This document shows, piece by piece, positions 1-64,000 of a stretch of DNA of 64,000 nt (positions are counted from its first letter, which is position 1; every line of letters starts with the position of its first letter). Below the pieces are notes generated by a model. It was given only the letters and a program-made list of their open reading frames with translations. It was not told the DNA's origin and ran no database searches. Source of the DNA: Candidatus Margulisiibacteriota bacterium (GTDB lineage: Bacteria > Margulisbacteria > WOR-1 > O2-12-FULL-45-9 > XYB2-FULL-48-7). The translations under genes and the position numbers were made by a program. The stretch is from assembly GCA_041658645.1 (NCBI GenBank), contig JBAZZV010000004.1:112552-176551 (forward strand). The letters are read 5' to 3'.

Positions 1-1
1 G

Positions 2-625
2 GAGCGCTTGCCGATCGTCGAAAAGTTGATCGGGCTTAGCGTGCCGGCTTATAAGGTCTCGAGCAAAGAGTTTGCCGCGCTATCGGAAGTTGATGCTCCG
101 CAAGGTGTCCTGGCGGTCGTCCGAACATTTCAGTCTAAGCTCGATGAGTTGTTAAAGGGCGCCAAGACTTTGATCGTTTACTGTGCCGGGATACAGGACC
201 CAGGGAACCTCGGGACTATTATTCGCTCGGCTGACGCTCTTGGGGCGACCGGAGTTATTCTTTCCAAAGGGACAGTTGACCTGTATAACCCGAAAGTCGT
301 TCGCTCAACGATGGGCTCTCTTTTTCACCTGCCGCTGGTGACGGTCGAGGACGACGCGGAAACCATCAAGCAATTAAAGAAGAATAATGTTAAAATTATT
401 GCTACATCGGCTGAAGCGGAAAAGAGTTGTTCTGACACCGAGCTAAAGGGACCGGTAGCAGTTTTGATCGGGAATGAAGGTGCCGGATTGGCCGAGGAAA
501 TCATTGAACTGGCAGATGAAGTGATCAAAGTTCCAATGGCAGGGAAGGCCGAATCGCTGAATGCCAGTGTGACCACGGCGATTTTGCTTTACGAGATATC
601 GAGGCAGCGTAGCGGCGGTCTTTAG
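2..625 (+). CDS. TrmH/SpoU-family RNA 2'-O-methyltransferase (5' end outside window)
   Basis: The frame is open to the window edge. SpoU motifs GNLGTIIRSADALGA, LIGNEGAGL and ESLNASVTTAILLYE are present, and the gene sits in the classic position upstream of pheST. The last codons and the TAG stop lie inside repeat 609..661. Confidence 0.85.
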   Translation, partial: ERLPIVEKLIGLSVPAYKVSSKEFAALSEVDAPQGVLAVVRTFQSKLDELLKGAKTLIVYCAGIQDPGNLGTIIRSADALGATGVILSKGTVDLYNPKVVRSTMGSLFHLPLVTVEDDAETIKQLKKNNVKIIATSAEAEKSCSDTELKGPVAVLIGNEGAGLAEEIIELADEVIKVPMAGKAESLNASVTTAILLYEISRQRSGGL

Positions 626-661
626 ACCGCCATTATTTGGCGACCTGAAGGTCGCCGCTAC
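609..661. repeat. Double-hairpin GTAG...CTAC palindromic element, copy 1
   Basis: Sequence is GTAGCGGCGGTCTTTAGACCGCCATTATTTGGCGACCTGAAGGTCGCCGCTAC. It forms two adjacent 7-bp hairpins (GGCGGTC/GACCGCC and GGCGACC/GGTCGCC) plus a 9-bp outer stem. A near-identical copy is at 46864..46917. Confidence 0.9.
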
Positions 662-674
662 ATTCCGAATTTTA

Positions 675-727
675 CCCCTCTCCCTCTGGGAGAGGGGGGG
701 CAGGTTTAGCGTTGGCGGGTGAGGGCT
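675..727. repeat. Right half of nested-palindrome element (hairpin CCCCTCTCCC/GGGAGAGGGG + right arm GGGTGAGGGC)
   Basis: It matches the right halves of the full elements at 29490..29650 and 32306..32427. Confidence 0.85.
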
Positions 728-736
728 TAAATATAA

Positions 737-1753
737 ATGGAAAATAAGATCAAACAACTGACGGATGAAGCATTAAACGTCATTGCCGGGGCGCAGACGG
801 TCGCGGCGCTTGATGAGGCGCGGATCCGCTTTGCCGGCAAGAGTAGCGAGTTAATGTCACTTCTCAAGTCGCTCGGTTCATTATCTCCTGAAGAGCGGCC
901 CAAGGTCGGCGCTCTGGTCAACGCGGCCAAGCACACGATCGAAGGGGCGCTTCGCGACCGCCACGATATTCTCCTGCAGGGTGAACAGTCGCAAAAGATC
1001 GCCGCGGAAAAAGTTGATGTCACATTGCCGGGGAAGGGGATCCGCCGCGGCAAGTATCATCCCTTAACCCAGGTTATGGAAGAAGCCAAAGGGATATTCT
1101 TCCGGCTCGGCTTCGAAACGGCCGAAGGACCGGAGGTTGAGACCGAATATTACAATTTCGATGGCCTGAACATTCCGCCGTATCATCCGTCACGCGATAT
1201 GTGGTCGACCTTCTTCATTAAGGACGATACTCTGCTCCGGACCCACACTTCGCCGGTCCAGGTCCGGGTGATGGAGAAAAGAAAGCCCCCGCTGGCGATC
1301 ATCGCTCCGGGACGCGTTTACCGCTGCGATTCTGACGCCACCCATTCGCCGGTCTTTCACCAGCTGGAAGGGTTTCTGGTCGATAAGAAGGTGACCTTCG
1401 GCGACCTGAAAGGGACGCTGACCGAATTTCTCCGCCAGATGTTTGGCCAAGAGCGGAATGTCCGTTTCCGGCCGAGCTTTTTCCCGTTCACCGAACCGTC
1501 GGCCGAGGTCGACGTCGAATGCATGATGTGCGCGGGAAAAGGGTGCCGGCTCTGCAAAGAGACCGGTTGGCTGGAGGTCCTTGGTTCCGGGATGATCGAC
1601 CCGAACGTTTTTAAGTCGGTCGGCTACGACCCGGAAAAGGTGAGCGGTTACGCTTTTGGCATGGGGATCGACCGGATCACCATGTTGAAATACGGTATTG
1701 ATGACATTCGTTTGCTTTACGAGAATGATCTCCGCTTTTTGGAACAATTTTAA
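737..1753 (+). CDS. pheS: Phenylalanine--tRNA ligase alpha subunit
   Basis: 338-aa ORF with class II aaRS motifs (RTHTSPVQVR, FRPSFFPFTEPSAEVD, GMGIDRITM). It abuts pheT (ATGA overlap at 1753). Confidence 0.97.
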   Translation: MENKIKQLTDEALNVIAGAQTVAALDEARIRFAGKSSELMSLLKSLGSLSPEERPKVGALVNAAKHTIEGALRDRHDILLQGEQSQKIAAEKVDVTLPGKGIRRGKYHPLTQVMEEAKGIFFRLGFETAEGPEVETEYYNFDGLNIPPYHPSRDMWSTFFIKDDTLLRTHTSPVQVRVMEKRKPPLAIIAPGRVYRCDSDATHSPVFHQLEGFLVDKKVTFGDLKGTLTEFLRQMFGQERNVRFRPSFFPFTEPSAEVDVECMMCAGKGCRLCKETGWLEVLGSGMIDPNVFKSVGYDPEKVSGYAFGMGIDRITMLKYGIDDIRLLYENDLRFLEQF

Positions 1754-3753
1754 TGAGAGTACCAATAGAGTGGCTAAAAGAGCTGATCAGTTTTCGCGCC
1801 AGTGCCGACCAACTGGCGGAAATGATGACGATGGCCGGCCTGGAGACGACCGTCCAGCCGAACGAGGTCCTCGAGATCGATATCCTCCCTAACCGGGCCG
1901 ACTGCTGGAGCGTCCGTGGGATTGCCCGCGAAGTTTCGGCTTTGACTAAATTCAAGGTCCATAAGGCCAAAGCCAAAGTTAAAGAAACTGGCCGGTCGAT
2001 CAAGGACGCGGTCAAAGTTGAAGTGCGCGATAAGGATCTCTGTCCCCGCTATATGGCGCGAGTGATCGAGAACGTTAAGCTCGGCGAATCGCCCGAATGG
2101 CTGAAAAAAAGGTTGGAGCTGGCCGGGATGCGGGCGATCAATAATGTCGTCGATGTGACCAATTATCTAATGCTCGAGCTCGGCCAGCCGATGCACGCCT
2201 TTGACGCCAACCTGGTCAAAGATAAGTTCATTATCGTTCGCCGGGCCAATCCGGGCGAAAAAGTTGTGACGCTGGACGGGAAAGAACACGAACTGCCGAG
2301 CGACGTGCTGGTCATCGCCGACCCGGATAAAACGATCGCAGTCGCCGGAACGATGGGCTGTGCCAATACCGAGGTAACTAACGCGACCAAAACGGTCATC
2401 CTTGAATCGGCTTACTTTAATTCCGTCTCCGTTAACCGGACATCCAAATTACTCAAGACCAGGACCGAGTCGTCCGTTCGTTTCGCTTACGGAGTTGACT
2501 GGGAGGCGGTGGAAGAGGCGCTCGATCGGGGTGCGGCGCTGATCGCCGAGCTGGGCCGGGGCGATGTCCTCAAAGGTAAGATCGATTCGATCGGCCAGGC
2601 GATGAAACCAAAAGTTATCGAATTGCGTCCCGAGCGGGTGAACGCCATCCTGGGGGCGGATATTACGGAAGGCGACATGATCAGCATCCTGAAACGGCTC
2701 GGTTTTGAGGTCAAGAAAGCTGAAGGCAAAAAACTAAAAGTCGAGATCCCGTTATTCCGGGCGATGGATATTGAGCGGGAGATCGACCTGGTGGAAGAGA
2801 TCGCGCGGATCTGGGGCTTTAACCGGATCGAACCGACCCTTCCCAACACTTCTTTTCCTGGCAAAGAGGTCGAGCGTTTCGACCCGTTCCTCGCTAAGGT
2901 CAGGGAAATACTGACCGGGGAAGGGTTGGATGAGGTCCAAAGCTACAGCCTGATCGGCCCGCGGGAACTGGCCCAGATCGGCTATCCGGCTGATCAAACG
3001 GTCAAAGTGTCCAATCCCCTGACTGTTGAGCAGTCGGTCCTCCGGCCGTTGCTTTTGCCCGGAATGCTTAATGTCCTGAAGCATAACCAGAACCGGCAGG
3101 TCGAGAATGTCATGATCTTTGAAATAGGGCGGGTCTTTAAACCGTCCAAAGAGAAACTGCCGCTGGAAGGGTGGCGGGTAACCGGACTCCTGTGCGGACG
3201 GCCTTTCATGTCGGCTCTGGACAAAGGTGAGGTCGATTATTTCTTTGTTAAAGGGGTCGTCGAGAACCTTCTGGCCGGTCTCGGTATAGAAATGCCGGCG
3301 ATCGCTCCGTCCGAACACGCGCTGCTCCAACCGGGGAAGGGGGCGGAACTGGCTGGGATCGGTCAGTTCGGAGCGCTTCATCCCGACATCGCGCGAAGAG
3401 CTGAATTGACCAAACCGGTTTTTTTCTTTGCCTTTGACCTCGACGCTCTGTTTAAATTAAAACCGGCCGAGGCCCGTTACCAGCCGTTGCCGAAATACCC
3501 AGCCGTCGATCGCGACATCTCGATGTTCATCCCGGCCGGCGTTTCGAACCAGCAGATCGTTGAGATGGTCGAGGCGATCGGAGGAGAGCTGGTCGAGGCG
3601 GTCTATCCCTTTGACAAGTTCAACGAGAGCATCGCTTACCGGATAATTTATCGTCACCCGGAGCGAACACTGACCGAAGAAGCGGTCAATGCCCGCCACC
3701 AGCTCGTTATTAAAGAACTGACCTCGACCCTCAACGTTCGGATAAGGATGTGA
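1753..3753 (+). CDS. pheT: Phenylalanine--tRNA ligase beta subunit, short form lacking the B2 OB-fold domain
   Basis: 666 aa. The B1 start MRVPIEWLKEL runs directly into the PNRADC motif, followed by B3/4, B5, the catalytic-like domain and a C-terminal FDX-ACB-like domain (YRIIYRHPERTLT). Confidence 0.95.
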   Translation: MRVPIEWLKELISFRASADQLAEMMTMAGLETTVQPNEVLEIDILPNRADCWSVRGIAREVSALTKFKVHKAKAKVKETGRSIKDAVKVEVRDKDLCPRYMARVIENVKLGESPEWLKKRLELAGMRAINNVVDVTNYLMLELGQPMHAFDANLVKDKFIIVRRANPGEKVVTLDGKEHELPSDVLVIADPDKTIAVAGTMGCANTEVTNATKTVILESAYFNSVSVNRTSKLLKTRTESSVRFAYGVDWEAVEEALDRGAALIAELGRGDVLKGKIDSIGQAMKPKVIELRPERVNAILGADITEGDMISILKRLGFEVKKAEGKKLKVEIPLFRAMDIEREIDLVEEIARIWGFNRIEPTLPNTSFPGKEVERFDPFLAKVREILTGEGLDEVQSYSLIGPRELAQIGYPADQTVKVSNPLTVEQSVLRPLLLPGMLNVLKHNQNRQVENVMIFEIGRVFKPSKEKLPLEGWRVTGLLCGRPFMSALDKGEVDYFFVKGVVENLLAGLGIEMPAIAPSEHALLQPGKGAELAGIGQFGALHPDIARRAELTKPVFFFAFDLDALFKLKPAEARYQPLPKYPAVDRDISMFIPAGVSNQQIVEMVEAIGGELVEAVYPFDKFNESIAYRIIYRHPERTLTEEAVNARHQLVIKELTSTLNVRIRM

Positions 3754-3756
3754 CCG

Positions 3757-6282
3757 ATGGCTGACCAAAGCCCGATGGTCAAGCAATACCAGGAGATCAA
3801 GGCCCTCCACCAGGACGCTATCCTGTTTTTCCGTCTGGGTGATTTTTATGAGATGTTTTATGAGGACGCGGCTCTGGCTTCTCGCGAATTAGACCTGACG
3901 CTGACCGGCCGCGGCAAGGATGACAACCGGATGCCGATGTGCGGGCTCCCTTACCACGCGGCCGAAGGTTATATCGCCAAGCTGATCGAGAAAGGTTACA
4001 AGGTCGCGATCTGCGAACAGGTCGAAGATCCCGCCCAGGCTAAAGGTTTGGTTAAGCGCGATATTGTCCGGATAGTTACCCCCGGGACGGTCTTCGAAGC
4101 CTCCATGCTGGCCGAGAAGAGCAGTAATTACCTGATGGCGGTCAACCACGATAAGGGGAACTTCGGTTTGGCTTACGTTGACGCGACCACCGGCGAGTTC
4201 AAACTGGCTGACTTTGCTTCGTTCACTCAGCTGGCGGATGAGATCGCGCGGGTCAGTCCTGCTGAATTGCTTGTTTCAGATGTTTTTCCGCAAAACCTGG
4301 AACCGCGACGTTCAGTCGCAGGTTCCAAGTATAAAGATATTTACGACGGCGCGACGGCCGGCGAGAAACTTCTCGAGCATTTCCAGGTCAGGTCGCTCGA
4401 ATCGTTCGGTTTAACGGGGAAAGAAACGGCGCTGGGTGCGGCGGCCGCCATTATCGATTATTTGAAAGAGACGCAGAAGACGCGCCTCGACCATATTAAC
4501 AAACTCCAATATTACCGCCCGGCCGATTTTATGTTCATCGATACAGTGACCCGGCGAAATTTAGAATTAGTCCAAACGGCCCGCGATAAATCGGCGCGGG
4601 GGAGCTTGCTCAATGTCCTTGACCGGACGCGGACGCCGATGGGAGGGCGCTTGCTCCGGCAATGGCTCCTCCAGCCGCTCTTGAATGTGGCGGCGATCAA
4701 TGCTCGTCTGGACGCGGTGGAAGAATTGTTCCATCACGGCTTGAACCGCGCCGAGTTGAGCGCCGGCCTGAAAGATATCTTCGACTTGGAACGGCTGACC
4801 GGAAAAATCGCCAACCGTTCGGCTAACGCCCGCGACCTGGTCGCCCTGAAAGAATCGCTTCGCCAGCTCCCCAAGATCCGCGCCATTCTCTCCCGCTGTC
4901 AGGCTAAACTGCTGACCGATGGCGTGCTGGCCAGTGATACGGAACATTTTTCCACGGTCATCCAGCTGGTTGACCAGGCCATTGTCCCCGAACCACCGCT
5001 CCTCCTGAAAGAGGGTGGTTTGATCCGGTCGGGATACAACGCTGAACTTGATGAACTGAAGAGCGCTTCCGGCGGCGGCCGGCAATGGATCGCGGAACTA
5101 GAGGCGCAGGAGCGCCAGCGGACCGGGATCAAGTCGCTCAAGGTTGGCTATACCAGGGTCTTCGGTTATTACATCGAGGTATCGAATTCCAACCTCGAGT
5201 GGGTGCCGACCGATTATATCCGCAAACAGACGCTGGTCAATGCCGAACGATTCATCACCCCGGAATTGAAAGAGAAAGAGTCGTTCATCCTCAATGCCGA
5301 CGAGCGCTTGCAAGAGTTGGAATACCAGCTCTTCGGCGCGGTGCGTGATGGGGTGGCGGCGCATGTGCGCCAACTGCAGACGATGGCGGCGAAAGTCGCC
5401 GAGATCGACGTTCTCCTCTCTTTAGCCGAAGTGGCGGTGGAGAACCGTTATTGCCGGCCAGTTTTTGAGGATGTAGGGACAGGGCTTGTCCCTGTCCGTG
5501 GACAGCCACAAGGGCTGTCCCTACATATAAAAGAATCCCGCCATCCGGTCGTCGAAAAAACTTTAGGCGAGTTCCAGTTCGTCCCCAACGATGTCCGAAT
5601 GGCCGATGATTCCCGCTTCCTCCTGATCACCGGACCGAATATGGGGGGGAAGTCGACTTACATGAGACAGGTGGCGCTGATCAGCCTGTTGGCGCAAATG
5701 GGTTCGTTCGTTCCGGCGCAGCAAGCGGAGTTATGCCTGGTCGACCGGATCTTTTCCCGGATCGGGGCGATGGACGATATTTATTCCGGACAGTCGACCT
5801 TTATGGTCGAAATGACCGAGACCGCCAATATCCTAAATAACGCGACCGAGAGGAGCCTGATCATCCTGGACGAGATCGGGCGGGGGACCTCCACTTTTGA
5901 CGGGATGTCGATTGCCGCGGCGGTGGCCGAGTTTATCCACCAGAAGATCGGCGCCAAGACACTGTTCGCTACTCACTACCACGAGCTCACCCAACTGGCC
6001 GAGAAACACCCGGGGATGAAGAATTTGAATTTGCTGGTCACGGAATCGGGCGACCAGGTGACTTTTCTGCGCAAAGTGGGTGAGGGGCCGGCGGACCGGT
6101 CATACGGCATCCAGGTGGCCAAGTTGGCCGGCTTACCGCCGGAAGTAGTGGCCCGGGCCAAGGAAGTCTACGCGACGCTGGAAATGGTCGAGAACGACCT
6201 CGGACAAAAAAAGCCCTCCACAATCAAGAAGAAATCAGGTAAAATAAGTCCGGTCACTAAGGCGCAAGCCAGTTTGTTTTGA
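3757..6282 (+). CDS. mutS: DNA mismatch repair protein MutS
   Basis: 841 aa. N-terminal TPMMKQY-like MVKQYQEIK, Walker A GPNMGGKST, STFMVEM and DEIGRGTST motifs are present. Confidence 0.97.
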   Translation: MADQSPMVKQYQEIKALHQDAILFFRLGDFYEMFYEDAALASRELDLTLTGRGKDDNRMPMCGLPYHAAEGYIAKLIEKGYKVAICEQVEDPAQAKGLVKRDIVRIVTPGTVFEASMLAEKSSNYLMAVNHDKGNFGLAYVDATTGEFKLADFASFTQLADEIARVSPAELLVSDVFPQNLEPRRSVAGSKYKDIYDGATAGEKLLEHFQVRSLESFGLTGKETALGAAAAIIDYLKETQKTRLDHINKLQYYRPADFMFIDTVTRRNLELVQTARDKSARGSLLNVLDRTRTPMGGRLLRQWLLQPLLNVAAINARLDAVEELFHHGLNRAELSAGLKDIFDLERLTGKIANRSANARDLVALKESLRQLPKIRAILSRCQAKLLTDGVLASDTEHFSTVIQLVDQAIVPEPPLLLKEGGLIRSGYNAELDELKSASGGGRQWIAELEAQERQRTGIKSLKVGYTRVFGYYIEVSNSNLEWVPTDYIRKQTLVNAERFITPELKEKESFILNADERLQELEYQLFGAVRDGVAAHVRQLQTMAAKVAEIDVLLSLAEVAVENRYCRPVFEDVGTGLVPVRGQPQGLSLHIKESRHPVVEKTLGEFQFVPNDVRMADDSRFLLITGPNMGGKSTYMRQVALISLLAQMGSFVPAQQAELCLVDRIFSRIGAMDDIYSGQSTFMVEMTETANILNNATERSLIILDEIGRGTSTFDGMSIAAAVAEFIHQKIGAKTLFATHYHELTQLAEKHPGMKNLNLLVTESGDQVTFLRKVGEGPADRSYGIQVAKLAGLPPEVVARAKEVYATLEMVENDLGQKKPSTIKKKSGKISPVTKAQASLF
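5473..5524. repeat. Double-hairpin GTAG...CTAC palindrome embedded in frame in mutS
   Basis: Sequence is GTAGGGACAGGGCTTGTCCCTGTCCGTGGACAGCCACAAGGGCTGTCCCTAC. It has a 10-bp outer stem and two 8-bp inner hairpins and encodes VGTGLVPVRGQPQGLSL. Confidence 0.8.
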
Positions 6283-6295
6283 AAGGAGTAAAGTA

Positions 6296-6709
6296 ATGAA
6301 GAAATTGTTAGTTGTCAGTTGTTTGTTGTTGGTCGTTAGTTCAGTCGCCTGCGCGGCAGTTCCCGAGATCGTTGGTGGGGTGCGCGATGGTTTGGCGATC
6401 GGCCTGCAACTAGAGAGCAGTGTGGCCAGAAATCTAACGATCAGGGGTGGGATCGAATTCGATTCCGGCTCTCAACCGGTCGTTGCTTTTCTCGGAGGGA
6501 AAATACCTTTGACCAGCTTAGGGCGGATGCCGTTAGCGCTCGGTTTGGGCCTGGTCGGGTATTTCGGGAACAACAAAAACGATGTCGGCTTTTCTCTCTC
6601 TTTTGTTTTTGCCCGTTTCCTGGATATTGAACCGCTCTTCCTGGAAGTCGGTGTTGACGTGGCCGGTCACGGCCGGCCGCTGGCCCAGCTCGGTTACAAG
6701 GTCTATTAA
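6296..6709 (+). CDS. Small secreted beta-rich (OMP-like) protein, paralog 1
   Basis: 137 aa with an RBS GGAG upstream and signal peptide MKKLLVVSCLLLVVSSVACA. It is a paralog of the next ORF and ends in LGYKVY. Confidence 0.75.
   Translation: MKKLLVVSCLLLVVSSVACAAVPEIVGGVRDGLAIGLQLESSVARNLTIRGGIEFDSGSQPVVAFLGGKIPLTSLGRMPLALGLGLVGYFGNNKNDVGFSLSFVFARFLDIEPLFLEVGVDVAGHGRPLAQLGYKVY
6305..6346. repeat. Degenerate heptamer array (TTGTTAG-type, about 6 units) encoding a signal-peptide core
   Basis: Units are TTGTTAG TTGTCAG TTGTTTG TTGTTGG TCGTTAG TTCAGTC. The unit family (GTYGTTA) is the same as at 61356..61411. Confidence 0.7.
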
Positions 6710-6711
6710 GC

Positions 6712-7173
6712 ATGAAAAAGGCGCTGACTTTAGCGCTGGCCTTGGTTGTCTTGAGCGGTTTGGCTTGGGCCAGCCATAATGAGATCACGGGTGGGTTCCG
6801 CAACGGGTTGGCGTTCGGATTAAAATACGAAGAGACCAAATTTGGCAGTCTGGCCTTGAACTACGGGCTGGAAGCGACGACCGGAGAGGATTTTTCCTTT
6901 ACCGGTGACAACCCTGTGATCCTTTTTGGCGGGGTAGAACTTCCTTTATTCGAACTTGGCCCCAGAAAAATGCCGACCTCGCTGGAACTGGGGTTGGTCG
7001 GTTATTCCGGCAATCAGTCGCAACTCGGTGTTTACGCCTCGGTCATGGTCGATAATTTAAATGGGATAGAGCCGCTCGATCTTGAGGTTGGTTATGATTA
7101 TTTTGGCGATCACGGCCACGTGACGCTCCAACTCGGTTATACTTTGGTCAGCGACCTGACGTCTACGCACTAA
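6712..7173 (+). CDS. Small secreted beta-rich (OMP-like) protein, paralog 2
   Basis: 153 aa with a signal peptide ending AWA. It shares GG(V/F)R(D/N)GLA(I/F)GL, LGLVGY and IEPL.LEVG.D blocks with ORF 6296..6709. Confidence 0.75.
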   Translation: MKKALTLALALVVLSGLAWASHNEITGGFRNGLAFGLKYEETKFGSLALNYGLEATTGEDFSFTGDNPVILFGGVELPLFELGPRKMPTSLELGLVGYSGNQSQLGVYASVMVDNLNGIEPLDLEVGYDYFGDHGHVTLQLGYTLVSDLTSTH

Positions 7174-8165
7174 TACCCGGGGACGACCTCAAAGCTGTCA
7201 TATTGGTGGTCAAAGATCATGACCAGCTGATTGAATATCTCGCCGTAGCTCTGTTTGCCAGTGCGGCGCTGCAGCTCGATCATCCACTGCGCGGGTGGCG
7301 CGGGGTCGCCCCGGCCGGCGCGCATTTGCATCAGCTCGATCAGGACAAGATGGTCGCCCGGCTCCTCGGTCAGCACGCGGCGCGCGGCCAGGGCAACTTC
7401 GGCCAGGCCGATCCTTTTGGTCAGAGTGTGGATCATCGCCAGTTGCCCGATGGTCGTAATGATATGACGGGTCTCGGGGTTGACCCGGATGGCGGTCAGT
7501 TCGCGGCGGGTCGTCTCGATCGTTTCATTGAACGATCTGGCGAGATAATCGCGCGGCAGGCAGGGTCCGCACAGGGTCTGATAAATGGTCTTAAGGCGAG
7601 CCAGGTTTTGCCCGTAGAGCTGGGTGGTGGCTGATAACATTTGATGTAAACTTTCTTCGTCCAGGTTGAGTTTTCTTTCCCGGAGGTACGAGTTGGTTAT
7701 GGCGACAGTGGCCGCGTCGACCAGTTCAGTAGTTTCGCCGGAGAAAAAGATGACCGGGGAGTGGCGTCCGGCTTTCCCGGTAGTCATCAGTTGGTAGAGG
7801 CCTTCGCCCAGGATCAGTGGGGCCAGCTCCAGGACCAGTCGCGGGCCGGCTTGAAGAAAAACGTGGATCTCCCGGCTATCCGGTTCGAGCTCGACGATCG
7901 ACCGGTTGTTGTCCCTGGCCTCGAGCCCGACCAGTAGTTCCAGCGGGAGATTGTTCCGGGTCAGGCGGTGGAAATTATCCAGGATGCCGTGCAGGTCTTG
8001 CAATAATTTTGAGACGTTCTTCTGGGTCCAGCCTGCGAAATAGAGCTTGGTCTGTCCCTGAAAAAGCTTGCTCGCGGCTTGTGTGTTGGCCGGGATGGCC
8101 AGGCATCGGTTACGGTCGATCTTATTGCTGGGCATGGTTACACTCTTATCGCTCCGCCGGGACAA
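7170..8165 (-). CDS. Hypothetical protein (no recognisable motif)
   Basis: 331-aa ORF with a TTG start at 8165 (alternative ATG at 8135). It is the longest ORF here and is not antisense to a recognisable gene. Its stop overlaps the stop of 6712..7173. Confidence 0.6.
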   Translation of the reverse strand: MSRRSDKSVTMPSNKIDRNRCLAIPANTQAASKLFQGQTKLYFAGWTQKNVSKLLQDLHGILDNFHRLTRNNLPLELLVGLEARDNNRSIVELEPDSREIHVFLQAGPRLVLELAPLILGEGLYQLMTTGKAGRHSPVIFFSGETTELVDAATVAITNSYLRERKLNLDEESLHQMLSATTQLYGQNLARLKTIYQTLCGPCLPRDYLARSFNETIETTRRELTAIRVNPETRHIITTIGQLAMIHTLTKRIGLAEVALAARRVLTEEPGDHLVLIELMQMRAGRGDPAPPAQWMIELQRRTGKQSYGEIFNQLVMIFDHQYDSFEVVPGY

Positions 8166-8179
8166 TGATTTCAGCTCAT

Positions 8180-8208
8180 TTGACAGTGAAAATAGCGGGG
8201 TGTACTAT
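8180..8208 (+). promoter_or_regulatory. Sigma70-type promoter TTGACA-17-TACTAT
   Basis: TTGACA at 8180..8185, a 17-nt spacer, and TACTAT at 8203..8208. RBS AGGAGG at 8215..8220 precedes the ATG at 8229. Confidence 0.6.
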
Positions 8209-8228
8209 ATGCGTCAGGAGGAAACGAA

Positions 8229-8858
8229 ATGAAAAAACAATTATTGATTGGGTTGCTGGTCGCGGGGTTGGTCTTGCCGGGGTTGGCGTTCTGGGGTGCT
8301 GGGCAAACCTGTAAGGTGACGGCCGATACCTGGATCTATCAGTTCCGGCTTAATAAAAATTACGGGGATGGTTACGGCTGGAAAGATATTACCGGTCCGG
8401 TCGCGACCGCGACGCCACGCATTTTTATCGGCTGGGGAGGAAGCGACAAGAAGATCGGCCTGCTAAAGTTCGACCTGACCGGACTCAATAAAACTAAGCC
8501 GGTCAAGAGCGCCTCGGTCCTGCTCTACAATTGTTTTGCCGGTTCCGCTGCCGCCCAGCTGGTCGATGTTCGGATGATCACCGCCCCCTGGACAGAGAGC
8601 AAGGTTACTTATCAGAACAGGCCAAGTGCCGGCGCGGTCCTCTCGACCACCAATCTGCAGGGTTCGCGCAATTATAAAACAGAAGGAAAATGGTATAAGT
8701 TTGACGTCACCAAAGCGGCCCAGGCCTGGCAAAAAGGAACAGCCAATAACGGGGTCATGCTTGATCCACAGGGTGATGGGGGCGTTGATTTTGAGTTCGT
8801 CTGCAAGGAGTCGGCCGGCGGAGCGGAACGCGGTCCGAAGCTCGAGATCAACTACTAA
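8229..8858 (+). CDS. Secreted DNRLRE-domain-like protein
   Basis: 209 aa with a signal peptide. The pattern ADTWIY...LLKFDL...VKSASVLLY...APWTESKVTYQNRPS...KWYKFDVT...NNGVMLD is typical of DNRLRE domains. Confidence 0.7.
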   Translation: MKKQLLIGLLVAGLVLPGLAFWGAGQTCKVTADTWIYQFRLNKNYGDGYGWKDITGPVATATPRIFIGWGGSDKKIGLLKFDLTGLNKTKPVKSASVLLYNCFAGSAAAQLVDVRMITAPWTESKVTYQNRPSAGAVLSTTNLQGSRNYKTEGKWYKFDVTKAAQAWQKGTANNGVMLDPQGDGGVDFEFVCKESAGGAERGPKLEINY

Positions 8859-9466
8859 AAGACCGCCGTCGGTTTGCCGGGCTGGTGCTGGTCATAACGG
8901 ATCGCGCCCCAGTCGGCCAGTTGTTTAGTTTGTTTGGCTAGTCGGACCGACTTCTTGTAAGCCGGTGAGTTGATCTTGGCCAGCCACTCTTTCTTCTCTT
9001 TTTCTATGGAGACAAAGGCGATCTCGTGCATGGCGTAGCGCAGAATTCTTAAATAACGGTCGTAGGGCGGGACCGCTTTGTAAACGTAGATCAGGTCCAT
9101 TAACTCGCCTGTCCGCCGATATTTATGGTACCACTTGGTGGTGGCGAGCAGACGATGGGTGTAATAAATATTCCCGTAGATAGAACGAAAGCCGTAGCGG
9201 CCATTGCTGATGCCGGTCAGGTTATAGGTATTCTTGGGGTAGTGCCGGCCATAGCCGCTCTCCGCGCCGGATATTGCCACGTACAAGCGGTAATCGAGGC
9301 CGAAACGGTCGGCGCAATGGACGATCTCCTGGGTATGGCTGACCAGCGGACTGCCGGGATAGCGCTCCAGGAACTTTTTCAGTTTAACCGCCCGGAAATC
9401 TATGGCTGCGCCGGTTGAGACCAGCGCCAGGACCAATAATCCGGCCGTAATGAGCTTTTTGACCAT
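8855..9466 (-). CDS. Secreted protein, possibly a muramidase/glucosaminidase-like cell-wall hydrolase
   Basis: I trimmed ORF 8855..9679 to the internal ATG at 9466, which starts a signal peptide (MVKKLITAGLLVLALVSTGAA). The AISGAESGYG...NLTGI pattern loosely resembles glycosidase catalytic regions. The function call is weak. Confidence 0.55.
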   Translation of the reverse strand: MVKKLITAGLLVLALVSTGAAIDFRAVKLKKFLERYPGSPLVSHTQEIVHCADRFGLDYRLYVAISGAESGYGRHYPKNTYNLTGISNGRYGFRSIYGNIYYTHRLLATTKWYHKYRRTGELMDLIYVYKAVPPYDRYLRILRYAMHEIAFVSIEKEKKEWLAKINSPAYKKSVRLAKQTKQLADWGAIRYDQHQPGKPTAVF

Positions 9467-9494
9467 ATAGTTATCTCGTCCGACCGTGCCGTCG

Positions 9495-9523
9495 ATTTCA
9501 ACCTGACCATTATATGATATAAT
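9495..9523 (+). promoter_or_regulatory. Putative extended -10 promoter for trxA
   Basis: TGATATAAT lies at 9515..9523, with a weak -35 ATTTCA 17 nt upstream. RBS AGAGGTG precedes the ATG at 9543. Confidence 0.45.
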
Positions 9524-9542
9524 CTGCCCCAGAGGTGCAATT

Positions 9543-9860
9543 ATGGCTAAAGAAATTTCTGACGCGGATTTCCCAGTGGAAGTAGAACAAGCAAAAGGGG
9601 TCGCTTTTGTCGATTTTTGGGCGCCGTGGTGCGGGCCGTGCCTGAAGATGGCTCCGGTTTTCGAGAAGCTGGCGGCCAAATATCCTCAGATCAAATTCCG
9701 CAAGGTTAACACAACAGAACATATGCAAAAAGCCGGCCAATATGGGGTTAGCGGGATACCGTGCATAATCGTTTTCCGGGACGGGAAAGAGATCGACCGC
9801 CTGGTCGGATTCCGGCCGGAAGAGGCGTTTGAGGCGGAAGTGAAAAAATATGCGAAGTAA
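9543..9860 (+). CDS. trxA: Thioredoxin
   Basis: 105 aa with a WCGPC active site and typical length. Confidence 0.95.
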   Translation: MAKEISDADFPVEVEQAKGVAFVDFWAPWCGPCLKMAPVFEKLAAKYPQIKFRKVNTTEHMQKAGQYGVSGIPCIIVFRDGKEIDRLVGFRPEEAFEAEVKKYAK

Positions 9861-10272
9861 AACAAGCAGGTACCAGGGACTGGGGGCCAGGATATTATTA
9901 ATAGTATTACTGTTAGCTTCAGTCGCTTGGGCTGGGTCGAAGGCGCCGCAGGCGGCGTCAAATAATACCAACCTGGCAGCAGCCTTGAAGTCCGGCCAGC
10001 CGGTTATTGCCAAGCTGGGGGCTGACTGGTGTCCGCCCTGCCGGGCGATGAAGCCGGAGCTTAAGGCGCTGGCGGCCGAACAGCAAGGGAAGATCGTTGT
10101 CCTTGATCTCGATATCGACCAGAATCGCCAGTTGGCCAGGGAATACAAGGTTAACCTGATCCCTACAACTTTGTTCTATTCGAAGTCCGGCCAATTTAAA
10201 GATAAAAAGACCGGCTTTATGTCCAAGACGGAATTGCTGGCCAAGGCCCGGGAGCTCGGCCTGGTCAAATAA
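9850..10272 (+). CDS. Exported thioredoxin-fold thiol:disulfide oxidoreductase (TlpA/ResA-like)
   Basis: 140 aa with a signal peptide ending AWA and a WCPPC motif. It overlaps trxA by 11 nt. Confidence 0.85.
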   Translation: MRSKTSRYQGLGARILLIVLLLASVAWAGSKAPQAASNNTNLAAALKSGQPVIAKLGADWCPPCRAMKPELKALAAEQQGKIVVLDLDIDQNRQLAREYKVNLIPTTLFYSKSGQFKDKKTGFMSKTELLAKARELGLVK

Positions 10273-10935
10273 ATGGACTTCGGCAATCCACTTCTGGCTT
10301 ATCTGGCCGCCTTTACGGCCGGAGTCCTTTCTTCCGCCAGCCCCTGCGTGTTGGCGGTCATTCCCCTGATCATCGGTTATGTCGGCGGCTATTCGGAAGG
10401 CGATTGGAGACGGTCGGCGCTCTATTCCGGCCTTTTTTCGGTCGGTCTGGCCGTGACTTTCAGTCTTCTGGGGGTGATCGCCGGCCTGACCGGTTCTTTG
10501 GTCGGCGATATTGGGGTTTATTGGAAATATCTCGTAGCGGCAGTCGCGATCGTGATGGGGCTCCAACTTCTCGGCTTGTTCCAGCTTCCTTCATTCGGAG
10601 TAGGGCAGAGTGGCCGCTTTAAACCGAAAGGGTTGTGGGGGGCACTGGCGCTTGGTCTCCTTTTTGGCCTGGTCATCTCTCCCTGTGCGACCCCCTTCCT
10701 GGCCATAGTTCTGGCCTATGTTGCTGCCAAGCAAAACACGATTTATGCCGGCACGGTCCTTTTTGCTTATTCGCTGGGTTATACGGCGGTGATCTTTATC
10801 TGCGGCCTATCGACCGGCATTGCCGGCGCGGTCCTCCGCTCGGAAAAGCTGCAAAAAGGTTATGAACTGGTCAGGAAAGCGAGCGGCCTCATCCTGGTCC
10901 TGGCCGGGCTATATTATTTAATTAACGGACACTAA
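10273..10935 (+). CDS. ccdA: Cytochrome c biogenesis-type thiol-reductant transporter CcdA (DsbD family)
   Basis: 220 aa and polytopic. Conserved Cys are in SPCVLAVIPL and SPCATPFL. The start abuts the stop of the upstream gene. Confidence 0.9.
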   Translation: MDFGNPLLAYLAAFTAGVLSSASPCVLAVIPLIIGYVGGYSEGDWRRSALYSGLFSVGLAVTFSLLGVIAGLTGSLVGDIGVYWKYLVAAVAIVMGLQLLGLFQLPSFGVGQSGRFKPKGLWGALALGLLFGLVISPCATPFLAIVLAYVAAKQNTIYAGTVLFAYSLGYTAVIFICGLSTGIAGAVLRSEKLQKGYELVRKASGLILVLAGLYYLINGH

Positions 10936-10978
10936 AAAGTTAATTGCCCGCGTCCCGTTTTCGCGTTATAATCACTTC

Positions 10979-12379
10979 GTGCAGATCGTTCTGGCCGGTT
11001 ATAACCTTGACGCCGAAGTCCTGGCTGAATTATTGCAAGCCGCCCCCCGCGCGGATGCCACGCCGGAGACCCTCTCGGCCGCTTACGCCCGGATCTCCCG
11101 CGATCCCCGGCCAATCACCGAGTTGCGCCGGGCGGCCCGCCAGGAAGTGGAGAAAGCGCGCCGCAGTAACGCCAATATCATTTTCAAGATGGGGCACCAT
11201 TCGGTGGCCGAACATGCCGTTTTTAATTTTGACCTGATCGATGTCTCCCGCCTGGCCCTGGAGGAGATCGAGAAATTCCGCCTCTGTTCCTATACGGAAA
11301 AATCACAACGCTACCAGAAGCTCGAGGGCAACTTTATCGTTCCGGAAGAAATACGAACCACGAACCACGAACCACTATTCACGTCCCTTCTCGCCAAGCA
11401 GAATAAATATTATGGGGAACTCCTCGCGCGGGGGATCGAGGCGGAGGACGCCCGCTACGTGACCCCCCTGGCCACGACCGGCCAGGTCGGGATGACGCTT
11501 AATGCCCGCAACCTGGAACTCCTGCTCCGCCGTTTTGCTTCGAGCCAGTTGGCGGAAGTTCGCCAGATCGGGCAAACCATGTATGAACTCGTCTCGAAGA
11601 TCGCTCCGTCGATCATCCTCTTTACCGCGGCCAACGATTTTGACGGCAAGACCTACGCGGAGTTAAGGGCTGGGGTTAAGGGGAACCGGAAAAGAAAACT
11701 CTCTGCCCGCTGTCAGTTGGTCGATTATACCAGGGATGCCGACCTAAAATTGATCGCCGCGCTCCTGCACACTTCGACCGGGACATCTTTTATCAATTGC
11801 CGCCGGCTGGCGAAAGCGCTGTCCAAAAAGGAGCGGCTGGAGTTCGTCAAAAAAGCCTGCCGTCATATGGAATTCTACGATTCGACTTTGCGCGAGTTTG
11901 AACATGTCGTCCTGACTTATGACCTGGTCATGTCCTCCAGTTGTTTCGGCCAGATGAAGCGGCACCGCCTGGCGACGATCACCAGCCAGCCTTACCAGGT
12001 CGAGTTGGGAGTGACCGTCCCGCCCAAACTGCGGGCGGCGGGTGAAGAAAATAATTATTTGCGATTGATGGCGGAGACGGAAGAAGTTTTCCGTCAACTG
12101 GCCGCAACCGTGCCGGCGGCGGCCCCCTACGTCCTGACCGGCGCCCACCGCAAACGTTCCCTGCTGACCGTCAATGCCCGGGAGCTTTACCATATCTCGC
12201 GCCTGCGCGAAGATAGCCATGCCCAGTGGGAGATCCGCGAGGTCAGCGCCGAGCTGACCCAGTTCGCCCGGCGGGTCATGCCGCTGACGATGCTGACCAT
12301 TGGCGGCAAAGATAGTTACGTCGCTGTTTACCGGCAGGTCTTTGGCCGGGAGCCGAAGATCGCGCCGCCGAAAGAGTAA
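10979..12379 (+). CDS. thyX: FAD-dependent thymidylate synthase ThyX, double-length (two fused ThyX-like halves)
   Basis: 466 aa with a GTG start. Half 1 has HHSVAEHAVFNF and SQRYQ. Half 2 has RHRLATITSQ and NARELYHISRLR. Confidence 0.85.
   Translation: MQIVLAGYNLDAEVLAELLQAAPRADATPETLSAAYARISRDPRPITELRRAARQEVEKARRSNANIIFKMGHHSVAEHAVFNFDLIDVSRLALEEIEKFRLCSYTEKSQRYQKLEGNFIVPEEIRTTNHEPLFTSLLAKQNKYYGELLARGIEAEDARYVTPLATTGQVGMTLNARNLELLLRRFASSQLAEVRQIGQTMYELVSKIAPSIILFTAANDFDGKTYAELRAGVKGNRKRKLSARCQLVDYTRDADLKLIAALLHTSTGTSFINCRRLAKALSKKERLEFVKKACRHMEFYDSTLREFEHVVLTYDLVMSSSCFGQMKRHRLATITSQPYQVELGVTVPPKLRAAGEENNYLRLMAETEEVFRQLAATVPAAAPYVLTGAHRKRSLLTVNARELYHISRLREDSHAQWEIREVSAELTQFARRVMPLTMLTIGGKDSYVAVYRQVFGREPKIAPPKE
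11353..11375. repeat. (ACGAACC)x3 heptamer array in frame in thyX
   Basis: ACGAACCACGAACCACGAACCAC is identical as a 23-mer to 28274..28296 in hisF. It encodes RTTNHEP. Confidence 0.9.
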
Positions 12380-12397
12380 GCGGAGGTGAAAAAATAA

Positions 12398-12520
12398 ATG
12401 AATACCGGTATCACTATCACCCTGATCATTTGCGGGACGATCGTCCTGGTCACCATTATCGCGCTGCTCTTTACCATGTGGGTCATTACCAAAGGGATCG
12501 CCATGAGTGAAAGGAAGTAA
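12398..12520 (+). CDS. 40-aa single-pass membrane peptide (below the ORF-track cutoff)
   Basis: The ATG is preceded by GGAGGTG 8 nt upstream. Sequence is MNTGITITLIICGTIVLVTIIALLFTMWVITKGIAMSERK. The TAA at 12518..12520 directly abuts the GH57 ATG at 12521. Confidence 0.55.
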   Translation: MNTGITITLIICGTIVLVTIIALLFTMWVITKGIAMSERK

Positions 12521-14698
12521 ATGACCAGCCAACCCGTCTCCCTGGCCATTCTTTGGCATATGCACCAGCCGTTCTACAAGGACCTGGTAACGGGCGAGTA
12601 TATCCTCCCCTGGGTCCGCCTCCACGCGGTCAAGGATTATTACGACATGGTGGCGATCCTCGACCGCTTCCCCGAAGTGCGGATGACCTTTAACCTGGTC
12701 CCGTCGCTGATGAGCCAGATTGAGGACTACGTTAATAATAAAGTATCTGACCGCTTCCTCGATCTGACCCTGAAAGAGCCGGCCGACCTGACCCTGGACG
12801 AAAAGGTTTTTATTCTGCAGAATTTTTTCATGGCCAACTGGGATAACATGGTCAACTGTTATCCCCGCTACCATGACCTCCTCCTCAAACGCGGCCGTTT
12901 TGTCGCCCCCGCCGAGCTGGTCCGGGTCGCCCGGCGCTTTTCCGCCCAGGAATTAATGGACATTCAAGTTTGGTTCAACCTGACCTGGTTTGGCTTTATC
13001 TCTAAGACGGAGGATCCGGTCATTCGCTCCCTGATCGCCAAAGGGAAATACTTTACCGCCCAGGACAAACAACTGGTCATTGCCAAACAATTTGAGGTGA
13101 TGGGGAAGATCCTGCCGAAATACCGTGAACTGGCCGGGCGGGGGCAGATTGAGCTGACCACGACCCCGTTCTACCATCCGATCCTGCCGCTCCTCTGCGA
13201 CAACGCCGTCGCCCGGGAGGCGATGCCGTTTATTAAACTGCCGGAGGCTCCGTTCCGCCATCCCGAGGACGCGGAGACCCAGATCCGCCTGGCGGTCGAG
13301 TACCATGAACAGCGTTTTGGCGTTAAACCGAACGGGATGTGGCCGTCGGAAGGTTCGGTCTCGGAAGAGATCATCCCGCTGGTCGCTAAGTATGGGATCA
13401 AATGGTTGGCGACCGATGAGGCGATACTCGAGCGCTCGGTCCACAAGATCGAAATGCGTTCGCGCACCCTGTCGGCGGTCGAGCTCTGCCAGCCGTACCT
13501 GGTGGAGAAGGACGGCTGTCAAGTGGCGATGATCTATCGCAACCACTTTATTTCCGACCAGGTCGGTTTTGTCTATTATCGCTGGCCGGAGCACCAGGCG
13601 TTGGATGACTTTGCCGGCCATCTCAACAACATCCGGATCAGCCTGCCGGAAGACGGGCGGCGCTATCTGGTCCCCGTTATCCTCGATGGTGAGAACGCCT
13701 GGGAATATTATCCCGGCGGCGGCAAGAGCTTTCTGGAAGCTTTCTATCATAAGCTGGCTAGTAACTCCCAGGTCAAGACGGTCCGCGTCTCCGACTACCT
13801 GGCTGAAAATCCGCCCCAGAAAAAGTTGAGCCGCCTTTTTGCCGGTTCCTGGATCAATAACAATTTCAAGATCTGGATCGGCCACGACGAGGATAACCTG
13901 GCCTGGGATTACCTGAACCGGGCCCGCCTGGCCCTGCAAGGGATCGACAACCCAACCGCCTGGCAGGAACTCTACATTGCCGAAGGGTCCGACTGGTGCT
14001 GGTGGTACGGCGACGACCATTCTTCGGAGAACGACGCGGCCTTTGACGCCCTCTTCCGCAAGCATTTACAGAACATCTACCACCTGATCGGCCGCCAGCC
14101 GCCGAAATATCTGGATACGCCGATCAAACAGCTTAGCCAGGTCCGGCCGATCAAGGAGCCGGTCTTCCTGATCCAGCCGGAGCTCGACGGCGAGATCACC
14201 AATTATTATGAGTGGCTCCCCGCCGGTTGCTTTGACATCACCAAGGCGCGCGGGGCGATGCACCAGATCGAGACGCTGCTGAAGGAAATATATTATGGCT
14301 TCAGCCGGAGCGATCTCTACGTCCGCCTTGGCGTCAATGTTTTCCTGCGCAGCGCGGAAGCCCGTTCGTTTTCCTTTGCCGTCTTGGTCCACGGGCAGCC
14401 GGAACGGAAAGCCGAGCTCTCATTTGACGGAGATAAGAACCGTTTTGTCTTTAAACTTTTCTGGCTGGGGGAGGACCACACCTGGTTGGAGGAGCGGGAG
14501 TTGGCGTCGTTTGGCGTCGGTCGGATCATTGAATTAGGGGTCCCTTTTACCGCTCTGGAGGCCAAGCCGGGCGATCGGCTCGAGTTCACCGTCGTCGTTT
14601 ACAAAGAGGGGCAGGAAGTGGAACGCTGGCCGAAGGGCGGGGGGATTAGCGTGGCCGTTCCAACCGAGACTTACGAAGAGGAGCAATGGTACGTTTAA
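12521..14698 (+). CDS. Glycoside hydrolase family 57 protein (alpha-amylase/amylopullulanase-like)
   Basis: 725 aa with the N-terminal GH57 signature ILWHMHQPFYKD and GH57-conserved blocks such as WPSEGSVS and ILDGENAWEYY. Confidence 0.9.
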   Translation: MTSQPVSLAILWHMHQPFYKDLVTGEYILPWVRLHAVKDYYDMVAILDRFPEVRMTFNLVPSLMSQIEDYVNNKVSDRFLDLTLKEPADLTLDEKVFILQNFFMANWDNMVNCYPRYHDLLLKRGRFVAPAELVRVARRFSAQELMDIQVWFNLTWFGFISKTEDPVIRSLIAKGKYFTAQDKQLVIAKQFEVMGKILPKYRELAGRGQIELTTTPFYHPILPLLCDNAVAREAMPFIKLPEAPFRHPEDAETQIRLAVEYHEQRFGVKPNGMWPSEGSVSEEIIPLVAKYGIKWLATDEAILERSVHKIEMRSRTLSAVELCQPYLVEKDGCQVAMIYRNHFISDQVGFVYYRWPEHQALDDFAGHLNNIRISLPEDGRRYLVPVILDGENAWEYYPGGGKSFLEAFYHKLASNSQVKTVRVSDYLAENPPQKKLSRLFAGSWINNNFKIWIGHDEDNLAWDYLNRARLALQGIDNPTAWQELYIAEGSDWCWWYGDDHSSENDAAFDALFRKHLQNIYHLIGRQPPKYLDTPIKQLSQVRPIKEPVFLIQPELDGEITNYYEWLPAGCFDITKARGAMHQIETLLKEIYYGFSRSDLYVRLGVNVFLRSAEARSFSFAVLVHGQPERKAELSFDGDKNRFVFKLFWLGEDHTWLEERELASFGVGRIIELGVPFTALEAKPGDRLEFTVVVYKEGQEVERWPKGGGISVAVPTETYEEEQWYV

Positions 14699-14699
14699 C

Positions 14700-14734
14700 A
14701 ACATCCAACTTCAAACATCAAACTTCAAAAACAA
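14700..14734. repeat. Heptamer array AACATCC AACTTCA AACATCA AACTTCA AAAACAA
   Basis: It fills the spacer between the two GH57 genes. It shares the 17-mer AACATCCAACTTCAAAC with the reverse complement of 61945..61961. Confidence 0.85.
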
Positions 14735-14752
14735 GGAGTTCGATTATTTAAA

Positions 14753-16909
14753 ATGAAGAAAGTTAAGTTCCTGTTCGGGATCCATTGTCATCAGCCGGTC
14801 GGTAATTTTGAGCACGTCATGGACGAGTCGTATGAGAAGTCGTACCTCCCGTTCATCCAGGCGATGGACGCTCATCCCAGGGTCAAGTTCGCTATCCATT
14901 ACAGCGGCATTCTCTACGACTGGTTCCTGGACAAGCATCCGGAGTTCATCGATTACCTCAAAAAGCTGGTCAAACGGGGCCAGGCCGAGATCATGACCGC
15001 CGGCTACTACGAGCCGATCATCCCGATCATTCCGGACGAAGATAAGCTCGGGCAGATTACCCGCTCCAACGAGTTCATCAAGGAGAAGTTCGGGGTCGCC
15101 CCGCGCGGCCTCTGGCTGACCGAGCGGATCTGGGAGCCGCACCTGCCCAAGATCCTGGCCCAGGCCGGCATAGAATATGTGATGGTCGACGATCAGCATT
15201 TTATTTCGGCCGGGGTCCCCCCGGAAAAATTACTGGGGCATTACATTACCGAAGAGGAGGGGGCGACCCTCAAGATATTTCCCATCAACAAGACGCTGCG
15301 CTACCTGATCCCGTTCAAGCTCCCCGAAGAGACGATCAATTATCTCCGCTCGATCGCGACCGAAGACGGGCGGAACGCCGGGATATTGGCCGATGACGGC
15401 GAGAAATTCGGGGTCTGGCCGGGGACCCATAAATGGGTGTTCGAAGAGGGGTATCTGGAAAAACTGCTGACCAGGCTGGAAGATAACTCGGAATGGATCG
15501 AGTCTATGACTTTTTCCGAATATTTGGAAGAAGTGCCGCCGCAGGCGCGCATCTATCTGCCGACCGCCTCTTATTTTGAAATGATGGAGTGGTCATTGCC
15601 GACCGAATCGGGCCGCCGCCTGGCCAAGATCACGGCCGAGCTCAAGCAGCAGGGTAAATTCGAGGAGTACAGCCAGTTCTTTAAGGGGGGCTTTTTCCGC
15701 AACTTCTTCGTCAAATATCCGGAATCGAACAACATGCACAAGAAAATGCTGCAGGTCAGCCAACGACTGCAAACCCTGAAAAAAGGGAAATCGCTGATCG
15801 GCGAAAGTGAACGGGAAAGCCGGCTCAAAGAGGCGCAGGCGGAACTCTATAAGGGGCAATGTAACTGCGCTTACTGGCACGGGGTCTTTGGCGGCCTCTA
15901 CCTGAATTATCTCCGCCACGCGGTTTACGAACATTTGATCAAGGCGGAGAACCTGCTCGATAAATACGCCCGGGCCAAGGATGATTACGCCGAGATCGCC
16001 GTGACCGATTTTGATAAAGACGGTTTTGACGAGGTGATCCTCTCCAATAACCTGCTCAACCTTTATTTTTCGCCGAACTACGGCGGGGCGCTGTTTGAGC
16101 TGGATTATAAACCAAAGGCGTTCAACCTGATCAATACCCTGGCCCGGCGGGAAGAGACCTATCATCACAAACTGCGCGAGGCGCCTAACGCGCCGGGGAG
16201 CCACAGCGGCGCGGGGACAGCCTCGATCCATGAGATCGTCGCCGCCAAGGAAGAGGGCCTGGACCGGGCGCTTAATTACGACTGGCATCGCCGGCTTTGT
16301 TTCCTCGACCATTTCCTGGCCGAGGGGACGACTTTTGAATCATATCGCCGGGCGAGCTATCACGAGGTCGGGGACTTCACGATCAGGCCGTACGAGTTCA
16401 TGCCCAAACGGCGGGGGAGCGAGACCGCGCTGGTCCTGCGCCGGCTGGGGAAGGTCCACGGCCAGCCGGTCAAAGTGGAGAAAGAGGTCACTTTTTACGC
16501 CCGGCAATCGATCGTGACCGTGGAGTATCAGATAACCAATCAGGGAAAAGAGCCGCTGCAGGCCTGGTTCGGGATCGAATCGAACATCAATTTATTGGCC
16601 GGACGGGCGGACGATCGCTATTATGAGATAGCAGGGGTTGACCTGACCGACCGGGCCCTGGCTAGCGTCGGAGAAAATGACGCGGTGCGGGTGGTCAAGT
16701 TCGTTGACAAGTGGAAAGGCTTTAGTGTATCATTTGACTCAAGTCAACCGGCGCTTTTGTGGCGCTTCCCGATCGAGACCGTCTCGCAATCCGAGTCTGG
16801 TTTTGAGAAGAATTTTCAGGGTTCATCCTTGCTCCACAGCTGGCGATTGGCGCTCGCCCCGGATGAGAAGTGGCACGTCAAGATAGTTTTACGCATTGAG
16901 GAGGGTTAA
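14753..16909 (+). CDS. Glycoside hydrolase family 57 protein (4-alpha-glucanotransferase/amylase-like with C-terminal beta domains)
   Basis: 718 aa with FGIHCHQPVGNF, GLWLTERIWEP and DDGEKFGVWPGT blocks typical of GH57. Confidence 0.9.
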   Translation: MKKVKFLFGIHCHQPVGNFEHVMDESYEKSYLPFIQAMDAHPRVKFAIHYSGILYDWFLDKHPEFIDYLKKLVKRGQAEIMTAGYYEPIIPIIPDEDKLGQITRSNEFIKEKFGVAPRGLWLTERIWEPHLPKILAQAGIEYVMVDDQHFISAGVPPEKLLGHYITEEEGATLKIFPINKTLRYLIPFKLPEETINYLRSIATEDGRNAGILADDGEKFGVWPGTHKWVFEEGYLEKLLTRLEDNSEWIESMTFSEYLEEVPPQARIYLPTASYFEMMEWSLPTESGRRLAKITAELKQQGKFEEYSQFFKGGFFRNFFVKYPESNNMHKKMLQVSQRLQTLKKGKSLIGESERESRLKEAQAELYKGQCNCAYWHGVFGGLYLNYLRHAVYEHLIKAENLLDKYARAKDDYAEIAVTDFDKDGFDEVILSNNLLNLYFSPNYGGALFELDYKPKAFNLINTLARREETYHHKLREAPNAPGSHSGAGTASIHEIVAAKEEGLDRALNYDWHRRLCFLDHFLAEGTTFESYRRASYHEVGDFTIRPYEFMPKRRGSETALVLRRLGKVHGQPVKVEKEVTFYARQSIVTVEYQITNQGKEPLQAWFGIESNINLLAGRADDRYYEIAGVDLTDRALASVGENDAVRVVKFVDKWKGFSVSFDSSQPALLWRFPIETVSQSESGFEKNFQGSSLLHSWRLALAPDEKWHVKIVLRIEEG

Positions 16910-16911
16910 GC

Positions 16912-17946
16912 ATGCCTGAGCTACGTAAAGATCCGATCTCCGACCGCTGGGTAATCGTTTCGACCGAGCGGGGAAGACGGCCGACCGATTTTGGCGGGAC
17001 TACGGTCGCGGCGGAAGGGGAAGGCAAATTCTGTCCCTTTTGCGGCGGGAACGAAGCCAAGACCCCGCCCGAGATCATCGCCTGGCGCAAAGCGTCGACC
17101 GCCCCTAATACCGCTGGCTGGGATGTCCGAGTTATTCCCAATAAATTTCCCGCGTTGATCATTGAAGGCGACGTCAACCGGACCGGGACCGGCATCTACG
17201 ACATGATGAGCGGGATCGGCGCGCACGAAGTGATCGTCGAAACCCCCCGGCACGACGAGACTATCCCCGACCTGGCTGATGAGCACGTGGAGAAGGTCCT
17301 CTGGGCGTACAAACAACGGATCCTCGATCTGGAGAAAGACAAGCGCTTCCGCTATATCCTGGTCTTCAAGAATTACGGAACAGCGGCCGGCGCCTCGCTC
17401 TCCCATCCGCACTCGCAGTTGATCGCCACGCCGATCACGCCGCGCTACGTCAAGATGGAGCTGGCCAATTGCCGGGCTTATTTCCAGGAGAAGGAGCGGT
17501 GCATTTTCTGCGACATGATCCGCCAGGAACTCGGTTCAGGCGAACGCCTGGTCTACGAGAACGAGTATTTTGTCTGTTTTGCCCCGTTCGCTTCGCGTTT
17601 TCCCTTTGAGATCTGGCTGATGCCCCGCCGCCATGAGGCCGGTTTCCAGATGATGCCCGATGAAGAGCGGTCACAGCTGGCCCGCTGTTTGAAAGACGTC
17701 CTGATGCGGCTCAAGAAGACGCTGAACGACCCGCCGTATAATTATGTCCTCCACACGGCGCCTAATTCCGTGCCGCGTCCGGGTAAACCTGATTACTGGG
17801 GGACGATCCAGTACGATTTCCACTGGCATATCGAGATCATCCCGCGGCTGACCAAGCAGGCCGGCTTTGAGTGGGGTTCCGGGCTCTACATCAACCCGAC
17901 TGCGCCCGAAGAGGCGGCGAAGTATCTGCGAGAAGTAAAGATCTGA
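16912..17946 (+). CDS. GalT-family (HIT-like) hexose-1-phosphate nucleotidyltransferase / possible NDP-glucose phosphorylase
   Basis: 344 aa with the zinc motif CPFCGGNE and the active-site HPHSQL (HxHxQ). Confidence 0.85.
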   Translation: MPELRKDPISDRWVIVSTERGRRPTDFGGTTVAAEGEGKFCPFCGGNEAKTPPEIIAWRKASTAPNTAGWDVRVIPNKFPALIIEGDVNRTGTGIYDMMSGIGAHEVIVETPRHDETIPDLADEHVEKVLWAYKQRILDLEKDKRFRYILVFKNYGTAAGASLSHPHSQLIATPITPRYVKMELANCRAYFQEKERCIFCDMIRQELGSGERLVYENEYFVCFAPFASRFPFEIWLMPRRHEAGFQMMPDEERSQLARCLKDVLMRLKKTLNDPPYNYVLHTAPNSVPRPGKPDYWGTIQYDFHWHIEIIPRLTKQAGFEWGSGLYINPTAPEEAAKYLREVKI

Positions 17947-17964
17947 CATGGTCAGGTAAACTGT

Positions 17965-18948
17965 ATGGCGGAAAAAAAGAAAGCGGTCAAAACCGCTCAA
18001 GTGAAAAAACCACAGAAAAAACCACGGGCCGGGAAAGCCGCTCCGGTCAAGAAAACTCCGGTTAAACGTGCTCCGCGCCGCACCACTGTCAAACCACCAG
18101 TTATCAATCAATTTCCCGAACCCCAGGAACAACAGATCGAAGAGAGCAAGTACTATGCCGGCCCGGTCATCCAGAAATTAGCTGAAGAGCGGCCGGCCGA
18201 ATTGCCTTCGGGTTACGGCGATAACCGGATCGTCCTGATGGTCCGTGACCCCTTCTGGCTCTACGCTTATTGGGAGGTCAACGAGGCGCGCCGCCAGGCG
18301 ATCGCTCGCGAAGTCGGGGCGAGCGCTCTGGCCAATGCCCGCGAATTCCTCCGGGTTTACGATACCGGCGACTGGCGCAGTTTTGACATTGCAGTCCACG
18401 GCGGCGCGCGGACCTGGTATTTCAAGGTCCCGGTGCCGAACCGGAGCTATTGCGTCGACATAGGTTTCCTGCTGGCCGACGGCCGCTTTATCGCCGCCGC
18501 CCGCTCGAACTGGGTGACTACGCCGCTCGACCGGATGTCCGACGTGATCGACGAGCAATGGCTGACGCCTGACTGGGAGCGGCTCTACGCCCTGTCGGGT
18601 GGTTTCGGCATCGGCCGCGGCTCGGAAGAGATCCGCGAAATGATGAGGAAACGGTTCAACGAGGAAGGCTCCTCCGGCTGGGTCTCGTCCTTTAGTTCCC
18701 CGGTCAGGAAAATAGGGGAGCGGCCTTTTTGGCTGGTGGCTAATTGCGAACTGATCGTCTACGGCGCGACCGAGCCGACGGCGACCGTGACCGTGCAGGG
18801 CCATAAAATTGACCTCCGGGCCGATGGAACTTTTAGCCTGCGCTTCACACTGCCGGACGGCCAACAGGTCATCCCGATCGAAGCGATCCGCGATGACGGC
18901 GCCGAACGGCGCAAGATCACCGAGGTCGTGGAAAGAAAAACGGAATAA
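17965..18948 (+). CDS. DUF4912-like protein with Lys/Pro-rich N terminus
   Basis: 327 aa. The block DNRIVLMVRDPFWLYAYWEV is characteristic of DUF4912, which typically neighbours GH57 branching enzymes. Confidence 0.75.
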   Translation: MAEKKKAVKTAQVKKPQKKPRAGKAAPVKKTPVKRAPRRTTVKPPVINQFPEPQEQQIEESKYYAGPVIQKLAEERPAELPSGYGDNRIVLMVRDPFWLYAYWEVNEARRQAIAREVGASALANAREFLRVYDTGDWRSFDIAVHGGARTWYFKVPVPNRSYCVDIGFLLADGRFIAAARSNWVTTPLDRMSDVIDEQWLTPDWERLYALSGGFGIGRGSEEIREMMRKRFNEEGSSGWVSSFSSPVRKIGERPFWLVANCELIVYGATEPTATVTVQGHKIDLRADGTFSLRFTLPDGQQVIPIEAIRDDGAERRKITEVVERKTE

Positions 18949-18954
18949 CCCGGC

Positions 18955-20544
18955 ATGGCAGAGCAGGGTTATCTCGCGCTCGTTCTCCACGCCCATTTGC
19001 CGTACGTCCGCCATCCGGAGTACGAAGATTTCCTGGAAGAAGATTGGTTCTACGAAGCGATCACCGAGACCTACCTGCCGCTCCTCAAAGTCTTTGAAGG
19101 TTTGGTGGATGACGGGGTCGACTTCCGCCTGACCATGTCGATCACCCCGACGCTCGCCTCGATGTTCATCGATCCGCTGCTGCAGGAACGCTACCTTAAT
19201 CACCTCGAACGGCTGATCGAGCTTACGGCTAAGGAGATCGAGCGGACCCGCTGGCAGCCGGAATTTAACGAACTGGCCAGGATGTATAACCGGCAGTTGA
19301 TCGAGGCCCGGGAGCTTTTTGCCGGCAAGTACGGCCGGAATTTAATTGTTGCCTTCAAAAAATTCCAGGACCTGGGGAAGCTCGAGATCATCACTTGCGG
19401 CGCGACCCACGGTTTTCTCCCCTTAATGGATATCAATCCGAAGGCGGTCCGGGCGCAGGTCAGGATCGCCGCCGCCCAGTACGAAAAACTGTTCGGACGG
19501 AGGGCGCGGGGGATCTGGCTGCCGGAATGCGGCTTCCAGCCGGGGCACGACGAGATACTGAAGGAGGCCGGCCTCCGTTATTTCCTGGTCGATACCCACG
19601 GCATCCTGCATGGCACCCCGCGGCCGAAATACGGCGTTTTCGCCCCGATCTACTGCCAGTCGGGAGTGGCGGCCTTTGGCCGGGACATGGAATCATCCAA
19701 ACAGGTCTGGAGCGCCGTCGATGGTTACCCGGGCGATTACAATTACCGCGAGTTCTACCGCGATATCGGCTTTGACCTTGATTATGATTACATCCGGCCC
19801 TACATCCACGTCGACGGGACGAGGATCAACACCGGGATCAAATATTTCCGCATCACCGGCCAGGTCGATTTGGCTTTCAAACAACCGTATAACCGCCAGT
19901 GGGCGCTTGACCAGGCCGCCGCCCACGCCGGCAATTTTCTCTTCAACCGGGAGAAGCAGGTCGAGCACCTCAACGGTTACCTTGGGAAGAAGCCGTTGAT
20001 CGTCTCGCCGTATGACGCCGAGCTTTTCGGCCACTGGTGGTATGAGGGCCCGGATTGGCTGAACTTTCTCTTCCGCAAGGCCTATCACGACCAGCAGACC
20101 GTCAAGCTGACGACCCCCACGGAGTATCTTGATTGGTACCCCAGGAACCAGATCGTTACCCCGTCGATGTCTTCCTGGGGTTACAAAGGTTACGCCGAGG
20201 TTTGGCTGGAAGGGTCAAACGATTGGATCTACCGCCATCTCCATAAAGCGGCCGACCGGATGGTCGAGCTGGCGAGTGCCTATCCTCGAGCTGAAGGCCT
20301 GCAGTCGCGAGCCCTCAACCAGGCGGCGCGCGAGCTCTTGCTCGCCCAATCGTCTGACTGGGCCTTTATCATGAAGACGGCGACCTGCGTCCCTTACGCC
20401 GTCAAGCGGACGAAAGACCATGTCGAGCGCTTTACCCGGTTATATGAGATGATCAAGTCCAACGCGATCAGCGAATCATACCTGGCGCAACAAGAGTGGA
20501 AAGATAATCTCTTCCCCGACCTTGATTATAAGGTGTACTCATGA
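18955..20544 (+). CDS. GH57-type 1,4-alpha-glucan branching enzyme
   Basis: 529 aa with YLALVLHAHLPYVRHPE, GIWLPECGF, DAELFGHWWYEG and a C-terminal helical domain (SDWAF). Confidence 0.88.
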   Translation: MAEQGYLALVLHAHLPYVRHPEYEDFLEEDWFYEAITETYLPLLKVFEGLVDDGVDFRLTMSITPTLASMFIDPLLQERYLNHLERLIELTAKEIERTRWQPEFNELARMYNRQLIEARELFAGKYGRNLIVAFKKFQDLGKLEIITCGATHGFLPLMDINPKAVRAQVRIAAAQYEKLFGRRARGIWLPECGFQPGHDEILKEAGLRYFLVDTHGILHGTPRPKYGVFAPIYCQSGVAAFGRDMESSKQVWSAVDGYPGDYNYREFYRDIGFDLDYDYIRPYIHVDGTRINTGIKYFRITGQVDLAFKQPYNRQWALDQAAAHAGNFLFNREKQVEHLNGYLGKKPLIVSPYDAELFGHWWYEGPDWLNFLFRKAYHDQQTVKLTTPTEYLDWYPRNQIVTPSMSSWGYKGYAEVWLEGSNDWIYRHLHKAADRMVELASAYPRAEGLQSRALNQAARELLLAQSSDWAFIMKTATCVPYAVKRTKDHVERFTRLYEMIKSNAISESYLAQQEWKDNLFPDLDYKVYS

Positions 20545-23003
20545 AGGCGATCGTCCTAGCTGGTGGGCTAGGGACTAGGTTGCATCCCCTGACCGTTAAC
20601 TTGCCCAAGCCGATGGTCCCGGTCGCCAACCGGCCGATGATGGAATATGCCATCTACCTTTTGCGCAAACACGGCTTCAAAGAGATCACCGCGCTCCTTT
20701 ATCACCAGCCCGAGATCATCAAGAACTATTTTAACAACGGCGAGAAATTTGGCGTCAAGCTGAACTATGTTGAGGCTAAGGAGGATTACGGGACGGCCGG
20801 CGCCGTCCGTTTTGCCGCCCAGAGTTTCCGGGGGTTGCAAGCGCCTGTCCTCGTCATCAGCGCCGACGTTATCACCGATTTTGACCTGGAGGCGGCGGTT
20901 AAGTTCCATAAGGAAAAGTCCGCCCTGGCGACCTTGCTCCTGACCCGCGTCCCCAATCCCCTCCCTTACGGCATTGTGATCACCGACAAAGGGGGGAAGA
21001 TCACGCGTTTCCTGGAAAAGCCGTCCCCAAGCGAGGTCTTTTCCGACACCGTCAATTGCGGCATTTATATCCTGGAGCCGGCAGCGATCGACTTTATCCC
21101 GCCAGGGAAGGGGAGCGACTTCAGCCAAGACCTTTTCCCTAAGCTGCTAGCGGCCGGCAAACCACTCTATGGTTATATCGCAACCGGCCTCTGGAAAGAT
21201 ATTGGCAGCTTAAAGGAATACTCCACGATCCACGACGATCTCTCGGGGGGGAAGCCTTACCAGATCGCCAAGGGGGCGAAAGTCTCTCCTTCGGCCAAAC
21301 TCAAAGGGGTGGTGGTGATCGGCGAGAATAGCGTGATCGGTGATGAGGCCGTGCTGGAAGATGTTTCGATCGGCAGTCACTGCCGGGTGGAGCGGGGTGC
21401 GCTGCTCTTTAAGTCGATCCTCTGGGAGCGGGTCCAGGTCGGGGCCGAAGCGCAATTGTTCAAGGCGGTCGTCGCCAGCGGCACGGTCATCGGTGAGCGG
21501 ACCATCCTGGAAGAGGGGTCGGTGATCGGTGCGGAGTGCAATATCGGCCGCGACGCCGTGATCAAGCCGTACGTCAAGATCTGGCCGAACAAGGTGATCG
21601 AAGAAGGGGCGGTCGTGACCAGCTCGATGCTCTGGAAAGAGCGCTGGACCAAGAGTATTTTTGGCCCGTTCGGGGTGACCGGTCTCTGCAACATTGAGAT
21701 CACGCCGGAATTCGCCGCCTCGCTGGGCGCGGCCTATGGTTCCGTCCTGGGGAAAGGGGTATATATTTCCACCTCACGCGATTCTCACAAGGCGTCACGG
21801 ATGATCTACCGGGCGCTCGTTTCCGGCGTCTTGTCAGCCGGGGTCAATATCTCCAACCTGGAAGAGGTGCCGATCCCCGTTAACCGTTACGAGCTCAAGG
21901 CGCTCAAGAGCCGCGGCGGGTTTCACGTCAGGAAATCGCCGTACGACCCGTCGGTCGTCGACATCAAGTTCTTCGACCAGGACGGGATGGACCTCCCGTC
22001 GTCGCGCGAAAAGAAGATCGAACGCCTTTTCTACGGCGAAGACTTCCAGCGGGCCGGGATCGAAGAGACCGGGGAATTGACCTTCCCGTTCCACCGGGTG
22101 GCCGAGTCCTACAAGGAAGGGATACTCAATTGCCTGGACCGCGAGGTCATCCGCGCGGCCAATTTTAAGGTCGTGGTCGATTACGCCTGCAGTTCCGCGG
22201 CCAATATCTTCCCGGCGATACTAGGGGAGCTGGGGATCGAGGTCATCTCGCTCAACGCGCATATCGACGAGACCAAGATCACCAAGAACCGGGTGATGTT
22301 CGAGAAAGGGTTAAAGCAGTTGTCGCAGATCGTCAAATCGCTTAACGCCGACCTCGGGGTGATGCTCGATACCGGAGCGGAAAAGATCTTTCTTTGTGAC
22401 GAGCGGGGGAATATATTACAAGAAAATCTGGAACTGGCCGTCATGACGGTCCTGATCGCTAAAGCCAAGAAAAACGCCCAGATCGCCGTGCCGGTCAAGG
22501 CGAGCCGGATCGTCGACGCGCTTGCCCTTAAATACGGAGCGAAGATCATCCGGACCAAGACGAGCACCCGCGACATGATGGAGGTTTCGACCCGGCCGGA
22601 TATCGACCTGATGGGGGAGACCCAGGGCGGCTTTATTTTTCCCGAGTTCCAGCCGGCCTTTGACGCGATGTTTGCCACCGCCAAACTTTTAGAGGTCATC
22701 TCGCGTGCCCAGGTCAAGCTCTCCGCGGTGGCCGCCGAAGTGCCGAGGGTCAACATGGTTTGCAAGGAGATCTCCTGTTCGCCGGAAATGAAGGGAACTG
22801 TCCTGCGCAGTATTATCGACGGTTGCGGCGAGCATGAGGCCGACCTGACCGACGGGGTCAAACTTTTCCACGGCGAGGATTGGGTGCTGGTCCTGCCGGA
22901 CCCGGTCCGCTCGACCGTCCATGTCTGCGCCGAAGCGGGGAGCGATCGTGACGCCCAGAAGCTGGCCAACGAGTATGTCGAGAAGATCGATTCGATCTTA
23001 TGA
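20541..23003 (+). CDS. Sugar-1-phosphate nucleotidyltransferase fused to a left-handed beta-helix and a PGM/PMM-like domain
   Basis: 820 aa. The N terminus is MKAIVLAGGLGTRLHPLT, followed by hexapeptide repeats. The C-terminal four-domain PMM-like region has altered catalytic loops (VRKSPYDP and DTGAEK). Confidence 0.85.
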   Translation: MKAIVLAGGLGTRLHPLTVNLPKPMVPVANRPMMEYAIYLLRKHGFKEITALLYHQPEIIKNYFNNGEKFGVKLNYVEAKEDYGTAGAVRFAAQSFRGLQAPVLVISADVITDFDLEAAVKFHKEKSALATLLLTRVPNPLPYGIVITDKGGKITRFLEKPSPSEVFSDTVNCGIYILEPAAIDFIPPGKGSDFSQDLFPKLLAAGKPLYGYIATGLWKDIGSLKEYSTIHDDLSGGKPYQIAKGAKVSPSAKLKGVVVIGENSVIGDEAVLEDVSIGSHCRVERGALLFKSILWERVQVGAEAQLFKAVVASGTVIGERTILEEGSVIGAECNIGRDAVIKPYVKIWPNKVIEEGAVVTSSMLWKERWTKSIFGPFGVTGLCNIEITPEFAASLGAAYGSVLGKGVYISTSRDSHKASRMIYRALVSGVLSAGVNISNLEEVPIPVNRYELKALKSRGGFHVRKSPYDPSVVDIKFFDQDGMDLPSSREKKIERLFYGEDFQRAGIEETGELTFPFHRVAESYKEGILNCLDREVIRAANFKVVVDYACSSAANIFPAILGELGIEVISLNAHIDETKITKNRVMFEKGLKQLSQIVKSLNADLGVMLDTGAEKIFLCDERGNILQENLELAVMTVLIAKAKKNAQIAVPVKASRIVDALALKYGAKIIRTKTSTRDMMEVSTRPDIDLMGETQGGFIFPEFQPAFDAMFATAKLLEVISRAQVKLSAVAAEVPRVNMVCKEISCSPEMKGTVLRSIIDGCGEHEADLTDGVKLFHGEDWVLVLPDPVRSTVHVCAEAGSDRDAQKLANEYVEKIDSIL

Positions 23004-24397
23004 AAATATTATATCTTGCCTCTGAAGTCGTGCCGTTCGCTAAGACCGGCGGCCTGGCGGATGTGGCCGGCGCGCTCCCCAAGGCGCTAGCCGAGATCGG
23101 CCACGATATCCGCATTTTCATGCCGAGATACAAGAAAGTTGACCGGTCGGCCAAAACTTTGCCTGGGACCAAGGTGCCGGTCTATTTTTACGAGAACGAA
23201 AAGTATTTTGGCAGCCGGGAAGAGCTCTACCAGGTCAAGGGGGTCGATTATCCCGATAATCTGGAAAGGTTCTCGGCCTTCTGCCGGGCGCTGCTCCCTT
23301 TCCTGAAAGAGATCAACTGGAAGCCGGACATTATCCACTGCAACGACTGGCAGTCGGCGCTCGTTATAGCTTATCTAAAAGTTCTTTATAAAGACGATCC
23401 ATTTTTTGCGCGTACGGCCGCCGTTTACTCCATCCATAATATGGGTTATCTGGGGATGTTCCCCAAGGAGAAACTGCCCCTGACCGGCCTGGGGCCGGAG
23501 CAATTTGTCCCCGAGAAGCTGGAGTTTTGGGGCGATCTCGCTTTGACCAAGGCGGGCTTTGTTTACGCCGATGTGATCAATACGGTCTCCGAGACCTACG
23601 CGAAAGAGATCCAGACCAAAGAGTTCGGCCAGGGGCTGGACGGCCTGCTCCGTTTTAGGTCGGGCGACGTTTACGGCATCGTCAACGGCATCGATTACGA
23701 CATCTGGAATCCCGCCACGGACAAAAATATCCCGAAGCGCTACAGCCCGGCGACCTTGTCCTTGAAAGTCGAAAATAAGATCGAACTGCAGAAGCAAAAT
23801 AATCTGCCGCAGAAAAAAGAGACGCCGGTCATCGGCCTGATCACCCGGCTGGCCGACCAGAAGGGTTTTGATATTCTGGCCGGGGCGCTGGAGGGGATCA
23901 TAGAAGAGCACTGCCAGATCGTTATCCTCGGCGTCGGCGACCGGAAATACCACGAACTGTTATTGAAAGCCAGACAAAAATATCCCGATTACGTCGGGGT
24001 CAATCTCAAATTCGACGCCCTCCTGGCCGAGCTGATCTATTCCGGCTGCGATATGTTCATGATGCCCAGCCGTTACGAACCGTGCGGCCTGGGCCAGTTG
24101 ATCGGTTTTAAGTACGGGACGATCCCGATCGTTCGGAAAACCGGCGGCCTGGCCGACACTGTCCATGATTTTGATCCCAAAACGGGAGCCGGGGAGGGTT
24201 TTGTCTTTGAGGAATATAGCTCAAAAGCCCTGTTAAATTGTGTTAAAAGGGCGATCGAAACGTTCCATAAGAAGACCAGTTGGAAAGCCTTGCAGGGAAA
24301 AGTGATGCAGCTCGATTACTCCTGGGACGCTTCGGCCAAGAAGTATGTTTCTCTTTATATGAAAGCGCTGGCCAAGATCGGGATCGCGGCGCTCTAA
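23000..24397 (+). CDS. glgA: Glycogen synthase (GT5)
   Basis: 465 aa with MKILYLASEVVPFAKTGGLADV, NDWQSAL and SRYEPCGL. Confidence 0.95.
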   Translation: MKILYLASEVVPFAKTGGLADVAGALPKALAEIGHDIRIFMPRYKKVDRSAKTLPGTKVPVYFYENEKYFGSREELYQVKGVDYPDNLERFSAFCRALLPFLKEINWKPDIIHCNDWQSALVIAYLKVLYKDDPFFARTAAVYSIHNMGYLGMFPKEKLPLTGLGPEQFVPEKLEFWGDLALTKAGFVYADVINTVSETYAKEIQTKEFGQGLDGLLRFRSGDVYGIVNGIDYDIWNPATDKNIPKRYSPATLSLKVENKIELQKQNNLPQKKETPVIGLITRLADQKGFDILAGALEGIIEEHCQIVILGVGDRKYHELLLKARQKYPDYVGVNLKFDALLAELIYSGCDMFMMPSRYEPCGLGQLIGFKYGTIPIVRKTGGLADTVHDFDPKTGAGEGFVFEEYSSKALLNCVKRAIETFHKKTSWKALQGKVMQLDYSWDASAKKYVSLYMKALAKIGIAAL

Positions 24398-25140
24398 AGA
24401 TCTATCGTAAGATCGCCTAAGTAAGAGATCATCAATGCCATATATTTATCTCCCATCATATCCGAATCACCGGTTTTATCAATGAATGAATTGCGGTCGA
24501 GAAGGTAGCTGGCAAATGCATAAGCGAAATCTTCTTTTTTAGTTTTTTTAGCGCTGGGGAATTTGATCGTTGGGAACGGGCTGTATTCCGTGATAAAATC
24601 CCGGTCGTCGGAGCTTAGAGGTTTGCCGTTTTCATCAAAGGCAATCGTGTCGAACCCGCCGTGATCGCAGGTATTTATAAAAACATTGTGGCCGACCTCG
24701 TGCATCAAAGTGTATTTCCAGAGCCGCTGGCCGTTAAAGATCAGAGGTTCCTTGTCATCGCCATGCCAGTTGAGGTTGATAACAATGCGGCAGTCGGCTG
24801 ACGATGTTCCGTCGGATGATTCGCGGGTCTCGCAAACATAATCGCCGGCCGCATCGTTGATCGCTTTGTCGCCCAAAATTATGGTGCTTATGCCTTCAGT
24901 CGCGCAGGCAGGCAAGGCCTTGATCAGCAGCTGGGTGCGGGCGATGAGATCATTCTCATCTTGTTTATAGGTTTGGCTTTGGACGATCACTTGAACATCG
25001 TGCGGCTGGCAGACTCTTTCTTTGAACTTCAGGCACTGTTCCGGCTGGATCACTTGGCCGGTACAGGCGGCGCCCTGGAGGGCCAGGGGAATGGCCGCCA
25101 ATTTTAGAGCTCTACAGGCGATGGCTCGAATGTTGATCAT
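24394..25140 (-). CDS. Secreted Cys-rich putative zinc metallopeptidase (HExxH)
   Basis: I trimmed ORF 24394..25296 to the ATG at 25140, which starts a signal peptide (MINIRAIACRALKLAAIPLALQGAAC). It has the motif LMHEVGHNV and is visibly more AT-rich than its neighbours. Confidence 0.6.
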   Translation of the reverse strand: MINIRAIACRALKLAAIPLALQGAACTGQVIQPEQCLKFKERVCQPHDVQVIVQSQTYKQDENDLIARTQLLIKALPACATEGISTIILGDKAINDAAGDYVCETRESSDGTSSADCRIVINLNWHGDDKEPLIFNGQRLWKYTLMHEVGHNVFINTCDHGGFDTIAFDENGKPLSSDDRDFITEYSPFPTIKFPSAKKTKKEDFAYAFASYLLDRNSFIDKTGDSDMMGDKYMALMISYLGDLTIDL

Positions 25141-25193
25141 ATCCGATATATTATCGCTATAATCCGCGCAGAATTTCATAGCTAAGATCGGTC

Positions 25194-25222
25194 TTGCCCC
25201 CCTCTGAAAATTATCGTATAAT
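25194..25222 (+). promoter_or_regulatory. Putative promoter TTGCCC-17-TATAAT, 8 nt upstream of the ATG (possible leaderless mRNA)
   Basis: TTGCCC at 25194..25199 and TATAAT at 25217..25222. There is no Shine-Dalgarno before the ATG at 25231. Confidence 0.4.
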
Positions 25223-25230
25223 TGAACATT

Positions 25231-26187
25231 ATGTACCGTCCACAGATCAAAGTCCTTGACTGCACTATCCGCGATGGCGGGCTGATCAACGAACATCTGT
25301 TCGAAGATAAGTTCGTCCGGGCGGTCTATCAGGCCGTGGCCGCCTCCGGGGCCGACTACGTTGAACTAGGCTATCGCGCCTCGACCAAGTTCTTTTCCCC
25401 CGACAAGTACGGCAAAGCGAAGTTTTGCACCGAGGATTTCGTCCGCAAAATGATCGAAGGGGTCGAGACCAAGGCCAAGATCTCGACCATGGTCGATATC
25501 GGCCGGGTCTTGCCGGAAGATATCCCCTTAAAAAAAGACAGTGTGGTCGACATGATGCGGGTCGCCTGTTACGTCAAAGATATCGATAAGGCGATCGAGC
25601 TCCTCAAGCATTGCGCCGATAAGGGTTATGAAACGACCGTAAATATCATGGCTATTTCCACCGCCCTGGCCCCGGACCTGGAAGAAGCGCTGGCCCAGTT
25701 GGCGAACACGCCGGTCAAGGCGGTCTATATTGTGGACAGCTACGGGGCCTTGTTCTCCGAACAGATCCATTTCCTGGTGGCGCAATACGCCAAGCACCTG
25801 GCTCCGAAAGGGATCGAGGTCGGCATCCATTGCCATAATAACCAGCAGCTCGGTTTTGCCAACACGATCGAGGCGATCCGCAAGGGGGCGAACTTCCTTG
25901 ACGCGACCATTTTCGGCATCGGCCGGGCGGCCGGGAACTGCCCGCTGGAGCTTTTACTGGCTTTCCTGAAGAACCCCAAGTACCGCCTCGATCCGATCCT
26001 TGACGTTATCGAACAGGAATTTATCCCCCTCCGCCAGAAAATAGAGTGGGGGTACTTGATCCCCGATATGATCACCGGCATCCTTAACCAGCACCCGCGC
26101 GCGGCGATCGACCTCCGTTCCGGCAAGGAAAAGAAAAGTTTTTCCGAATTCTACCGCAGTCTGCTCAACGACGCGGAGTCGATTTAA
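25231..26187 (+). CDS. DRE-TIM metallolyase (HMGL-like/pyruvate carboxyltransferase domain) aldolase-like protein
   Basis: Motifs are [16 protein letters not shown] and [12 protein letters not shown]. The track start TTG 25222 is the alternative to ATG 25231. Confidence 0.8.
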
Positions 26188-26188
26188 C

Positions 26189-26932
26189 ATGTCAGGACAC
26201 TCCAAGTGGGCGACGATCAAGCATGCTAAGGCGAAAACCGACGCCCAGCGCGGCAAGGTTTTTACTAAGATCATCAAGGAAATATCGACCGCGGCCAAGA
26301 TCGGCGGCGGCGACCCCAACGGGAACCCTCGTCTCCGCCTTGGTATCGATAAAGCCAAAGCGGCCAATATGCCCAACGATAACATCAAGCGGGCGATCGA
26401 GAAGGGGATCGGCGGCGGCGAGGCGGTCATGGAAGAACTCAATTATGAAGGCTACGGCCCGGGTGGGGTCGCCCTGATGGTCGAAGTGATGACCGATAAC
26501 CGGAATAGGGCGGCGAGCGAGATCCGGAGCATCCTGGAAAAGCACGGCGGTAACCTGGGCGCCAGCGGCAGTGTCTCCTACCTCTTTAAGCGGAAAGGGA
26601 GTCTCGTCCTGGATAAGGCCGGGGTGGACGAAGAAAAGCTGATGGAGGCGGCGCTCGAAGCCGGGGCGGAAGATGTCCTTTCCGAAGAGAGCGAGATCGA
26701 AGTGGTGACTACTCCGGAAAATTTCTTGAAGGTTCGCGACGACTTAAAAGCGAAGAATTTTGAGCTGACCAGCGCGGAAGTGACGATGATCCCCGAGACG
26801 ACCGTTAAATTGACCGGCGAGGCCGCCCAGAAAATGCTGAATCTGATGAACAAACTGGAAGACCAGGACGACGTCCAGGCGGTCCACGCTAACTTTGACA
26901 TCTCCGACGAAGAAATAGCCAAGTCCTCATGA
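26189..26932 (+). CDS. YebC/PmpR-family DNA-binding regulator
   Basis: 247 aa starting [27 protein letters not shown]. Confidence 0.93.
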
Positions 26933-27657
26933 AACTGGTCGCCGATCTCCATGTCCACTCCGTCTCCTCGGGCCATGCTTATTCCACGCTAGAAGAATAC
27001 GTCACTCAAGCTAAAAAGATCGGCTTAAAGGGTTTTGCCCTGACCGATCACGGGCCGGCGATGCCTGGCGCCCCTCATTACTATCACTTTGCTAACATGA
27101 GGATGATTCCGCGGCTGATCAGAGGGGTCCGCGTGCTGCGCGGGATCGAAGCTAATATCATTAATGACCAGGGAGAGATCGATATCAAGCCGGTCGATAT
27201 AAAATGGGGAGAATTGGACATAGTTATTGTCGCGATGCATCCGCGTTGCGGTTACGAGAACCAGGGCGAGGCGAAGAACACTGCGGTCATGGTCCGGGCG
27301 ATCCAAAACCCGGTGATCAACATTATTGCCCACCTGGATAATCCGCAATTCCCGGTCAATATCAAGGAAGTTGTCGCCGCCGCTAAGGAAAGAAAAGTTG
27401 TCCCAGAATTGAATAACAGTTCGCCGCTTTCCCGCCCCGGCAGTGAAGCCATGGCCCTCGAACTGGTGAATGCGGTCAAAGCGGTTGATTGGCAGTTGGT
27501 GCTGGGGACCGACTCGCACATCGCTTCGATGTTGGGGGATTTTACCATTGCCAAGAAACTCCTCAAAAAAGTCGGCCTAAAGGAAAAGAATGTCGTTAAT
27601 ACCTCATGGGCAAAAATAGAAAAATATCTCCTTTCCAGAAAAAAGTTTACCGGGTAG
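26929..27657 (+). CDS. PHP-domain metal-dependent phosphatase (YcdX-like)
   Basis: 242 aa with [21 protein letters not shown], and later His/Asp motifs (AHLDNP, GTDSH). Confidence 0.8.
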
Positions 27658-27878
27658 TCAAAAAGATCCCGCGCGGTGAGGTCAGGACCTACGGTTGGGT
27701 GGCGCGGCAGATCGGCCAACCCGGCGCGGCCCGGGCGGTCGGTAACGCCTTGAACAAAAATCCTTTTGCGCCGATCGTCCCTTGCCATCGGGTCGTGGCC
27801 AAAAATGGCCCGGGGGGATTTGCCTGGGGGGCCAAGGCCAAGGTACAATTGTTACGAAGTGAGGGTTATAAATGCTAG
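27606..27878 (+). CDS. Minimal methylated-DNA--protein-cysteine methyltransferase (C-terminal domain only)
   Basis: 90 aa with PCHRVV active site and a helix-turn-helix ([10 protein letters not shown]...AARAVGNAL). It overlaps the PHP gene by 52 nt. Confidence 0.8.
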
Positions 27879-28651
27879 CTAAAAGAATAATTCCTTGTCT
27901 CGATGTGACCGCAGGCCGGGTCGTCAAAGGGGTCAAATTCGTCGACCTGATCGATGCCGGCGATCCGGTCGAACAAGCCATCTTTTACGACAAAGCAGGG
28001 GCCGATGAGCTCGTTTTCCTCGATATCACCGCTTCGTCCGACAAACGCTACATCATGCTCGAGGTCGTCCGCCGCGTAGCGGAGAAGGTCTTTATTCCGT
28101 TCACCGTCGGCGGCGGGATCAACGATCTGGAAACGATGCGTGAGATACTGTCCGGCGGTGCCGATAAGGTCTCGGTCAATACTGCGGCGATCAAAGACCC
28201 CAGCCTGATCACCCGGGGGGCGGAGAAATTCGGCAGTCAGTGTATCGTCGTTGCCATTGACGCCAAACGAATCACGAACCACGAACCACGAACCACGACG
28301 CCGAAATGGGAAGTATATACGCATGGGGGGAGGACGGCGACGGGGCTGGATGCGGTAGAGTGGGCGAAGAAGGCGGAAAAATTGGGCGCTGGAGAGATCC
28401 TTCTGACCAGCATGGATTGCGACGGGACCAAGAATGGCTACGATCTGGAACTTACTCGGGCGATCGCTGACGCGGTCAACATACCGGTCATCGCCTCCGG
28501 CGGGGCCGGGACAAAAGAACACATCTATGAGGCATTTTCGCGCGGGAGCGCTGACGCGGCCTTGCTCGCTTCGCTCCTCCATTTCCGCGAACTGACGATC
28601 AGGGAGATCAAGGACCATCTGGAAGCGAAAGGAATTACCGTAAGACGGTAA
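27872..28651 (+). CDS. hisF: Imidazole glycerol phosphate synthase cyclase subunit
   Basis: 259 aa and collinear with HisF throughout ([51 protein letters not shown]). Confidence 0.96.
28266..28300. repeat. (CACGAAC)n heptamer array in frame in hisF
   Basis: Units are AACGAAT CACGAAC CACGAAC CACGAAC CACGACG. It contains the same 23-mer as thyX 11353..11375 and encodes [10 protein letters not shown]. Confidence 0.9.
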
Positions 28652-28676
28652 TGACTAATGTCTAATGACTAATGAC
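28649..28676. repeat. (TAATGAC)x4 heptamer array spanning the hisF stop and the polyprenyl synthase start
   Basis: Units are TAATGAC TAATGTC TAATGAC TAATGAC. The first TAA is the hisF stop, and the ATG at 28665 is inside unit 3. Confidence 0.9.
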
Positions 28677-29480
28677 GAATTAAGGAATATTAATCGAGAA
28701 TTAAACCGGATTCTCCCAAGAAAAGGGAAGCTGGCGAAGGCGATGCGGTATTCGGTCCTGGCCGGGGGGAAAAGGTTCCGGCCGCAACTTTGCCTGCTGA
28801 CCGCTAAAGTGCTTGGTGGTCGGCCGAAAAAAGTTTTGCCGTTCGCCTGCGCAGTAGAGATGATCCATACTTTTACGCTGGTCCATGACGACCTGCCGGC
28901 TATGGACAACTCGGACCTGCGCCGCGGCCAGCCGACCTGCCATAAAGCCTTTGGCGAAGGGGTGGCGATCCTGGCCGGAGACGCGCTCAGTACGCTGGCT
29001 TTTAAACTGATCGCCCGATATCCGACGGCGGTTGAAGAGCTGTCCAGGGCCTTGCTTGAAGTGGTCGAGGGACAGGTGGCCGATCTCGAATCGGCCAACC
29101 GGCAGCCGACGCTGGCCGAGTTGCGCCATATCCACGGCTGGAAAACAGCGGCCCTCCTCAAGGCGTGCGTCAGAGGGACGGCCAAGATCTGCGGCGCGAC
29201 GCCGGGTGAGATCCGGGCGCTAACCGCCTATGCCAAACATCTCGGGCTCGCTTTTCAGATCGCCGATGATATACTTGATGCCACGGCGAGCGAAGCGGAG
29301 CTGGGGAAGCCGGTCCGGGCGGACGAGAAGAAAGGTTATGTTTACCTGGTCGGACTCGACCGTTCCCGGCGGATGGCCGCTACGGAGAAAGATCAAGCCA
29401 TCAAGGCTTTAAGAATTTTTCGTGGCAAAGCAGCGCCGTTGGTCGAATTGGCGGAGTTTGTTCTGATCAGGAAGAAATAG
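28665..29480 (+). CDS. Polyprenyl (farnesyl/geranylgeranyl) diphosphate synthase
   Basis: 271 aa with GGKRFRP, the first DDxxD LVHDDLPAMDNSDLRRG and the second FQIADDILD. Confidence 0.9.
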   Translation: MTNDELRNINRELNRILPRKGKLAKAMRYSVLAGGKRFRPQLCLLTAKVLGGRPKKVLPFACAVEMIHTFTLVHDDLPAMDNSDLRRGQPTCHKAFGEGVAILAGDALSTLAFKLIARYPTAVEELSRALLEVVEGQVADLESANRQPTLAELRHIHGWKTAALLKACVRGTAKICGATPGEIRALTAYAKHLGLAFQIADDILDATASEAELGKPVRADEKKGYVYLVGLDRSRRMAATEKDQAIKALRIFRGKAAPLVELAEFVLIRKK

Positions 29481-29489
29481 GGAGACCAG

Positions 29490-29650
29490 CAGCCCTCATC
29501 TAGACTCGTTGAGGATTAAGACCTTCTCCCAGGGGGAGAAGGGTTTTAAATAAAATATTGAAAGAAGTATCCGATAGGTTTGAAAAGATAATCGAAAATC
29601 CCTCTCCCTCTGGGAGAGGGGGGATACTATGCGTCAGCGGGTGAGGGCTG
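29490..29650. repeat. Full nested-palindrome element (161 nt)
   Basis: It has arms CAGCCCTCA / TGAGGGCTG and inner hairpins CCTTCTCCC/GGGAGAAGG and CCCTCTCCC/GGGAGAGGG, with an AT-rich centre. Confidence 0.85.
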
Positions 29651-29656
29651 TAAATT

Positions 29657-31072
29657 ATGTTCTATCCAAACATTAACGAATTTAAGAAGTTAGCCCGAAA
29701 AGGGAACCTCGTGCCGGTCTACAAGGAGATCGTCGCCGACTTGGAGACGCCGGTCTCGGCCTTCAAGAAGATCGAAGGGGAGTATTCTTTCCTCCTCGAA
29801 TCGATCGAAGGGGGGGAGAAGATCGCCCGTTATTCCTTTTTAGGGACCTGTGCAAAAAAGCAATTACTGACTTTTAGTTCCCTGGAAGAAGTTCGCGCGG
29901 CTTTGAAAAAGTATCGTCCGGTCGAGACGAAAGGCTTGCCGCGCTTCACCGGCGGCCTGGTCGGTTATATCAGCTACGATGCCGTCCGGGAGATCGAGCG
30001 GCTTCCCGATAAGAACTTAGACGATCTGAAAATGCCCCAACTCCAGTTCCTGCTGGCCGACGCTTTTCTCGCGTTCGACCACGTCAAACATAAGATCCTG
30101 ATCATTGCCAATGCCCACATTACCGGCGGTTCCGATGAGGCTTATCGCTTGGCCTGCGCCAGGATAGCGGGGCTGGAGCGGAAGCTCAAACGGAAATTAT
30201 CCGGGACCAAGGATGAGCTGGAGGTTCCCGCCCATTCAGAGCTGAAAGCGCCGGCCAGCTCTAACCTGACCCGGGGAGAATACGAAGCGATGGTCCGGCG
30301 GGCCAAAGAATATATCCGGGCCGGCGATATCATCCAGGTAGTTCTCTCACAGCGTCTGGAGATCAAATGTCCGGCCGACTCGCTCAATGTCTATCGAATT
30401 TTACGGATGATCAACCCGTCGCCTTACATGTACTACCTTAAATTGGGGAAGACGAGGATCATCGGTTCCTCTCCGGAAGTAATGGTTCGCTTGGAAAAAG
30501 GGGAGGCGACCTTGCGGCCGATCGCCGGAACGAAACCGCGCGGCCGGGACGAAGCCGAGGACCAGAAATTGGCCAGGGAACTGCTGGCCTCGGCAAAAGA
30601 ACGGGCCGAGCATATCATGCTGGTCGATCTAGGCCGGAACGACCTCGGCCGGGTCTGCGCTTACGGCAGCGTCAAAGTGACCGAAGAGATGTCGATCGAA
30701 AAATATTCTCACGTCATGCATATCGTCAGCAATGTCACCGGTCAGCTCCAGCCCGGGAAAGACGCGATCGACCTGGTCCGCGCCTGTTTTCCGGCGGGGA
30801 CCGTCTCCGGCGCCCCCAAGGTCCGGGCGATGGAGATCATCGACGAGCTGGAGAACCGGCGGCGCGGCCTCTACGCCGGCAGTGTCGGTTATTTCAGCTT
30901 TTCCGGCGACCTTGATTCAGGGATTGCTATCCGGACAATTTTAATACGTGACGGCCGGGCCTTTGTTCAGGCGGGAGCGGGGTTAGTGGCCGATTCCGTG
31001 CCGGCCGAGGAATATCAGGAAACATTGAATAAAGCCCGGGCGCTGCTGGCGGCCGTGGAACTGGCCGGATGA
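29657..31072 (+). CDS. trpE: Anthranilate synthase component I (or related chorismate-utilising PabB-type enzyme)
   Basis: 471 aa with LLESIEGGEK, SPYMYY, GSSPE, AGTKPRG, MLVDLGRND, HVMHIVS, GAPKVRAMEII and RGLYAGSVGY. Confidence 0.88.
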   Translation: MFYPNINEFKKLARKGNLVPVYKEIVADLETPVSAFKKIEGEYSFLLESIEGGEKIARYSFLGTCAKKQLLTFSSLEEVRAALKKYRPVETKGLPRFTGGLVGYISYDAVREIERLPDKNLDDLKMPQLQFLLADAFLAFDHVKHKILIIANAHITGGSDEAYRLACARIAGLERKLKRKLSGTKDELEVPAHSELKAPASSNLTRGEYEAMVRRAKEYIRAGDIIQVVLSQRLEIKCPADSLNVYRILRMINPSPYMYYLKLGKTRIIGSSPEVMVRLEKGEATLRPIAGTKPRGRDEAEDQKLARELLASAKERAEHIMLVDLGRNDLGRVCAYGSVKVTEEMSIEKYSHVMHIVSNVTGQLQPGKDAIDLVRACFPAGTVSGAPKVRAMEIIDELENRRRGLYAGSVGYFSFSGDLDSGIAIRTILIRDGRAFVQAGAGLVADSVPAEEYQETLNKARALLAAVELAG

Positions 31073-32307
31073 TCAATTTCCGGATGCTGAAGCTGTCGGA
31101 CCCCGCGGTCTGGCTGGCGGTCGGCGGTCTTCTGCTGTTCGGTTTCCTGGCGATCTTTAGCGCGACCTATCGCTTGCAGATCAAAATCGGGGCCGACCCT
31201 TTTACCTACGTTATCCGCCAATTTCTCGCTTTGCTTGTAGCCGGAGCGGGGATCTCTTTTTTTGCTTATCTCGACTACCGGCATTTGCAGAAGGCGGCGG
31301 CTGTTTTATACGGGCTGACGCTGGTCCTTCTTCTGGTGGTCTTGTTCGGCGGCGCGGCCGCCTCCGGCGCGCAGCGCTGGATCGCCCTGGGTCCGCTCTC
31401 TTTCCAGCCGTCAGAACTATCCAAGCTGACCCTCATCATTATCCTGGCCGCTTTCCTCGCCCAGCGCCAAAAAGTTTCCGGCCTCTGGGAGACAGGGATT
31501 ATGCTGGCGCTGGTCGGGCTCCCTTTTCTAATGATCTTTAAACAGCCTGACCTGGGGACGGCGCTGGTCTTTATCGCCATCTTTGTCGGTATGCTGGCTC
31601 AAGCGGAATCTTCGCCGCGCCTGTTGATCCTCCTGGTGACGCCGTTCCTTTCCGTTCTCCTGCGACCCATTCTGCCGCTCTGGCTGGCCTATCTGGCCGT
31701 GCTCGTCCTGGTCCTTTTTTTGACCAGGGCCGAGTGGCTGGACTGGCTCCTGGTCCTCGGGGTTAACATCGGGGTGGGAGTTGCGGTACCTTATATGTGG
31801 GCGATGCTCAAGGGATACCAACAAAACCGGATAATTGCCTTCCTTAACCCGGCGGCCGACCCTTATGGCGCCGGTTATCATACGATGCAGAGCAAGATAG
31901 CCATCGGCGGGGGCGGCTTGTTCGGCAAAGGGTTCCTGCACGGCTCGCAGACGCAATTGCAATTCATTCCCGAACAGCATTCCGACTTTATCTTCTCGGT
32001 GATCGGGGAGGAGTTTGGCTTGCTCGGTTCGCTCCTGGTCGTTGCCCTGTTCGGGGTGCTGATTTGGCGGGCGCTGGTCATCGCCGACGGGGCTCGCGAT
32101 CGTTTTGGGAAAATGCTGGCGAGCGGAGTGGCGGTCATGCTCGTCTTTCACGTCTTGGCTAACATCGGGATGGCCCTCGGCTTGCTGCCGGTAGTGGGGA
32201 TACCTTTGCCGCTGTTAAGCTACGGCGGCTCGTCGCTCTTCATGACCCTGGCCGCCCTCGGGATATTGCAGAGCGTGGCGATGCGCCGGCATAAGCTGAT
32301 ATTTTAG
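31069..32307 (+). CDS. rodA: SEDS-family peptidoglycan polymerase (RodA-like)
   Basis: 412 aa and polytopic, with SFQPSELSKL, KQPDLGTAL, PEQHSDFIFSVIGEEFGL and GIPLPLLSYGGSS. It lies outside the dcw cluster, so I call it RodA rather than FtsW. Confidence 0.85.
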   Translation: MINFRMLKLSDPAVWLAVGGLLLFGFLAIFSATYRLQIKIGADPFTYVIRQFLALLVAGAGISFFAYLDYRHLQKAAAVLYGLTLVLLLVVLFGGAAASGAQRWIALGPLSFQPSELSKLTLIIILAAFLAQRQKVSGLWETGIMLALVGLPFLMIFKQPDLGTALVFIAIFVGMLAQAESSPRLLILLVTPFLSVLLRPILPLWLAYLAVLVLVLFLTRAEWLDWLLVLGVNIGVGVAVPYMWAMLKGYQQNRIIAFLNPAADPYGAGYHTMQSKIAIGGGGLFGKGFLHGSQTQLQFIPEQHSDFIFSVIGEEFGLLGSLLVVALFGVLIWRALVIADGARDRFGKMLASGVAVMLVFHVLANIGMALGLLPVVGIPLPLLSYGGSSLFMTLAALGILQSVAMRRHKLIF

Positions 32308-32427
32308 CCCTCATCCGTGGCGTTGAGGATACGCACCTTCTCCCAGAGGGAGAAGGTGTTATGCAAGGCAACATACCCTCTCCCTTTGGGAGAGGGTGAG
32401 AGTGTTAAGGGAGTCGGGTGAGGGTTG
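32306..32427. repeat. Full nested-palindrome element (122 nt)
   Basis: Same architecture as 29490..29650. The left arm AGCCCTCA overlaps the rodA TAG stop. Confidence 0.85.
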
Positions 32428-32435
32428 GGTGATCC

Positions 32436-33638
32436 CTACAGCTTGAACTTGGCTTCGGTCACGCCGAGCGCCTCGAAGGTCTCCCGGCCGACGGAGACCA
32501 CGACCTTGCGGCAGGCGATCCACTCTTCTCCCCGTTTCATAAAGACATTCCCGGAGAGGGTCAGTAATTCCTGCCGCTCATCGTAGAAGGCAGTCTCGGA
32601 ACGGGCAGTCCGACCCTGTTGCTGTACCTCGACACTGCCGGTCGCGCGGGCGTCGCCCGTTTTGGTGGCAAAGAAGATCTCGTTTGCCAGGACGACAGTT
32701 TTGCCTTTTAAAATAGCCTGTTTGTCAGGACTGTTCAGCCTGGTCAGGGAGCCCGTCCGCAGAGCGGCCTCCGCTTTTTCCAGGATAGTTTTGGTCCGCC
32801 CGCTCAACGCCAGACGTTTCTGCCGGCGGGAGTAGGTTCCGGCGTCGGCGGCCGAAAGTTTTTTTCCCTGGGCGACCTCCAGGCTGCCGGCGAGGTTGAG
32901 GTCGCGATCGATATCGAGATAGAAGGTTGCCTGCCGGCATTTGATCCTGGTCTTCTGGGCGCTTTCTTTCAGGCTCATGTCGACCTGGCCAGTGGCGGTC
33001 ATTTGCTCGGCTTCCCCGAGATATTCGAGAGAATCGGCGTTGATCAAGCCGTCGCGGCGGTCAATTTTGACCCCGCTGGTCAGCAGGGCGCTCTTTTTCT
33101 CGTGGTCGATGGCCATGTTCCCTGCCCGGATCACTCCGTTGCGCTCGGTCAGGACGACATGGCCATCGAGCCAGCTCTTCTTTTCCGCCGGGACGAACTT
33201 AATATGGTCGGCGCGGATGCTGACCCATTTACTTTTATTCGGGTTGGACCGGCCGACCCGGCCGAGATCGAGCCGGGTGCGGGCGTCAAATGCCTCCACG
33301 ATCTCGCTGTGGCGGAAGGTCAGGCCGCGCGGCGCGGCCAAGTTGGCCAGGACCGGATGGCCCTCTTTGTCGTAAATGCGGCCGGCGGTGATCCCCTGCA
33401 GGGTGGTGACCTCCTGGGCCTTGTCGGTCCAGGCATAACCAACTTTAAGCTCCCAGAGCCTTTTTCCCTCACGCCGCCCTTCGATCCTGGTTTGCCGGAA
33501 CTCGGCTATCTTTTCGAGCTTAGTGTCGTTGAAGAAGGTCGTGTCGCGGGGGGAGATGAGAAAGTAAGCGACACCCAGGACCCCGAGGGAGAAAAGGGCG
33601 GCCAGGATGATCACTTTCCAGGAGGAGGACTCTTCCAT
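32436..33638 (-). CDS. N-terminally anchored LptC/LptA (OstA-like beta-jellyroll) repeat protein
   Basis: 400 aa with one N-terminal TM helix. Repeated beta-strand-rich segments follow the OstA-like pattern (e.g. GNVFMKRGEEWIACRKVV, GHVVLTERNGVIRAGNMAIDH). This is a pattern-level call only. Confidence 0.6.
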   Translation of the reverse strand: MEESSSWKVIILAALFSLGVLGVAYFLISPRDTTFFNDTKLEKIAEFRQTRIEGRREGKRLWELKVGYAWTDKAQEVTTLQGITAGRIYDKEGHPVLANLAAPRGLTFRHSEIVEAFDARTRLDLGRVGRSNPNKSKWVSIRADHIKFVPAEKKSWLDGHVVLTERNGVIRAGNMAIDHEKKSALLTSGVKIDRRDGLINADSLEYLGEAEQMTATGQVDMSLKESAQKTRIKCRQATFYLDIDRDLNLAGSLEVAQGKKLSAADAGTYSRRQKRLALSGRTKTILEKAEAALRTGSLTRLNSPDKQAILKGKTVVLANEIFFATKTGDARATGSVEVQQQGRTARSETAFYDERQELLTLSGNVFMKRGEEWIACRKVVVSVGRETFEALGVTEAKFKL

Positions 33639-33658
33639 GGCGAGGATTATAGCACGAG

Positions 33659-34766
<1,108 letters not shown>

Positions 34767-34776
34767 TCAGTCGATC

Positions 34777-35973
34777 ATGGCCAAACAGACAATCGAGGAT
34801 ATTAAAGAGTTAACGGGCCGGCGGGTGCTGGTTCGTGTTGACTTCAATGTCCCGCTGGATGAGAAACAGGCGATCGGAGATGATACCCGCATTCGGGCCG
34901 CCATTCCCACCATTAAATACCTGGCGGATAAAGGGAGCAAAGTTATCCTGGTCTCCCATCTGGGGAGGCCAAAAACCGGGCCGGAAGATAAACTGCGCCT
35001 GGCCCCTTGCGCCAAACGGCTCGGTGAGCTGCTGAAAAAAGAGATTAGTTACGTCAAGGATTGCCTCGGTCCGGAAGTGGAAGCGGCTGTCGGCAAAATG
35101 AAGGCCGGCGACATTCTCCTGCTGGAGAATGTCCGGTTTTACAAGGAAGAAGAGAATAATGATCCCGAATTCGCCAAAAAATTGGCCGCGCTAGCCGACG
35201 TCTATGTCAACGATGCTTTTGGCACGGCCCACCGCGCTCATGCCTCGACCGAAGGGGTGACCAAATACCTAAAAGGGTATGCCGGCTTCCTGATGGAGAA
35301 GGAGATCAAGTTCCTCGGGCAGTTGATGGTTAACCCGGCCCGGCCTTTTGTGGCTATCCTGGGTGGCGCCAAGATCTCCGGGAAGATCGAGGTCATCCAA
35401 AATCTAATGAAAAAAGTCGACGTTTTGATCATTGGCGGCGGGATGGCTTACACTTTTTTTAAAGCCCGCGGGGTAGAGGTCGGCAAGTCGATCGTCGAAG
35501 CGGATAAGGTCGGCCTGGCCAAAGAGATCCTAAAAACAGCGATCGACCGCGGCATTCCTTTCATGCTCCCGATCGACCACATTGTGGCCGACAAATTCGG
35601 CGCCAACGCCAACTCCCAGCACGTTACCCGGGCCGGGATACCGGCCGACTGGCAGGGGATGGACATCGGTCCGGAAACGATCACCAAGTTCGGCCACGCC
35701 ATCAAGAAAGCCAAGACGATCTTCTGGAACGGCCCGATGGGGGTCTTTGAATTTGATAAGTTTGCCCAGGGAACGCTTGAGATCGCCAAAATGGTCGCGG
35801 CGGCGACCGGCCAGGGGGCGATCTCCGTGATCGGCGGAGGGGATTCGGTCGCGGCAGTGGAAAAGGCCGGCCTGGCCGACCAGATGACCCACATCTCGAC
35901 CGGCGGCGGCGCCTCACTGGAATTTGTCGAAGGTAAGGTTCTTCCTGGAATTGCTTGTTTGCAAGATAAGTGA
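34777..35973 (+). CDS. pgk: Phosphoglycerate kinase
   Basis: 398 aa with [51 protein letters not shown] and GGGDS. Confidence 0.97.
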
Positions 35974-35976
35974 CGT

Positions 35977-36049
35977 GGGGCAGTAGCTCAGTTGGGAGAG
36001 CGCGGCGTTCGCAATGCCGAGGCCAGCGGTTCGATCCCGCTCTGCTCCA
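35977..36049 (+). tRNA. tRNA-Ala (anticodon CGC)
   Basis: The cloverleaf folds by hand. The acceptor is GGGGCAG/CTGCTCC with the G3:U70 Ala identity pair. The D arm is AGCTCAGTTGGGAGAGC, the anticodon loop is TTCGCAA, and the T arm is AGCGGTTCGATCCCGCT. The discriminator is A and no CCA is encoded. Confidence 0.93.
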
Positions 36050-36078
36050 TATCTAAAAATAAGAGGTAATTAATAATT

Positions 36079-36300
36079 ATGAAAATAATATTGATGCTGG
36101 CCCAGTTCCTGACCGCGGTTTTTCTGATCGGGGCTGTTCTGCTCCATGCGGCCAAAGGGGAGGGGTTAGGCGGCATCGGCGGTTCGGCGAAATTGTTCGG
36201 TAGTCCCAAAGGGATGGAAGAGGGGCTGGACCGGATAACCTGGGGTTTGGCGATTGCTTTCATGGCGATCTCATTGCTGCTGGCTATCATTAAAGCGTAA
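36079..36300 (+). CDS. secG: Preprotein translocase subunit SecG
   Basis: 73 aa with two TM helices flanking a Gly-rich loop (LLHAAKGEGLGGIGGSAKLFG). Confidence 0.85.
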   Translation: MKIILMLAQFLTAVFLIGAVLLHAAKGEGLGGIGGSAKLFGSPKGMEEGLDRITWGLAIAFMAISLLLAIIKA

Positions 36301-36315
36301 ACAGGAGGTCTTTAT

Positions 36316-36951
36316 ATGGATTCATTTAATCTGGCCTGGTCGCAGCTCTATCCGCTTCTGATCAACGTCAAGATCGCCCTCGTCATCGTCCTGGTCGGTT
36401 ATCTCCTGGCTCGCGGAATTAGCCTGGCCGTAACTTACCTGCTTAAGTTGGTCCAGCTCGACCGCTGGCTTAATCAGGTTGGTTTCAATTCTCTTCTGGA
36501 AAAAGGCGAGGTCCGGCGTTCCTTTTCGGAATTATGCGGTAACGCCCTCTACTGGTTGGTCATTTTCATTACGGTTATCGCTACAGCCAAATGGCTTGGC
36601 TTGATGATTGGTCCGGCATTGCGCGGTCTCTTGGCCTATTTCAGCCTGGTCATCATTGCCACTATGATCATGGGCTTTGGCCTCTTTTTCGCCGCGCTCT
36701 TTGCCGCGAGCATTAAACTGATCATGTTGAATTTAGGCATTGACGGCGGCAGGACCCTGGCCCGGGTCGTTTATTATCTTGTCATTACCGTCACCTTCAT
36801 CGTTGCCCTGGCCCAGCTCGGGGTGAGAGCGGACCTGCCGCGGATGGATGTAGTTATTGGTGCCGTTGGCCTGGCTGCGGCGATCGCTTTCGGCCTCGGT
36901 TGCAAGGACATGGCGGCCGATTTTCTGCACAACCTGTTCAAGGGCAAATAA
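36316..36951 (+). CDS. Polytopic membrane protein (possibly the conserved-TM-helix repeat family)
   Basis: 211 aa with 4-5 hydrophobic helices and an RBS AGGAGG upstream. No catalytic motif is visible. Confidence 0.65.
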   Translation: MDSFNLAWSQLYPLLINVKIALVIVLVGYLLARGISLAVTYLLKLVQLDRWLNQVGFNSLLEKGEVRRSFSELCGNALYWLVIFITVIATAKWLGLMIGPALRGLLAYFSLVIIATMIMGFGLFFAALFAASIKLIMLNLGIDGGRTLARVVYYLVITVTFIVALAQLGVRADLPRMDVVIGAVGLAAAIAFGLGCKDMAADFLHNLFKGK

Positions 36952-36988
36952 CAGTCCTGCGATAAGTTCGGGACAAGGAGGTGAATAA

Positions 36989-37504
36989 ATGAAAAAGTTC
37001 GCGTTTATTTTTGCGTTGATTATTTGTGTTGCTTCGGTTTCTTTTGCGGCACCGGTTAGCAAAGCGCCGGCTAGTAAAGCGCCGGCAGCGGAAGCTGTTT
37101 CATCGTCGATGGGGATGACGGCTATCAGCCTTAACTCGCTGGTCGGATTTCCATCCCTGCGCTTTGGCATGGGCAGCTGGAGCCTGGAAGTTGGCGGAAC
37201 GATCGCTTCTCCCGCGGCCGGAACAACCAATGTTACGGTTGGCGGCAGAGCGGATATCCCGCTGAACACGATTTCCGACGAGCTGAGAACATATATGGCG
37301 CCGACACTGGTCCTGACATCAGCGGCCGGAACGTCAGTGATCACGGCCAGTTTCCTGCTGGGAGCCGAATATATGTTTGCTCCGCATCTGGCCATTTTTG
37401 CGGATCTGACAGCCTTTACCTTGACTTCGGCTGCCGGCACGACCACCTGGGGAGTGGGGACGAACTCCGCGCTGATCTACACGGGTGGACGGCTCTATTT
37501 CTAG
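36989..37504 (+). CDS. Small secreted OMP-like beta-barrel candidate
   Basis: 171 aa with RBS GGAGGTG and a signal peptide ending SFA. Sequence is Gly/Ala/Thr-rich in an alternating pattern, with C-terminal GGRLYF (terminal Phe). Confidence 0.7.
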   Translation: MKKFAFIFALIICVASVSFAAPVSKAPASKAPAAEAVSSSMGMTAISLNSLVGFPSLRFGMGSWSLEVGGTIASPAAGTTNVTVGGRADIPLNTISDELRTYMAPTLVLTSAAGTSVITASFLLGAEYMFAPHLAIFADLTAFTLTSAAGTTTWGVGTNSALIYTGGRLYF

Positions 37505-37523
37505 CATTTATCGAATTGGTTTT

Positions 37524-37600
37524 AAAAAGCCCCCCGAGCGAATGGTGAGCGAGTCCGCCTCAGGCGGACGAGTCGAACCAGAGTCGAGGGGCTTTTTGTT
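37524..37600 (+). terminator. Long nested hairpin with A-tract/T-tract (bidirectional-type intrinsic terminator)
   Basis: AAAAAGCCCC...GGGGCTTTTT encloses GTCCGCC-TCA-GGCGGAC and is followed by TTTTTGTT. Confidence 0.7.
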
Positions 37601-37657
37601 GTCTTGTTAACCGTTGGAGACTGTGTTAATATTTATCGAACAAAAGGGAGGTGAAAA

Positions 37658-38272
37658 ATGAAAAGAGTTTTAACATTTAGTTTGATCGCGATGTTGGTTT
37701 TGACGACGGCGTCCTTTGCGGCAGTGAAAAAGACCGTGAAACCGGCGGCCACCACCAAGACCGCCACGCCGGCCCCCGTCCGGGTAGAGAACCCGACCCC
37801 GGCGGATTACGGCACGACCGGCCATGTCGCCCAGAGTGGCGGCCTGGTTGTTTCGCCTAAACTCGGTTTCGGCACCGGCGGCTTGAATTCTTTCTTCCTC
37901 GGCTGTGAAGTAGCTTACCCGGTCATGCCCTCGGTTGACGTGATGGGTGAGGTTGAATATTACATGGTTTCCGGTGGTTCGATCATCACCGTGGCCGGTA
38001 ATGGAGTCTATCATTTTGCCCCGATCGCCGGGGCGCCTGGTAACTTCTATGCTGGCGGCGGGCTCCTCTACCAGTCGATCGGCGGGGTCAATGCCTCGGC
38101 TATCGGTTTCCAGGGATTCGGCGGGATGGATTACCAGCTTGCCGGTTCAGGCACGGTCTTTGGGCAGATTAAATATGCCATTGCCAATTACACGTTCTCA
38201 GTCGGCGGCATTAGCTTCAGCACTTCTTCCGGCGGTTTAGTCCTGGAAGGCGGCTATCGCTTCTATCTCTAA
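37658..38272 (+). CDS. Small secreted OMP-like beta-barrel candidate
   Basis: 204 aa with RBS GGGAGGTG and a signal peptide ending SFA. It has alternating hydrophobic beta-strand patterns and C-terminal EGGYRFYL. Confidence 0.7.
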   Translation: MKRVLTFSLIAMLVLTTASFAAVKKTVKPAATTKTATPAPVRVENPTPADYGTTGHVAQSGGLVVSPKLGFGTGGLNSFFLGCEVAYPVMPSVDVMGEVEYYMVSGGSIITVAGNGVYHFAPIAGAPGNFYAGGGLLYQSIGGVNASAIGFQGFGGMDYQLAGSGTVFGQIKYAIANYTFSVGGISFSTSSGGLVLEGGYRFYL

Positions 38273-38295
38273 ATTATCGGCCGATAATTAACAAA

Positions 38296-38325
38296 GGCTC
38301 CCCGACGCGGGGAGTCTTTTGTTTT
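38296..38325 (+). terminator. Intrinsic terminator
   Basis: GCTCCCCG-ACG-CGGGGAGT stem-loop followed by CTTTTGTTTT. Confidence 0.75.
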
Positions 38326-38392
38326 ACCCCTAACCCCTCTTCTCCCCTTCCCCCTTATTAAGGGGGAAGGGGATGGGGGATAGGGGTGAAGG
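38326..38392. repeat. GC-rich nested palindrome (CCCCTTCCCCCTTA/TAAGGGGGAAGGGG core)
   Basis: A 14-bp perfect inverted repeat is flanked by ACCCCTA / TAGGGGT outer arms. It is a relative of the nested-palindrome family. Confidence 0.75.
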
Positions 38393-38440
38393 CGCTGAGT
38401 TTTCGTTGCTTCAACTCGCAAATTATTGTAAAATTATCAG

Positions 38441-39391
38441 GTGATCATCCCGATATTTACTTTTTTCTCCGCGGCAGTCATTTCCCTGCTGGTCACTTTC
38501 CCGGTCATCTGGTTGCTCCAGGTCTGGCATCTTGGCCAGCCGGTGCGGACGGAGGGGCCAGCCAGCCATCAGGCTAAAAGCGGGACCTTGACCATGGGAG
38601 GGGTCGGCTTTGTCCTGGTCATCCTGGCCATGACCGTGGTGCTGATCGACCTCGAGCTCTATCCGCAGTATTTGGCTCTCTTCCTGCTGACCTTGGCTTT
38701 TGCGGTTATTGGCCTGGCCGATGATGCCTGTAAGGTTTTTTTCCGCCGTAATCTCGGGTTGACCTTCTGGCAGAAGATATTAGTCCAGGGTGTCGTAGCG
38801 GCAGTTTTTGCTCTGGTCATGACCTTATTGGGACAGAACCTTACTCTGGGTGGATGGTTGGGGAGGTATGGGTTTGCCAATCCTTATCTCTACCAGTTGT
38901 TGGTGATCTTCCTAGTGGTCGGTTCCGCGAACGCGACCAACTTGACTGACGGCCTGAACGGCCTGCTGGCCGGGACAGCGAGCGTCGCTTTCCTGGCTTT
39001 TGGGATACTGGCCTGGCAAATGAACTTACCCCAAGCAGTGACTTTTGCCCTGGTCTGTTCCGGCGCGGTGACGGCTTTTCTTTACTTCAATTTCCCGCAC
39101 GCCCGGGTCTTTATGGGTGATGTTGGGTCGCTCGCCCTGGGGGCGGCCCTGGCCGGGTTAGCGGTAATTATGCACGGGGAGCTCCGGCTGGCGGTGATCG
39201 GGGGGATCTTCGTCCTCGAGGCGTTATCGGTCATCATCCAGGTCGGTTCGTACAAGCTTATTAAGCGGCGGGTCTTTAAGATGAGCCCGCTCCATCATCA
39301 TTTCGAGCTGATGGGGATAAAAGAGACGACGGTCGTGGTTGGGTTTTGGGTGTTTGGGGTGATCTTAGCGATCATAGGGTTATGGATCTAA
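38441..39391 (+). CDS. mraY: Phospho-N-acetylmuramoyl-pentapeptide transferase
   Basis: 316 aa with a GTG start, and GPASHQAKSGTLTMGG, NATNLTDGLDG-like NATNLTDGLNG, MGDVGS and PLHHHFE. Confidence 0.95.
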   Translation: MIIPIFTFFSAAVISLLVTFPVIWLLQVWHLGQPVRTEGPASHQAKSGTLTMGGVGFVLVILAMTVVLIDLELYPQYLALFLLTLAFAVIGLADDACKVFFRRNLGLTFWQKILVQGVVAAVFALVMTLLGQNLTLGGWLGRYGFANPYLYQLLVIFLVVGSANATNLTDGLNGLLAGTASVAFLAFGILAWQMNLPQAVTFALVCSGAVTAFLYFNFPHARVFMGDVGSLALGAALAGLAVIMHGELRLAVIGGIFVLEALSVIIQVGSYKLIKRRVFKMSPLHHHFELMGIKETTVVVGFWVFGVILAIIGLWI

Positions 39392-40686
39392 AAGGGAAAA
39401 GGGTAACGGTCTTTGGGTTGGGGAAGAGCGGCCTGGCGGCGGTGCGGAAGTTAGCGTCACTGGGGGCCAGGGTTCTGGCAACCGAGGCCAAGCCGTCGCT
39501 CGATCCCGAGGTGACGAATGAGCTTCGCCGGCTCGGGGTTGAACTCGAGCTCGGTGGCCATACCGCCCGGAGCGTCACCGGTGCTTCGCTGATCGTGGTC
39601 AGTCCTGGTGTCCATCTCGATCTGCCGGTACTGGTTAAGGCCCGGGATATTGGGGTGCCGATCATTTCCGAACTTGAGCTGGCTTATCGTTTCCTGACCC
39701 GGCCGATCATCGCCATTACCGGGACCAACGGCAAGACGACCACGACCACGCTGATTGGCGAGATGCTGAAAGCAGCCGGGAAGAGGGTCTTTGTCGGCGG
39801 TAATATCGGCCAACCGCTGGTCGATCTGGACGATTCAGATCTTGATTATATCGTGGCCGAGGTCAGCAGTTATCAACTGGAATCAAGCGAAACCTTCCAT
39901 CCCAAGATCAGCGTTATCCTGAACATCCAGCTGGACCATATCGAGCGCCATCACACGATGGCTTCGTATATCAAGGAGAAACAAAAGATCTTCCGGAACC
40001 AGGCAGGTGACGATTATCTGGTATATAATCAGGATGACCCAGAGGTAGTTGAGATGGTACGAGGGGCGAGGTGTGAGGTACGGGGGTTCTCAAAAGCCAA
40101 GACTGGGGAAATCATCACCATCAAGCCGAGCGAGATCAAGATGCCGGGGAGGCATAATCTGGAGAACGCCCTGGCGGCCGCGCAGGCGGCTTACTTGTGC
40201 GGCGTTTCCAAGGAGATCGTGGCTGAAGTATTGCGGACCTTTCCCGGGGTCGAACATCGGATAGAGTTTACGGTTAGCCGCCGCGGGGTCGATTTTTATA
40301 ACGATTCCAAGGGGACCAACCCTGATTCGACCCTGGTGGCGATCGAGACTTTTGCCGGGAAAAAGAAGATGGTCCTGATCCTAGGTGGCCGGGACAAGGG
40401 GACCGATCTGGTCCCGCTGGTCGCGCAGATCAAGGCGTTCGTCAAAGAGGTCGTGCTGGTCGGGGAGGCTACGGAAAGATTTGCGGCTGCTCTGAACAGC
40501 GCGGGCTATACCAAAGTAGTGCGGGCCGGGTTCTCCCTGGAAGAAGCGGTCAAACTGGCTTATCGCGCCGCCTCGCCCGGGGAGATCGTTCTCTTCTCGC
40601 CGGCCGGCGCCAGTTTCGATATGTTCAATAATTATGAGGAAAGGGGTAGGGTGTTCAAGGAATTATGCCGAAAGCTAAAAGACTAG
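39382..40686 (+). CDS. murD: UDP-N-acetylmuramoylalanine--D-glutamate ligase
   Basis: I trimmed track ORF 39346 to ATG 39382 (MDLKGKRVTVFGLGKSG). Motifs are GTNGKTTT and DSKGTN. It overlaps mraY by 10 nt. Confidence 0.93.
   Translation: MDLKGKRVTVFGLGKSGLAAVRKLASLGARVLATEAKPSLDPEVTNELRRLGVELELGGHTARSVTGASLIVVSPGVHLDLPVLVKARDIGVPIISELELAYRFLTRPIIAITGTNGKTTTTTLIGEMLKAAGKRVFVGGNIGQPLVDLDDSDLDYIVAEVSSYQLESSETFHPKISVILNIQLDHIERHHTMASYIKEKQKIFRNQAGDDYLVYNQDDPEVVEMVRGARCEVRGFSKAKTGEIITIKPSEIKMPGRHNLENALAAAQAAYLCGVSKEIVAEVLRTFPGVEHRIEFTVSRRGVDFYNDSKGTNPDSTLVAIETFAGKKKMVLILGGRDKGTDLVPLVAQIKAFVKEVVLVGEATERFAAALNSAGYTKVVRAGFSLEEAVKLAYRAASPGEIVLFSPAGASFDMFNNYEERGRVFKELCRKLKD
40060..40086. repeat. Degenerate heptamer array CGAGGGG CGAGGTG TGAGGTA CGGGGG in frame in murD
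   Basis: It reads in 7-nt phase and encodes RGARCEVRG in a variable MurD loop. Confidence 0.55.
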
Positions 40687-41753
40687 ATCACCTCTTTTTA
40701 CTGGCCGTTCTTTTCCTGCTGGCGCTCGGCACGGCGATGATCCTCTCCGCCAGTCCGGTCATGGGGATGAAGTATGGTGATACCTTTTATTTCATCAAGC
40801 GGCATCTTTTTTTCCTGACCCTCGGCTTGGCGGCCATGTTCTACGGCTTGAACCTGAACTTGGATAATTTGAAAGCGAAAGCGCCGCAAATTCTGCTGAT
40901 CGCAATCGCTTTGCTGGTCGCTGTTTTTGTGCCGGGGGTCAGCCGGAAAGTGCTCGGGGCGTCACGCTGGATCGACCTCGGGATCATCTCTTTCCAGCCT
41001 TCGGAATTGATCAAATTCGCCATGGTCGTTTTTCTGGCGAAATGGCTATCGGAAAATAAAACTAACATCGGAAGCTTTACTCGCGGCTTCCTCCCCCCAC
41101 TGCTGATCTTTTCTCTGATCGCTCTCTTGATCATGAAGCAACCTGATATGGGGACCGCTTTGACCATCGGGACGACCGTCTTTGCCCTGCTCCTGCTGGC
41201 CGGGGCGTCATATCTTCATCTCGGGTCGATCGGCTTGCTCGGGATCATCGGTGTATTGGCCTTGAGCATCACCAGCCCATATCGCCTAAGGCGTTTGACC
41301 TCCTATCTTGATCCGTGGAAAGACCCGCTCGGTTCCGGTTTCCAGGTGATCCAGTCGCTCTTGGCGGTCGGGTCCGGCGGGGTGCTCGGCCTGGGCTTGG
41401 GCGCCTCGCGGCAAAAGTTTTATTACTTGCCGCAGCAATTCACCGATTTTATCTTTGCCATTCTCTGCGAAGAGCTCGGCTTGATCGGGGGTTTAAGCGT
41501 CCTGATCGCTCTGGCTGTTTTTGCCCACCGCGGTTTCCAGATCGCTCTCCAGACCAAGGACCTCTTTAAACGTTTGCTGGTCGGCGGGATCGTCTCCTGG
41601 CTGACGGTCCAGGCTTTGCTCAATATTTCGGTCGTCCTCGGCCTGGTCCCGACCACCGGCATCCCGTTGCCTTTTATCAGCTACGGGGGGACCGCGGCGA
41701 TCATCAACCTTTTTGCGGTCGGTGTTGTCCTGAACGTTTCGAGGCAACCGTGA
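40665..41753 (+). CDS. ftsW: SEDS-family cell-division protein FtsW
   Basis: 362 aa lying between murD and murG, with SFQPSELIKF, KQPDMGTAL, PQQFTDFIFAILCEELG and GIPLPFISYGGT. Confidence 0.9.
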   Translation: MPKAKRLDHLFLLAVLFLLALGTAMILSASPVMGMKYGDTFYFIKRHLFFLTLGLAAMFYGLNLNLDNLKAKAPQILLIAIALLVAVFVPGVSRKVLGASRWIDLGIISFQPSELIKFAMVVFLAKWLSENKTNIGSFTRGFLPPLLIFSLIALLIMKQPDMGTALTIGTTVFALLLLAGASYLHLGSIGLLGIIGVLALSITSPYRLRRLTSYLDPWKDPLGSGFQVIQSLLAVGSGGVLGLGLGASRQKFYYLPQQFTDFIFAILCEELGLIGGLSVLIALAVFAHRGFQIALQTKDLFKRLLVGGIVSWLTVQALLNISVVLGLVPTTGIPLPFISYGGTAAIINLFAVGVVLNVSRQP

Positions 41754-42766
41754 GCGTCCGGCGAGTCGCCATTGTCGCCGCCGGGACCGGCGGGCACATT
41801 TATCCCGGCGTAGCGGTAGCCGCGGCACTGCGGGAAAAAGACCCGGCAGTTGAGGTCCTCTTTATTGGCAGTCTGAAGGGTTTAGAAAAAGAGCTGGTGA
41901 CGAAAGCCGGCTGGCCGATCAAGCTGGTCCGGCCGCAGGTGGCCGTCGCTTTTTTCCAGGCGCTGATGATCCTCCGCTCTTTCCGGCCGCAAGCTTTATT
42001 GTCGACCGGTGGTTTGATCAGCCTGCCGGTGGTCCTGGCGGCTAAGCTCTTAGGTGTGCCGCTCTTCATCCAGGAGCAGAACGTCCTGCCTGGCGCGGCT
42101 AACCGCTTTGGCGCGAGATTGGCCAAAGAGGTCTTCCTCTCTTTCCCCGAGTCGCTCCAATATTTGCGGGGAACGGTGGCCGGCAATCCTGTCCGGCCGG
42201 AGATCATCCGGGCCGAGCGAGCTGCTGCCCGTCAAGCCCTCCACCTTACTGGCCAGAAAAAAGTTCTCCTGGTGATGGGTGGGAGCCAGGGGGCGAGGAG
42301 CATCAATCAGGTGGTCATCGATTCTTTACCCTCGATCGATGGCGAGCGTTGGGAGCTCTTTCACCTCATTGGGCCGCGGGATTTTGGCGGGCGCGAGCTG
42401 CCGGAGCGTCCCTTTTACCACCCCCTGGCTTACCTGTATAATGTAGGGGATCTCCTGGCGGCGGCCGACCTGGTCATTAGCCGGGCCGGTGCTTCGGCCA
42501 TCGCCGAATTTACCGTGCGGGGCTTGCCGATGGTCCTGGTCCCGTATCCCTATGCGGCGGATAATCATCAGGAATTGAATGCCGCTGCGGTCGAGTCAGC
42601 CGGAGCCGCGCTCGTGGTCAAGAACGAAAAACTTACTCCCGCCAGTTTTATCTCGGCCCTGGCCGACGCGGAAAGTGAATTACCCGCCATGGCGGCGGCC
42701 GCGCGGCGCCTGGGGAGGCCGGAGGCGGCCAAACTGATCGCGGAAAGGATACTTAATGGGTCTTGA
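41750..42766 (+). CDS. murG: UDP-N-acetylglucosamine--LipidI N-acetylglucosaminyltransferase
   Basis: 338 aa with a GTG start, GTGGHIYPG and a GGSQGA motif, in dcw context. Confidence 0.92.
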   Translation: MSVRRVAIVAAGTGGHIYPGVAVAAALREKDPAVEVLFIGSLKGLEKELVTKAGWPIKLVRPQVAVAFFQALMILRSFRPQALLSTGGLISLPVVLAAKLLGVPLFIQEQNVLPGAANRFGARLAKEVFLSFPESLQYLRGTVAGNPVRPEIIRAERAAARQALHLTGQKKVLLVMGGSQGARSINQVVIDSLPSIDGERWELFHLIGPRDFGGRELPERPFYHPLAYLYNVGDLLAAADLVISRAGASAIAEFTVRGLPMVLVPYPYAADNHQELNAAAVESAGAALVVKNEKLTPASFISALADAESELPAMAAAARRLGRPEAAKLIAERILNGS

Positions 42767-44138
42767 TCTCGAACGGAACAGGAATATTCACCTGGTCGGA
42801 GTAGGGGGCTGCGGCATGTCCGGCATTGCCCGCGTTTTGCACGAGATGGGCTTTAAGGTCAGCGGCTCGGACAGCAAAGAGGGGACGAATACGATGCGGC
42901 TTAAGGACCTGGGGGTCAAAGTCTACATCGGCCACGAGGCTTCCCAGGTGCGCGATGCCGATATCCTGGTCTATTCTTCCGCGGTCAATATGGAGAACCC
43001 GGAGCTGCGGGAAGCGCTGGCCAAGGGGATCAAACTGGCCCGCCGGGCGGAGGTCCTTGCTTGGATACTCGAACGTTCGGAGCACCGGATCGCCGTCGCC
43101 GGCACGCACGGCAAGACGACGACCACGGCGATGATCGCCCGGGTGCTGGAAACAGCCAAAATGAACCCGACCTACCTGATCGGTTGCGACATGGATTACG
43201 CCGACGGCAACGCCAAGTTGGGCGACGGTAATATCATCGTGGTCGAAGCGGACGAGTCCGACAGCTCGTTCCTCTATTACGAGCCGACCGTCGAAGTGAT
43301 CACGAACATCGAAGCCGACCACATGGAGCATTTTGGCAGCATGGACGAGTTGCTGGCCACGTTCGAGCGTTTTGCCGAGCGGACGGCGGAAGACGGTCTG
43401 ATCGTCATTGACGGGACCGATCAGAATAACCAGCATTTGATGGAGCGGGTCAAAAGGGACTACCTGACTTACGGGCTCGACCCGGCGATGGACTACAGTG
43501 CCGGCGAGATCAGCTACGAGAATTTCTGTTCGACCTATACGCTGTTGCGGGGCGGGGAGCCGGCGGGGGAAGTTAACCTTTCGGTCCCCGGCTGGCAGAA
43601 TGTCCTGAACAGTTTAGCGGTCTTTGCCGTGGCACAACATTACGGCCTCGAATTAGGGGTAGTGGCCAATGCTTTGAAGTCGTTCGTCGGGGCGCGGCGG
43701 CGTTTCTCGACCGTCGGCGATCAGGACGGGATCTTGGTCATCGACGATTACGCTCATCATCCGACCGAGATCAAGGCGACTTTGAGCGCGGCCCGCTCCG
43801 GCTGGCCCGGACGGCGGATCATCTGTATCTTCCAGCCGCACCGTTACACCCGGACCTTTCTCCTGCGCGATAAATTCGCCGGTGCCTTCGGCGACGCGGA
43901 CCGGACGATCATCACCGATGTCTATGCCGCTTCCGAAGCGCCTATGCCGGGAGTTTCCGGCAAGACGATCGTCGAGTTGCTGGACCCGGAGCGGACCGAG
44001 TATATCCCCAAGAAAGAATTGATCGCCGAGCACCTGGTCAAAGAACTGCGCGCCGGCGACATAATCATGACCCTGGGGGCGGGCGACATCCATACGGTCG
44101 GCAAAGAGATCCTGGCCCGCTTGAGGATGAAACCGTGA
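42756..44138 (+). CDS. murC: UDP-N-acetylmuramate--L-alanine ligase
   Basis: 460 aa with HLVGVGGCGMSGIA, GTHGKTTTT, EADESD and DDYAHHPTE. Confidence 0.95.
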   Translation: MGLDLERNRNIHLVGVGGCGMSGIARVLHEMGFKVSGSDSKEGTNTMRLKDLGVKVYIGHEASQVRDADILVYSSAVNMENPELREALAKGIKLARRAEVLAWILERSEHRIAVAGTHGKTTTTAMIARVLETAKMNPTYLIGCDMDYADGNAKLGDGNIIVVEADESDSSFLYYEPTVEVITNIEADHMEHFGSMDELLATFERFAERTAEDGLIVIDGTDQNNQHLMERVKRDYLTYGLDPAMDYSAGEISYENFCSTYTLLRGGEPAGEVNLSVPGWQNVLNSLAVFAVAQHYGLELGVVANALKSFVGARRRFSTVGDQDGILVIDDYAHHPTEIKATLSAARSGWPGRRIICIFQPHRYTRTFLLRDKFAGAFGDADRTIITDVYAASEAPMPGVSGKTIVELLDPERTEYIPKKELIAEHLVKELRAGDIIMTLGAGDIHTVGKEILARLRMKP

Positions 44139-45001
44139 GACTGATCAGGAACGAACCGCTGAAAAAACATACCTCCTTCCGGGTCGGCGGCCCGGCCGAT
44201 TATTTTTGCGTCCCGGAAAATGCCGAGCAGCTTCGCGCGGCCCTCCATTTTGCCCGCGAGCGGCGTCTGCCGGTAGCGGTCATGGGGGCGGGTACCAATC
44301 TCCTCGCGCTCGACCGAGGGTTCCGCGGCCTGGTCGTCAAGCTCGGTGGTGGGCTGGTGGGGATGAAAGCCAAGGGGCGTTATCTTTACGTCGGCAGCGG
44401 GGTCCCGCTCCCCAAATTGGTCCATTATGCCGTCGGGAAAGGGCTGGCCGGTCTCGAGTTCCTGGCCGGCATACCTGGTTCGGTCGGCGGGGCGGTGGCG
44501 ATGAACGCCGGCGCTTGGCAAAAGTCGATCGGCGCGGTCATCTCGCGGGTCAAAGTCCTCGACGCCCGCGGGCAGGAAAAGGTCTTGAGCAAAAAAGCGC
44601 TCCATTTCTCTTATCGCCGCAGCGTCCTGCAACGCCGTAAATTGATCGTGACCGAGGTCGTCTTGCGCCTCCGCCGGGGGAAGCGGCCGGTCATGAAAAA
44701 GAAGGTCCAGGAATATCTCAAACTGCGTGCTCATCGCCAGCCGCTCGGCAGTCCCAATGCCGGCAGCGTCTTTAAAAACCCGCCGCGTAAATTCGCCGGC
44801 CAATTGATCGAGGCGGCCGGCTGTAAAGGGTGGCGGGTCGGTGACGCCCAGGTCTCGAACAAGCACGCCAACTTTATCGTTAATTTAGGCGAGGCTAAAG
44901 CGGCCGATATTATCAAGCTCATGACTAAAGTTCAGAAAGCGGTAAAAAGGCGGCTTGAGCCGGAGATAAAGATCATGGTAAAATCAAATTATGGTTACTA
45001 A
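44135..45001 (+). CDS. murB: UDP-N-acetylenolpyruvoylglucosamine reductase
   Basis: 288 aa with a GTG start, plus GGPADYF, GAGTNLL, GIPGSVGGAVAMNAGA and GSVFKNP. Confidence 0.93.
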   Translation: MRLIRNEPLKKHTSFRVGGPADYFCVPENAEQLRAALHFARERRLPVAVMGAGTNLLALDRGFRGLVVKLGGGLVGMKAKGRYLYVGSGVPLPKLVHYAVGKGLAGLEFLAGIPGSVGGAVAMNAGAWQKSIGAVISRVKVLDARGQEKVLSKKALHFSYRRSVLQRRKLIVTEVVLRLRRGKRPVMKKKVQEYLKLRAHRQPLGSPNAGSVFKNPPRKFAGQLIEAAGCKGWRVGDAQVSNKHANFIVNLGEAKAADIIKLMTKVQKAVKRRLEPEIKIMVKSNYGY

Positions 45002-45836
45002 AGAAAAGATCAAAGAATTACAGGCGCAAGCCGTTAAACTCCGCCGCCACATCATTGAGATGACCTGCGCGGCCGCTTCGGGCCATCCCGGCGGCTCGTT
45101 GTCGGCGGCTGACATCGTGGCCGCCCTCTATTTTTCCGTGCTAAAACATCGGCCCAAAGAGCCGGCCTGGGCCGACCGTGACCGCTTTGTCATGAGCAAG
45201 GGGCACGCGGCGCCGGTCCTCTATGCCGCGCTGGCCGAAGCCGGTTATTTCCCGGTCGATTACCTCAAGACCTTGCGCCGGATCGGCAGTTCCCTGCAGG
45301 GGCACGTTGACATGCTTTCCTTGCCGGGGATCGAGATGTCGACCGGTTCGCTGGGCCAGGGTTTATCGGCGGCCAACGGGATGGCGCTGGCCGGGCGCCT
45401 CGATAAAAAAGCTGGCCGCGTTTATTGCCTGATGGGCGACGGCGAATGCCAGGAAGGACAGGTCTGGGAAGCGGCCATGACCTCGGCCCATTACAAGCTG
45501 GACAATCTGACGGCGATCATTGACCACAATAAATACCAGATCGACGGGCGGATCGAGGATATCAAAAATCTGGCGCCGCTGGCCGACAAGTGGCGCGCTT
45601 TCGGCTGGAACGTCTTGACGGCCGACGGCCATGATTTCGGATCGATCCTGGAAGCGCTGGCCCGGGCCGAACAGGCCAAAGGTAAACCAACGATGATCGT
45701 TGCCGACACGGTTAAGGGAAAAGGGGTCAGCTTTATGGAAGCGAAGCCGCTCGATTATCACGGCAAAGCGCCGACGAAGGACGAAGAGAAAAAAGCGATC
45801 TGTGAGATCTGCCAGATTAAAGAATTTGAAATATGA
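44991..45836 (+). CDS. Transketolase, N-terminal (TPP-binding) subunit
   Basis: 281 aa with SGHPGGSLS, DRFVMSKGHA, GSLGQGLS and GDGECQEGQVWEA. Confidence 0.93.
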   Translation: MVTKEKIKELQAQAVKLRRHIIEMTCAAASGHPGGSLSAADIVAALYFSVLKHRPKEPAWADRDRFVMSKGHAAPVLYAALAEAGYFPVDYLKTLRRIGSSLQGHVDMLSLPGIEMSTGSLGQGLSAANGMALAGRLDKKAGRVYCLMGDGECQEGQVWEAAMTSAHYKLDNLTAIIDHNKYQIDGRIEDIKNLAPLADKWRAFGWNVLTADGHDFGSILEALARAEQAKGKPTMIVADTVKGKGVSFMEAKPLDYHGKAPTKDEEKKAICEICQIKEFEI

Positions 45837-46783
45837 ACGAACCTAAAATGCTCGCAACCCGTGATGTCTATGGCCAAGTCCTCGTTGAACTGGGGAAGAG
45901 CAACCAGAACATTGTGGTCCTTGATGCCGACCTCTCATGTTCGACCAAGACCGCCGGATTTGCCAAGGCTTTTCCGGAGCGCTTTTTCAATATGGGGATC
46001 GCCGAGCAGGATATGATCGGCACTGCCGCCGGCTTGGCTGCCGCCGGTAAGATCGCCTTTGCTTCGACCTTTGCTGTCTTTGCTTCCGGCCGGGCCTGGG
46101 ACCAGATCAGGATGTCGGTCGCTTACACCCGATTGAACGTCAAAGTCGTGGTCACTCACGCCGGCATTACGACCGGTGAGGACGGGGCTTCCCACCAGGC
46201 GAACGAAGATATCGCTATTATGCGCGCCTTGCCAAATATGACAGTTGTGGTCCCGGCGGATGGGGTGGAGACGGAGAAAGTTATCAAGGCGGCGGTTGAA
46301 TTCAACGGCCCGATGTATATCCGTTTGAGCCGGCCCAAGACCAAAGTCATCTACGACAACCCGAATTATGATTATCAGATCGGACGAGGGGTCGTCATGC
46401 GGGAAGGACGGGACGCGACCATAGTTGCCTGCGGCCTGATGGTCGGGGTTTCACTGTCAGCGGCCGAACTCCTGGCCAAGGAAGGGCTCAATGTCCGGGT
46501 AGTTAATATGCATACGATCAAGCCGCTCGATGTTCCCCTGATCATCAAATGCGCCGCAGAGACCGGGGCGATCGTCACGGCCGAAGAACATTCGATCATC
46601 GGCGGGTTGGGCGGGGCGGTGGCCGAGGTCCTGGTCGAGAACGCGCTGGTGCCGATGGCCCGGGTTGGGTTGCGCGATACTTTTGGCGAGTCCGGCCAGC
46701 CGGACGAATTGCTGGTCAAATACGGTTTAACGGAGAAAGAGGTCGCCGCGGCGGTCCGGGTTGTTGTTGGGAGAAAAAAGTGA
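45833..46783 (+). CDS. Transketolase, C-terminal (pyrimidine-binding) subunit
   Basis: 316 aa with FNMGIAEQDM, THAGITTGEDGASHQ and the C-terminal domain. Confidence 0.93.
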   Translation: MNEPKMLATRDVYGQVLVELGKSNQNIVVLDADLSCSTKTAGFAKAFPERFFNMGIAEQDMIGTAAGLAAAGKIAFASTFAVFASGRAWDQIRMSVAYTRLNVKVVVTHAGITTGEDGASHQANEDIAIMRALPNMTVVVPADGVETEKVIKAAVEFNGPMYIRLSRPKTKVIYDNPNYDYQIGRGVVMREGRDATIVACGLMVGVSLSAAELLAKEGLNVRVVNMHTIKPLDVPLIIKCAAETGAIVTAEEHSIIGGLGGAVAEVLVENALVPMARVGLRDTFGESGQPDELLVKYGLTEKEVAAAVRVVVGRKK

Positions 46784-46800
46784 CGGCGGTAGGGTATTCG

Positions 46801-46855
46801 CAGCCCTCACCCTAGACGAGTTGAGCTTGTGCCCCCTCTCCCAGAGGGAGAGGGG
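46801..46855. repeat. Left half of nested-palindrome element (arm CAGCCCTCACCC + hairpin CCCCTCTCCC/GGGAGAGGGG)
   Basis: It matches the left halves of 29490..29650 and 32306..32427. It is followed 8 nt later by double-hairpin copy 2. Confidence 0.85.
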
Positions 46856-46863
46856 TAAAAAAA

Positions 46864-46917
46864 GTAGCGGCGGTCTTTAGACCGCCATTTGGATGGCGAC
46901 CTGAAGGTCGCCGCTAC
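46864..46917. repeat. Double-hairpin GTAG...CTAC palindromic element, copy 2
   Basis: Sequence is GTAGCGGCGGTCTTTAGACCGCCATTTGGATGGCGACCTGAAGGTCGCCGCTAC. It is near-identical to 609..661 and in the same orientation. Confidence 0.9.
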
Positions 46918-46969
46918 ATTTCGGAACCGATCGTTGCAAGGTGAATAAAGGCCGCCATTTAGGAGCAGC

Positions 46970-47431
46970 ATGAAAAGACCAAGTTGGGACGACTATTTCC
47001 TCAAGATCACGGCTGACGTGGCCGAGCGGGCGACCTGCGTTAAGCGGCAGGTCGGCGCGATCATTGTTAAGGACCACCGGATACTCTCTTCCGGTTATAA
47101 CGGCGCCCCCAAAGGTTTTGACCATTGCACGGATGAGACCTGCATCCGCAAGCAGATGAACGTCCCTTCCGGCCAGCGGCACGAGCTCTGCCGCGGCCTG
47201 CACGCCGAACAGAACGCGATCATCCAGGCCGCCTGGCACGGCGTCAAGATCGAGGGGGGGACTCTCTATTGCAACTATCAGCCGTGCGTCATCTGTGTTA
47301 AAATGATGATCAACGCCGGGATCGTACGGGTCGTCTATGCCGGCGGTTATCCCGACGAGTTGGCCCAAGAAATGCTCAAAGCTTCGGACATGGAGGTTGT
47401 GAAATATGAGAGTAGGTTATCTCGGTCCTGA
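46970..47431 (+). CDS. dCMP deaminase (ComEB-type)
   Basis: 153 aa with the zinc motifs HAEQNAI and PCVICVKMMINAGI. Confidence 0.9.
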   Translation: MKRPSWDDYFLKITADVAERATCVKRQVGAIIVKDHRILSSGYNGAPKGFDHCTDETCIRKQMNVPSGQRHELCRGLHAEQNAIIQAAWHGVKIEGGTLYCNYQPCVICVKMMINAGIVRVVYAGGYPDELAQEMLKASDMEVVKYESRLSRS

Positions 47432-48269
47432 AGGGACTTTTTCCGAAGAAGCGGGGAAGGTCTATCTCCGCCGCTTAGAGGGGAAGACCGAACTCTTTCC
47501 TTTTAGTACTATCCACAGCCTGTTGCTGGCCGCGCAGCACGGCAAGGTAGTTGAAGCCGTTGCCCCGATCGAGAACTCGATAGAAGGGACTATCTCCGCT
47601 GTGACCGATATGCTGGCCAAAGAGGTCTCGCTGGTCATCAGACAGGAATTGGTCCTGCCGGTCTACCATTACCTGATCGCCCAGAAGGGAGTCAAGCTGA
47701 ACCAGGTCACCGATGTGATCTCTAACCCGCCCGCTCTTGACCAATGCAAAGATTTTATCCGCCGCCAGCTTCCCCACGCTAAACTCCATCTCTCCTACAG
47801 CACGGCTGATGCCGTTAAACAGGTCGCTTTTTCTCTGGGGGAGAGGGTCATCTCGCATGGCAAGGTCAAGGGGAGTGTCTTCGCGGCGATCGGGACCGCG
47901 GCCTCGGCGAGGCTTTACGGCTTGAGCGTGGTGGCCAGAAAGATCAATGCCCATGATAATCAGACCCGTTTTATCGTCCTGGCCAAAAAAGACCATCCGC
48001 GGACCGGCCGGGATAAGACCTCAATAGTATTTTCCATTGCCGCGGACCGGCCGGGCGGTCTGCATGATGTTTTGAGCGAATTTGCCATCCGTGACATCAA
48101 CCTGACCAAGATCGAATCGCGCCCGTCAAAACGGGCGTTAGGTGACTACTATTTCTTTGTCGATATGCAGGGGCACCGCGAGGACAAGGTCATTGCCGAC
48201 GCCCTGCGCGAGATCAAGCGCAAGGCCTCTTTCCTCCGGCTGCTCGGCTCCTACCCGAGGGCGAAGTAA
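47406..48269 (+). CDS. pheA: Prephenate dehydratase (PDT + ACT domains, no chorismate mutase domain)
   Basis: 287 aa with YLGPEGTFSEEA, NQTRFIVL and the ESRPS motif IESRPSK. Confidence 0.9.
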   Translation: MRVGYLGPEGTFSEEAGKVYLRRLEGKTELFPFSTIHSLLLAAQHGKVVEAVAPIENSIEGTISAVTDMLAKEVSLVIRQELVLPVYHYLIAQKGVKLNQVTDVISNPPALDQCKDFIRRQLPHAKLHLSYSTADAVKQVAFSLGERVISHGKVKGSVFAAIGTAASARLYGLSVVARKINAHDNQTRFIVLAKKDHPRTGRDKTSIVFSIAADRPGGLHDVLSEFAIRDINLTKIESRPSKRALGDYYFFVDMQGHREDKVIADALREIKRKASFLRLLGSYPRAK

Positions 48270-48270
48270 C

Positions 48271-48513
48271 ATGGCGGAAGAGCGATCAGGTCTGCTGGAA
48301 GGGATGCTGGTCGGCGGTTTGCTTGGGCTGGCGGTGGGGGTCTTGTTCGCCCCGGCGGCCGGCGAGAAGAGCCGGGCGTTCCTGAAGGCGAAACTGGAAG
48401 AGGCCGGCCTGGAAGGGCTGGTCGATAAATTCTCGGAAGCACTGACGGCCGGCCAGGCGGAAGTCGACCGGGCCTTGCAAGAAGACGAGATGACGGAAGG
48501 GGAGGGAGTTTAA
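48271..48513 (+). CDS. YtxH-domain small membrane-associated protein
   Basis: I trimmed track ORF 48142 to ATG 48271. Pattern is GLLGLAVGVLFAPAAGEKSRAFLKAKLEE. Confidence 0.75.
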   Translation: MAEERSGLLEGMLVGGLLGLAVGVLFAPAAGEKSRAFLKAKLEEAGLEGLVDKFSEALTAGQAEVDRALQEDEMTEGEGV

Positions 48514-48514
48514 T

Positions 48515-48790
48515 ATGCAGTTGTATCTGATCAATATCCTGTTCTTCTGCCTGATCCTGTTGGTACTGGCCTTGACCGTGGGGGCCGTGCAGCTGGTCAT
48601 TATCCTGGTCGATGTTCGGAAGACCTCGAGCGAGATCAGCAGCAAAGTCCGGATGGTCGCTTCGCTCTTTGATATCGTGACGATGGTCGTCGGTGGGCTG
48701 GGTTCGGCTAAGCGGAAAATGAACGATTCTTCCCTGGCCGCTTTTGCCGCCGGGCTAAAGAAGTCTTTCGAAGTCCTGTTCAAAAAATAA
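48515..48790 (+). CDS. DUF948-like single-pass membrane protein
   Basis: 91 aa with an N-terminal TM helix followed by a helical region, flanked by two YtxH genes. Confidence 0.65.
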   Translation: MQLYLINILFFCLILLVLALTVGAVQLVIILVDVRKTSSEISSKVRMVASLFDIVTMVVGGLGSAKRKMNDSSLAAFAAGLKKSFEVLFKK

Positions 48791-48803
48791 GGGAGGAAAT
48801 GAA

Positions 48804-48986
48804 ATGGGAAAAATGAGCGGTTGGTTAAAGACCCTGACTTTCGGTGGTTTGCTCGGTTTGGTTGCCGGGTTGTTGTTCGCCCCGACCAAAGGTGAAGAGA
48901 CCCGTGAAAAACTGCAGGGCGCCCTGGCCAAAGGTAAAGAGAAGTTCCAGGAGATCAAGGGCGATTTAACGAAGAAGGACAACTAA
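48804..48986 (+). CDS. YtxH-domain small protein
   Basis: 60 aa with GGLLGLVAGLLFAPTKGEETREKLQ. Confidence 0.75.
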   Translation: MGKMSGWLKTLTFGGLLGLVAGLLFAPTKGEETREKLQGALAKGKEKFQEIKGDLTKKDN

Positions 48987-48997
48987 CTCTTTTTGTT

Positions 48998-50620
48998 ATG
49001 GCTCAACAGCGACTGGCGCAACTTGTTCGGGCGGCGCTGGCAGCCCTCGGCGTACCAGAGCCGCTCCCCTTTAAGGTCGAGAGCTCCCCGCGCAAGGAGT
49101 ACGGCGATTATGCCGTCAACGCGGCGATCATCGGCGCGAAGAAGTTTTCCCGCAATCCTCTGGAGCTGGCTGCCGAGCTGTCGGCCAAGATCAAGGAATT
49201 GGATGCCGGCCAGCTCATCGCCAAACTTGATATAGTCAAACCCGGCTTTATCAATATTTTCCTCAAAGACGCTTACCTGCAACAAAATCTTTGCCAGATT
49301 ATTGAACAGGACCATAACTATGGGATGGGAAAGCGACTGACGATTGACGACGGACGACCGATGACTGTTTTGCTCGAGTTTGTTTCAGCCAACCCAACAG
49401 GACCCCTCCACGTCGGCCACGGCCGCTGGGCGGTGGTCGGCGACGTGATCGCCCGGCTCCTGCGGGCCGATGGCTGGGCGGTCAGTACCGAATTCTACGT
49501 CAATAATGTCGGCAATCAGGTCGAGAAACTCTGGCTCTCCGTCCAGGCGGCCCGGGCCGGCCAGCCTGTTCCGGAGGGGGGCTATGGCGGAGTTTATATC
49601 AAAGACGTCGAGGGGGAGACCAAGGCAGAAGCCCTGGCTTCGATCCTGGCCGGGCAGAAGCAGGCGCTGGCCCAGGTCGGGGTAAGTTTTGATAATTTCT
49701 TTTTTGAAAATACATTACATGATGCTGGCAAGGTCCGCGGAGCGGTCAAACAGTTAGAGGTGATGGGGAAGACGGTCATCGAGGGTGGGGCGGTCTGGTT
49801 TAAATCGCAGGAGATGGGGGACGACAAGAACCGGGTCCTGATCAAGGAAGACGGACTGTCGACCTATTTTGCCGCCGACATCGCTTATCATCTCGATAAG
49901 TTCCAGCGCGGTTTCCACCGGCTGATCAACATCTGGGGAGCCGACCACCACGGTTACGTCAAACGGTTGAAGGCGGCGCTCCAGGCGCTTGGCCTGCCGG
50001 TCGAGAACTTCGATATTATCATCGGCCAGCTGGTCACGCTCTACCGGGGGGAGGAGCCGGTCAGGATGTCGAAGCGGACCGGCGAAATGGTCACCCTCCA
50101 GGAAGTGCTCGATGAGGTCGGCTCGGACGCGACCCGGTTCTTCTTCGCGGCGACCGACGTTAACTCCCATCTTGATTTTGACCTAGAACTGGCCAAGAAA
50201 AAATCGAACGATAATCCGGTCTACTACGTCCAGTACGCGCACGCGAGGATTTGCAGTATCCTGAAGAAATCCGCCTCACCCCCTTCCGTCCCCCTCTCCA
50301 TCAAAGATGGAGAGGGGGAAACTCCGACGATAGTCGGAGAGGGGGTGAGGATTGATCTATCCGCATTGAAGCATCCGGCTGAGCGAGAACTAATGCTTAA
50401 GCTGTTAACCTGGCCAGAGATGGTTAGCCTGGCCGCGCGACTGCGCCAGCCGCACCGGATCACCGAATATGGCAAGGAGCTGGCGATCGTTTTTCACCAC
50501 TTTTACGAGCAGTGCCGCGTGCTGGGTGATCCGTCGAGAATAGTGCTGGTAAATGCTTCTCGAATCACCCTCCGGAATGTGTTAGAATTACTGGGAATAA
50601 CGGCCCCGGAATCAATGTAG
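48998..50620 (+). CDS. argS: Arginine--tRNA ligase
   Basis: 540 aa with SANPTGPLHVGHGR (HIGH), the MSKR-type KMSKS motif VRMSKRTG, and a DALR anticodon-binding domain. Confidence 0.96.
   Translation: MAQQRLAQLVRAALAALGVPEPLPFKVESSPRKEYGDYAVNAAIIGAKKFSRNPLELAAELSAKIKELDAGQLIAKLDIVKPGFINIFLKDAYLQQNLCQIIEQDHNYGMGKRLTIDDGRPMTVLLEFVSANPTGPLHVGHGRWAVVGDVIARLLRADGWAVSTEFYVNNVGNQVEKLWLSVQAARAGQPVPEGGYGGVYIKDVEGETKAEALASILAGQKQALAQVGVSFDNFFFENTLHDAGKVRGAVKQLEVMGKTVIEGGAVWFKSQEMGDDKNRVLIKEDGLSTYFAADIAYHLDKFQRGFHRLINIWGADHHGYVKRLKAALQALGLPVENFDIIIGQLVTLYRGEEPVRMSKRTGEMVTLQEVLDEVGSDATRFFFAATDVNSHLDFDLELAKKKSNDNPVYYVQYAHARICSILKKSASPPSVPLSIKDGEGETPTIVGEGVRIDLSALKHPAERELMLKLLTWPEMVSLAARLRQPHRITEYGKELAIVFHHFYEQCRVLGDPSRIVLVNASRITLRNVLELLGITAPESM
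50274..50350. repeat. Nested-palindrome element inserted in frame in argS
   Basis: It has arms CCTCACCCCC / GGGGGTGAGG and inner hairpins CCCCCTCTCCAT/ATGGAGAGGGGG and CTCCGAC/GTCGGAG. It encodes ASPPSVPLSIKDGEGETPTIVGEGVR. Confidence 0.85.
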
Positions 50621-50640
50621 CGGAGCGGAGGGTCCCGGCA

Positions 50641-51555
50641 ATGAAATACGCGTTTTTTAAAGATAAAATAGTCCCGTTTAGCGAAGCCAAGATCGGTATC
50701 ATGACCCACGCTTTTAACTACGGGACCGGCGTCTTCGAAGGGATCCGCGGCTACTGGAACGCCGAAAAGAGCCAGATGTATATCGTCAAGCTGCGGGAGC
50801 ATTATGAGCGGCTGGAACGATCGACGAAACTGGCGCTGAAAAGCACGCTTAAATACTCCCTCTCGGAACTGGAAAACATCACCGTCGAACTGGCGAGAAA
50901 AAACGACTATCGCGAGGACATTTATCTCCGCCCGATCTATTATAAATCACAGGAAAAGATCGGTCTGGGGCTGATCGGCGTAGAAGAGGATTTCTGCCTC
51001 TTTGTTTCGCCCTTCGGCGCTTATCTCGACATAACCAAGGGGATCAGGGTCTGCGTTTCCTCCTGGTGGCGGATCTCCGAAAAGTCGGCGCCGCAGGGGG
51101 CCAAGATCACCGGCAGTTACTTTAATTCTTCGCTGGCCAAGGCGGAAGCGCTGGAAAAGGGTTTTGACGAAGCGATCCTCCTGTCGCACGAAAAGACCGT
51201 GGCCGAGGGGTCGGGCGAAAACCTATTTATGGTTAAGAATGGACAACTGGTTACCCCGCCGCTTTCGGAAACGATCCTCCCCGGCATTACTCGGGTTTGT
51301 GTCATGACCCTGGCGGCCAAGGAGCTGGGAATCAAGACGGTAGAACGGCAGGTGAAGCAGGCTGAACTGTACACGGCCGATGAGCTCTTTTTCTGCGGCA
51401 CCGGCGCCCAGATCTCGCCGATCGTTGATGTCGACGGCAAAAAGATCGGCGACGGTAAGCCCGGTTCGATCACGCGGAAATTACAGAAAATTTATTTTGC
51501 CGCGGCGCGCGGCGATAATCCCAAATACGCCGATTGGGTTACGCCGGTTTATTAG
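50641..51555 (+). CDS. ilvE: Branched-chain amino acid aminotransferase (fold type IV)
   Basis: 304 aa with GVFEGIRGY, a Lys-region pattern containing KITGSYFNS, EGSGENLF and PGITR. Confidence 0.9.
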   Translation: MKYAFFKDKIVPFSEAKIGIMTHAFNYGTGVFEGIRGYWNAEKSQMYIVKLREHYERLERSTKLALKSTLKYSLSELENITVELARKNDYREDIYLRPIYYKSQEKIGLGLIGVEEDFCLFVSPFGAYLDITKGIRVCVSSWWRISEKSAPQGAKITGSYFNSSLAKAEALEKGFDEAILLSHEKTVAEGSGENLFMVKNGQLVTPPLSETILPGITRVCVMTLAAKELGIKTVERQVKQAELYTADELFFCGTGAQISPIVDVDGKKIGDGKPGSITRKLQKIYFAAARGDNPKYADWVTPVY

Positions 51556-51595
51556 TTACCGGCCGTTTTCTTAGGTCGTGGGCAAAGATTTCTTT

Positions 51596-54500
51596 ATGAG
51601 AAGCATAATAATTTTTGGGCTTTTGATCTTTTCTCTTTTTGGACCGGCCTATGCAGCTGCCGATTATTATGTCGACCCCGCCGGTTCAAATTCTAATGAC
51701 GGCTTGACCGCCGGCACGGCCTGGAAAAACCTGACCTATGCGGCGACCATGTCGGCGGTCGGCGACACCATTCACGCGGCGGCCGGGACGTATAATGCGG
51801 CGCTCGGTGAAGTTTTTCCGATAACTGTAGCCAACCGCACAATAACCTCAAGTGCCTCGAACCTGGCGACGATCGATGCTGGTAGTTCAGATAATAATAT
51901 GCTCAACGTCGGGGCAAATACCACACTAGAGGGCCTGACGATCAAGAAAACCTCGACTAACAACTACGCGGTGAATGTGACGGGTGCCAACGTCCAATTA
52001 TTGACCAGTATCGTTTCGGGAGGAGCCAGTTCCCTCTATTTAACCAGCGGTGCCGATTACTGTCTGGTCCAGGGTAATGCCATCAATAATTGCGGTAGTA
52101 ATGTTTACTATCCGATTTATGCGGCCAGCGGAGCTGATTATTTGATCTTCAGGAACAATACTATAACTAATTCATATGGCAATAGTTCTGCGACCGGTAT
52201 TTACCTGATAGGAATTTCATATGCCACGATCGAAGGCAATACGATAACGGCTGACAACGGTATTTACATGTCTGGTACCTGTACCGGCTTTGATATTAAG
52301 ACCAATAAATTGATCGGCTACAGCAATAATACCAATGCTTACGCTGGTATAATAACCAGGGGGAACGGGGCAATAACCTCGAACGAGGTGCGGGGCTATC
52401 TGAACACAGGTGTCGGCAGCATCTATATCACCGGCGGTAATGATCCGGTCACGATCAGCAAGAATACGATCGTCGATAACGCTGTCGGTATCCGTAATGT
52501 TTCTAGCGGGGCGGTAACGGTCAAGAATAATATCATCGCCGGCCGGACAAGACCGGGGAAATATTATGATAACAGCGTCGGCCTTTACAATAACACTTCA
52601 AACGGTTCGATCAACAGCTCGTACAACCAATTATTCAATGTCGAAACGGGTTATTACGTGGCTTATGGGACGATCAACGGGCGGACGAATGATGCGACGG
52701 CCTGCCCGCGCTTTGCCAACCCGGACGCGAACAATTATTTACTTTGCACCGACTCGCCGTGTTTGAACAGCGCCGATCCGGCCGACGGGGGTAACCGGGG
52801 CGCCTACGGTGGCGCCGCGGCCAGTTCGGGGATAGTCGCCGTCTCCTACGTCAGCAACAGCGGGAATGATTCGACCGGGGACGGCAGTCTGGGCAGTCCC
52901 TGGAAGACGATCGCCAAGGCGCTGGGCTCGACCGAAGGGACGGTGTACGTGAGGGGCGGGACGTATAACGCGGCGGCGGGCGAGACCTTTCCGTTGACTT
53001 TGGAAGTGAGCCAGGGCTTGAAGCAGTACCTGACGGAGGCGGCGACGATCGATTCGGCGGCCGCGACTGTCTCGACAGTCATGCTGGGGACGGGCGCGAC
53101 GCTGGACGGCATCGCGATCAATAACACTGCGAGCGGGGATTATTATGATGTAAGCATACTCGGGCCTTATTGTCAGGTCTTGAACAGCACTCTGACCAAA
53201 ACCAACGGCTCCGCGATTTATATAAACGGATCGGCCTCCCAACTGTCGGACGGCTCCGACAACTGCCTGGTGCAGGGGAACACGATCACCTACGGCGGGT
53301 GGTACTATCCGATCTATGCGGCCGGCGGGGCTGATTATTTGATCTTCAAGAACAATACGATAACAAACTCATACGCCGGCGTTTATTCGAACGGCATTTA
53401 CTTGGCCGGTAACAGCAATTCTTATACCACGATCGAGAGCAATACGATAATGGCTGATGTCGGTATTGGCATGGCCTACACCTGCAGTAATTTTGATATT
53501 AAGACTAATAAATTGATCGGTTACAGCAGCAATACCAATGCCGCCACGGGTATCCAAGTTAATGGGACCGGGACAATCATTTCGAACGAAGTGCGGGGCT
53601 ATCTGAACACCGGTTACGGGGGCATCCATTTTACCGGCGGCGGGCCGATCACGATCAGCAAGAACACGATCGTCAATAACGCGGTAGGGGTCCGCAACGT
53701 TTCCAACGGGGTGGCGACGGTCAAGAATAATATCATCGCCGGCCGGACAAGGCCGGGGAAATATTATGATAACAGCGTCGGTATTCTTAATGCCGCGTCC
53801 GGCATGACCAACAGTTCGTACAACCAGTTGTACAATGTTGAAATGGCTTATTATATTGTTTCTACCGGCACGATCAACGGGCGGACGAACGACGCGACGG
53901 CCTGCCCGCGCTTTGTCAACCCGGACGCGAACAATTATTTACTTTGCACCGACTCGCCGTGTTTGAACAGCGCCGATCCGGCCGACGGGGGTAACCGGGG
54001 CGCCTACGGTGGCGCCGCGGCCAGTTCGGGGATAGTCGCCGCATCCTACGTCAGCAACAGCGGGAATGATTCGACCGGCGACGGCAGTCTGGGCAGTCCC
54101 TGGAAGACGATCTTCAAAGCGCTGGGCTCGACCGAAGGGACGGTGTACGTGAGGGGCGGGACGTACAACGCGGCGGCAGGAGAGACCTTCCCGTTGACTT
54201 TGGAAGTAAGCAAGGGATTGAGGCGGTACCTGACGGAGGTAGTGACGATCGATTCGGCGGCCGCGGCTGTGACGACGGTCATGCTGGGGACGGGCGCGAC
54301 GCTGGACGGCATCGCGATCAATAACACTGCGAGCGGGGATTATTATGATGTAAGCATACTTGGGCCTTATTGTCAGGTCTTGAACAGCACTCTGACCAAA
54401 ACCAACGGCTCCGCGATTTATATAAACGGATCGGTCTACCAACTGTCGGACGGCCCCGACAACTGTCTGGTCCAGGGGAACACGATCACCTACGGCGGGT

Positions 54501-57500
54501 GGTACTATCCGATCTACGCGGTCGGCGGGGCCGATTATTTGATCTTCAGGAACAATACGATAACGAATTCATACGCCGGCGTTTATTCGAACGGCATTTA
54601 CTTAGTCGGCAACAGCAGTTCTTACGTCACGATCGAAGGCAATACGATAACGGCTGATGTTGGTATTGGCATGGCCAACACCTGCAGTAATTTTGATATT
54701 AAGACCAATAAATTGATCGGTTACAGCAGCAATACCAATGCCGCCGCAGGTGTCCAAGCTTACGGGAGCGGGACAATAACCTCGAACGAAGTGCGGGGCT
54801 ATTTGAACACCGGTTACGGCGGCATCTATATGGTCAGCGGCAATCCGATCATCAAGAAGAACACGATCGTCAAAAATGTTATTGGTATACGAATTGTCGG
54901 CGGCACGGCCACGAGTGAAAATAATATAATAATAAACAAACCGACCGGCGGGGCTCCCGATGCCGGCAGTTACGGCATCAAGCGGGTTGGCGGCACCATT
55001 ACGTCATTATACGACGATGTCTGGAATAATGAGACCAGTTGGTCGCCGGCGACAATTTCGGGGGTTGGGACCATCTCGGCGGATGCCGTGTTCGTTGACC
55101 CGACAAATAATGATTTTCATCTTCAAGGCAGCTCTCCCTGCATCGATGCCGGAGATCCAACGTCTCCGCTCGATCCCGACGGCAGCCGCGCCGACATGGG
55201 AGCTTACTCTTATTACCAAACCGATTTTACCGGGCCGGCAGTCGAAGTTACCTCACCGGTCGGCGGGGAAAAGTGGCAAGGTGGATCGTCTCAAAATATA
55301 ACCTGGACCCTTTCTGATTCGAGCGGCATTAAGGCAAACTCCGTTAATATTTATTATTCGACCGATAGCGGGGCAACTTATCCGAACACGATCGCGACCG
55401 GCGTCGCTACCAATGCGGCCTACCCCTGGAATCCGGTGCCGAGTTTGGACTCGTCGATCGTCAGGGTCAGGGTCACGGCCCAGGACAATTCGGCTGCCCA
55501 TAGTACAGGAACAGGAGAAAGCGCGGCGAATTTCACGATCGACTCAACGGCGCCGAGCGCGCCGACGCTGTCAACCCCGGCGAATAACAGTTATGCTACA
55601 AGCCCCACGCCAACTTTTACCTGGCAGGCGGCGACTGATAGCGGCTCGGGAGTGGGCAGCTATGAAATAACGATCGATTCGACGGTGACGACGCAGGGGG
55701 CGACAACGACTTACACGCCCGGGACGGTACTTTCGGAAGGCGCTCATGCCTGGAAGGTGAGAGCCAAAGATGCGGTTGGCAATTGGGGCGCATTTTCGTC
55801 CACCTGGATCGTGACGGTCGATGTAACCGCGCCGAGCGCTCCGACACTGTCGACCCCGGCGAATAACAGTTACGCTACAAGCACTACGCCGACTTTTACC
55901 TGGCAGGCGGCGACGGACAGCGGTTCAGGTGTTGGCAGTTACGAAATAACGATCGATACGACGGTGGCGACCCAGGGAGTGACAACGACTTATACGCCCG
56001 GGACGGCGCTGTCGGAAGCCGCCCATACCTGGAAGGTGAGAGCGAAGGACGTAGCCGGCAACTGGGGCGCCTTTTCGTCCACCTGGACGGTGACGGTCGA
56101 TGCGACCGCGCCGAGTGCGCCGACACTTGTAACCCCGGCCAATGGCGCTTCTGTCGCGACACCTACGCCGACCCTGACCTGGGAAGCGGCAACGGATAGC
56201 GGTTCAGGCATAGGGAGTTATGAAGTTACGATCGACACGACAGCGGCAACTCAAGGGGCGACAACGAGTTACACTACTCCTATTTTGACCGAAGCCGCGC
56301 ATACCTGGAAGGTGAGAGCGAAGGACATAGCTGGCAACTGGGGGGGCTTTTCTTCCACTTTCGGTTTGACTGTCGACCTGACCGGGCCGGGGATCACGGG
56401 CATCACATTAAAGGACATAACAAGTGAAAGCACGCGTTATACCAATTTGCCGATAATTACGGTCGAAGCCGCCGGGACCAGCGGCTCGCCGGCGCAGATG
56501 CGCCTGGCGGAAAACACCGGCTTTTCGACCAATGATTCCGGCTGGCTGGCCTATGTTAATCCAACGCGATATTCTCTGACGGCCGGAGATGGCGGCAAAA
56601 CCGTTTACTACAAATTGCGGGACAATGTTTCAAATGAAAGTGTAGTGGTGACAGCCGGTATCACCCTGGATTCAACGGGCCCGGGCGCGCCGGTCTTAGT
56701 TACGCCGGCAAATGGTGACACGACAATCGAAACGACGCCAACTTACAGCTGGAGTGCGGCGACCGACGCGTTAAGCGGAGTTATCAGTTATGAGATCAAG
56801 GTTGATACGACTGCGACTACCCTTGGGGCGGTAACAAGCTATGTCCAGCCGACGGCACTGTCGCTGGCCGCTCATACATGGCAGGTGAAGGCGAAAGACG
56901 GTGCGGGCAACTGGGGCGATTACAGCGGTTCGTGGAGCTTTACTGTTGTTACTGCAACCACCACAACCACTACTACAACTACCACTACGACAACGGCCAC
57001 CACAACGACGACAACTGTTGCGGGAGCAACCACGACTACCACTACCACAACAACTACGGTTGCCGACACGACTGCGCCCACAGTCGTGGTCAATATCGAG
57101 GGTGTTGCAGTCAAGGATGGCGATCATATCGGCAAACAGCCGACTTTTGAAATCACGCTTAATGATAATCTGGCGCTGGATACTTCTTCGATCAAGGTCT
57201 GGCTTGACGGGAACATTGTTTCGTCGGCTAAAGCGACGGCGGCTACGTCCGTTACCAGCACAAAGCTGCAGATCAAACCGACGACCGAGCTAGCGGACGG
57301 CTCCCACACTTTGAGGATCGAGACCAAAGACATGGCCGGCAATCAAGTTGTTAAGGCATTTACCTTGCTGGTCTCTTATGAGAGCGCGGCCAAGGTGCTG
57401 GGGAATGTCACGGTCTCGACTCCGGTCTTTTCGCCGGCCAAGGATCAAACAATGTCAATGGCTTTTAATCTGACCAAGGATGTGAACACGATGTTTTTGA

Positions 57501-57703
57501 TGGTCGGGCCGGGCGGTGAATCGGTCTGGACGCGCCGGTTCACGGCCGGAGCCAACGGCGCCAGGGCCGGTTATAACGAAATAAAATTCAACGGCGTTTC
57601 GGATATAAGCGGCACCCAACTCGCCAACGGCATCTATGTTTATAAGATAGTGGCGGAGGGCAAAGTGATCGGCTCCGGCCATCTTGTCGTGTTCAATCAA
57701 TAA
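51596..57703 (+). CDS. Giant secreted surface protein: 3 right-handed beta-helix modules, 4 Ig/FN3-like repeats, a poly-Thr linker, Ig-like domains and a C-terminal FlgD-Ig/T9SS-CTD-like domain
   Basis: The ATG at 51596 gives signal peptide [20 protein letters not shown] (the track start GTG 51578 is less likely). NNTITNSY and GNTITAD-type parallel beta-helix repeats recur, along with 93-aa repeats containing [24 protein letters not shown]. The C terminus is [25 protein letters not shown]. Confidence 0.9.
   Translation: [2035 protein letters not shown]
52500..54900. repeat. Tandem repeat with exact 1,200-nt period inside the giant gene
   Basis: Lines 52741-52800 and 53941-54000 are 60/60 identical. 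Neighbouring 60-nt lines are 56-58/60 identical. A more diverged copy extends upstream to about 51650. Confidence 0.9.
55545..56385. repeat. Three tandem 279-nt (93-aa) Ig/FN3-like coding repeats; a fourth diverged copy lies at about 56680..56950
   Basis: GCCGAG(C/T)GC anchors are at 55552, 55831 and 56110. Confidence 0.85.
56951..57058. repeat. Poly-threonine coding low-complexity linker
   Basis: ACN-codon run encoding [37 protein letters not shown]. Confidence 0.9.
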
Positions 57704-57705
57704 AC

Positions 57706-60657
57706 ATGGCCTTGCCTTTAAAACGCGCATTATTACTTATTATTTTTGTCACGGCGTTTAGCTGCGCCGCCTCGGCCCAAACCAGGGTGGCCACCGACCC
57801 GTCGCGCATCGGGGTCGGGGCCCGCATTCTCGGTATGGGGAAAAGTTTTATCGGTTTGTCGGATGACGTGTCCGGCATGTTCATCACCCCGGCTTCGTTG
57901 TCCTCGATCAAGAATTTTCAGGCGACCACCATGTCCGGCCGCTTCATCAACGAATTTGATTATATGAACCTGGCGGCAGCTGCGCCGACAAAGTTCGGGA
58001 ATATCGGTTTGGGTCTGGCGGGCAGCAACATCAGCTTCCTGGGTTTTACCTCAACGACCGAAGTCCTCGACGGCACCAGGCTCATTCCCTCAACTACCGA
58101 AGGTTCGACGTATGGCTTCAACAACCGGGTCTATTTGCTTTCCTGGTCGGCCGGTTTGGGGGGGCTGCTGGAAAAATTGTCGCTGGGCGCCAGCTATAAA
58201 TTCTTTATGGTCGATCTTTCCGGCCCGGGAATAGTCGGCGGCCGGGCGAAGGGCAATGAATTGGACTTTGGCCTCAATTTTAAGCCGAGCGCTTCGGTCA
58301 GTACCGGACTGGTCGTCCAGAACGCTTTGCCCGCTGCCTGGGGCGGCAAAATTAGGTACGATAACGGCAACGAAGAAACCTTTCCCTCGATCTTAAAAGT
58401 AGGCTTGAGCTTAAAACTCCTGGGCGAAGACGGCTTCCGTAAAATAGGGAACAACGAGTTGTCCTTTAATCTGGATGAAGATATTTCCCCTCTCCGGCCG
58501 TCTCTGCCTGCGCTGACGCACACGGGCCTTGAGTGGTCGCCATTGCCGGTCATCGATTTAAGGGTTGGGATTGACCAGGAAACGGTGGGAACCGGCACCG
58601 GCAGCCAGTTGGAAGCTTCGAACAATTTGACCGCCGGAGTGGGTCTTTATTTTGGCGAATTTCGCTTTGATTACGCCTATCATCAATACTCGCAGCTGTC
58701 GGAAAACACCACCAATTATTTTTCCATCACCTACGGCGCGGCCAGAAAAAAAACTAAGCCGGGGCCACCCGTGAAAACGGCTTCATTTAAGCTTTCACCT
58801 GCCGACAAGAGCATTATGTATGGGGAGCTGGTCACGATCGAAGGCCGGGTGCTTAACAGGGAAATTAAGTCGGTAAAGGTGAACGGTCTCGAAGCGGCAC
58901 TGATAAACGATCAGTTTAAAATTGAATTCCCGCTGATTATGGGTAAGAATTTTTATCGGATTGATGGGTATGACGGCAGAAAAAAGCTTTTCGACAGCCA
59001 GAGGATCAGGCTCCTGCGGCTCAAGGATTTCAAAGATGTTCCGCCGGATTACTGGTCAGGCATTCCGATCGGCGCACTGGCGATGGAAAACATCGTCACC
59101 GGTTATCCCGACGGGACTTTCCAGCCGGAAGGGAACATCAGCCGTGCGGAGATGTGCTTGCTGTTGATCAAAACGAGGTCTTTAACCGCCGGCAACGAAC
59201 TTAAATTTCCTTTCAAGGATGTAGCGGCCGGGCACTGGGCGGCGCGGTCTATCGCACAGGCGGTTGATCTGGGTATCGTCAAAGGTTATCCGGATGGCAG
59301 GTTCAAGCCGAATGGCTTGATCAGCCGCGCGGAGGGAGTGGCCATGCTGTCCAGATTCGGCGGCTTACCAGCGGCCAAAGGAGAAAGTTTGCGTTTCACC
59401 GACGTGCCCGGCCGCAGCTGGGCTTATCGGGCGGTGGCGTCCGCGGACGAAGCCGGACTGCTGGGCTATTTGAAAGGGGATTTATTTGAGCCGGATAAAA
59501 AATTGACCCGTTCGGAAGCAGCCGCAATGCTGGCCGGGATCGCTCCGTTCTCTTTGCTGCTGGCCGACATTCTGGATTGGGAAAAGGAAACTTTCCGTCA
59601 ATTTTATCTGCCGGAGGCAATGAAACCGGCGGCAGTCAGGACCGAAGAAGTTAAACCTAAAATAATAACGCCCGAAGTAATTAAGCCGGTAGAAATTGGG
59701 CCGGAAACAATTAAAGCTGAAGCAATAAGGCCGGTTGAAGCTAAACCAACAGCAATTAGACCCGAAGCAATTAAAGCGGCAAAAATGGAGGAAGTTACGC
59801 CGGCAGAAGTCGAGAAGAAAGAGACCCGGAAATTTAAAAAGCCTTCTTTTTCAACCAGACCGATGGATAAAACTATTGTCTATAATTCCATCGTTACTTT
59901 TGAGGGGCAGGTTATCAACCCGGAAGTAACCAGGGTGCAAATTAATAATATCAAGATTGTTTTGTCGGGTAAAAAATATAAAGTCAGCCTGCTGCTGAAA
60001 CCGGGGAAAAATTCTTTTTCCATTAACGGCTATAACGCAAAAGGCAGACTGGTCGGCAGGCAAAGGATCAGGGTTTTGTCGCTTAAGGACTTTAGCGATG
60101 TCGTGCCGGGCCACCCGGCCAAAATGCGGATCGCGCTGGTAGCAACACTGGGAATAATGAGCGGTTTTGCTGACGGCACTTTTAAGCCCGGCTTAGATAT
60201 CAGACGGGCTGACTATTTAATTAAATTGCTGTCGCTCGGCAAAATACCTGCAGCCGGGTCGTCGGAACTGCCTTTTATCGATATAAAACCAACTGATCAG
60301 GCCGCCCCGTATATAAAAGCCGGTTATCAGCGGAAAATTATCACCGGCTATCCGGACAGGACTTTTCGGCCGAAGCGGCCCACCAGCCGCGCAGAAAGCG
60401 TCGTCATGTTGCTTAGGTTTACCCGGCAGGAATTGCCTCAGGTAAAAAACAAACCTTATCCAGATGCTCCGGTCGGGCATTGGGCGGTTCGGGAGATAAC
60501 AGCGGCCAAACAAACCGGAATGTTAAAATATGTGCTGATCAACTTTTATCCCAATCAGGCGATTAGCCGAGCAAATACGGCGGTCATGCTGTCCAATTTA
60601 GGGCCGATAAAGGACAGGATCGATGATCTCTTGGACTGGGAAAATGGTTATAATTGA
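57706..60657 (+). CDS. PorV/PorQ-like outer-membrane beta-barrel fused to two [Ig-like + 3x SLH] blocks
   Basis: 983 aa with signal peptide ...SCAASA. The N-terminal signature is GARILGMGKSFIGLSDDVSGMFITPASL, and the barrel-like region ends at NYFSITYGA. There are six SLH-like units, for example FKDVPPDYWSGIPIGALAMENIVTGYPDGTFQPEGNISRAEMCLLLIK. Confidence 0.85.
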   Translation: MALPLKRALLLIIFVTAFSCAASAQTRVATDPSRIGVGARILGMGKSFIGLSDDVSGMFITPASLSSIKNFQATTMSGRFINEFDYMNLAAAAPTKFGNIGLGLAGSNISFLGFTSTTEVLDGTRLIPSTTEGSTYGFNNRVYLLSWSAGLGGLLEKLSLGASYKFFMVDLSGPGIVGGRAKGNELDFGLNFKPSASVSTGLVVQNALPAAWGGKIRYDNGNEETFPSILKVGLSLKLLGEDGFRKIGNNELSFNLDEDISPLRPSLPALTHTGLEWSPLPVIDLRVGIDQETVGTGTGSQLEASNNLTAGVGLYFGEFRFDYAYHQYSQLSENTTNYFSITYGAARKKTKPGPPVKTASFKLSPADKSIMYGELVTIEGRVLNREIKSVKVNGLEAALINDQFKIEFPLIMGKNFYRIDGYDGRKKLFDSQRIRLLRLKDFKDVPPDYWSGIPIGALAMENIVTGYPDGTFQPEGNISRAEMCLLLIKTRSLTAGNELKFPFKDVAAGHWAARSIAQAVDLGIVKGYPDGRFKPNGLISRAEGVAMLSRFGGLPAAKGESLRFTDVPGRSWAYRAVASADEAGLLGYLKGDLFEPDKKLTRSEAAAMLAGIAPFSLLLADILDWEKETFRQFYLPEAMKPAAVRTEEVKPKIITPEVIKPVEIGPETIKAEAIRPVEAKPTAIRPEAIKAAKMEEVTPAEVEKKETRKFKKPSFSTRPMDKTIVYNSIVTFEGQVINPEVTRVQINNIKIVLSGKKYKVSLLLKPGKNSFSINGYNAKGRLVGRQRIRVLSLKDFSDVVPGHPAKMRIALVATLGIMSGFADGTFKPGLDIRRADYLIKLLSLGKIPAAGSSELPFIDIKPTDQAAPYIKAGYQRKIITGYPDRTFRPKRPTSRAESVVMLLRFTRQELPQVKNKPYPDAPVGHWAVREITAAKQTGMLKYVLINFYPNQAISRANTAVMLSNLGPIKDRIDDLLDWENGYN
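59641..59785. repeat. 15-nt periodic coding repeat (PE[AVT]IK pentapeptides)
   Basis: It encodes PKIITPEVIKPVEIGPETIKAEAIRPVEAKPTAIRPEAIKAAK between the two SLH blocks. Confidence 0.8.
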
Positions 60658-60683
60658 TTATGCTATAATATGTACCAGCTATT

Positions 60684-61058
60684 ATGATCAAAGGGATCGG
60701 CATAGATATTATCGAGATCGACCGGATCAGGTCGGCGGTCGAGACTTACGGCGAAAAATTCCTGGCGCGGGTCTTTACCGCCCGGGAGATCAGCTATTGC
60801 TGGCGCAGTAAAGCCTACCGGATCCCGGAACTGGCGGTCCGTTTTGCCGCTAAAGAAGCTTATTCCAAAGCGCTGGGGACAGGGATCACCGGGTTTGGCC
60901 GGCGGAACAGCGGGGTCAGCTGGCAGGACATCGAGATCGTCAATAATGTTCAGGGGAAACCGTTGATCTCCTTTAAAGGGATGCTGGCCGACAAAGCTCA
61001 AGTCAGCCTGTCGCACAGCCGCGATTACGCGGTCGCTACCGTATATGTTGAAGAGTGA
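60684..61058 (+). CDS. acpS: Holo-[acyl-carrier-protein] synthase
   Basis: 124 aa with MIKGIGIDIIEIDRI, FAAKEAYSKALG and SLSHSRDYAVA. Confidence 0.93.
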   Translation: MIKGIGIDIIEIDRIRSAVETYGEKFLARVFTAREISYCWRSKAYRIPELAVRFAAKEAYSKALGTGITGFGRRNSGVSWQDIEIVNNVQGKPLISFKGMLADKAQVSLSHSRDYAVATVYVEE

Positions 61059-61884
61059 AATAAAAAAAGTCCTGCCTAAAAGACACCCGGGGACCCACAA
61101 GGGTGATTACGGCCGCGTCCTGATCGTGGCCGGTTCAAAAGGGATGCTGGGCGCGGGAGTTTTGGCCGCGCGCGCCGCTTTGCGGGCCGGCGCAGGAGTC
61201 GTCTATTGGGCCGTGCCGGACGATCTGGTCAACTTAGCCAACACCATCACGCCGGAAATCATTGTCATCCAGCATAAACAGATCACAGAAATAAAAGTTG
61301 ATGTTGTCGCTATCGGTCCAGGTTTGGGAACATCGGAGCAAACCAAAAAACTTTTGTCGTTAGTCGTTAGCCTGCCTGCCGGCAAGGCAGGTCGTCAGTC
61401 GTTAGTTGTTATTGACGCTGATGCCTTGAACGTTATTGCCAAGCACCCCCAACTTTTGCCCAAGGACAAGAACAAGGACAAGAATATATTGACCCCCCAC
61501 CCAGGCGAAATGTCCCGTCTCCTTGGACAAAGCGTTGCTTCGATCCAGGCTGACCGCCCGGCTGCGGCTAAATTGGCAGCAGCCAAGTTCAACGCGATCG
61601 TGGTACTCAAGGGAGATAAAACGGTCGTGGCTAACCCGCAGGGGAAGGTTTACTTGAACAACACTGGCAATCCCGGTATGGGGACGGCCGGCTCGGGTGA
61701 CGTTCTAACCGGGCTGATCGCCGGTTTGCTCGGACAAGTCCCGTCCGCTTATGAGGCCGCCCAGATCGGCGTCTATCTGCACGGGCTGGCGGGCGACCTG
61801 GCGGCTAAAGAGAAAGGCGAGGTCAGCTTGATCGCTTCCGACCTTGTCGACTACGTTCCGGCTGCTGTATTACGTAACTCGTAA
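61045..61884 (+). CDS. ADP-dependent NAD(P)H-hydrate dehydratase (YjeF C-terminal type)
   Basis: 279 aa with HKGDYGRVLIVAGS, IDADAL, LTPHPGE and GNPGMGTAGSGDVLTG. It carries two low-complexity inserts. Confidence 0.9.
   Translation: MLKSEIKKVLPKRHPGTHKGDYGRVLIVAGSKGMLGAGVLAARAALRAGAGVVYWAVPDDLVNLANTITPEIIVIQHKQITEIKVDVVAIGPGLGTSEQTKKLLSLVVSLPAGKAGRQSLVVIDADALNVIAKHPQLLPKDKNKDKNILTPHPGEMSRLLGQSVASIQADRPAAAKLAAAKFNAIVVLKGDKTVVANPQGKVYLNNTGNPGMGTAGSGDVLTGLIAGLLGQVPSAYEAAQIGVYLHGLAGDLAAKEKGEVSLIASDLVDYVPAAVLRNS
61356..61411. repeat. Eight-unit phased heptamer array (GTCGTTA family) in frame in the dehydratase gene
   Basis: Units are GTCGTTA GTCGTTA GCCTGCC TGCCGGC AAGGCAG GTCGTCA GTCGTTA GTTGTTA. 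The central three units form the hairpin CCTGCCT/AGGCAGG. Confidence 0.8.
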
Positions 61885-61970
61885 TGCGTAACGTGTAATG
61901 CGTAATTGGTTATTGGAATTTGGATATTGATATTTGTTTTGAGGTTTGAAGTTGGATGTTTGAGGTTGTA
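61873..61970. repeat. Fourteen-unit phased heptamer array filling the nnr-mlaE spacer
   Basis: Units are CGTAACT CGTAATG CGTAACG TGTAATG CGTAATT GGTTATT GGAATTT GGATATT GATATTT GTTTTGA GGTTTGA AGTTGGA TGTTTGA GGTTGTA. It contains the dehydratase TAA stop. Confidence 0.85.
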
Positions 61971-61975
61971 TAAAG

Positions 61976-62755
61976 ATGCCATACAGAAAAGTCACTGAAA
62001 ATATCGGCAATAGAACGCTTCATATCCTGGAGATAGTGGGCGAGATCTCCAGTTTGGCCGGAAAAGTTGTTCGAGATATCTTTCGGGGCAAGGTCAACCT
62101 CAAGCTGACGCTCGAACAGATGGTCAAGGTCGGTTTCGATTCTCTTCCCCTGGCGCTGACCACTTCGGCCTTTGTCGGCATGGTCTTTGCCATGCAAATA
62201 GCGGCAGAATTTTCCAAGTTCGGCGCCGGGAAATTCGTGGGCGGGCTGATGGGGGTCGCGATCTCCCGGGAACTTGGCCCGGCGATTACCGGGATAGTGG
62301 TCGCGGCCCGCGTGGCCGCTTCTATTACCGCGGAGATCGGGACGATGAAGGTGACGGAACAGATCGACGCGATGGAAGCGCTGGGGGTAAGCCCGATCCG
62401 CTACCTGATCATCCCGCGGTTCCTGGCGACCACCCTGATGCTCCCGCTGCTGACCATTCTGACGATCATTACCGCTTTTATCGGCGGTTACTTTGTCTCG
62501 ATCTTCGTCGGCCGGATCAACCCGGTCGAATATATGGAAACGGCCCGCTCGCTCTCCAAATTGTCGGATCTTTACGGGGGATTGGCGAAAACAGCCGTTT
62601 TTGGCATGATCATTTCGATCGTTGCTTGCTACCGGGGACTGAATACCAAGGGCGGAGCCAAGGGGGTAGGCGAGGCGACCACTTCGTCGGTCGTGATAAC
62701 GCTGATCAGCCTCTTTATCGTGAATTACTTTTTGTCGATGTTATTATTTAGATGA
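61976..62755 (+). CDS. mlaE: Mla-type ABC transporter permease
   Basis: 259 aa with the MlaE pattern RELGPAITGIVVAARVAASITAEIGTMKVTEQIDAMEALGV. Confidence 0.9.
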   Translation: MPYRKVTENIGNRTLHILEIVGEISSLAGKVVRDIFRGKVNLKLTLEQMVKVGFDSLPLALTTSAFVGMVFAMQIAAEFSKFGAGKFVGGLMGVAISRELGPAITGIVVAARVAASITAEIGTMKVTEQIDAMEALGVSPIRYLIIPRFLATTLMLPLLTILTIITAFIGGYFVSIFVGRINPVEYMETARSLSKLSDLYGGLAKTAVFGMIISIVACYRGLNTKGGAKGVGEATTSSVVITLISLFIVNYFLSMLLFR

Positions 62756-63477
62756 TCAAATTCAACAAGCTGACCAAATATTTTGATAAAATAAAGGTCA
62801 TTGAAAAGTGCGACCTGCTTATCGAGGACGGCTCTTCCGTGGCGATCATCGGGCCGTCCGGTTGCGGTAAAAGCACTCTCTTGAGGCTGATCATTCGCCT
62901 GACCGAGCCGACCTCCGGCTCGGTCCTGGTTGATGGCCAGGAGGTCGGCCGGCTCGGAGGTGAGGGGCTGATCGAATTGCGCAAGAAGACCGGGATGATC
63001 TTCCAGACCTCGGCCCTTTTTGATTCCATGAACGTCTTTGAGAACGTCGCTTTCGCCCTGCACGAGCATACGAAAAAGAGCGTAACGGAAATCAGGAAGA
63101 TCGTCGCGGAGAAACTTAAAATGGTCGAACTGGAAGGGGTTGGCGACATGATGCCGTCGGAACTTTCGGGCGGGATGCAGCGCCGGGTCTGCATCGCCCG
63201 GGCGCTCGCTTTCGACCCGAAGATCATCCTCTACGATGAGCCGACCACCGGCCTCGACCCGATCACTTCTGTCACCATCGAGAATTTAATGGTAAAATTG
63301 AGCCAGGAGTTGAAGGTGACGTCGATTTTAGTCACCCATGTGCTGCAGACCGTTTATCGGGTGGCGCATAAGGTCTACATGCTCAACAATGGCGAGCTGC
63401 TCGACATCGGGACGCCGGAGCAGGCCAGGAACTCTAAGGATCCGGTCGTGGCTAAATTTATTTCGGGAGGTTTGTAA
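62752..63477 (+). CDS. mlaF: Mla-type ABC transporter ATP-binding protein
   Basis: 241 aa with Walker A GPSGCGKST, signature LSGGMQRR and Walker B ILYDEPT. Confidence 0.92.
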   Translation: MIKFNKLTKYFDKIKVIEKCDLLIEDGSSVAIIGPSGCGKSTLLRLIIRLTEPTSGSVLVDGQEVGRLGGEGLIELRKKTGMIFQTSALFDSMNVFENVAFALHEHTKKSVTEIRKIVAEKLKMVELEGVGDMMPSELSGGMQRRVCIARALAFDPKIILYDEPTTGLDPITSVTIENLMVKLSQELKVTSILVTHVLQTVYRVAHKVYMLNNGELLDIGTPEQARNSKDPVVAKFISGGL

Positions 63478-63478
63478 T

Positions 63479-64000
63479 ATGGGCCTGTCCACATCGGCTA
63501 AGGTCGGGATCGTGACGATCGCCGCGCTGACCCTCCTGGCGATGGTCATCGTCTGGAAGACCGAAATATTCAAGATGAGGGAAGGTTACAAGCTGACCGG
63601 AATATTCAACAGTGTTGAGGGTTTGACGATCGGCTCGGAGGTTCGCTTTCGCGGGCTGAAGATCGGCAAGGTGACCGAGATCGATCCCGGCCCTTATGAT
63701 ATCAGAATTTATTCCGTGGTCGAGCCGCGGATCAAGATCCCGAGCGATTCCCTCCTGCGCGTCGCCTATGACGGGATAGTTGGCCTGAAATATCTGGAGA
63801 TCAAGCCGGGGACCTCGGAAACGATGTATGCACCGGCCCTGGCGCTCCGGGGCGAGCGGACGGCCGCCATTGTCGACTTTATCGATATCGGCGCCCAGAA
63901 CCTGGTCCAGACCAGGCTGATCCTGGAAAATGTCCGAAAAATAATCGAGAATCCGGCTCTACAGCAAGCCTTTATGAACGCCGTATTTACGGCCGATAAG
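63479..64000 (+). CDS. mlaD: MCE/MlaD-family substrate-binding protein (3' end outside window)
   Basis: This ORF is not in the track because it has no stop within the window. It has an N-terminal TM (KVGIVTIAALTLLAMVIVW) followed by an MCE pattern (GLTIGSEVRFRGLKIGKVTEI). Confidence 0.8.
   Translation, partial: MGLSTSAKVGIVTIAALTLLAMVIVWKTEIFKMREGYKLTGIFNSVEGLTIGSEVRFRGLKIGKVTEIDPGPYDIRIYSVVEPRIKIPSDSLLRVAYDGIVGLKYLEIKPGTSETMYAPALALRGERTAAIVDFIDIGAQNLVQTRLILENVRKIIENPALQQAFMNAVFTADK

Follow-up and report, generated by a model that had tools for sequence, protein, structure and literature searches.

The window, a 64,000-nucleotide stretch of DNA from a Candidatus Margulisiibacteriota bacterium, carries a gene for a 983-residue protein in which a predicted outer-membrane barrel of the PorV/PorQ superfamily is followed by two successive blocks, each composed of one Ig-like domain and three SLH units. 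The gene stands directly behind that of a 2041-residue secreted giant protein ending in a C-terminal sorting-type domain (CTD), and the pairing recurs in related genomes. The protein is read here, with modest confidence, as a wall-tethered, PorV-like docking barrel of the outer membrane for CTD-bearing surface proteins. The features of both genes are collected in Table 1.

Table 1. Features of the barrel-SLH gene and of the gene upstream (nucleotide positions in the window)
Feature	Position	Strand	Basis
Upstream partner gene, 2041-aa secreted giant	51578..57703	+	ORF list, Pfam/NCBIfam, signal peptide from sequence
CTD of upstream protein, last 105 aa, end NGIYVYKIVAEGKVIGSGHLVVFNQ	57386..57700	+	FlgD-Ig / T9SS type-A-sorting-like family
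Barrel + 2 x [Ig + 3 SLH] gene, 983 aa	57706..60657	+	ORF list, Pfam, NCBIfam, block alignment, model
Sec signal peptide, aa 1-24, ...SCAASA/QT (cleavage at the slash)	57706..57777	+	Sequence reading; helix 3-22 in model
N-terminal hatch/plug segment, aa 28-67	57787..57906	+	Invariant columns; short helices 32-67 (model)
Predicted 14-stranded outer-membrane beta-barrel, PorV/PorQ family, FadL fold, aa 72-343	57919..58734	+	PorV_fam, AF2, Foldseek
Ig-like domain 1, Glucodextran_B-like, aa 360-443	58783..59034	+	Pfam E 2.9e-5; model
SLH1-3, aa 444-630, motifs SRAE/SRAE/TRSE	59035..59595	+	Pfam, Foldseek, invariant residues
Disordered linker, aa 631-713, about 8 pentapeptide units	59596..59844	+	pLDDT, lag periodicity
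Ig-like domain 2, aa 714-796	59845..60093	+	Pfam Glucodextran_B; block-2 model
SLH4-6, aa 797-983, motifs RRAD/SRAE/SRAN	60094..60654	+	Pfam, block-2 model, Foldseek

Fold and family of the barrel

The order given in the first-pass annotation, a barrel followed twice by an Ig-like domain with three SLH units and a pentapeptide linker between the blocks, was borne out by Pfam, the structural model and the alignment of the blocks. Both duplicate peptides quoted there were found in the 983-residue open reading frame. All of the structural evidence for the barrel and the blocks comes from predicted models. In the AF2 model, 14 long strands span the barrel region behind the short helices of the plug, with pLDDT mostly above 90, and the doubt as to whether the N-terminal region is a membrane barrel was not upheld by this high-confidence prediction. 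Promoter and terminator scans around the upstream gene and the barrel gene gave no excess over shuffled sequence.

The barrel matched the NCBIfam model PorV_fam (NF033709) over profile positions 8-324 of 326 with E 8e-16 and 58.5 bits, which is below the curated cut-off of 90 bits. The same model was matched by all of the 66 aligned family members (best E 5.9e-30); the PorV2 model matched 65 of them, PorQ 56 and the PorV equivalog 16. The sole non-SLH match in the sequence-profile search of the PDB was F. johnsoniae PorV (6h3i_F, E 0.038), and phmmer with the barrel against PDB sequences found no match. Pfam gave none for the window barrel even at E 10, Toluene_X (PF03349) included. A tail-less relative (P0182) and a coiled-coil relative (P0247) carry the NCBI name 'PorV/PorQ family protein'. 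Judged from the profiles and the predicted fold, the barrel is a member of the PorV/PorQ (FadL-fold) superfamily and no porin. The initial reading of the protein as an inverted OmpM is thus abandoned, the barrel being unrelated to the OmpM/Slp porins.

The plug segment contains four residues invariant across the family, D31, R40, G45 and P62. The NPA motif is a hallmark of FadL, and its asparagine (N61) is kept in the hatch of 62 of the 66 members. Foldseek placed TodX, FadL and CymD as the top non-SLH folds (E 1e-7 to 1e-8), and the FadL deltaNPA structure 2r4o was among the matches. Together with the near-invariant NPA, weak sub-threshold Toluene_X matches in some relatives and the conserved position of mlaE, mlaF and mlaD some genes further downstream, this ranking would suit a FadL-like channel that is tethered to the wall and takes up hydrophobic molecules or lipids. 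Such a protein would combine tethering with uptake, as OmpM does for hydrophilic nutrients, and maybe work with the nearby Mla transporter. However, the nearest curated family by sequence is PorV/PorQ, and the window protein itself reads TPA instead of NPA. Its barrel of about 315 residues is also much shorter than that of FadL (about 420), the TM scores against FadL/TodX/CymD-type structures are 0.44-0.50, and housekeeping genes stand between the barrel gene and mla. The channel would moreover leave the CTD pairing and co-variation described below without explanation, and we consider it rather improbable.

SLH blocks, family distribution and selection

Block 1 (residues 361-635) and block 2 (residues 714-980) are 36% identical over 269 residues (E 1e-60). 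Self-BLAST of the whole protein returned the trivial self-match alone; the duplication was shown by aligning the two halves. The SLH family (PF00395) scored 201 bits on the whole protein. Units one to five scored 53.1, 59.6, 28.4, 34.1 and 49.0 bits, all above the 20.8-bit cut-off, so that the SLH assignment passes the Pfam threshold for five of the six units. The sixth (residues 917-983) has 15.2 bits, below the cut-off, yet it is homologous to SLH3, with which it aligns and whose fold it shares in a model of pLDDT 96. Pfam Glucodextran_B was matched twice, by Ig-like domain 1 with 24.3 bits (cut-off 27) and by Ig-like domain 2 with 27.2 bits, and the former was modelled as a beta-sandwich with pLDDT of about 96. 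The low confidence of the full-length model at SLH4-6 was due to the shallow alignment there and was settled by a separate model of block 2 (pLDDT 96.3, pTM 0.89).

By Foldseek, the SLH region of block 1 superposed on Sap (3pyw) with TM 0.84 and rmsd 2.3, and that of block 2 superposed on 3pyw with TM 0.80 and on SpaA with TM 0.79. In the models, therefore, both blocks are three-SLH pseudo-trimers with Sap/SpaA-like packing. Four SLH residues are invariant in the family (R480, E543, R602 and E604), representing the arginine and glutamate of the TRAE-type motifs. These motifs are kept as in the Gram-positive S-layer modules (Sap 3PYW/6BT4 of B. anthracis and SpaA 6CWC of P. alvei), on which both blocks superpose. 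In contrast to those modules, the window modules sit on an integral outer-membrane barrel of a diderm, would be periplasmic and form a tandem duplicate, and the motifs of block 2 are partly altered (RRAD, SRAN). Since the three SLH units of one chain make up a complete pseudo-trimer on their own, the trimer-independent, multivalent wall anchor suggested at first is a reasonable reading of the models; the role of main tether is doubtful.

The linker between the blocks, modelled with pLDDT below 50, has a high content of Pro, Glu, Lys and Ala. Its residue identity reaches 0.24 (lag 5) and 0.27 (lag 10), most other lags giving 0.04-0.09, and its units read TPEVI/KPVEI/GPETI/KAEAI/RPVEA/KPTAI/RPEAI. 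The pentapeptide character proposed earlier is therefore confirmed by a clear five-residue period. No tandem repeat was found in the linker DNA by Tandem Repeats Finder.

The barrel-first layout is shared by hundreds of Margulisiibacteriota proteins, and genomes of Candidatus Margulisiibacteriota/Saganbacteria hold 2-5 barrel paralogues each. The single-block form, a barrel with one Ig-like domain and three SLH units (about 630 residues), is a large, previously undescribed family of Margulisiibacteriota/Saganbacteria. The exact two-block duplication was found in one other sequence only, and variants with 6-8 SLH units have several independent origins. Of the layout that was first called unusual, the barrel-first order is the family norm, and the second block alone is rare. 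The same barrel also bears LysM (P0228), SPOR (P0254) or coiled-coil tails (P0126, P0130, P0247), or none. The repeated joining of the same barrel to wall-binding modules of the periplasm supports, at the level of sequence, a wall-anchor role. Some barrel copies lie in a conserved synteny, mur-pheA-X-argS-ilvE-acpS-yjeF-mla, and tandem arrays occur at the loci L039, L044, L046 and L047.

The orthologue P0002 is 86% identical to the window protein and differs by 30 residues in the length of its linker. SLH4-6 of the two proteins share 91.4% identity with a dN/dS of 0.28. The dN/dS values range from 0.20 to 0.28 for the two blocks, and that of the barrel is 0.07. By these substitution ratios, purifying selection is acting on both blocks. 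Decay of block 2 is ruled out by its dN/dS of 0.28 and 91% identity to the orthologue. A very recent duplication within the gene is likewise ruled out, the blocks being 36% identical and block 2 not grouping with block 1. The rough NJ tree of blocks is too weak to separate an old duplication from acquisition from a paralogue.

Gene pairing with CTD-bearing proteins

The giant protein encoded upstream is composed of three beta-helix/DUF1565 modules, Big_13/OmpL47-type Ig domains, poly-Thr tracts and the sorting-type CTD. Its stop codon TAA (57701-57703) is separated from the ATG of the barrel gene by 2 nucleotides. The CTD family (A4) was located at the extreme C-terminus in 34 of 34 neighbour proteins; these cargo proteins range from 362 to 3327 residues and have the CTD in common. 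TIGR04183 matched 21 of the 34 CTDs (best E 3.2e-6), FlgD_ig 16 (best E 3.8e-9) and the PorU model 14. The matches of the window CTD are weak (FlgD_ig E 0.006; TIGR04183 E 0.075 with 13 bits against the 23-bit cut-off). A search with the CTD profile against an index of 5.8 billion proteins returned five fragments, a word-prefiltered result that is no guide to distribution.

A CTD gene directly adjoins the barrel gene on the same strand for 29 of 73 distinct barrel genes, the window gene included. Counted from the other side, 29 of 42 CTD genes adjoin a barrel gene, where about 4.6 were expected (P ~7e-19). No CTD neighbour was detected for over half of the barrel genes, among them the copies in the mur-to-mla synteny. 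The distances between barrels were correlated with those between their CTDs (r 0.78, Mantel p 2e-4), a mirror-tree correlation that shared duplication history can inflate. The partial correlation of barrel and CTD was 0.76 when controlled for SLH, and that of SLH and CTD was -0.06 when controlled for the barrel. This conserved pairing with CTD cargo genes, overlooked in the earlier reading, points to a PorV-like docking role as far as gene order and sequence distances can tell.

As an alternative to docking, the protein could be purely structural and tie the outer membrane to the wall. The barrel would then be a mere anchor, following an OmpA-like logic, and the adjacency of CTD genes would reflect the co-expression of envelope proteins. 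The occurrence of LysM, SPOR, SLH and coiled-coil tails on the same barrel fits this explanation, as do the well conserved SLH trimers and the core-synteny copies, which lie near dcw and mla envelope genes and have no CTD neighbour. On the other hand, it is the barrel that co-varies with the neighbouring CTD, and the SLH units attached to it do not. The enrichment of adjacency also argues against a pure tether, and the conserved hatch and loops together with the low dN/dS of the barrel exceed the needs of a passive anchor. Besides, a tether of the OmpM class is already present in a related genome. The pure tether is therefore considered unlikely, although it is the strongest of the alternatives.

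Across the annotated parts of the window and ten tested neighbours of related loci, no gene for the translocon, motor or sortase of the T9SS (SprA/Sov, PorKLMN, PorU/PorZ) was seen. Neither csaB nor an OmpM-like gene turned up in the annotated regions of the window (737-32304 and 44135-63474); for 32.4-44.1 kb, gene content was judged only by synteny with mur genes in related loci. According to published surveys, T9SS genes occur in FCB phyla only. The barrel could nevertheless be the PorV part of a complete but divergent T9SS, the SprA-, PorKLMN- and PorU-like parts of which would lie elsewhere in the genome. A PorV-family barrel adjoining type-A-like CTD cargo would be expected of such a system, and the PorV equivalog matches point the same way. 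The lack of core genes in the annotated parts of the window and the tested neighbours, and the restriction of T9SS genes in the surveys, speak against it. Furthermore, the 2-5 paralogues with their own cargo are nearer to cognate PorP/SprF-type anchors than to a single shuttle. A complete T9SS is regarded as the least probable explanation and as very unlikely.

Proposed mechanism, known systems and meaning

In the docking mechanism that we prefer, the Sec signal peptide would lead the protein into the periplasm, and the barrel would take its place in the outer membrane. An even number of strands would leave the C-terminal Ig-like and SLH modules in the periplasm. Each three-SLH pseudo-trimer would bind a wall polymer, the likeliest candidate being a pyruvylated secondary cell-wall polymer on peptidoglycan, and through this binding the barrel would be fixed to the wall and, locally, the outer membrane with it. 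On its outward face, the barrel may act as a PorV-like or PorP-like T9SS anchor and bind the Ig-like CTD of the giant. The giant beta-helix protein would thereby be held at the cell surface, with the mechanical load resting on the wall anchor. The duplicate [Ig + 3 SLH] block on its flexible linker of about 80 residues would provide two independent wall-binding modules, with a gain in avidity and reach that may be of use for a 2041-residue cargo. The docking model leaves the crossing of the outer membrane by the cargo without explanation, as no T9SS genes were seen.

The Bacteroidota T9SS proteins PorV, PorQ and PorP/SprF (NF033709; 6H3I chain F) have a homologous 14-strand FadL-fold barrel, and PorV/PorQ share the genetic pairing with proteins ending in a type-A sorting / FlgD-Ig CTD. 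The Margulisiibacteriota layout also recalls sprB-sprF and the pairs of type-B CTD and PorP-like proteins, in which the cargo gene reportedly stands beside the barrel gene. In contrast to PorV/PorQ, the window protein scores below the curated cut-off, belongs to a Terrabacteria phylum without known T9SS and has multiple paralogues per genome. The described PorV, PorQ and PorP are also without the periplasmic Ig and SLH wall anchor of the Margulisiibacteriota barrel; in the T9SS it is a lipoprotein of its own, PorE, that binds the wall (PMC7192894).

At present, OmpM alone is credited with tethering the outer membrane in diderm Terrabacteria. The window protein shares an SLH link between barrel and wall, in a diderm Terrabacterium, with OmpM, Slp, SlpA and the cyanobacterial SLH-porins (V. 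parvula OmpM1 8BYM; D. radiodurans SlpA 7ZGX). The PDB profile matches to OmpM (8bym, 8bys) cover the SLH region only (query 442-501). The comparison with OmpM/Slp thus found homologous SLH units and, outside the SLH region, no similarity in the PDB profile search. In OmpM, each chain carries a single SLH at its N-terminal end (residues 40-99 of 435, 8bym), followed by a coiled-coil stalk and, C-terminally, the porin barrel, and trimerisation is required, whereas the window protein has a barrel of PorV/FadL type first, no stalk, and Ig plus three SLH twice per chain. In the published OmpM survey, the family member OGC23703.1 is listed only as an SLH protein and another protein is named OmpM. 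Since a separate protein is listed as OmpM in a related WOR-1 genome, together with CsaB, the barrel-SLH protein is probably not the primary outer-membrane tether.

The order opposite to that of OmpM, as first described, is true, but a barrel-first order has precedents. OmpA is an earlier case of a barrel followed by a wall-binding domain, and Negativicutes trimeric autotransporters (VtaG and others) have a C-terminal periplasmic SLH after the barrel. In trimeric autotransporters of Terrabacteria, the C-terminus is extended into the periplasm by a coiled coil, SLH or OmpA domain. These extensions have been proposed to withstand shear from a large adhesin, and the alternative tails parallel the coiled-coil, SLH, LysM and SPOR tails of the Margulisiibacteriota barrel family. 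In the autotransporters, adhesin and barrel are one polypeptide with 4 strands per chain of a trimeric barrel and one SLH per chain. In the window system, the CTD-bearing giant is separate and the barrel would be a 14-stranded monomer with three or six SLH units.

Margulisiibacteriota is a diderm sister lineage of Cyanobacteria. Beside OmpM, the family represents a second class of SLH-anchored protein of the outer membrane; it is phylum-wide, has a different barrel and does not figure as a tether in the OmpM survey. The natural domain swaps on one barrel (three, six or eight SLH units, LysM, SPOR, coiled coil or none) can be used to study how wall anchoring is tuned. The pairing of barrel and CTD bears on surface building in uncultured Margulisbacteria/Saganbacteria and suggests a candidate site where surface proteins could dock, the phylum having no described system of such kind. 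The occurrence of a PorV-family barrel together with type-A-like CTD cargo beyond the FCB group also bears on the origin of the T9SS. As a broader and more tentative proposal, to which we give clearly less credence than to docking itself, Margulisiibacteriota may possess a minimal CTD-based system for sorting and anchoring surface proteins, in which SLH-bolted PorV-like barrels, each paralogue with its own cargo, operate without the canonical T9SS translocon. If this is true, the CTD-PorV recognition module would predate the Bacteroidota T9SS or be more mobile than it, and Terrabacteria would anchor giant surface proteins or S-layer-like coats via a barrel that links the outer membrane to the wall.

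Architecture of the window protein

The reading frame of the window protein lies exactly where the first-pass annotation had placed it, and both peptide strings quoted there were found in its product. The internal duplication is real, since aa 361-635 and aa 714-980 share 36% identity over 269 aa (E 1e-60). The Ig-like domain said to head each block was recognised by Pfam as Glucodextran_B at both places, and the proposed pentapeptide linker appears as a clear five-residue period at aa 631-713, a segment rich in Pro, Glu, Lys and Ala. No DNA-level repeat was found in the linker region. The SLH repeats gave 201 bits in sum with Pfam. Six units had been proposed; scored singly, five exceeded the Pfam SLH threshold of 20.8 bits and the last reached 15.2 bits. 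This sixth unit aligns with SLH3 and adopts the same fold in the model. The observation on the architecture was confirmed as described. The coordinates of the gene, of its surroundings and of related loci are collected in the table.

Table. Positions of the window protein gene, neighbouring and other window genes, and comparable arrays in related loci
Feature	Position	Strand	Description
ThyX gene	window 10979-12379		466 aa, two Thy1 stretches; apparently a flavin-dependent thymidylate synthase fused in tandem
Glycogen/alpha-glucan cluster	window 12521-24397		three GH57 enzymes, 820-aa NTP-transferase/phosphoglucomutase fusion, glycogen synthase
DUF4912 gene, within that cluster	window 17965-18948		327-aa protein, DUF4912 plus Glucodextran_B Ig-like domain
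Upstream giant gene	window 51578..57703		2041-aa secreted protein
Repeats in giant gene	window 51578-55300		three near-identical repeats of ~400 aa (1.2 kb), each a beta-helix/DUF1565 module plus flanking segment
Antisense ORFs from these repeats	window 52739-53242, 53939-54442		duplicated
Window protein gene	window 57706..60657	+	983-aa ORF
acpS - yjeF (NAD(P)HX dehydratase) - mlaE - mlaF - mlaD	window 60684-63477		downstream synteny conserved in L001, L003, L005, L006
Array in L047 (Saganbacteria)	624-18316		immediately follows flhA (FHIPEP) and comprises CTD-protein gene(s), two barrel-SLH paralogues in tandem, BNR/TIG CTD protein, conserved ~390-aa CTD protein on opposite strand
Array in L039 (Saganbacteria)	5494-18172		as in L047
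Paired genes in L046	7836-13612		two successive pairs of small CTD-protein gene (~380 aa) then barrel-SLH gene (B-SSS first, B-I-SSS second)

Identity of the barrel

Pfam gave no match for the N-terminal 350 residues. The NCBIfam PorV/PorQ family model, however, was matched over its whole length (E 8e-16), with a score of 58.5 bits that is below the model cut-off of 90 bits. The same model was matched by 66 of 66 aligned relatives (best E 5.9e-30); 'PorV2' was matched by 65 of them, PorQ by 56 and the PorV equivalog by 16. An AlphaFold2 model of the window protein was built on this 66-sequence alignment, with pLDDT mostly above 90 across residues 40-630. In line with the N-terminal membrane barrel expected earlier, it predicts 14 long strands at aa 72-343, preceded by a short plug of helical structure. 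Apart from SLH proteins, the closest folds were those of the FadL/TodX/CymD channels, which are 14-stranded (E 1e-7 to 1e-8), and the sole non-SLH sequence-profile match in the PDB was F. johnsoniae PorV (6h3i_F, E 0.038). Therefore, the barrel is a FadL-fold member of the PorV/PorQ superfamily and not an OmpM-type porin. The hatch motif NPA, of FadL type, is almost invariant among family members and reads TPA in the window protein; FadL-like transport is a live rival reading. An even number of strands leaves both termini on the same side of the membrane, by convention the periplasm. We infer that the C-terminal Ig/SLH part lies there, as SLH domains must if they are to reach the wall.

The protein had been proposed as an inverted OmpM-type tether. 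The reversed domain order holds, as the SLH domain occupies residues 40-99 of 435 in V. parvula OmpM whereas the barrel comes first in the window protein. However, there is no homology to the OmpM barrel, so it is a different protein rather than an OmpM inversion, and that framing was corrected together with the identity of the barrel. The trimeric autotransporters of Negativicutes share the barrel-then-SLH order and are a precedent; C-terminal periplasmic extensions of trimeric autotransporters are coiled-coil or SLH, or OmpA in one fusobacterial genus. A published OmpM survey took the combination of SLH and a barrel as its working definition of OmpM. For WOR-1 RIFOXYB2_FULL_42_35, its supplementary table assigns OGC24325.1 to OmpM and OGC24502.1 to CsaB, and places OGC23703.1 among SLH proteins only. 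The latter is a family member (P0034, 47% identical). Thus, a related genome has an OmpM-class tether and a pyruvyl transferase besides the barrel-SLH family, which has so far been unrecognised as a tether.

Probable wall anchor and protein family

In structural comparison, block 1 matched the Sap three-SLH module from B. anthracis (TM 0.84, rmsd 2.3 Å). Block 2 was modelled separately with alignment depth (pLDDT 96.3, pTM 0.89) and superposes on Sap (TM 0.80) and SpaA (TM 0.79). Across the family, the TRAE-type motifs have an invariant Arg and Glu; the motifs of the window protein read SRAE, SRAE and TRSE in block 1 and RRAD, SRAE and SRAN in block 2. Against the orthologue P0002 (86% identical overall), identity was 93.5% for the barrel, 86.6% for SLH1-3 and 91.4% for SLH4-6, and the linker differed by a 30-aa indel. 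The four periplasmic modules gave dN/dS values of 0.20-0.28 and the barrel 0.07, so selection maintains both blocks.

The usual layout is barrel-Ig-3 SLH in a large family, with 338 matches in a word-indexed search. When the barrel alone was searched, 2038 representative clusters were found at E ≤ 1e-3, a number that fell to 194 at E ≤ 1e-30. The species-representative genomes contain 59 loci, and each genome has 2-5 paralogues. The homologues carry names of Candidatus Margulisiibacteriota (Margulisbacteria/Saganbacteria/WOR-1), and the source organism was assigned to this phylum on that basis. The only locus labelled otherwise is L017 (DATJPS010000048.1), whose member is 46% identical to the window protein in a MAG labelled Candidatus Omnitrophota; mis-binning, a mislabel or transfer could explain it. 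Among 260 sequences, 151 were barrel-Ig-SLH×3, 34 barrel-SLH×3 and 47 barrels without a recognised tail, and four carried 6 or 8 SLH units. The [Ig+SLH×3] block occurred twice in the window protein and P0002 only; in one distant partial protein (P0239) the second block was Ig plus 2 SLH units. A rough SLH-triplet tree suggests several independent duplications. The 'tail-less' group has other tails, namely LysM (P0228), SPOR (P0254), Pro/Lys linkers and long charged coiled-coil-like stretches (P0126, P0130, P0247). Two of these relatives bear the NCBI name 'PorV/PorQ family protein'. The coiled-coil-like tails, also present in P0150, are Glu/Arg/Lys-rich and span 250-320 aa in place of SLH; proteins of this form have the UniRef label DUF5723. 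That one barrel has repeatedly been joined to modules that bind the wall in the periplasm argues well, on comparative grounds, for an outer-membrane protein anchored to the wall. Within this large, undescribed, phylum-wide family, the duplicated anchor is a variant that is rare and kept by selection.

Pairing of barrel genes with neighbouring CTD-protein genes

The stop codon of the upstream giant gene lies 2 nt ahead of the barrel-gene ATG. Its product has three beta-helix modules, Ig-like domains and poly-Thr tracts, which are long near aa 1740-1790. In the related loci L001, L003 and L004, the orthologue is likewise preceded by a giant protein, and in L007 by a different protein, of BNR/TIG type and 825 aa long. 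All of these upstream proteins have in common a C-terminal domain (CTD) of ~100 aa. A small HMM was built from it and all fetched loci were scanned. The CTD always stood at the extreme C-terminus of proteins of 362-3327 aa, and a CTD gene was directly adjacent on the same strand to 29 of 73 distinct barrel genes (22 upstream, 7 downstream). These make up 29 of 42 CTD genes against about 4.6 expected (binomial P about 7e-19). The first-pass annotation had missed this pairing. The successive pairs in L046 look like a duplicated cargo/anchor cassette.

In an alignment of 34 CTDs, TIGR04183 ('T9SS type A sorting domain') was matched by 21 (best E 3.2e-6), FlgD_ig by 16, PorU by 14 and PorZ by 7, and the CTD profile matches FlgD structures. 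The window's own CTD matched T9SS/FlgD models weakly (E 0.006-0.075). The cargo-adjacent barrels belong mainly to two clades. The distances among barrels correlate with those among their adjacent CTDs (Mantel test, r 0.78, p 2e-4). This correlation had a partial r of 0.76 when the SLH triplet was controlled, and that between SLH and CTD was -0.06 when the barrel was controlled. It is the barrel, and not the remainder of its own chain, that co-evolves with the CTD of the neighbour. Such a pattern would be expected if the barrel binds that CTD, as PorV does with CTDs in type IX secretion; for the present family, binding is a genetic inference.

Barrel copies in the conserved mur…pheA-X-argS-ilvE-acpS-yjeF-mlaEFD synteny have no CTD neighbour, so the family must have a further role that does not depend on cargo. 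The barrel gene follows argS-ilvE in the window and close relatives and precedes it in more distant orthologues. Across the annotated stretches of the window and ten tested neighbours, no type IX core genes were found, and T9SS genes have been reported from FCB phyla only. No paper in the library searched describes T9SS-like parts in Margulisbacteria or a fusion of PorV and SLH. Of most interest is the pairing of a PorV-like barrel with CTD cargo beyond the range in which type IX secretion is known.
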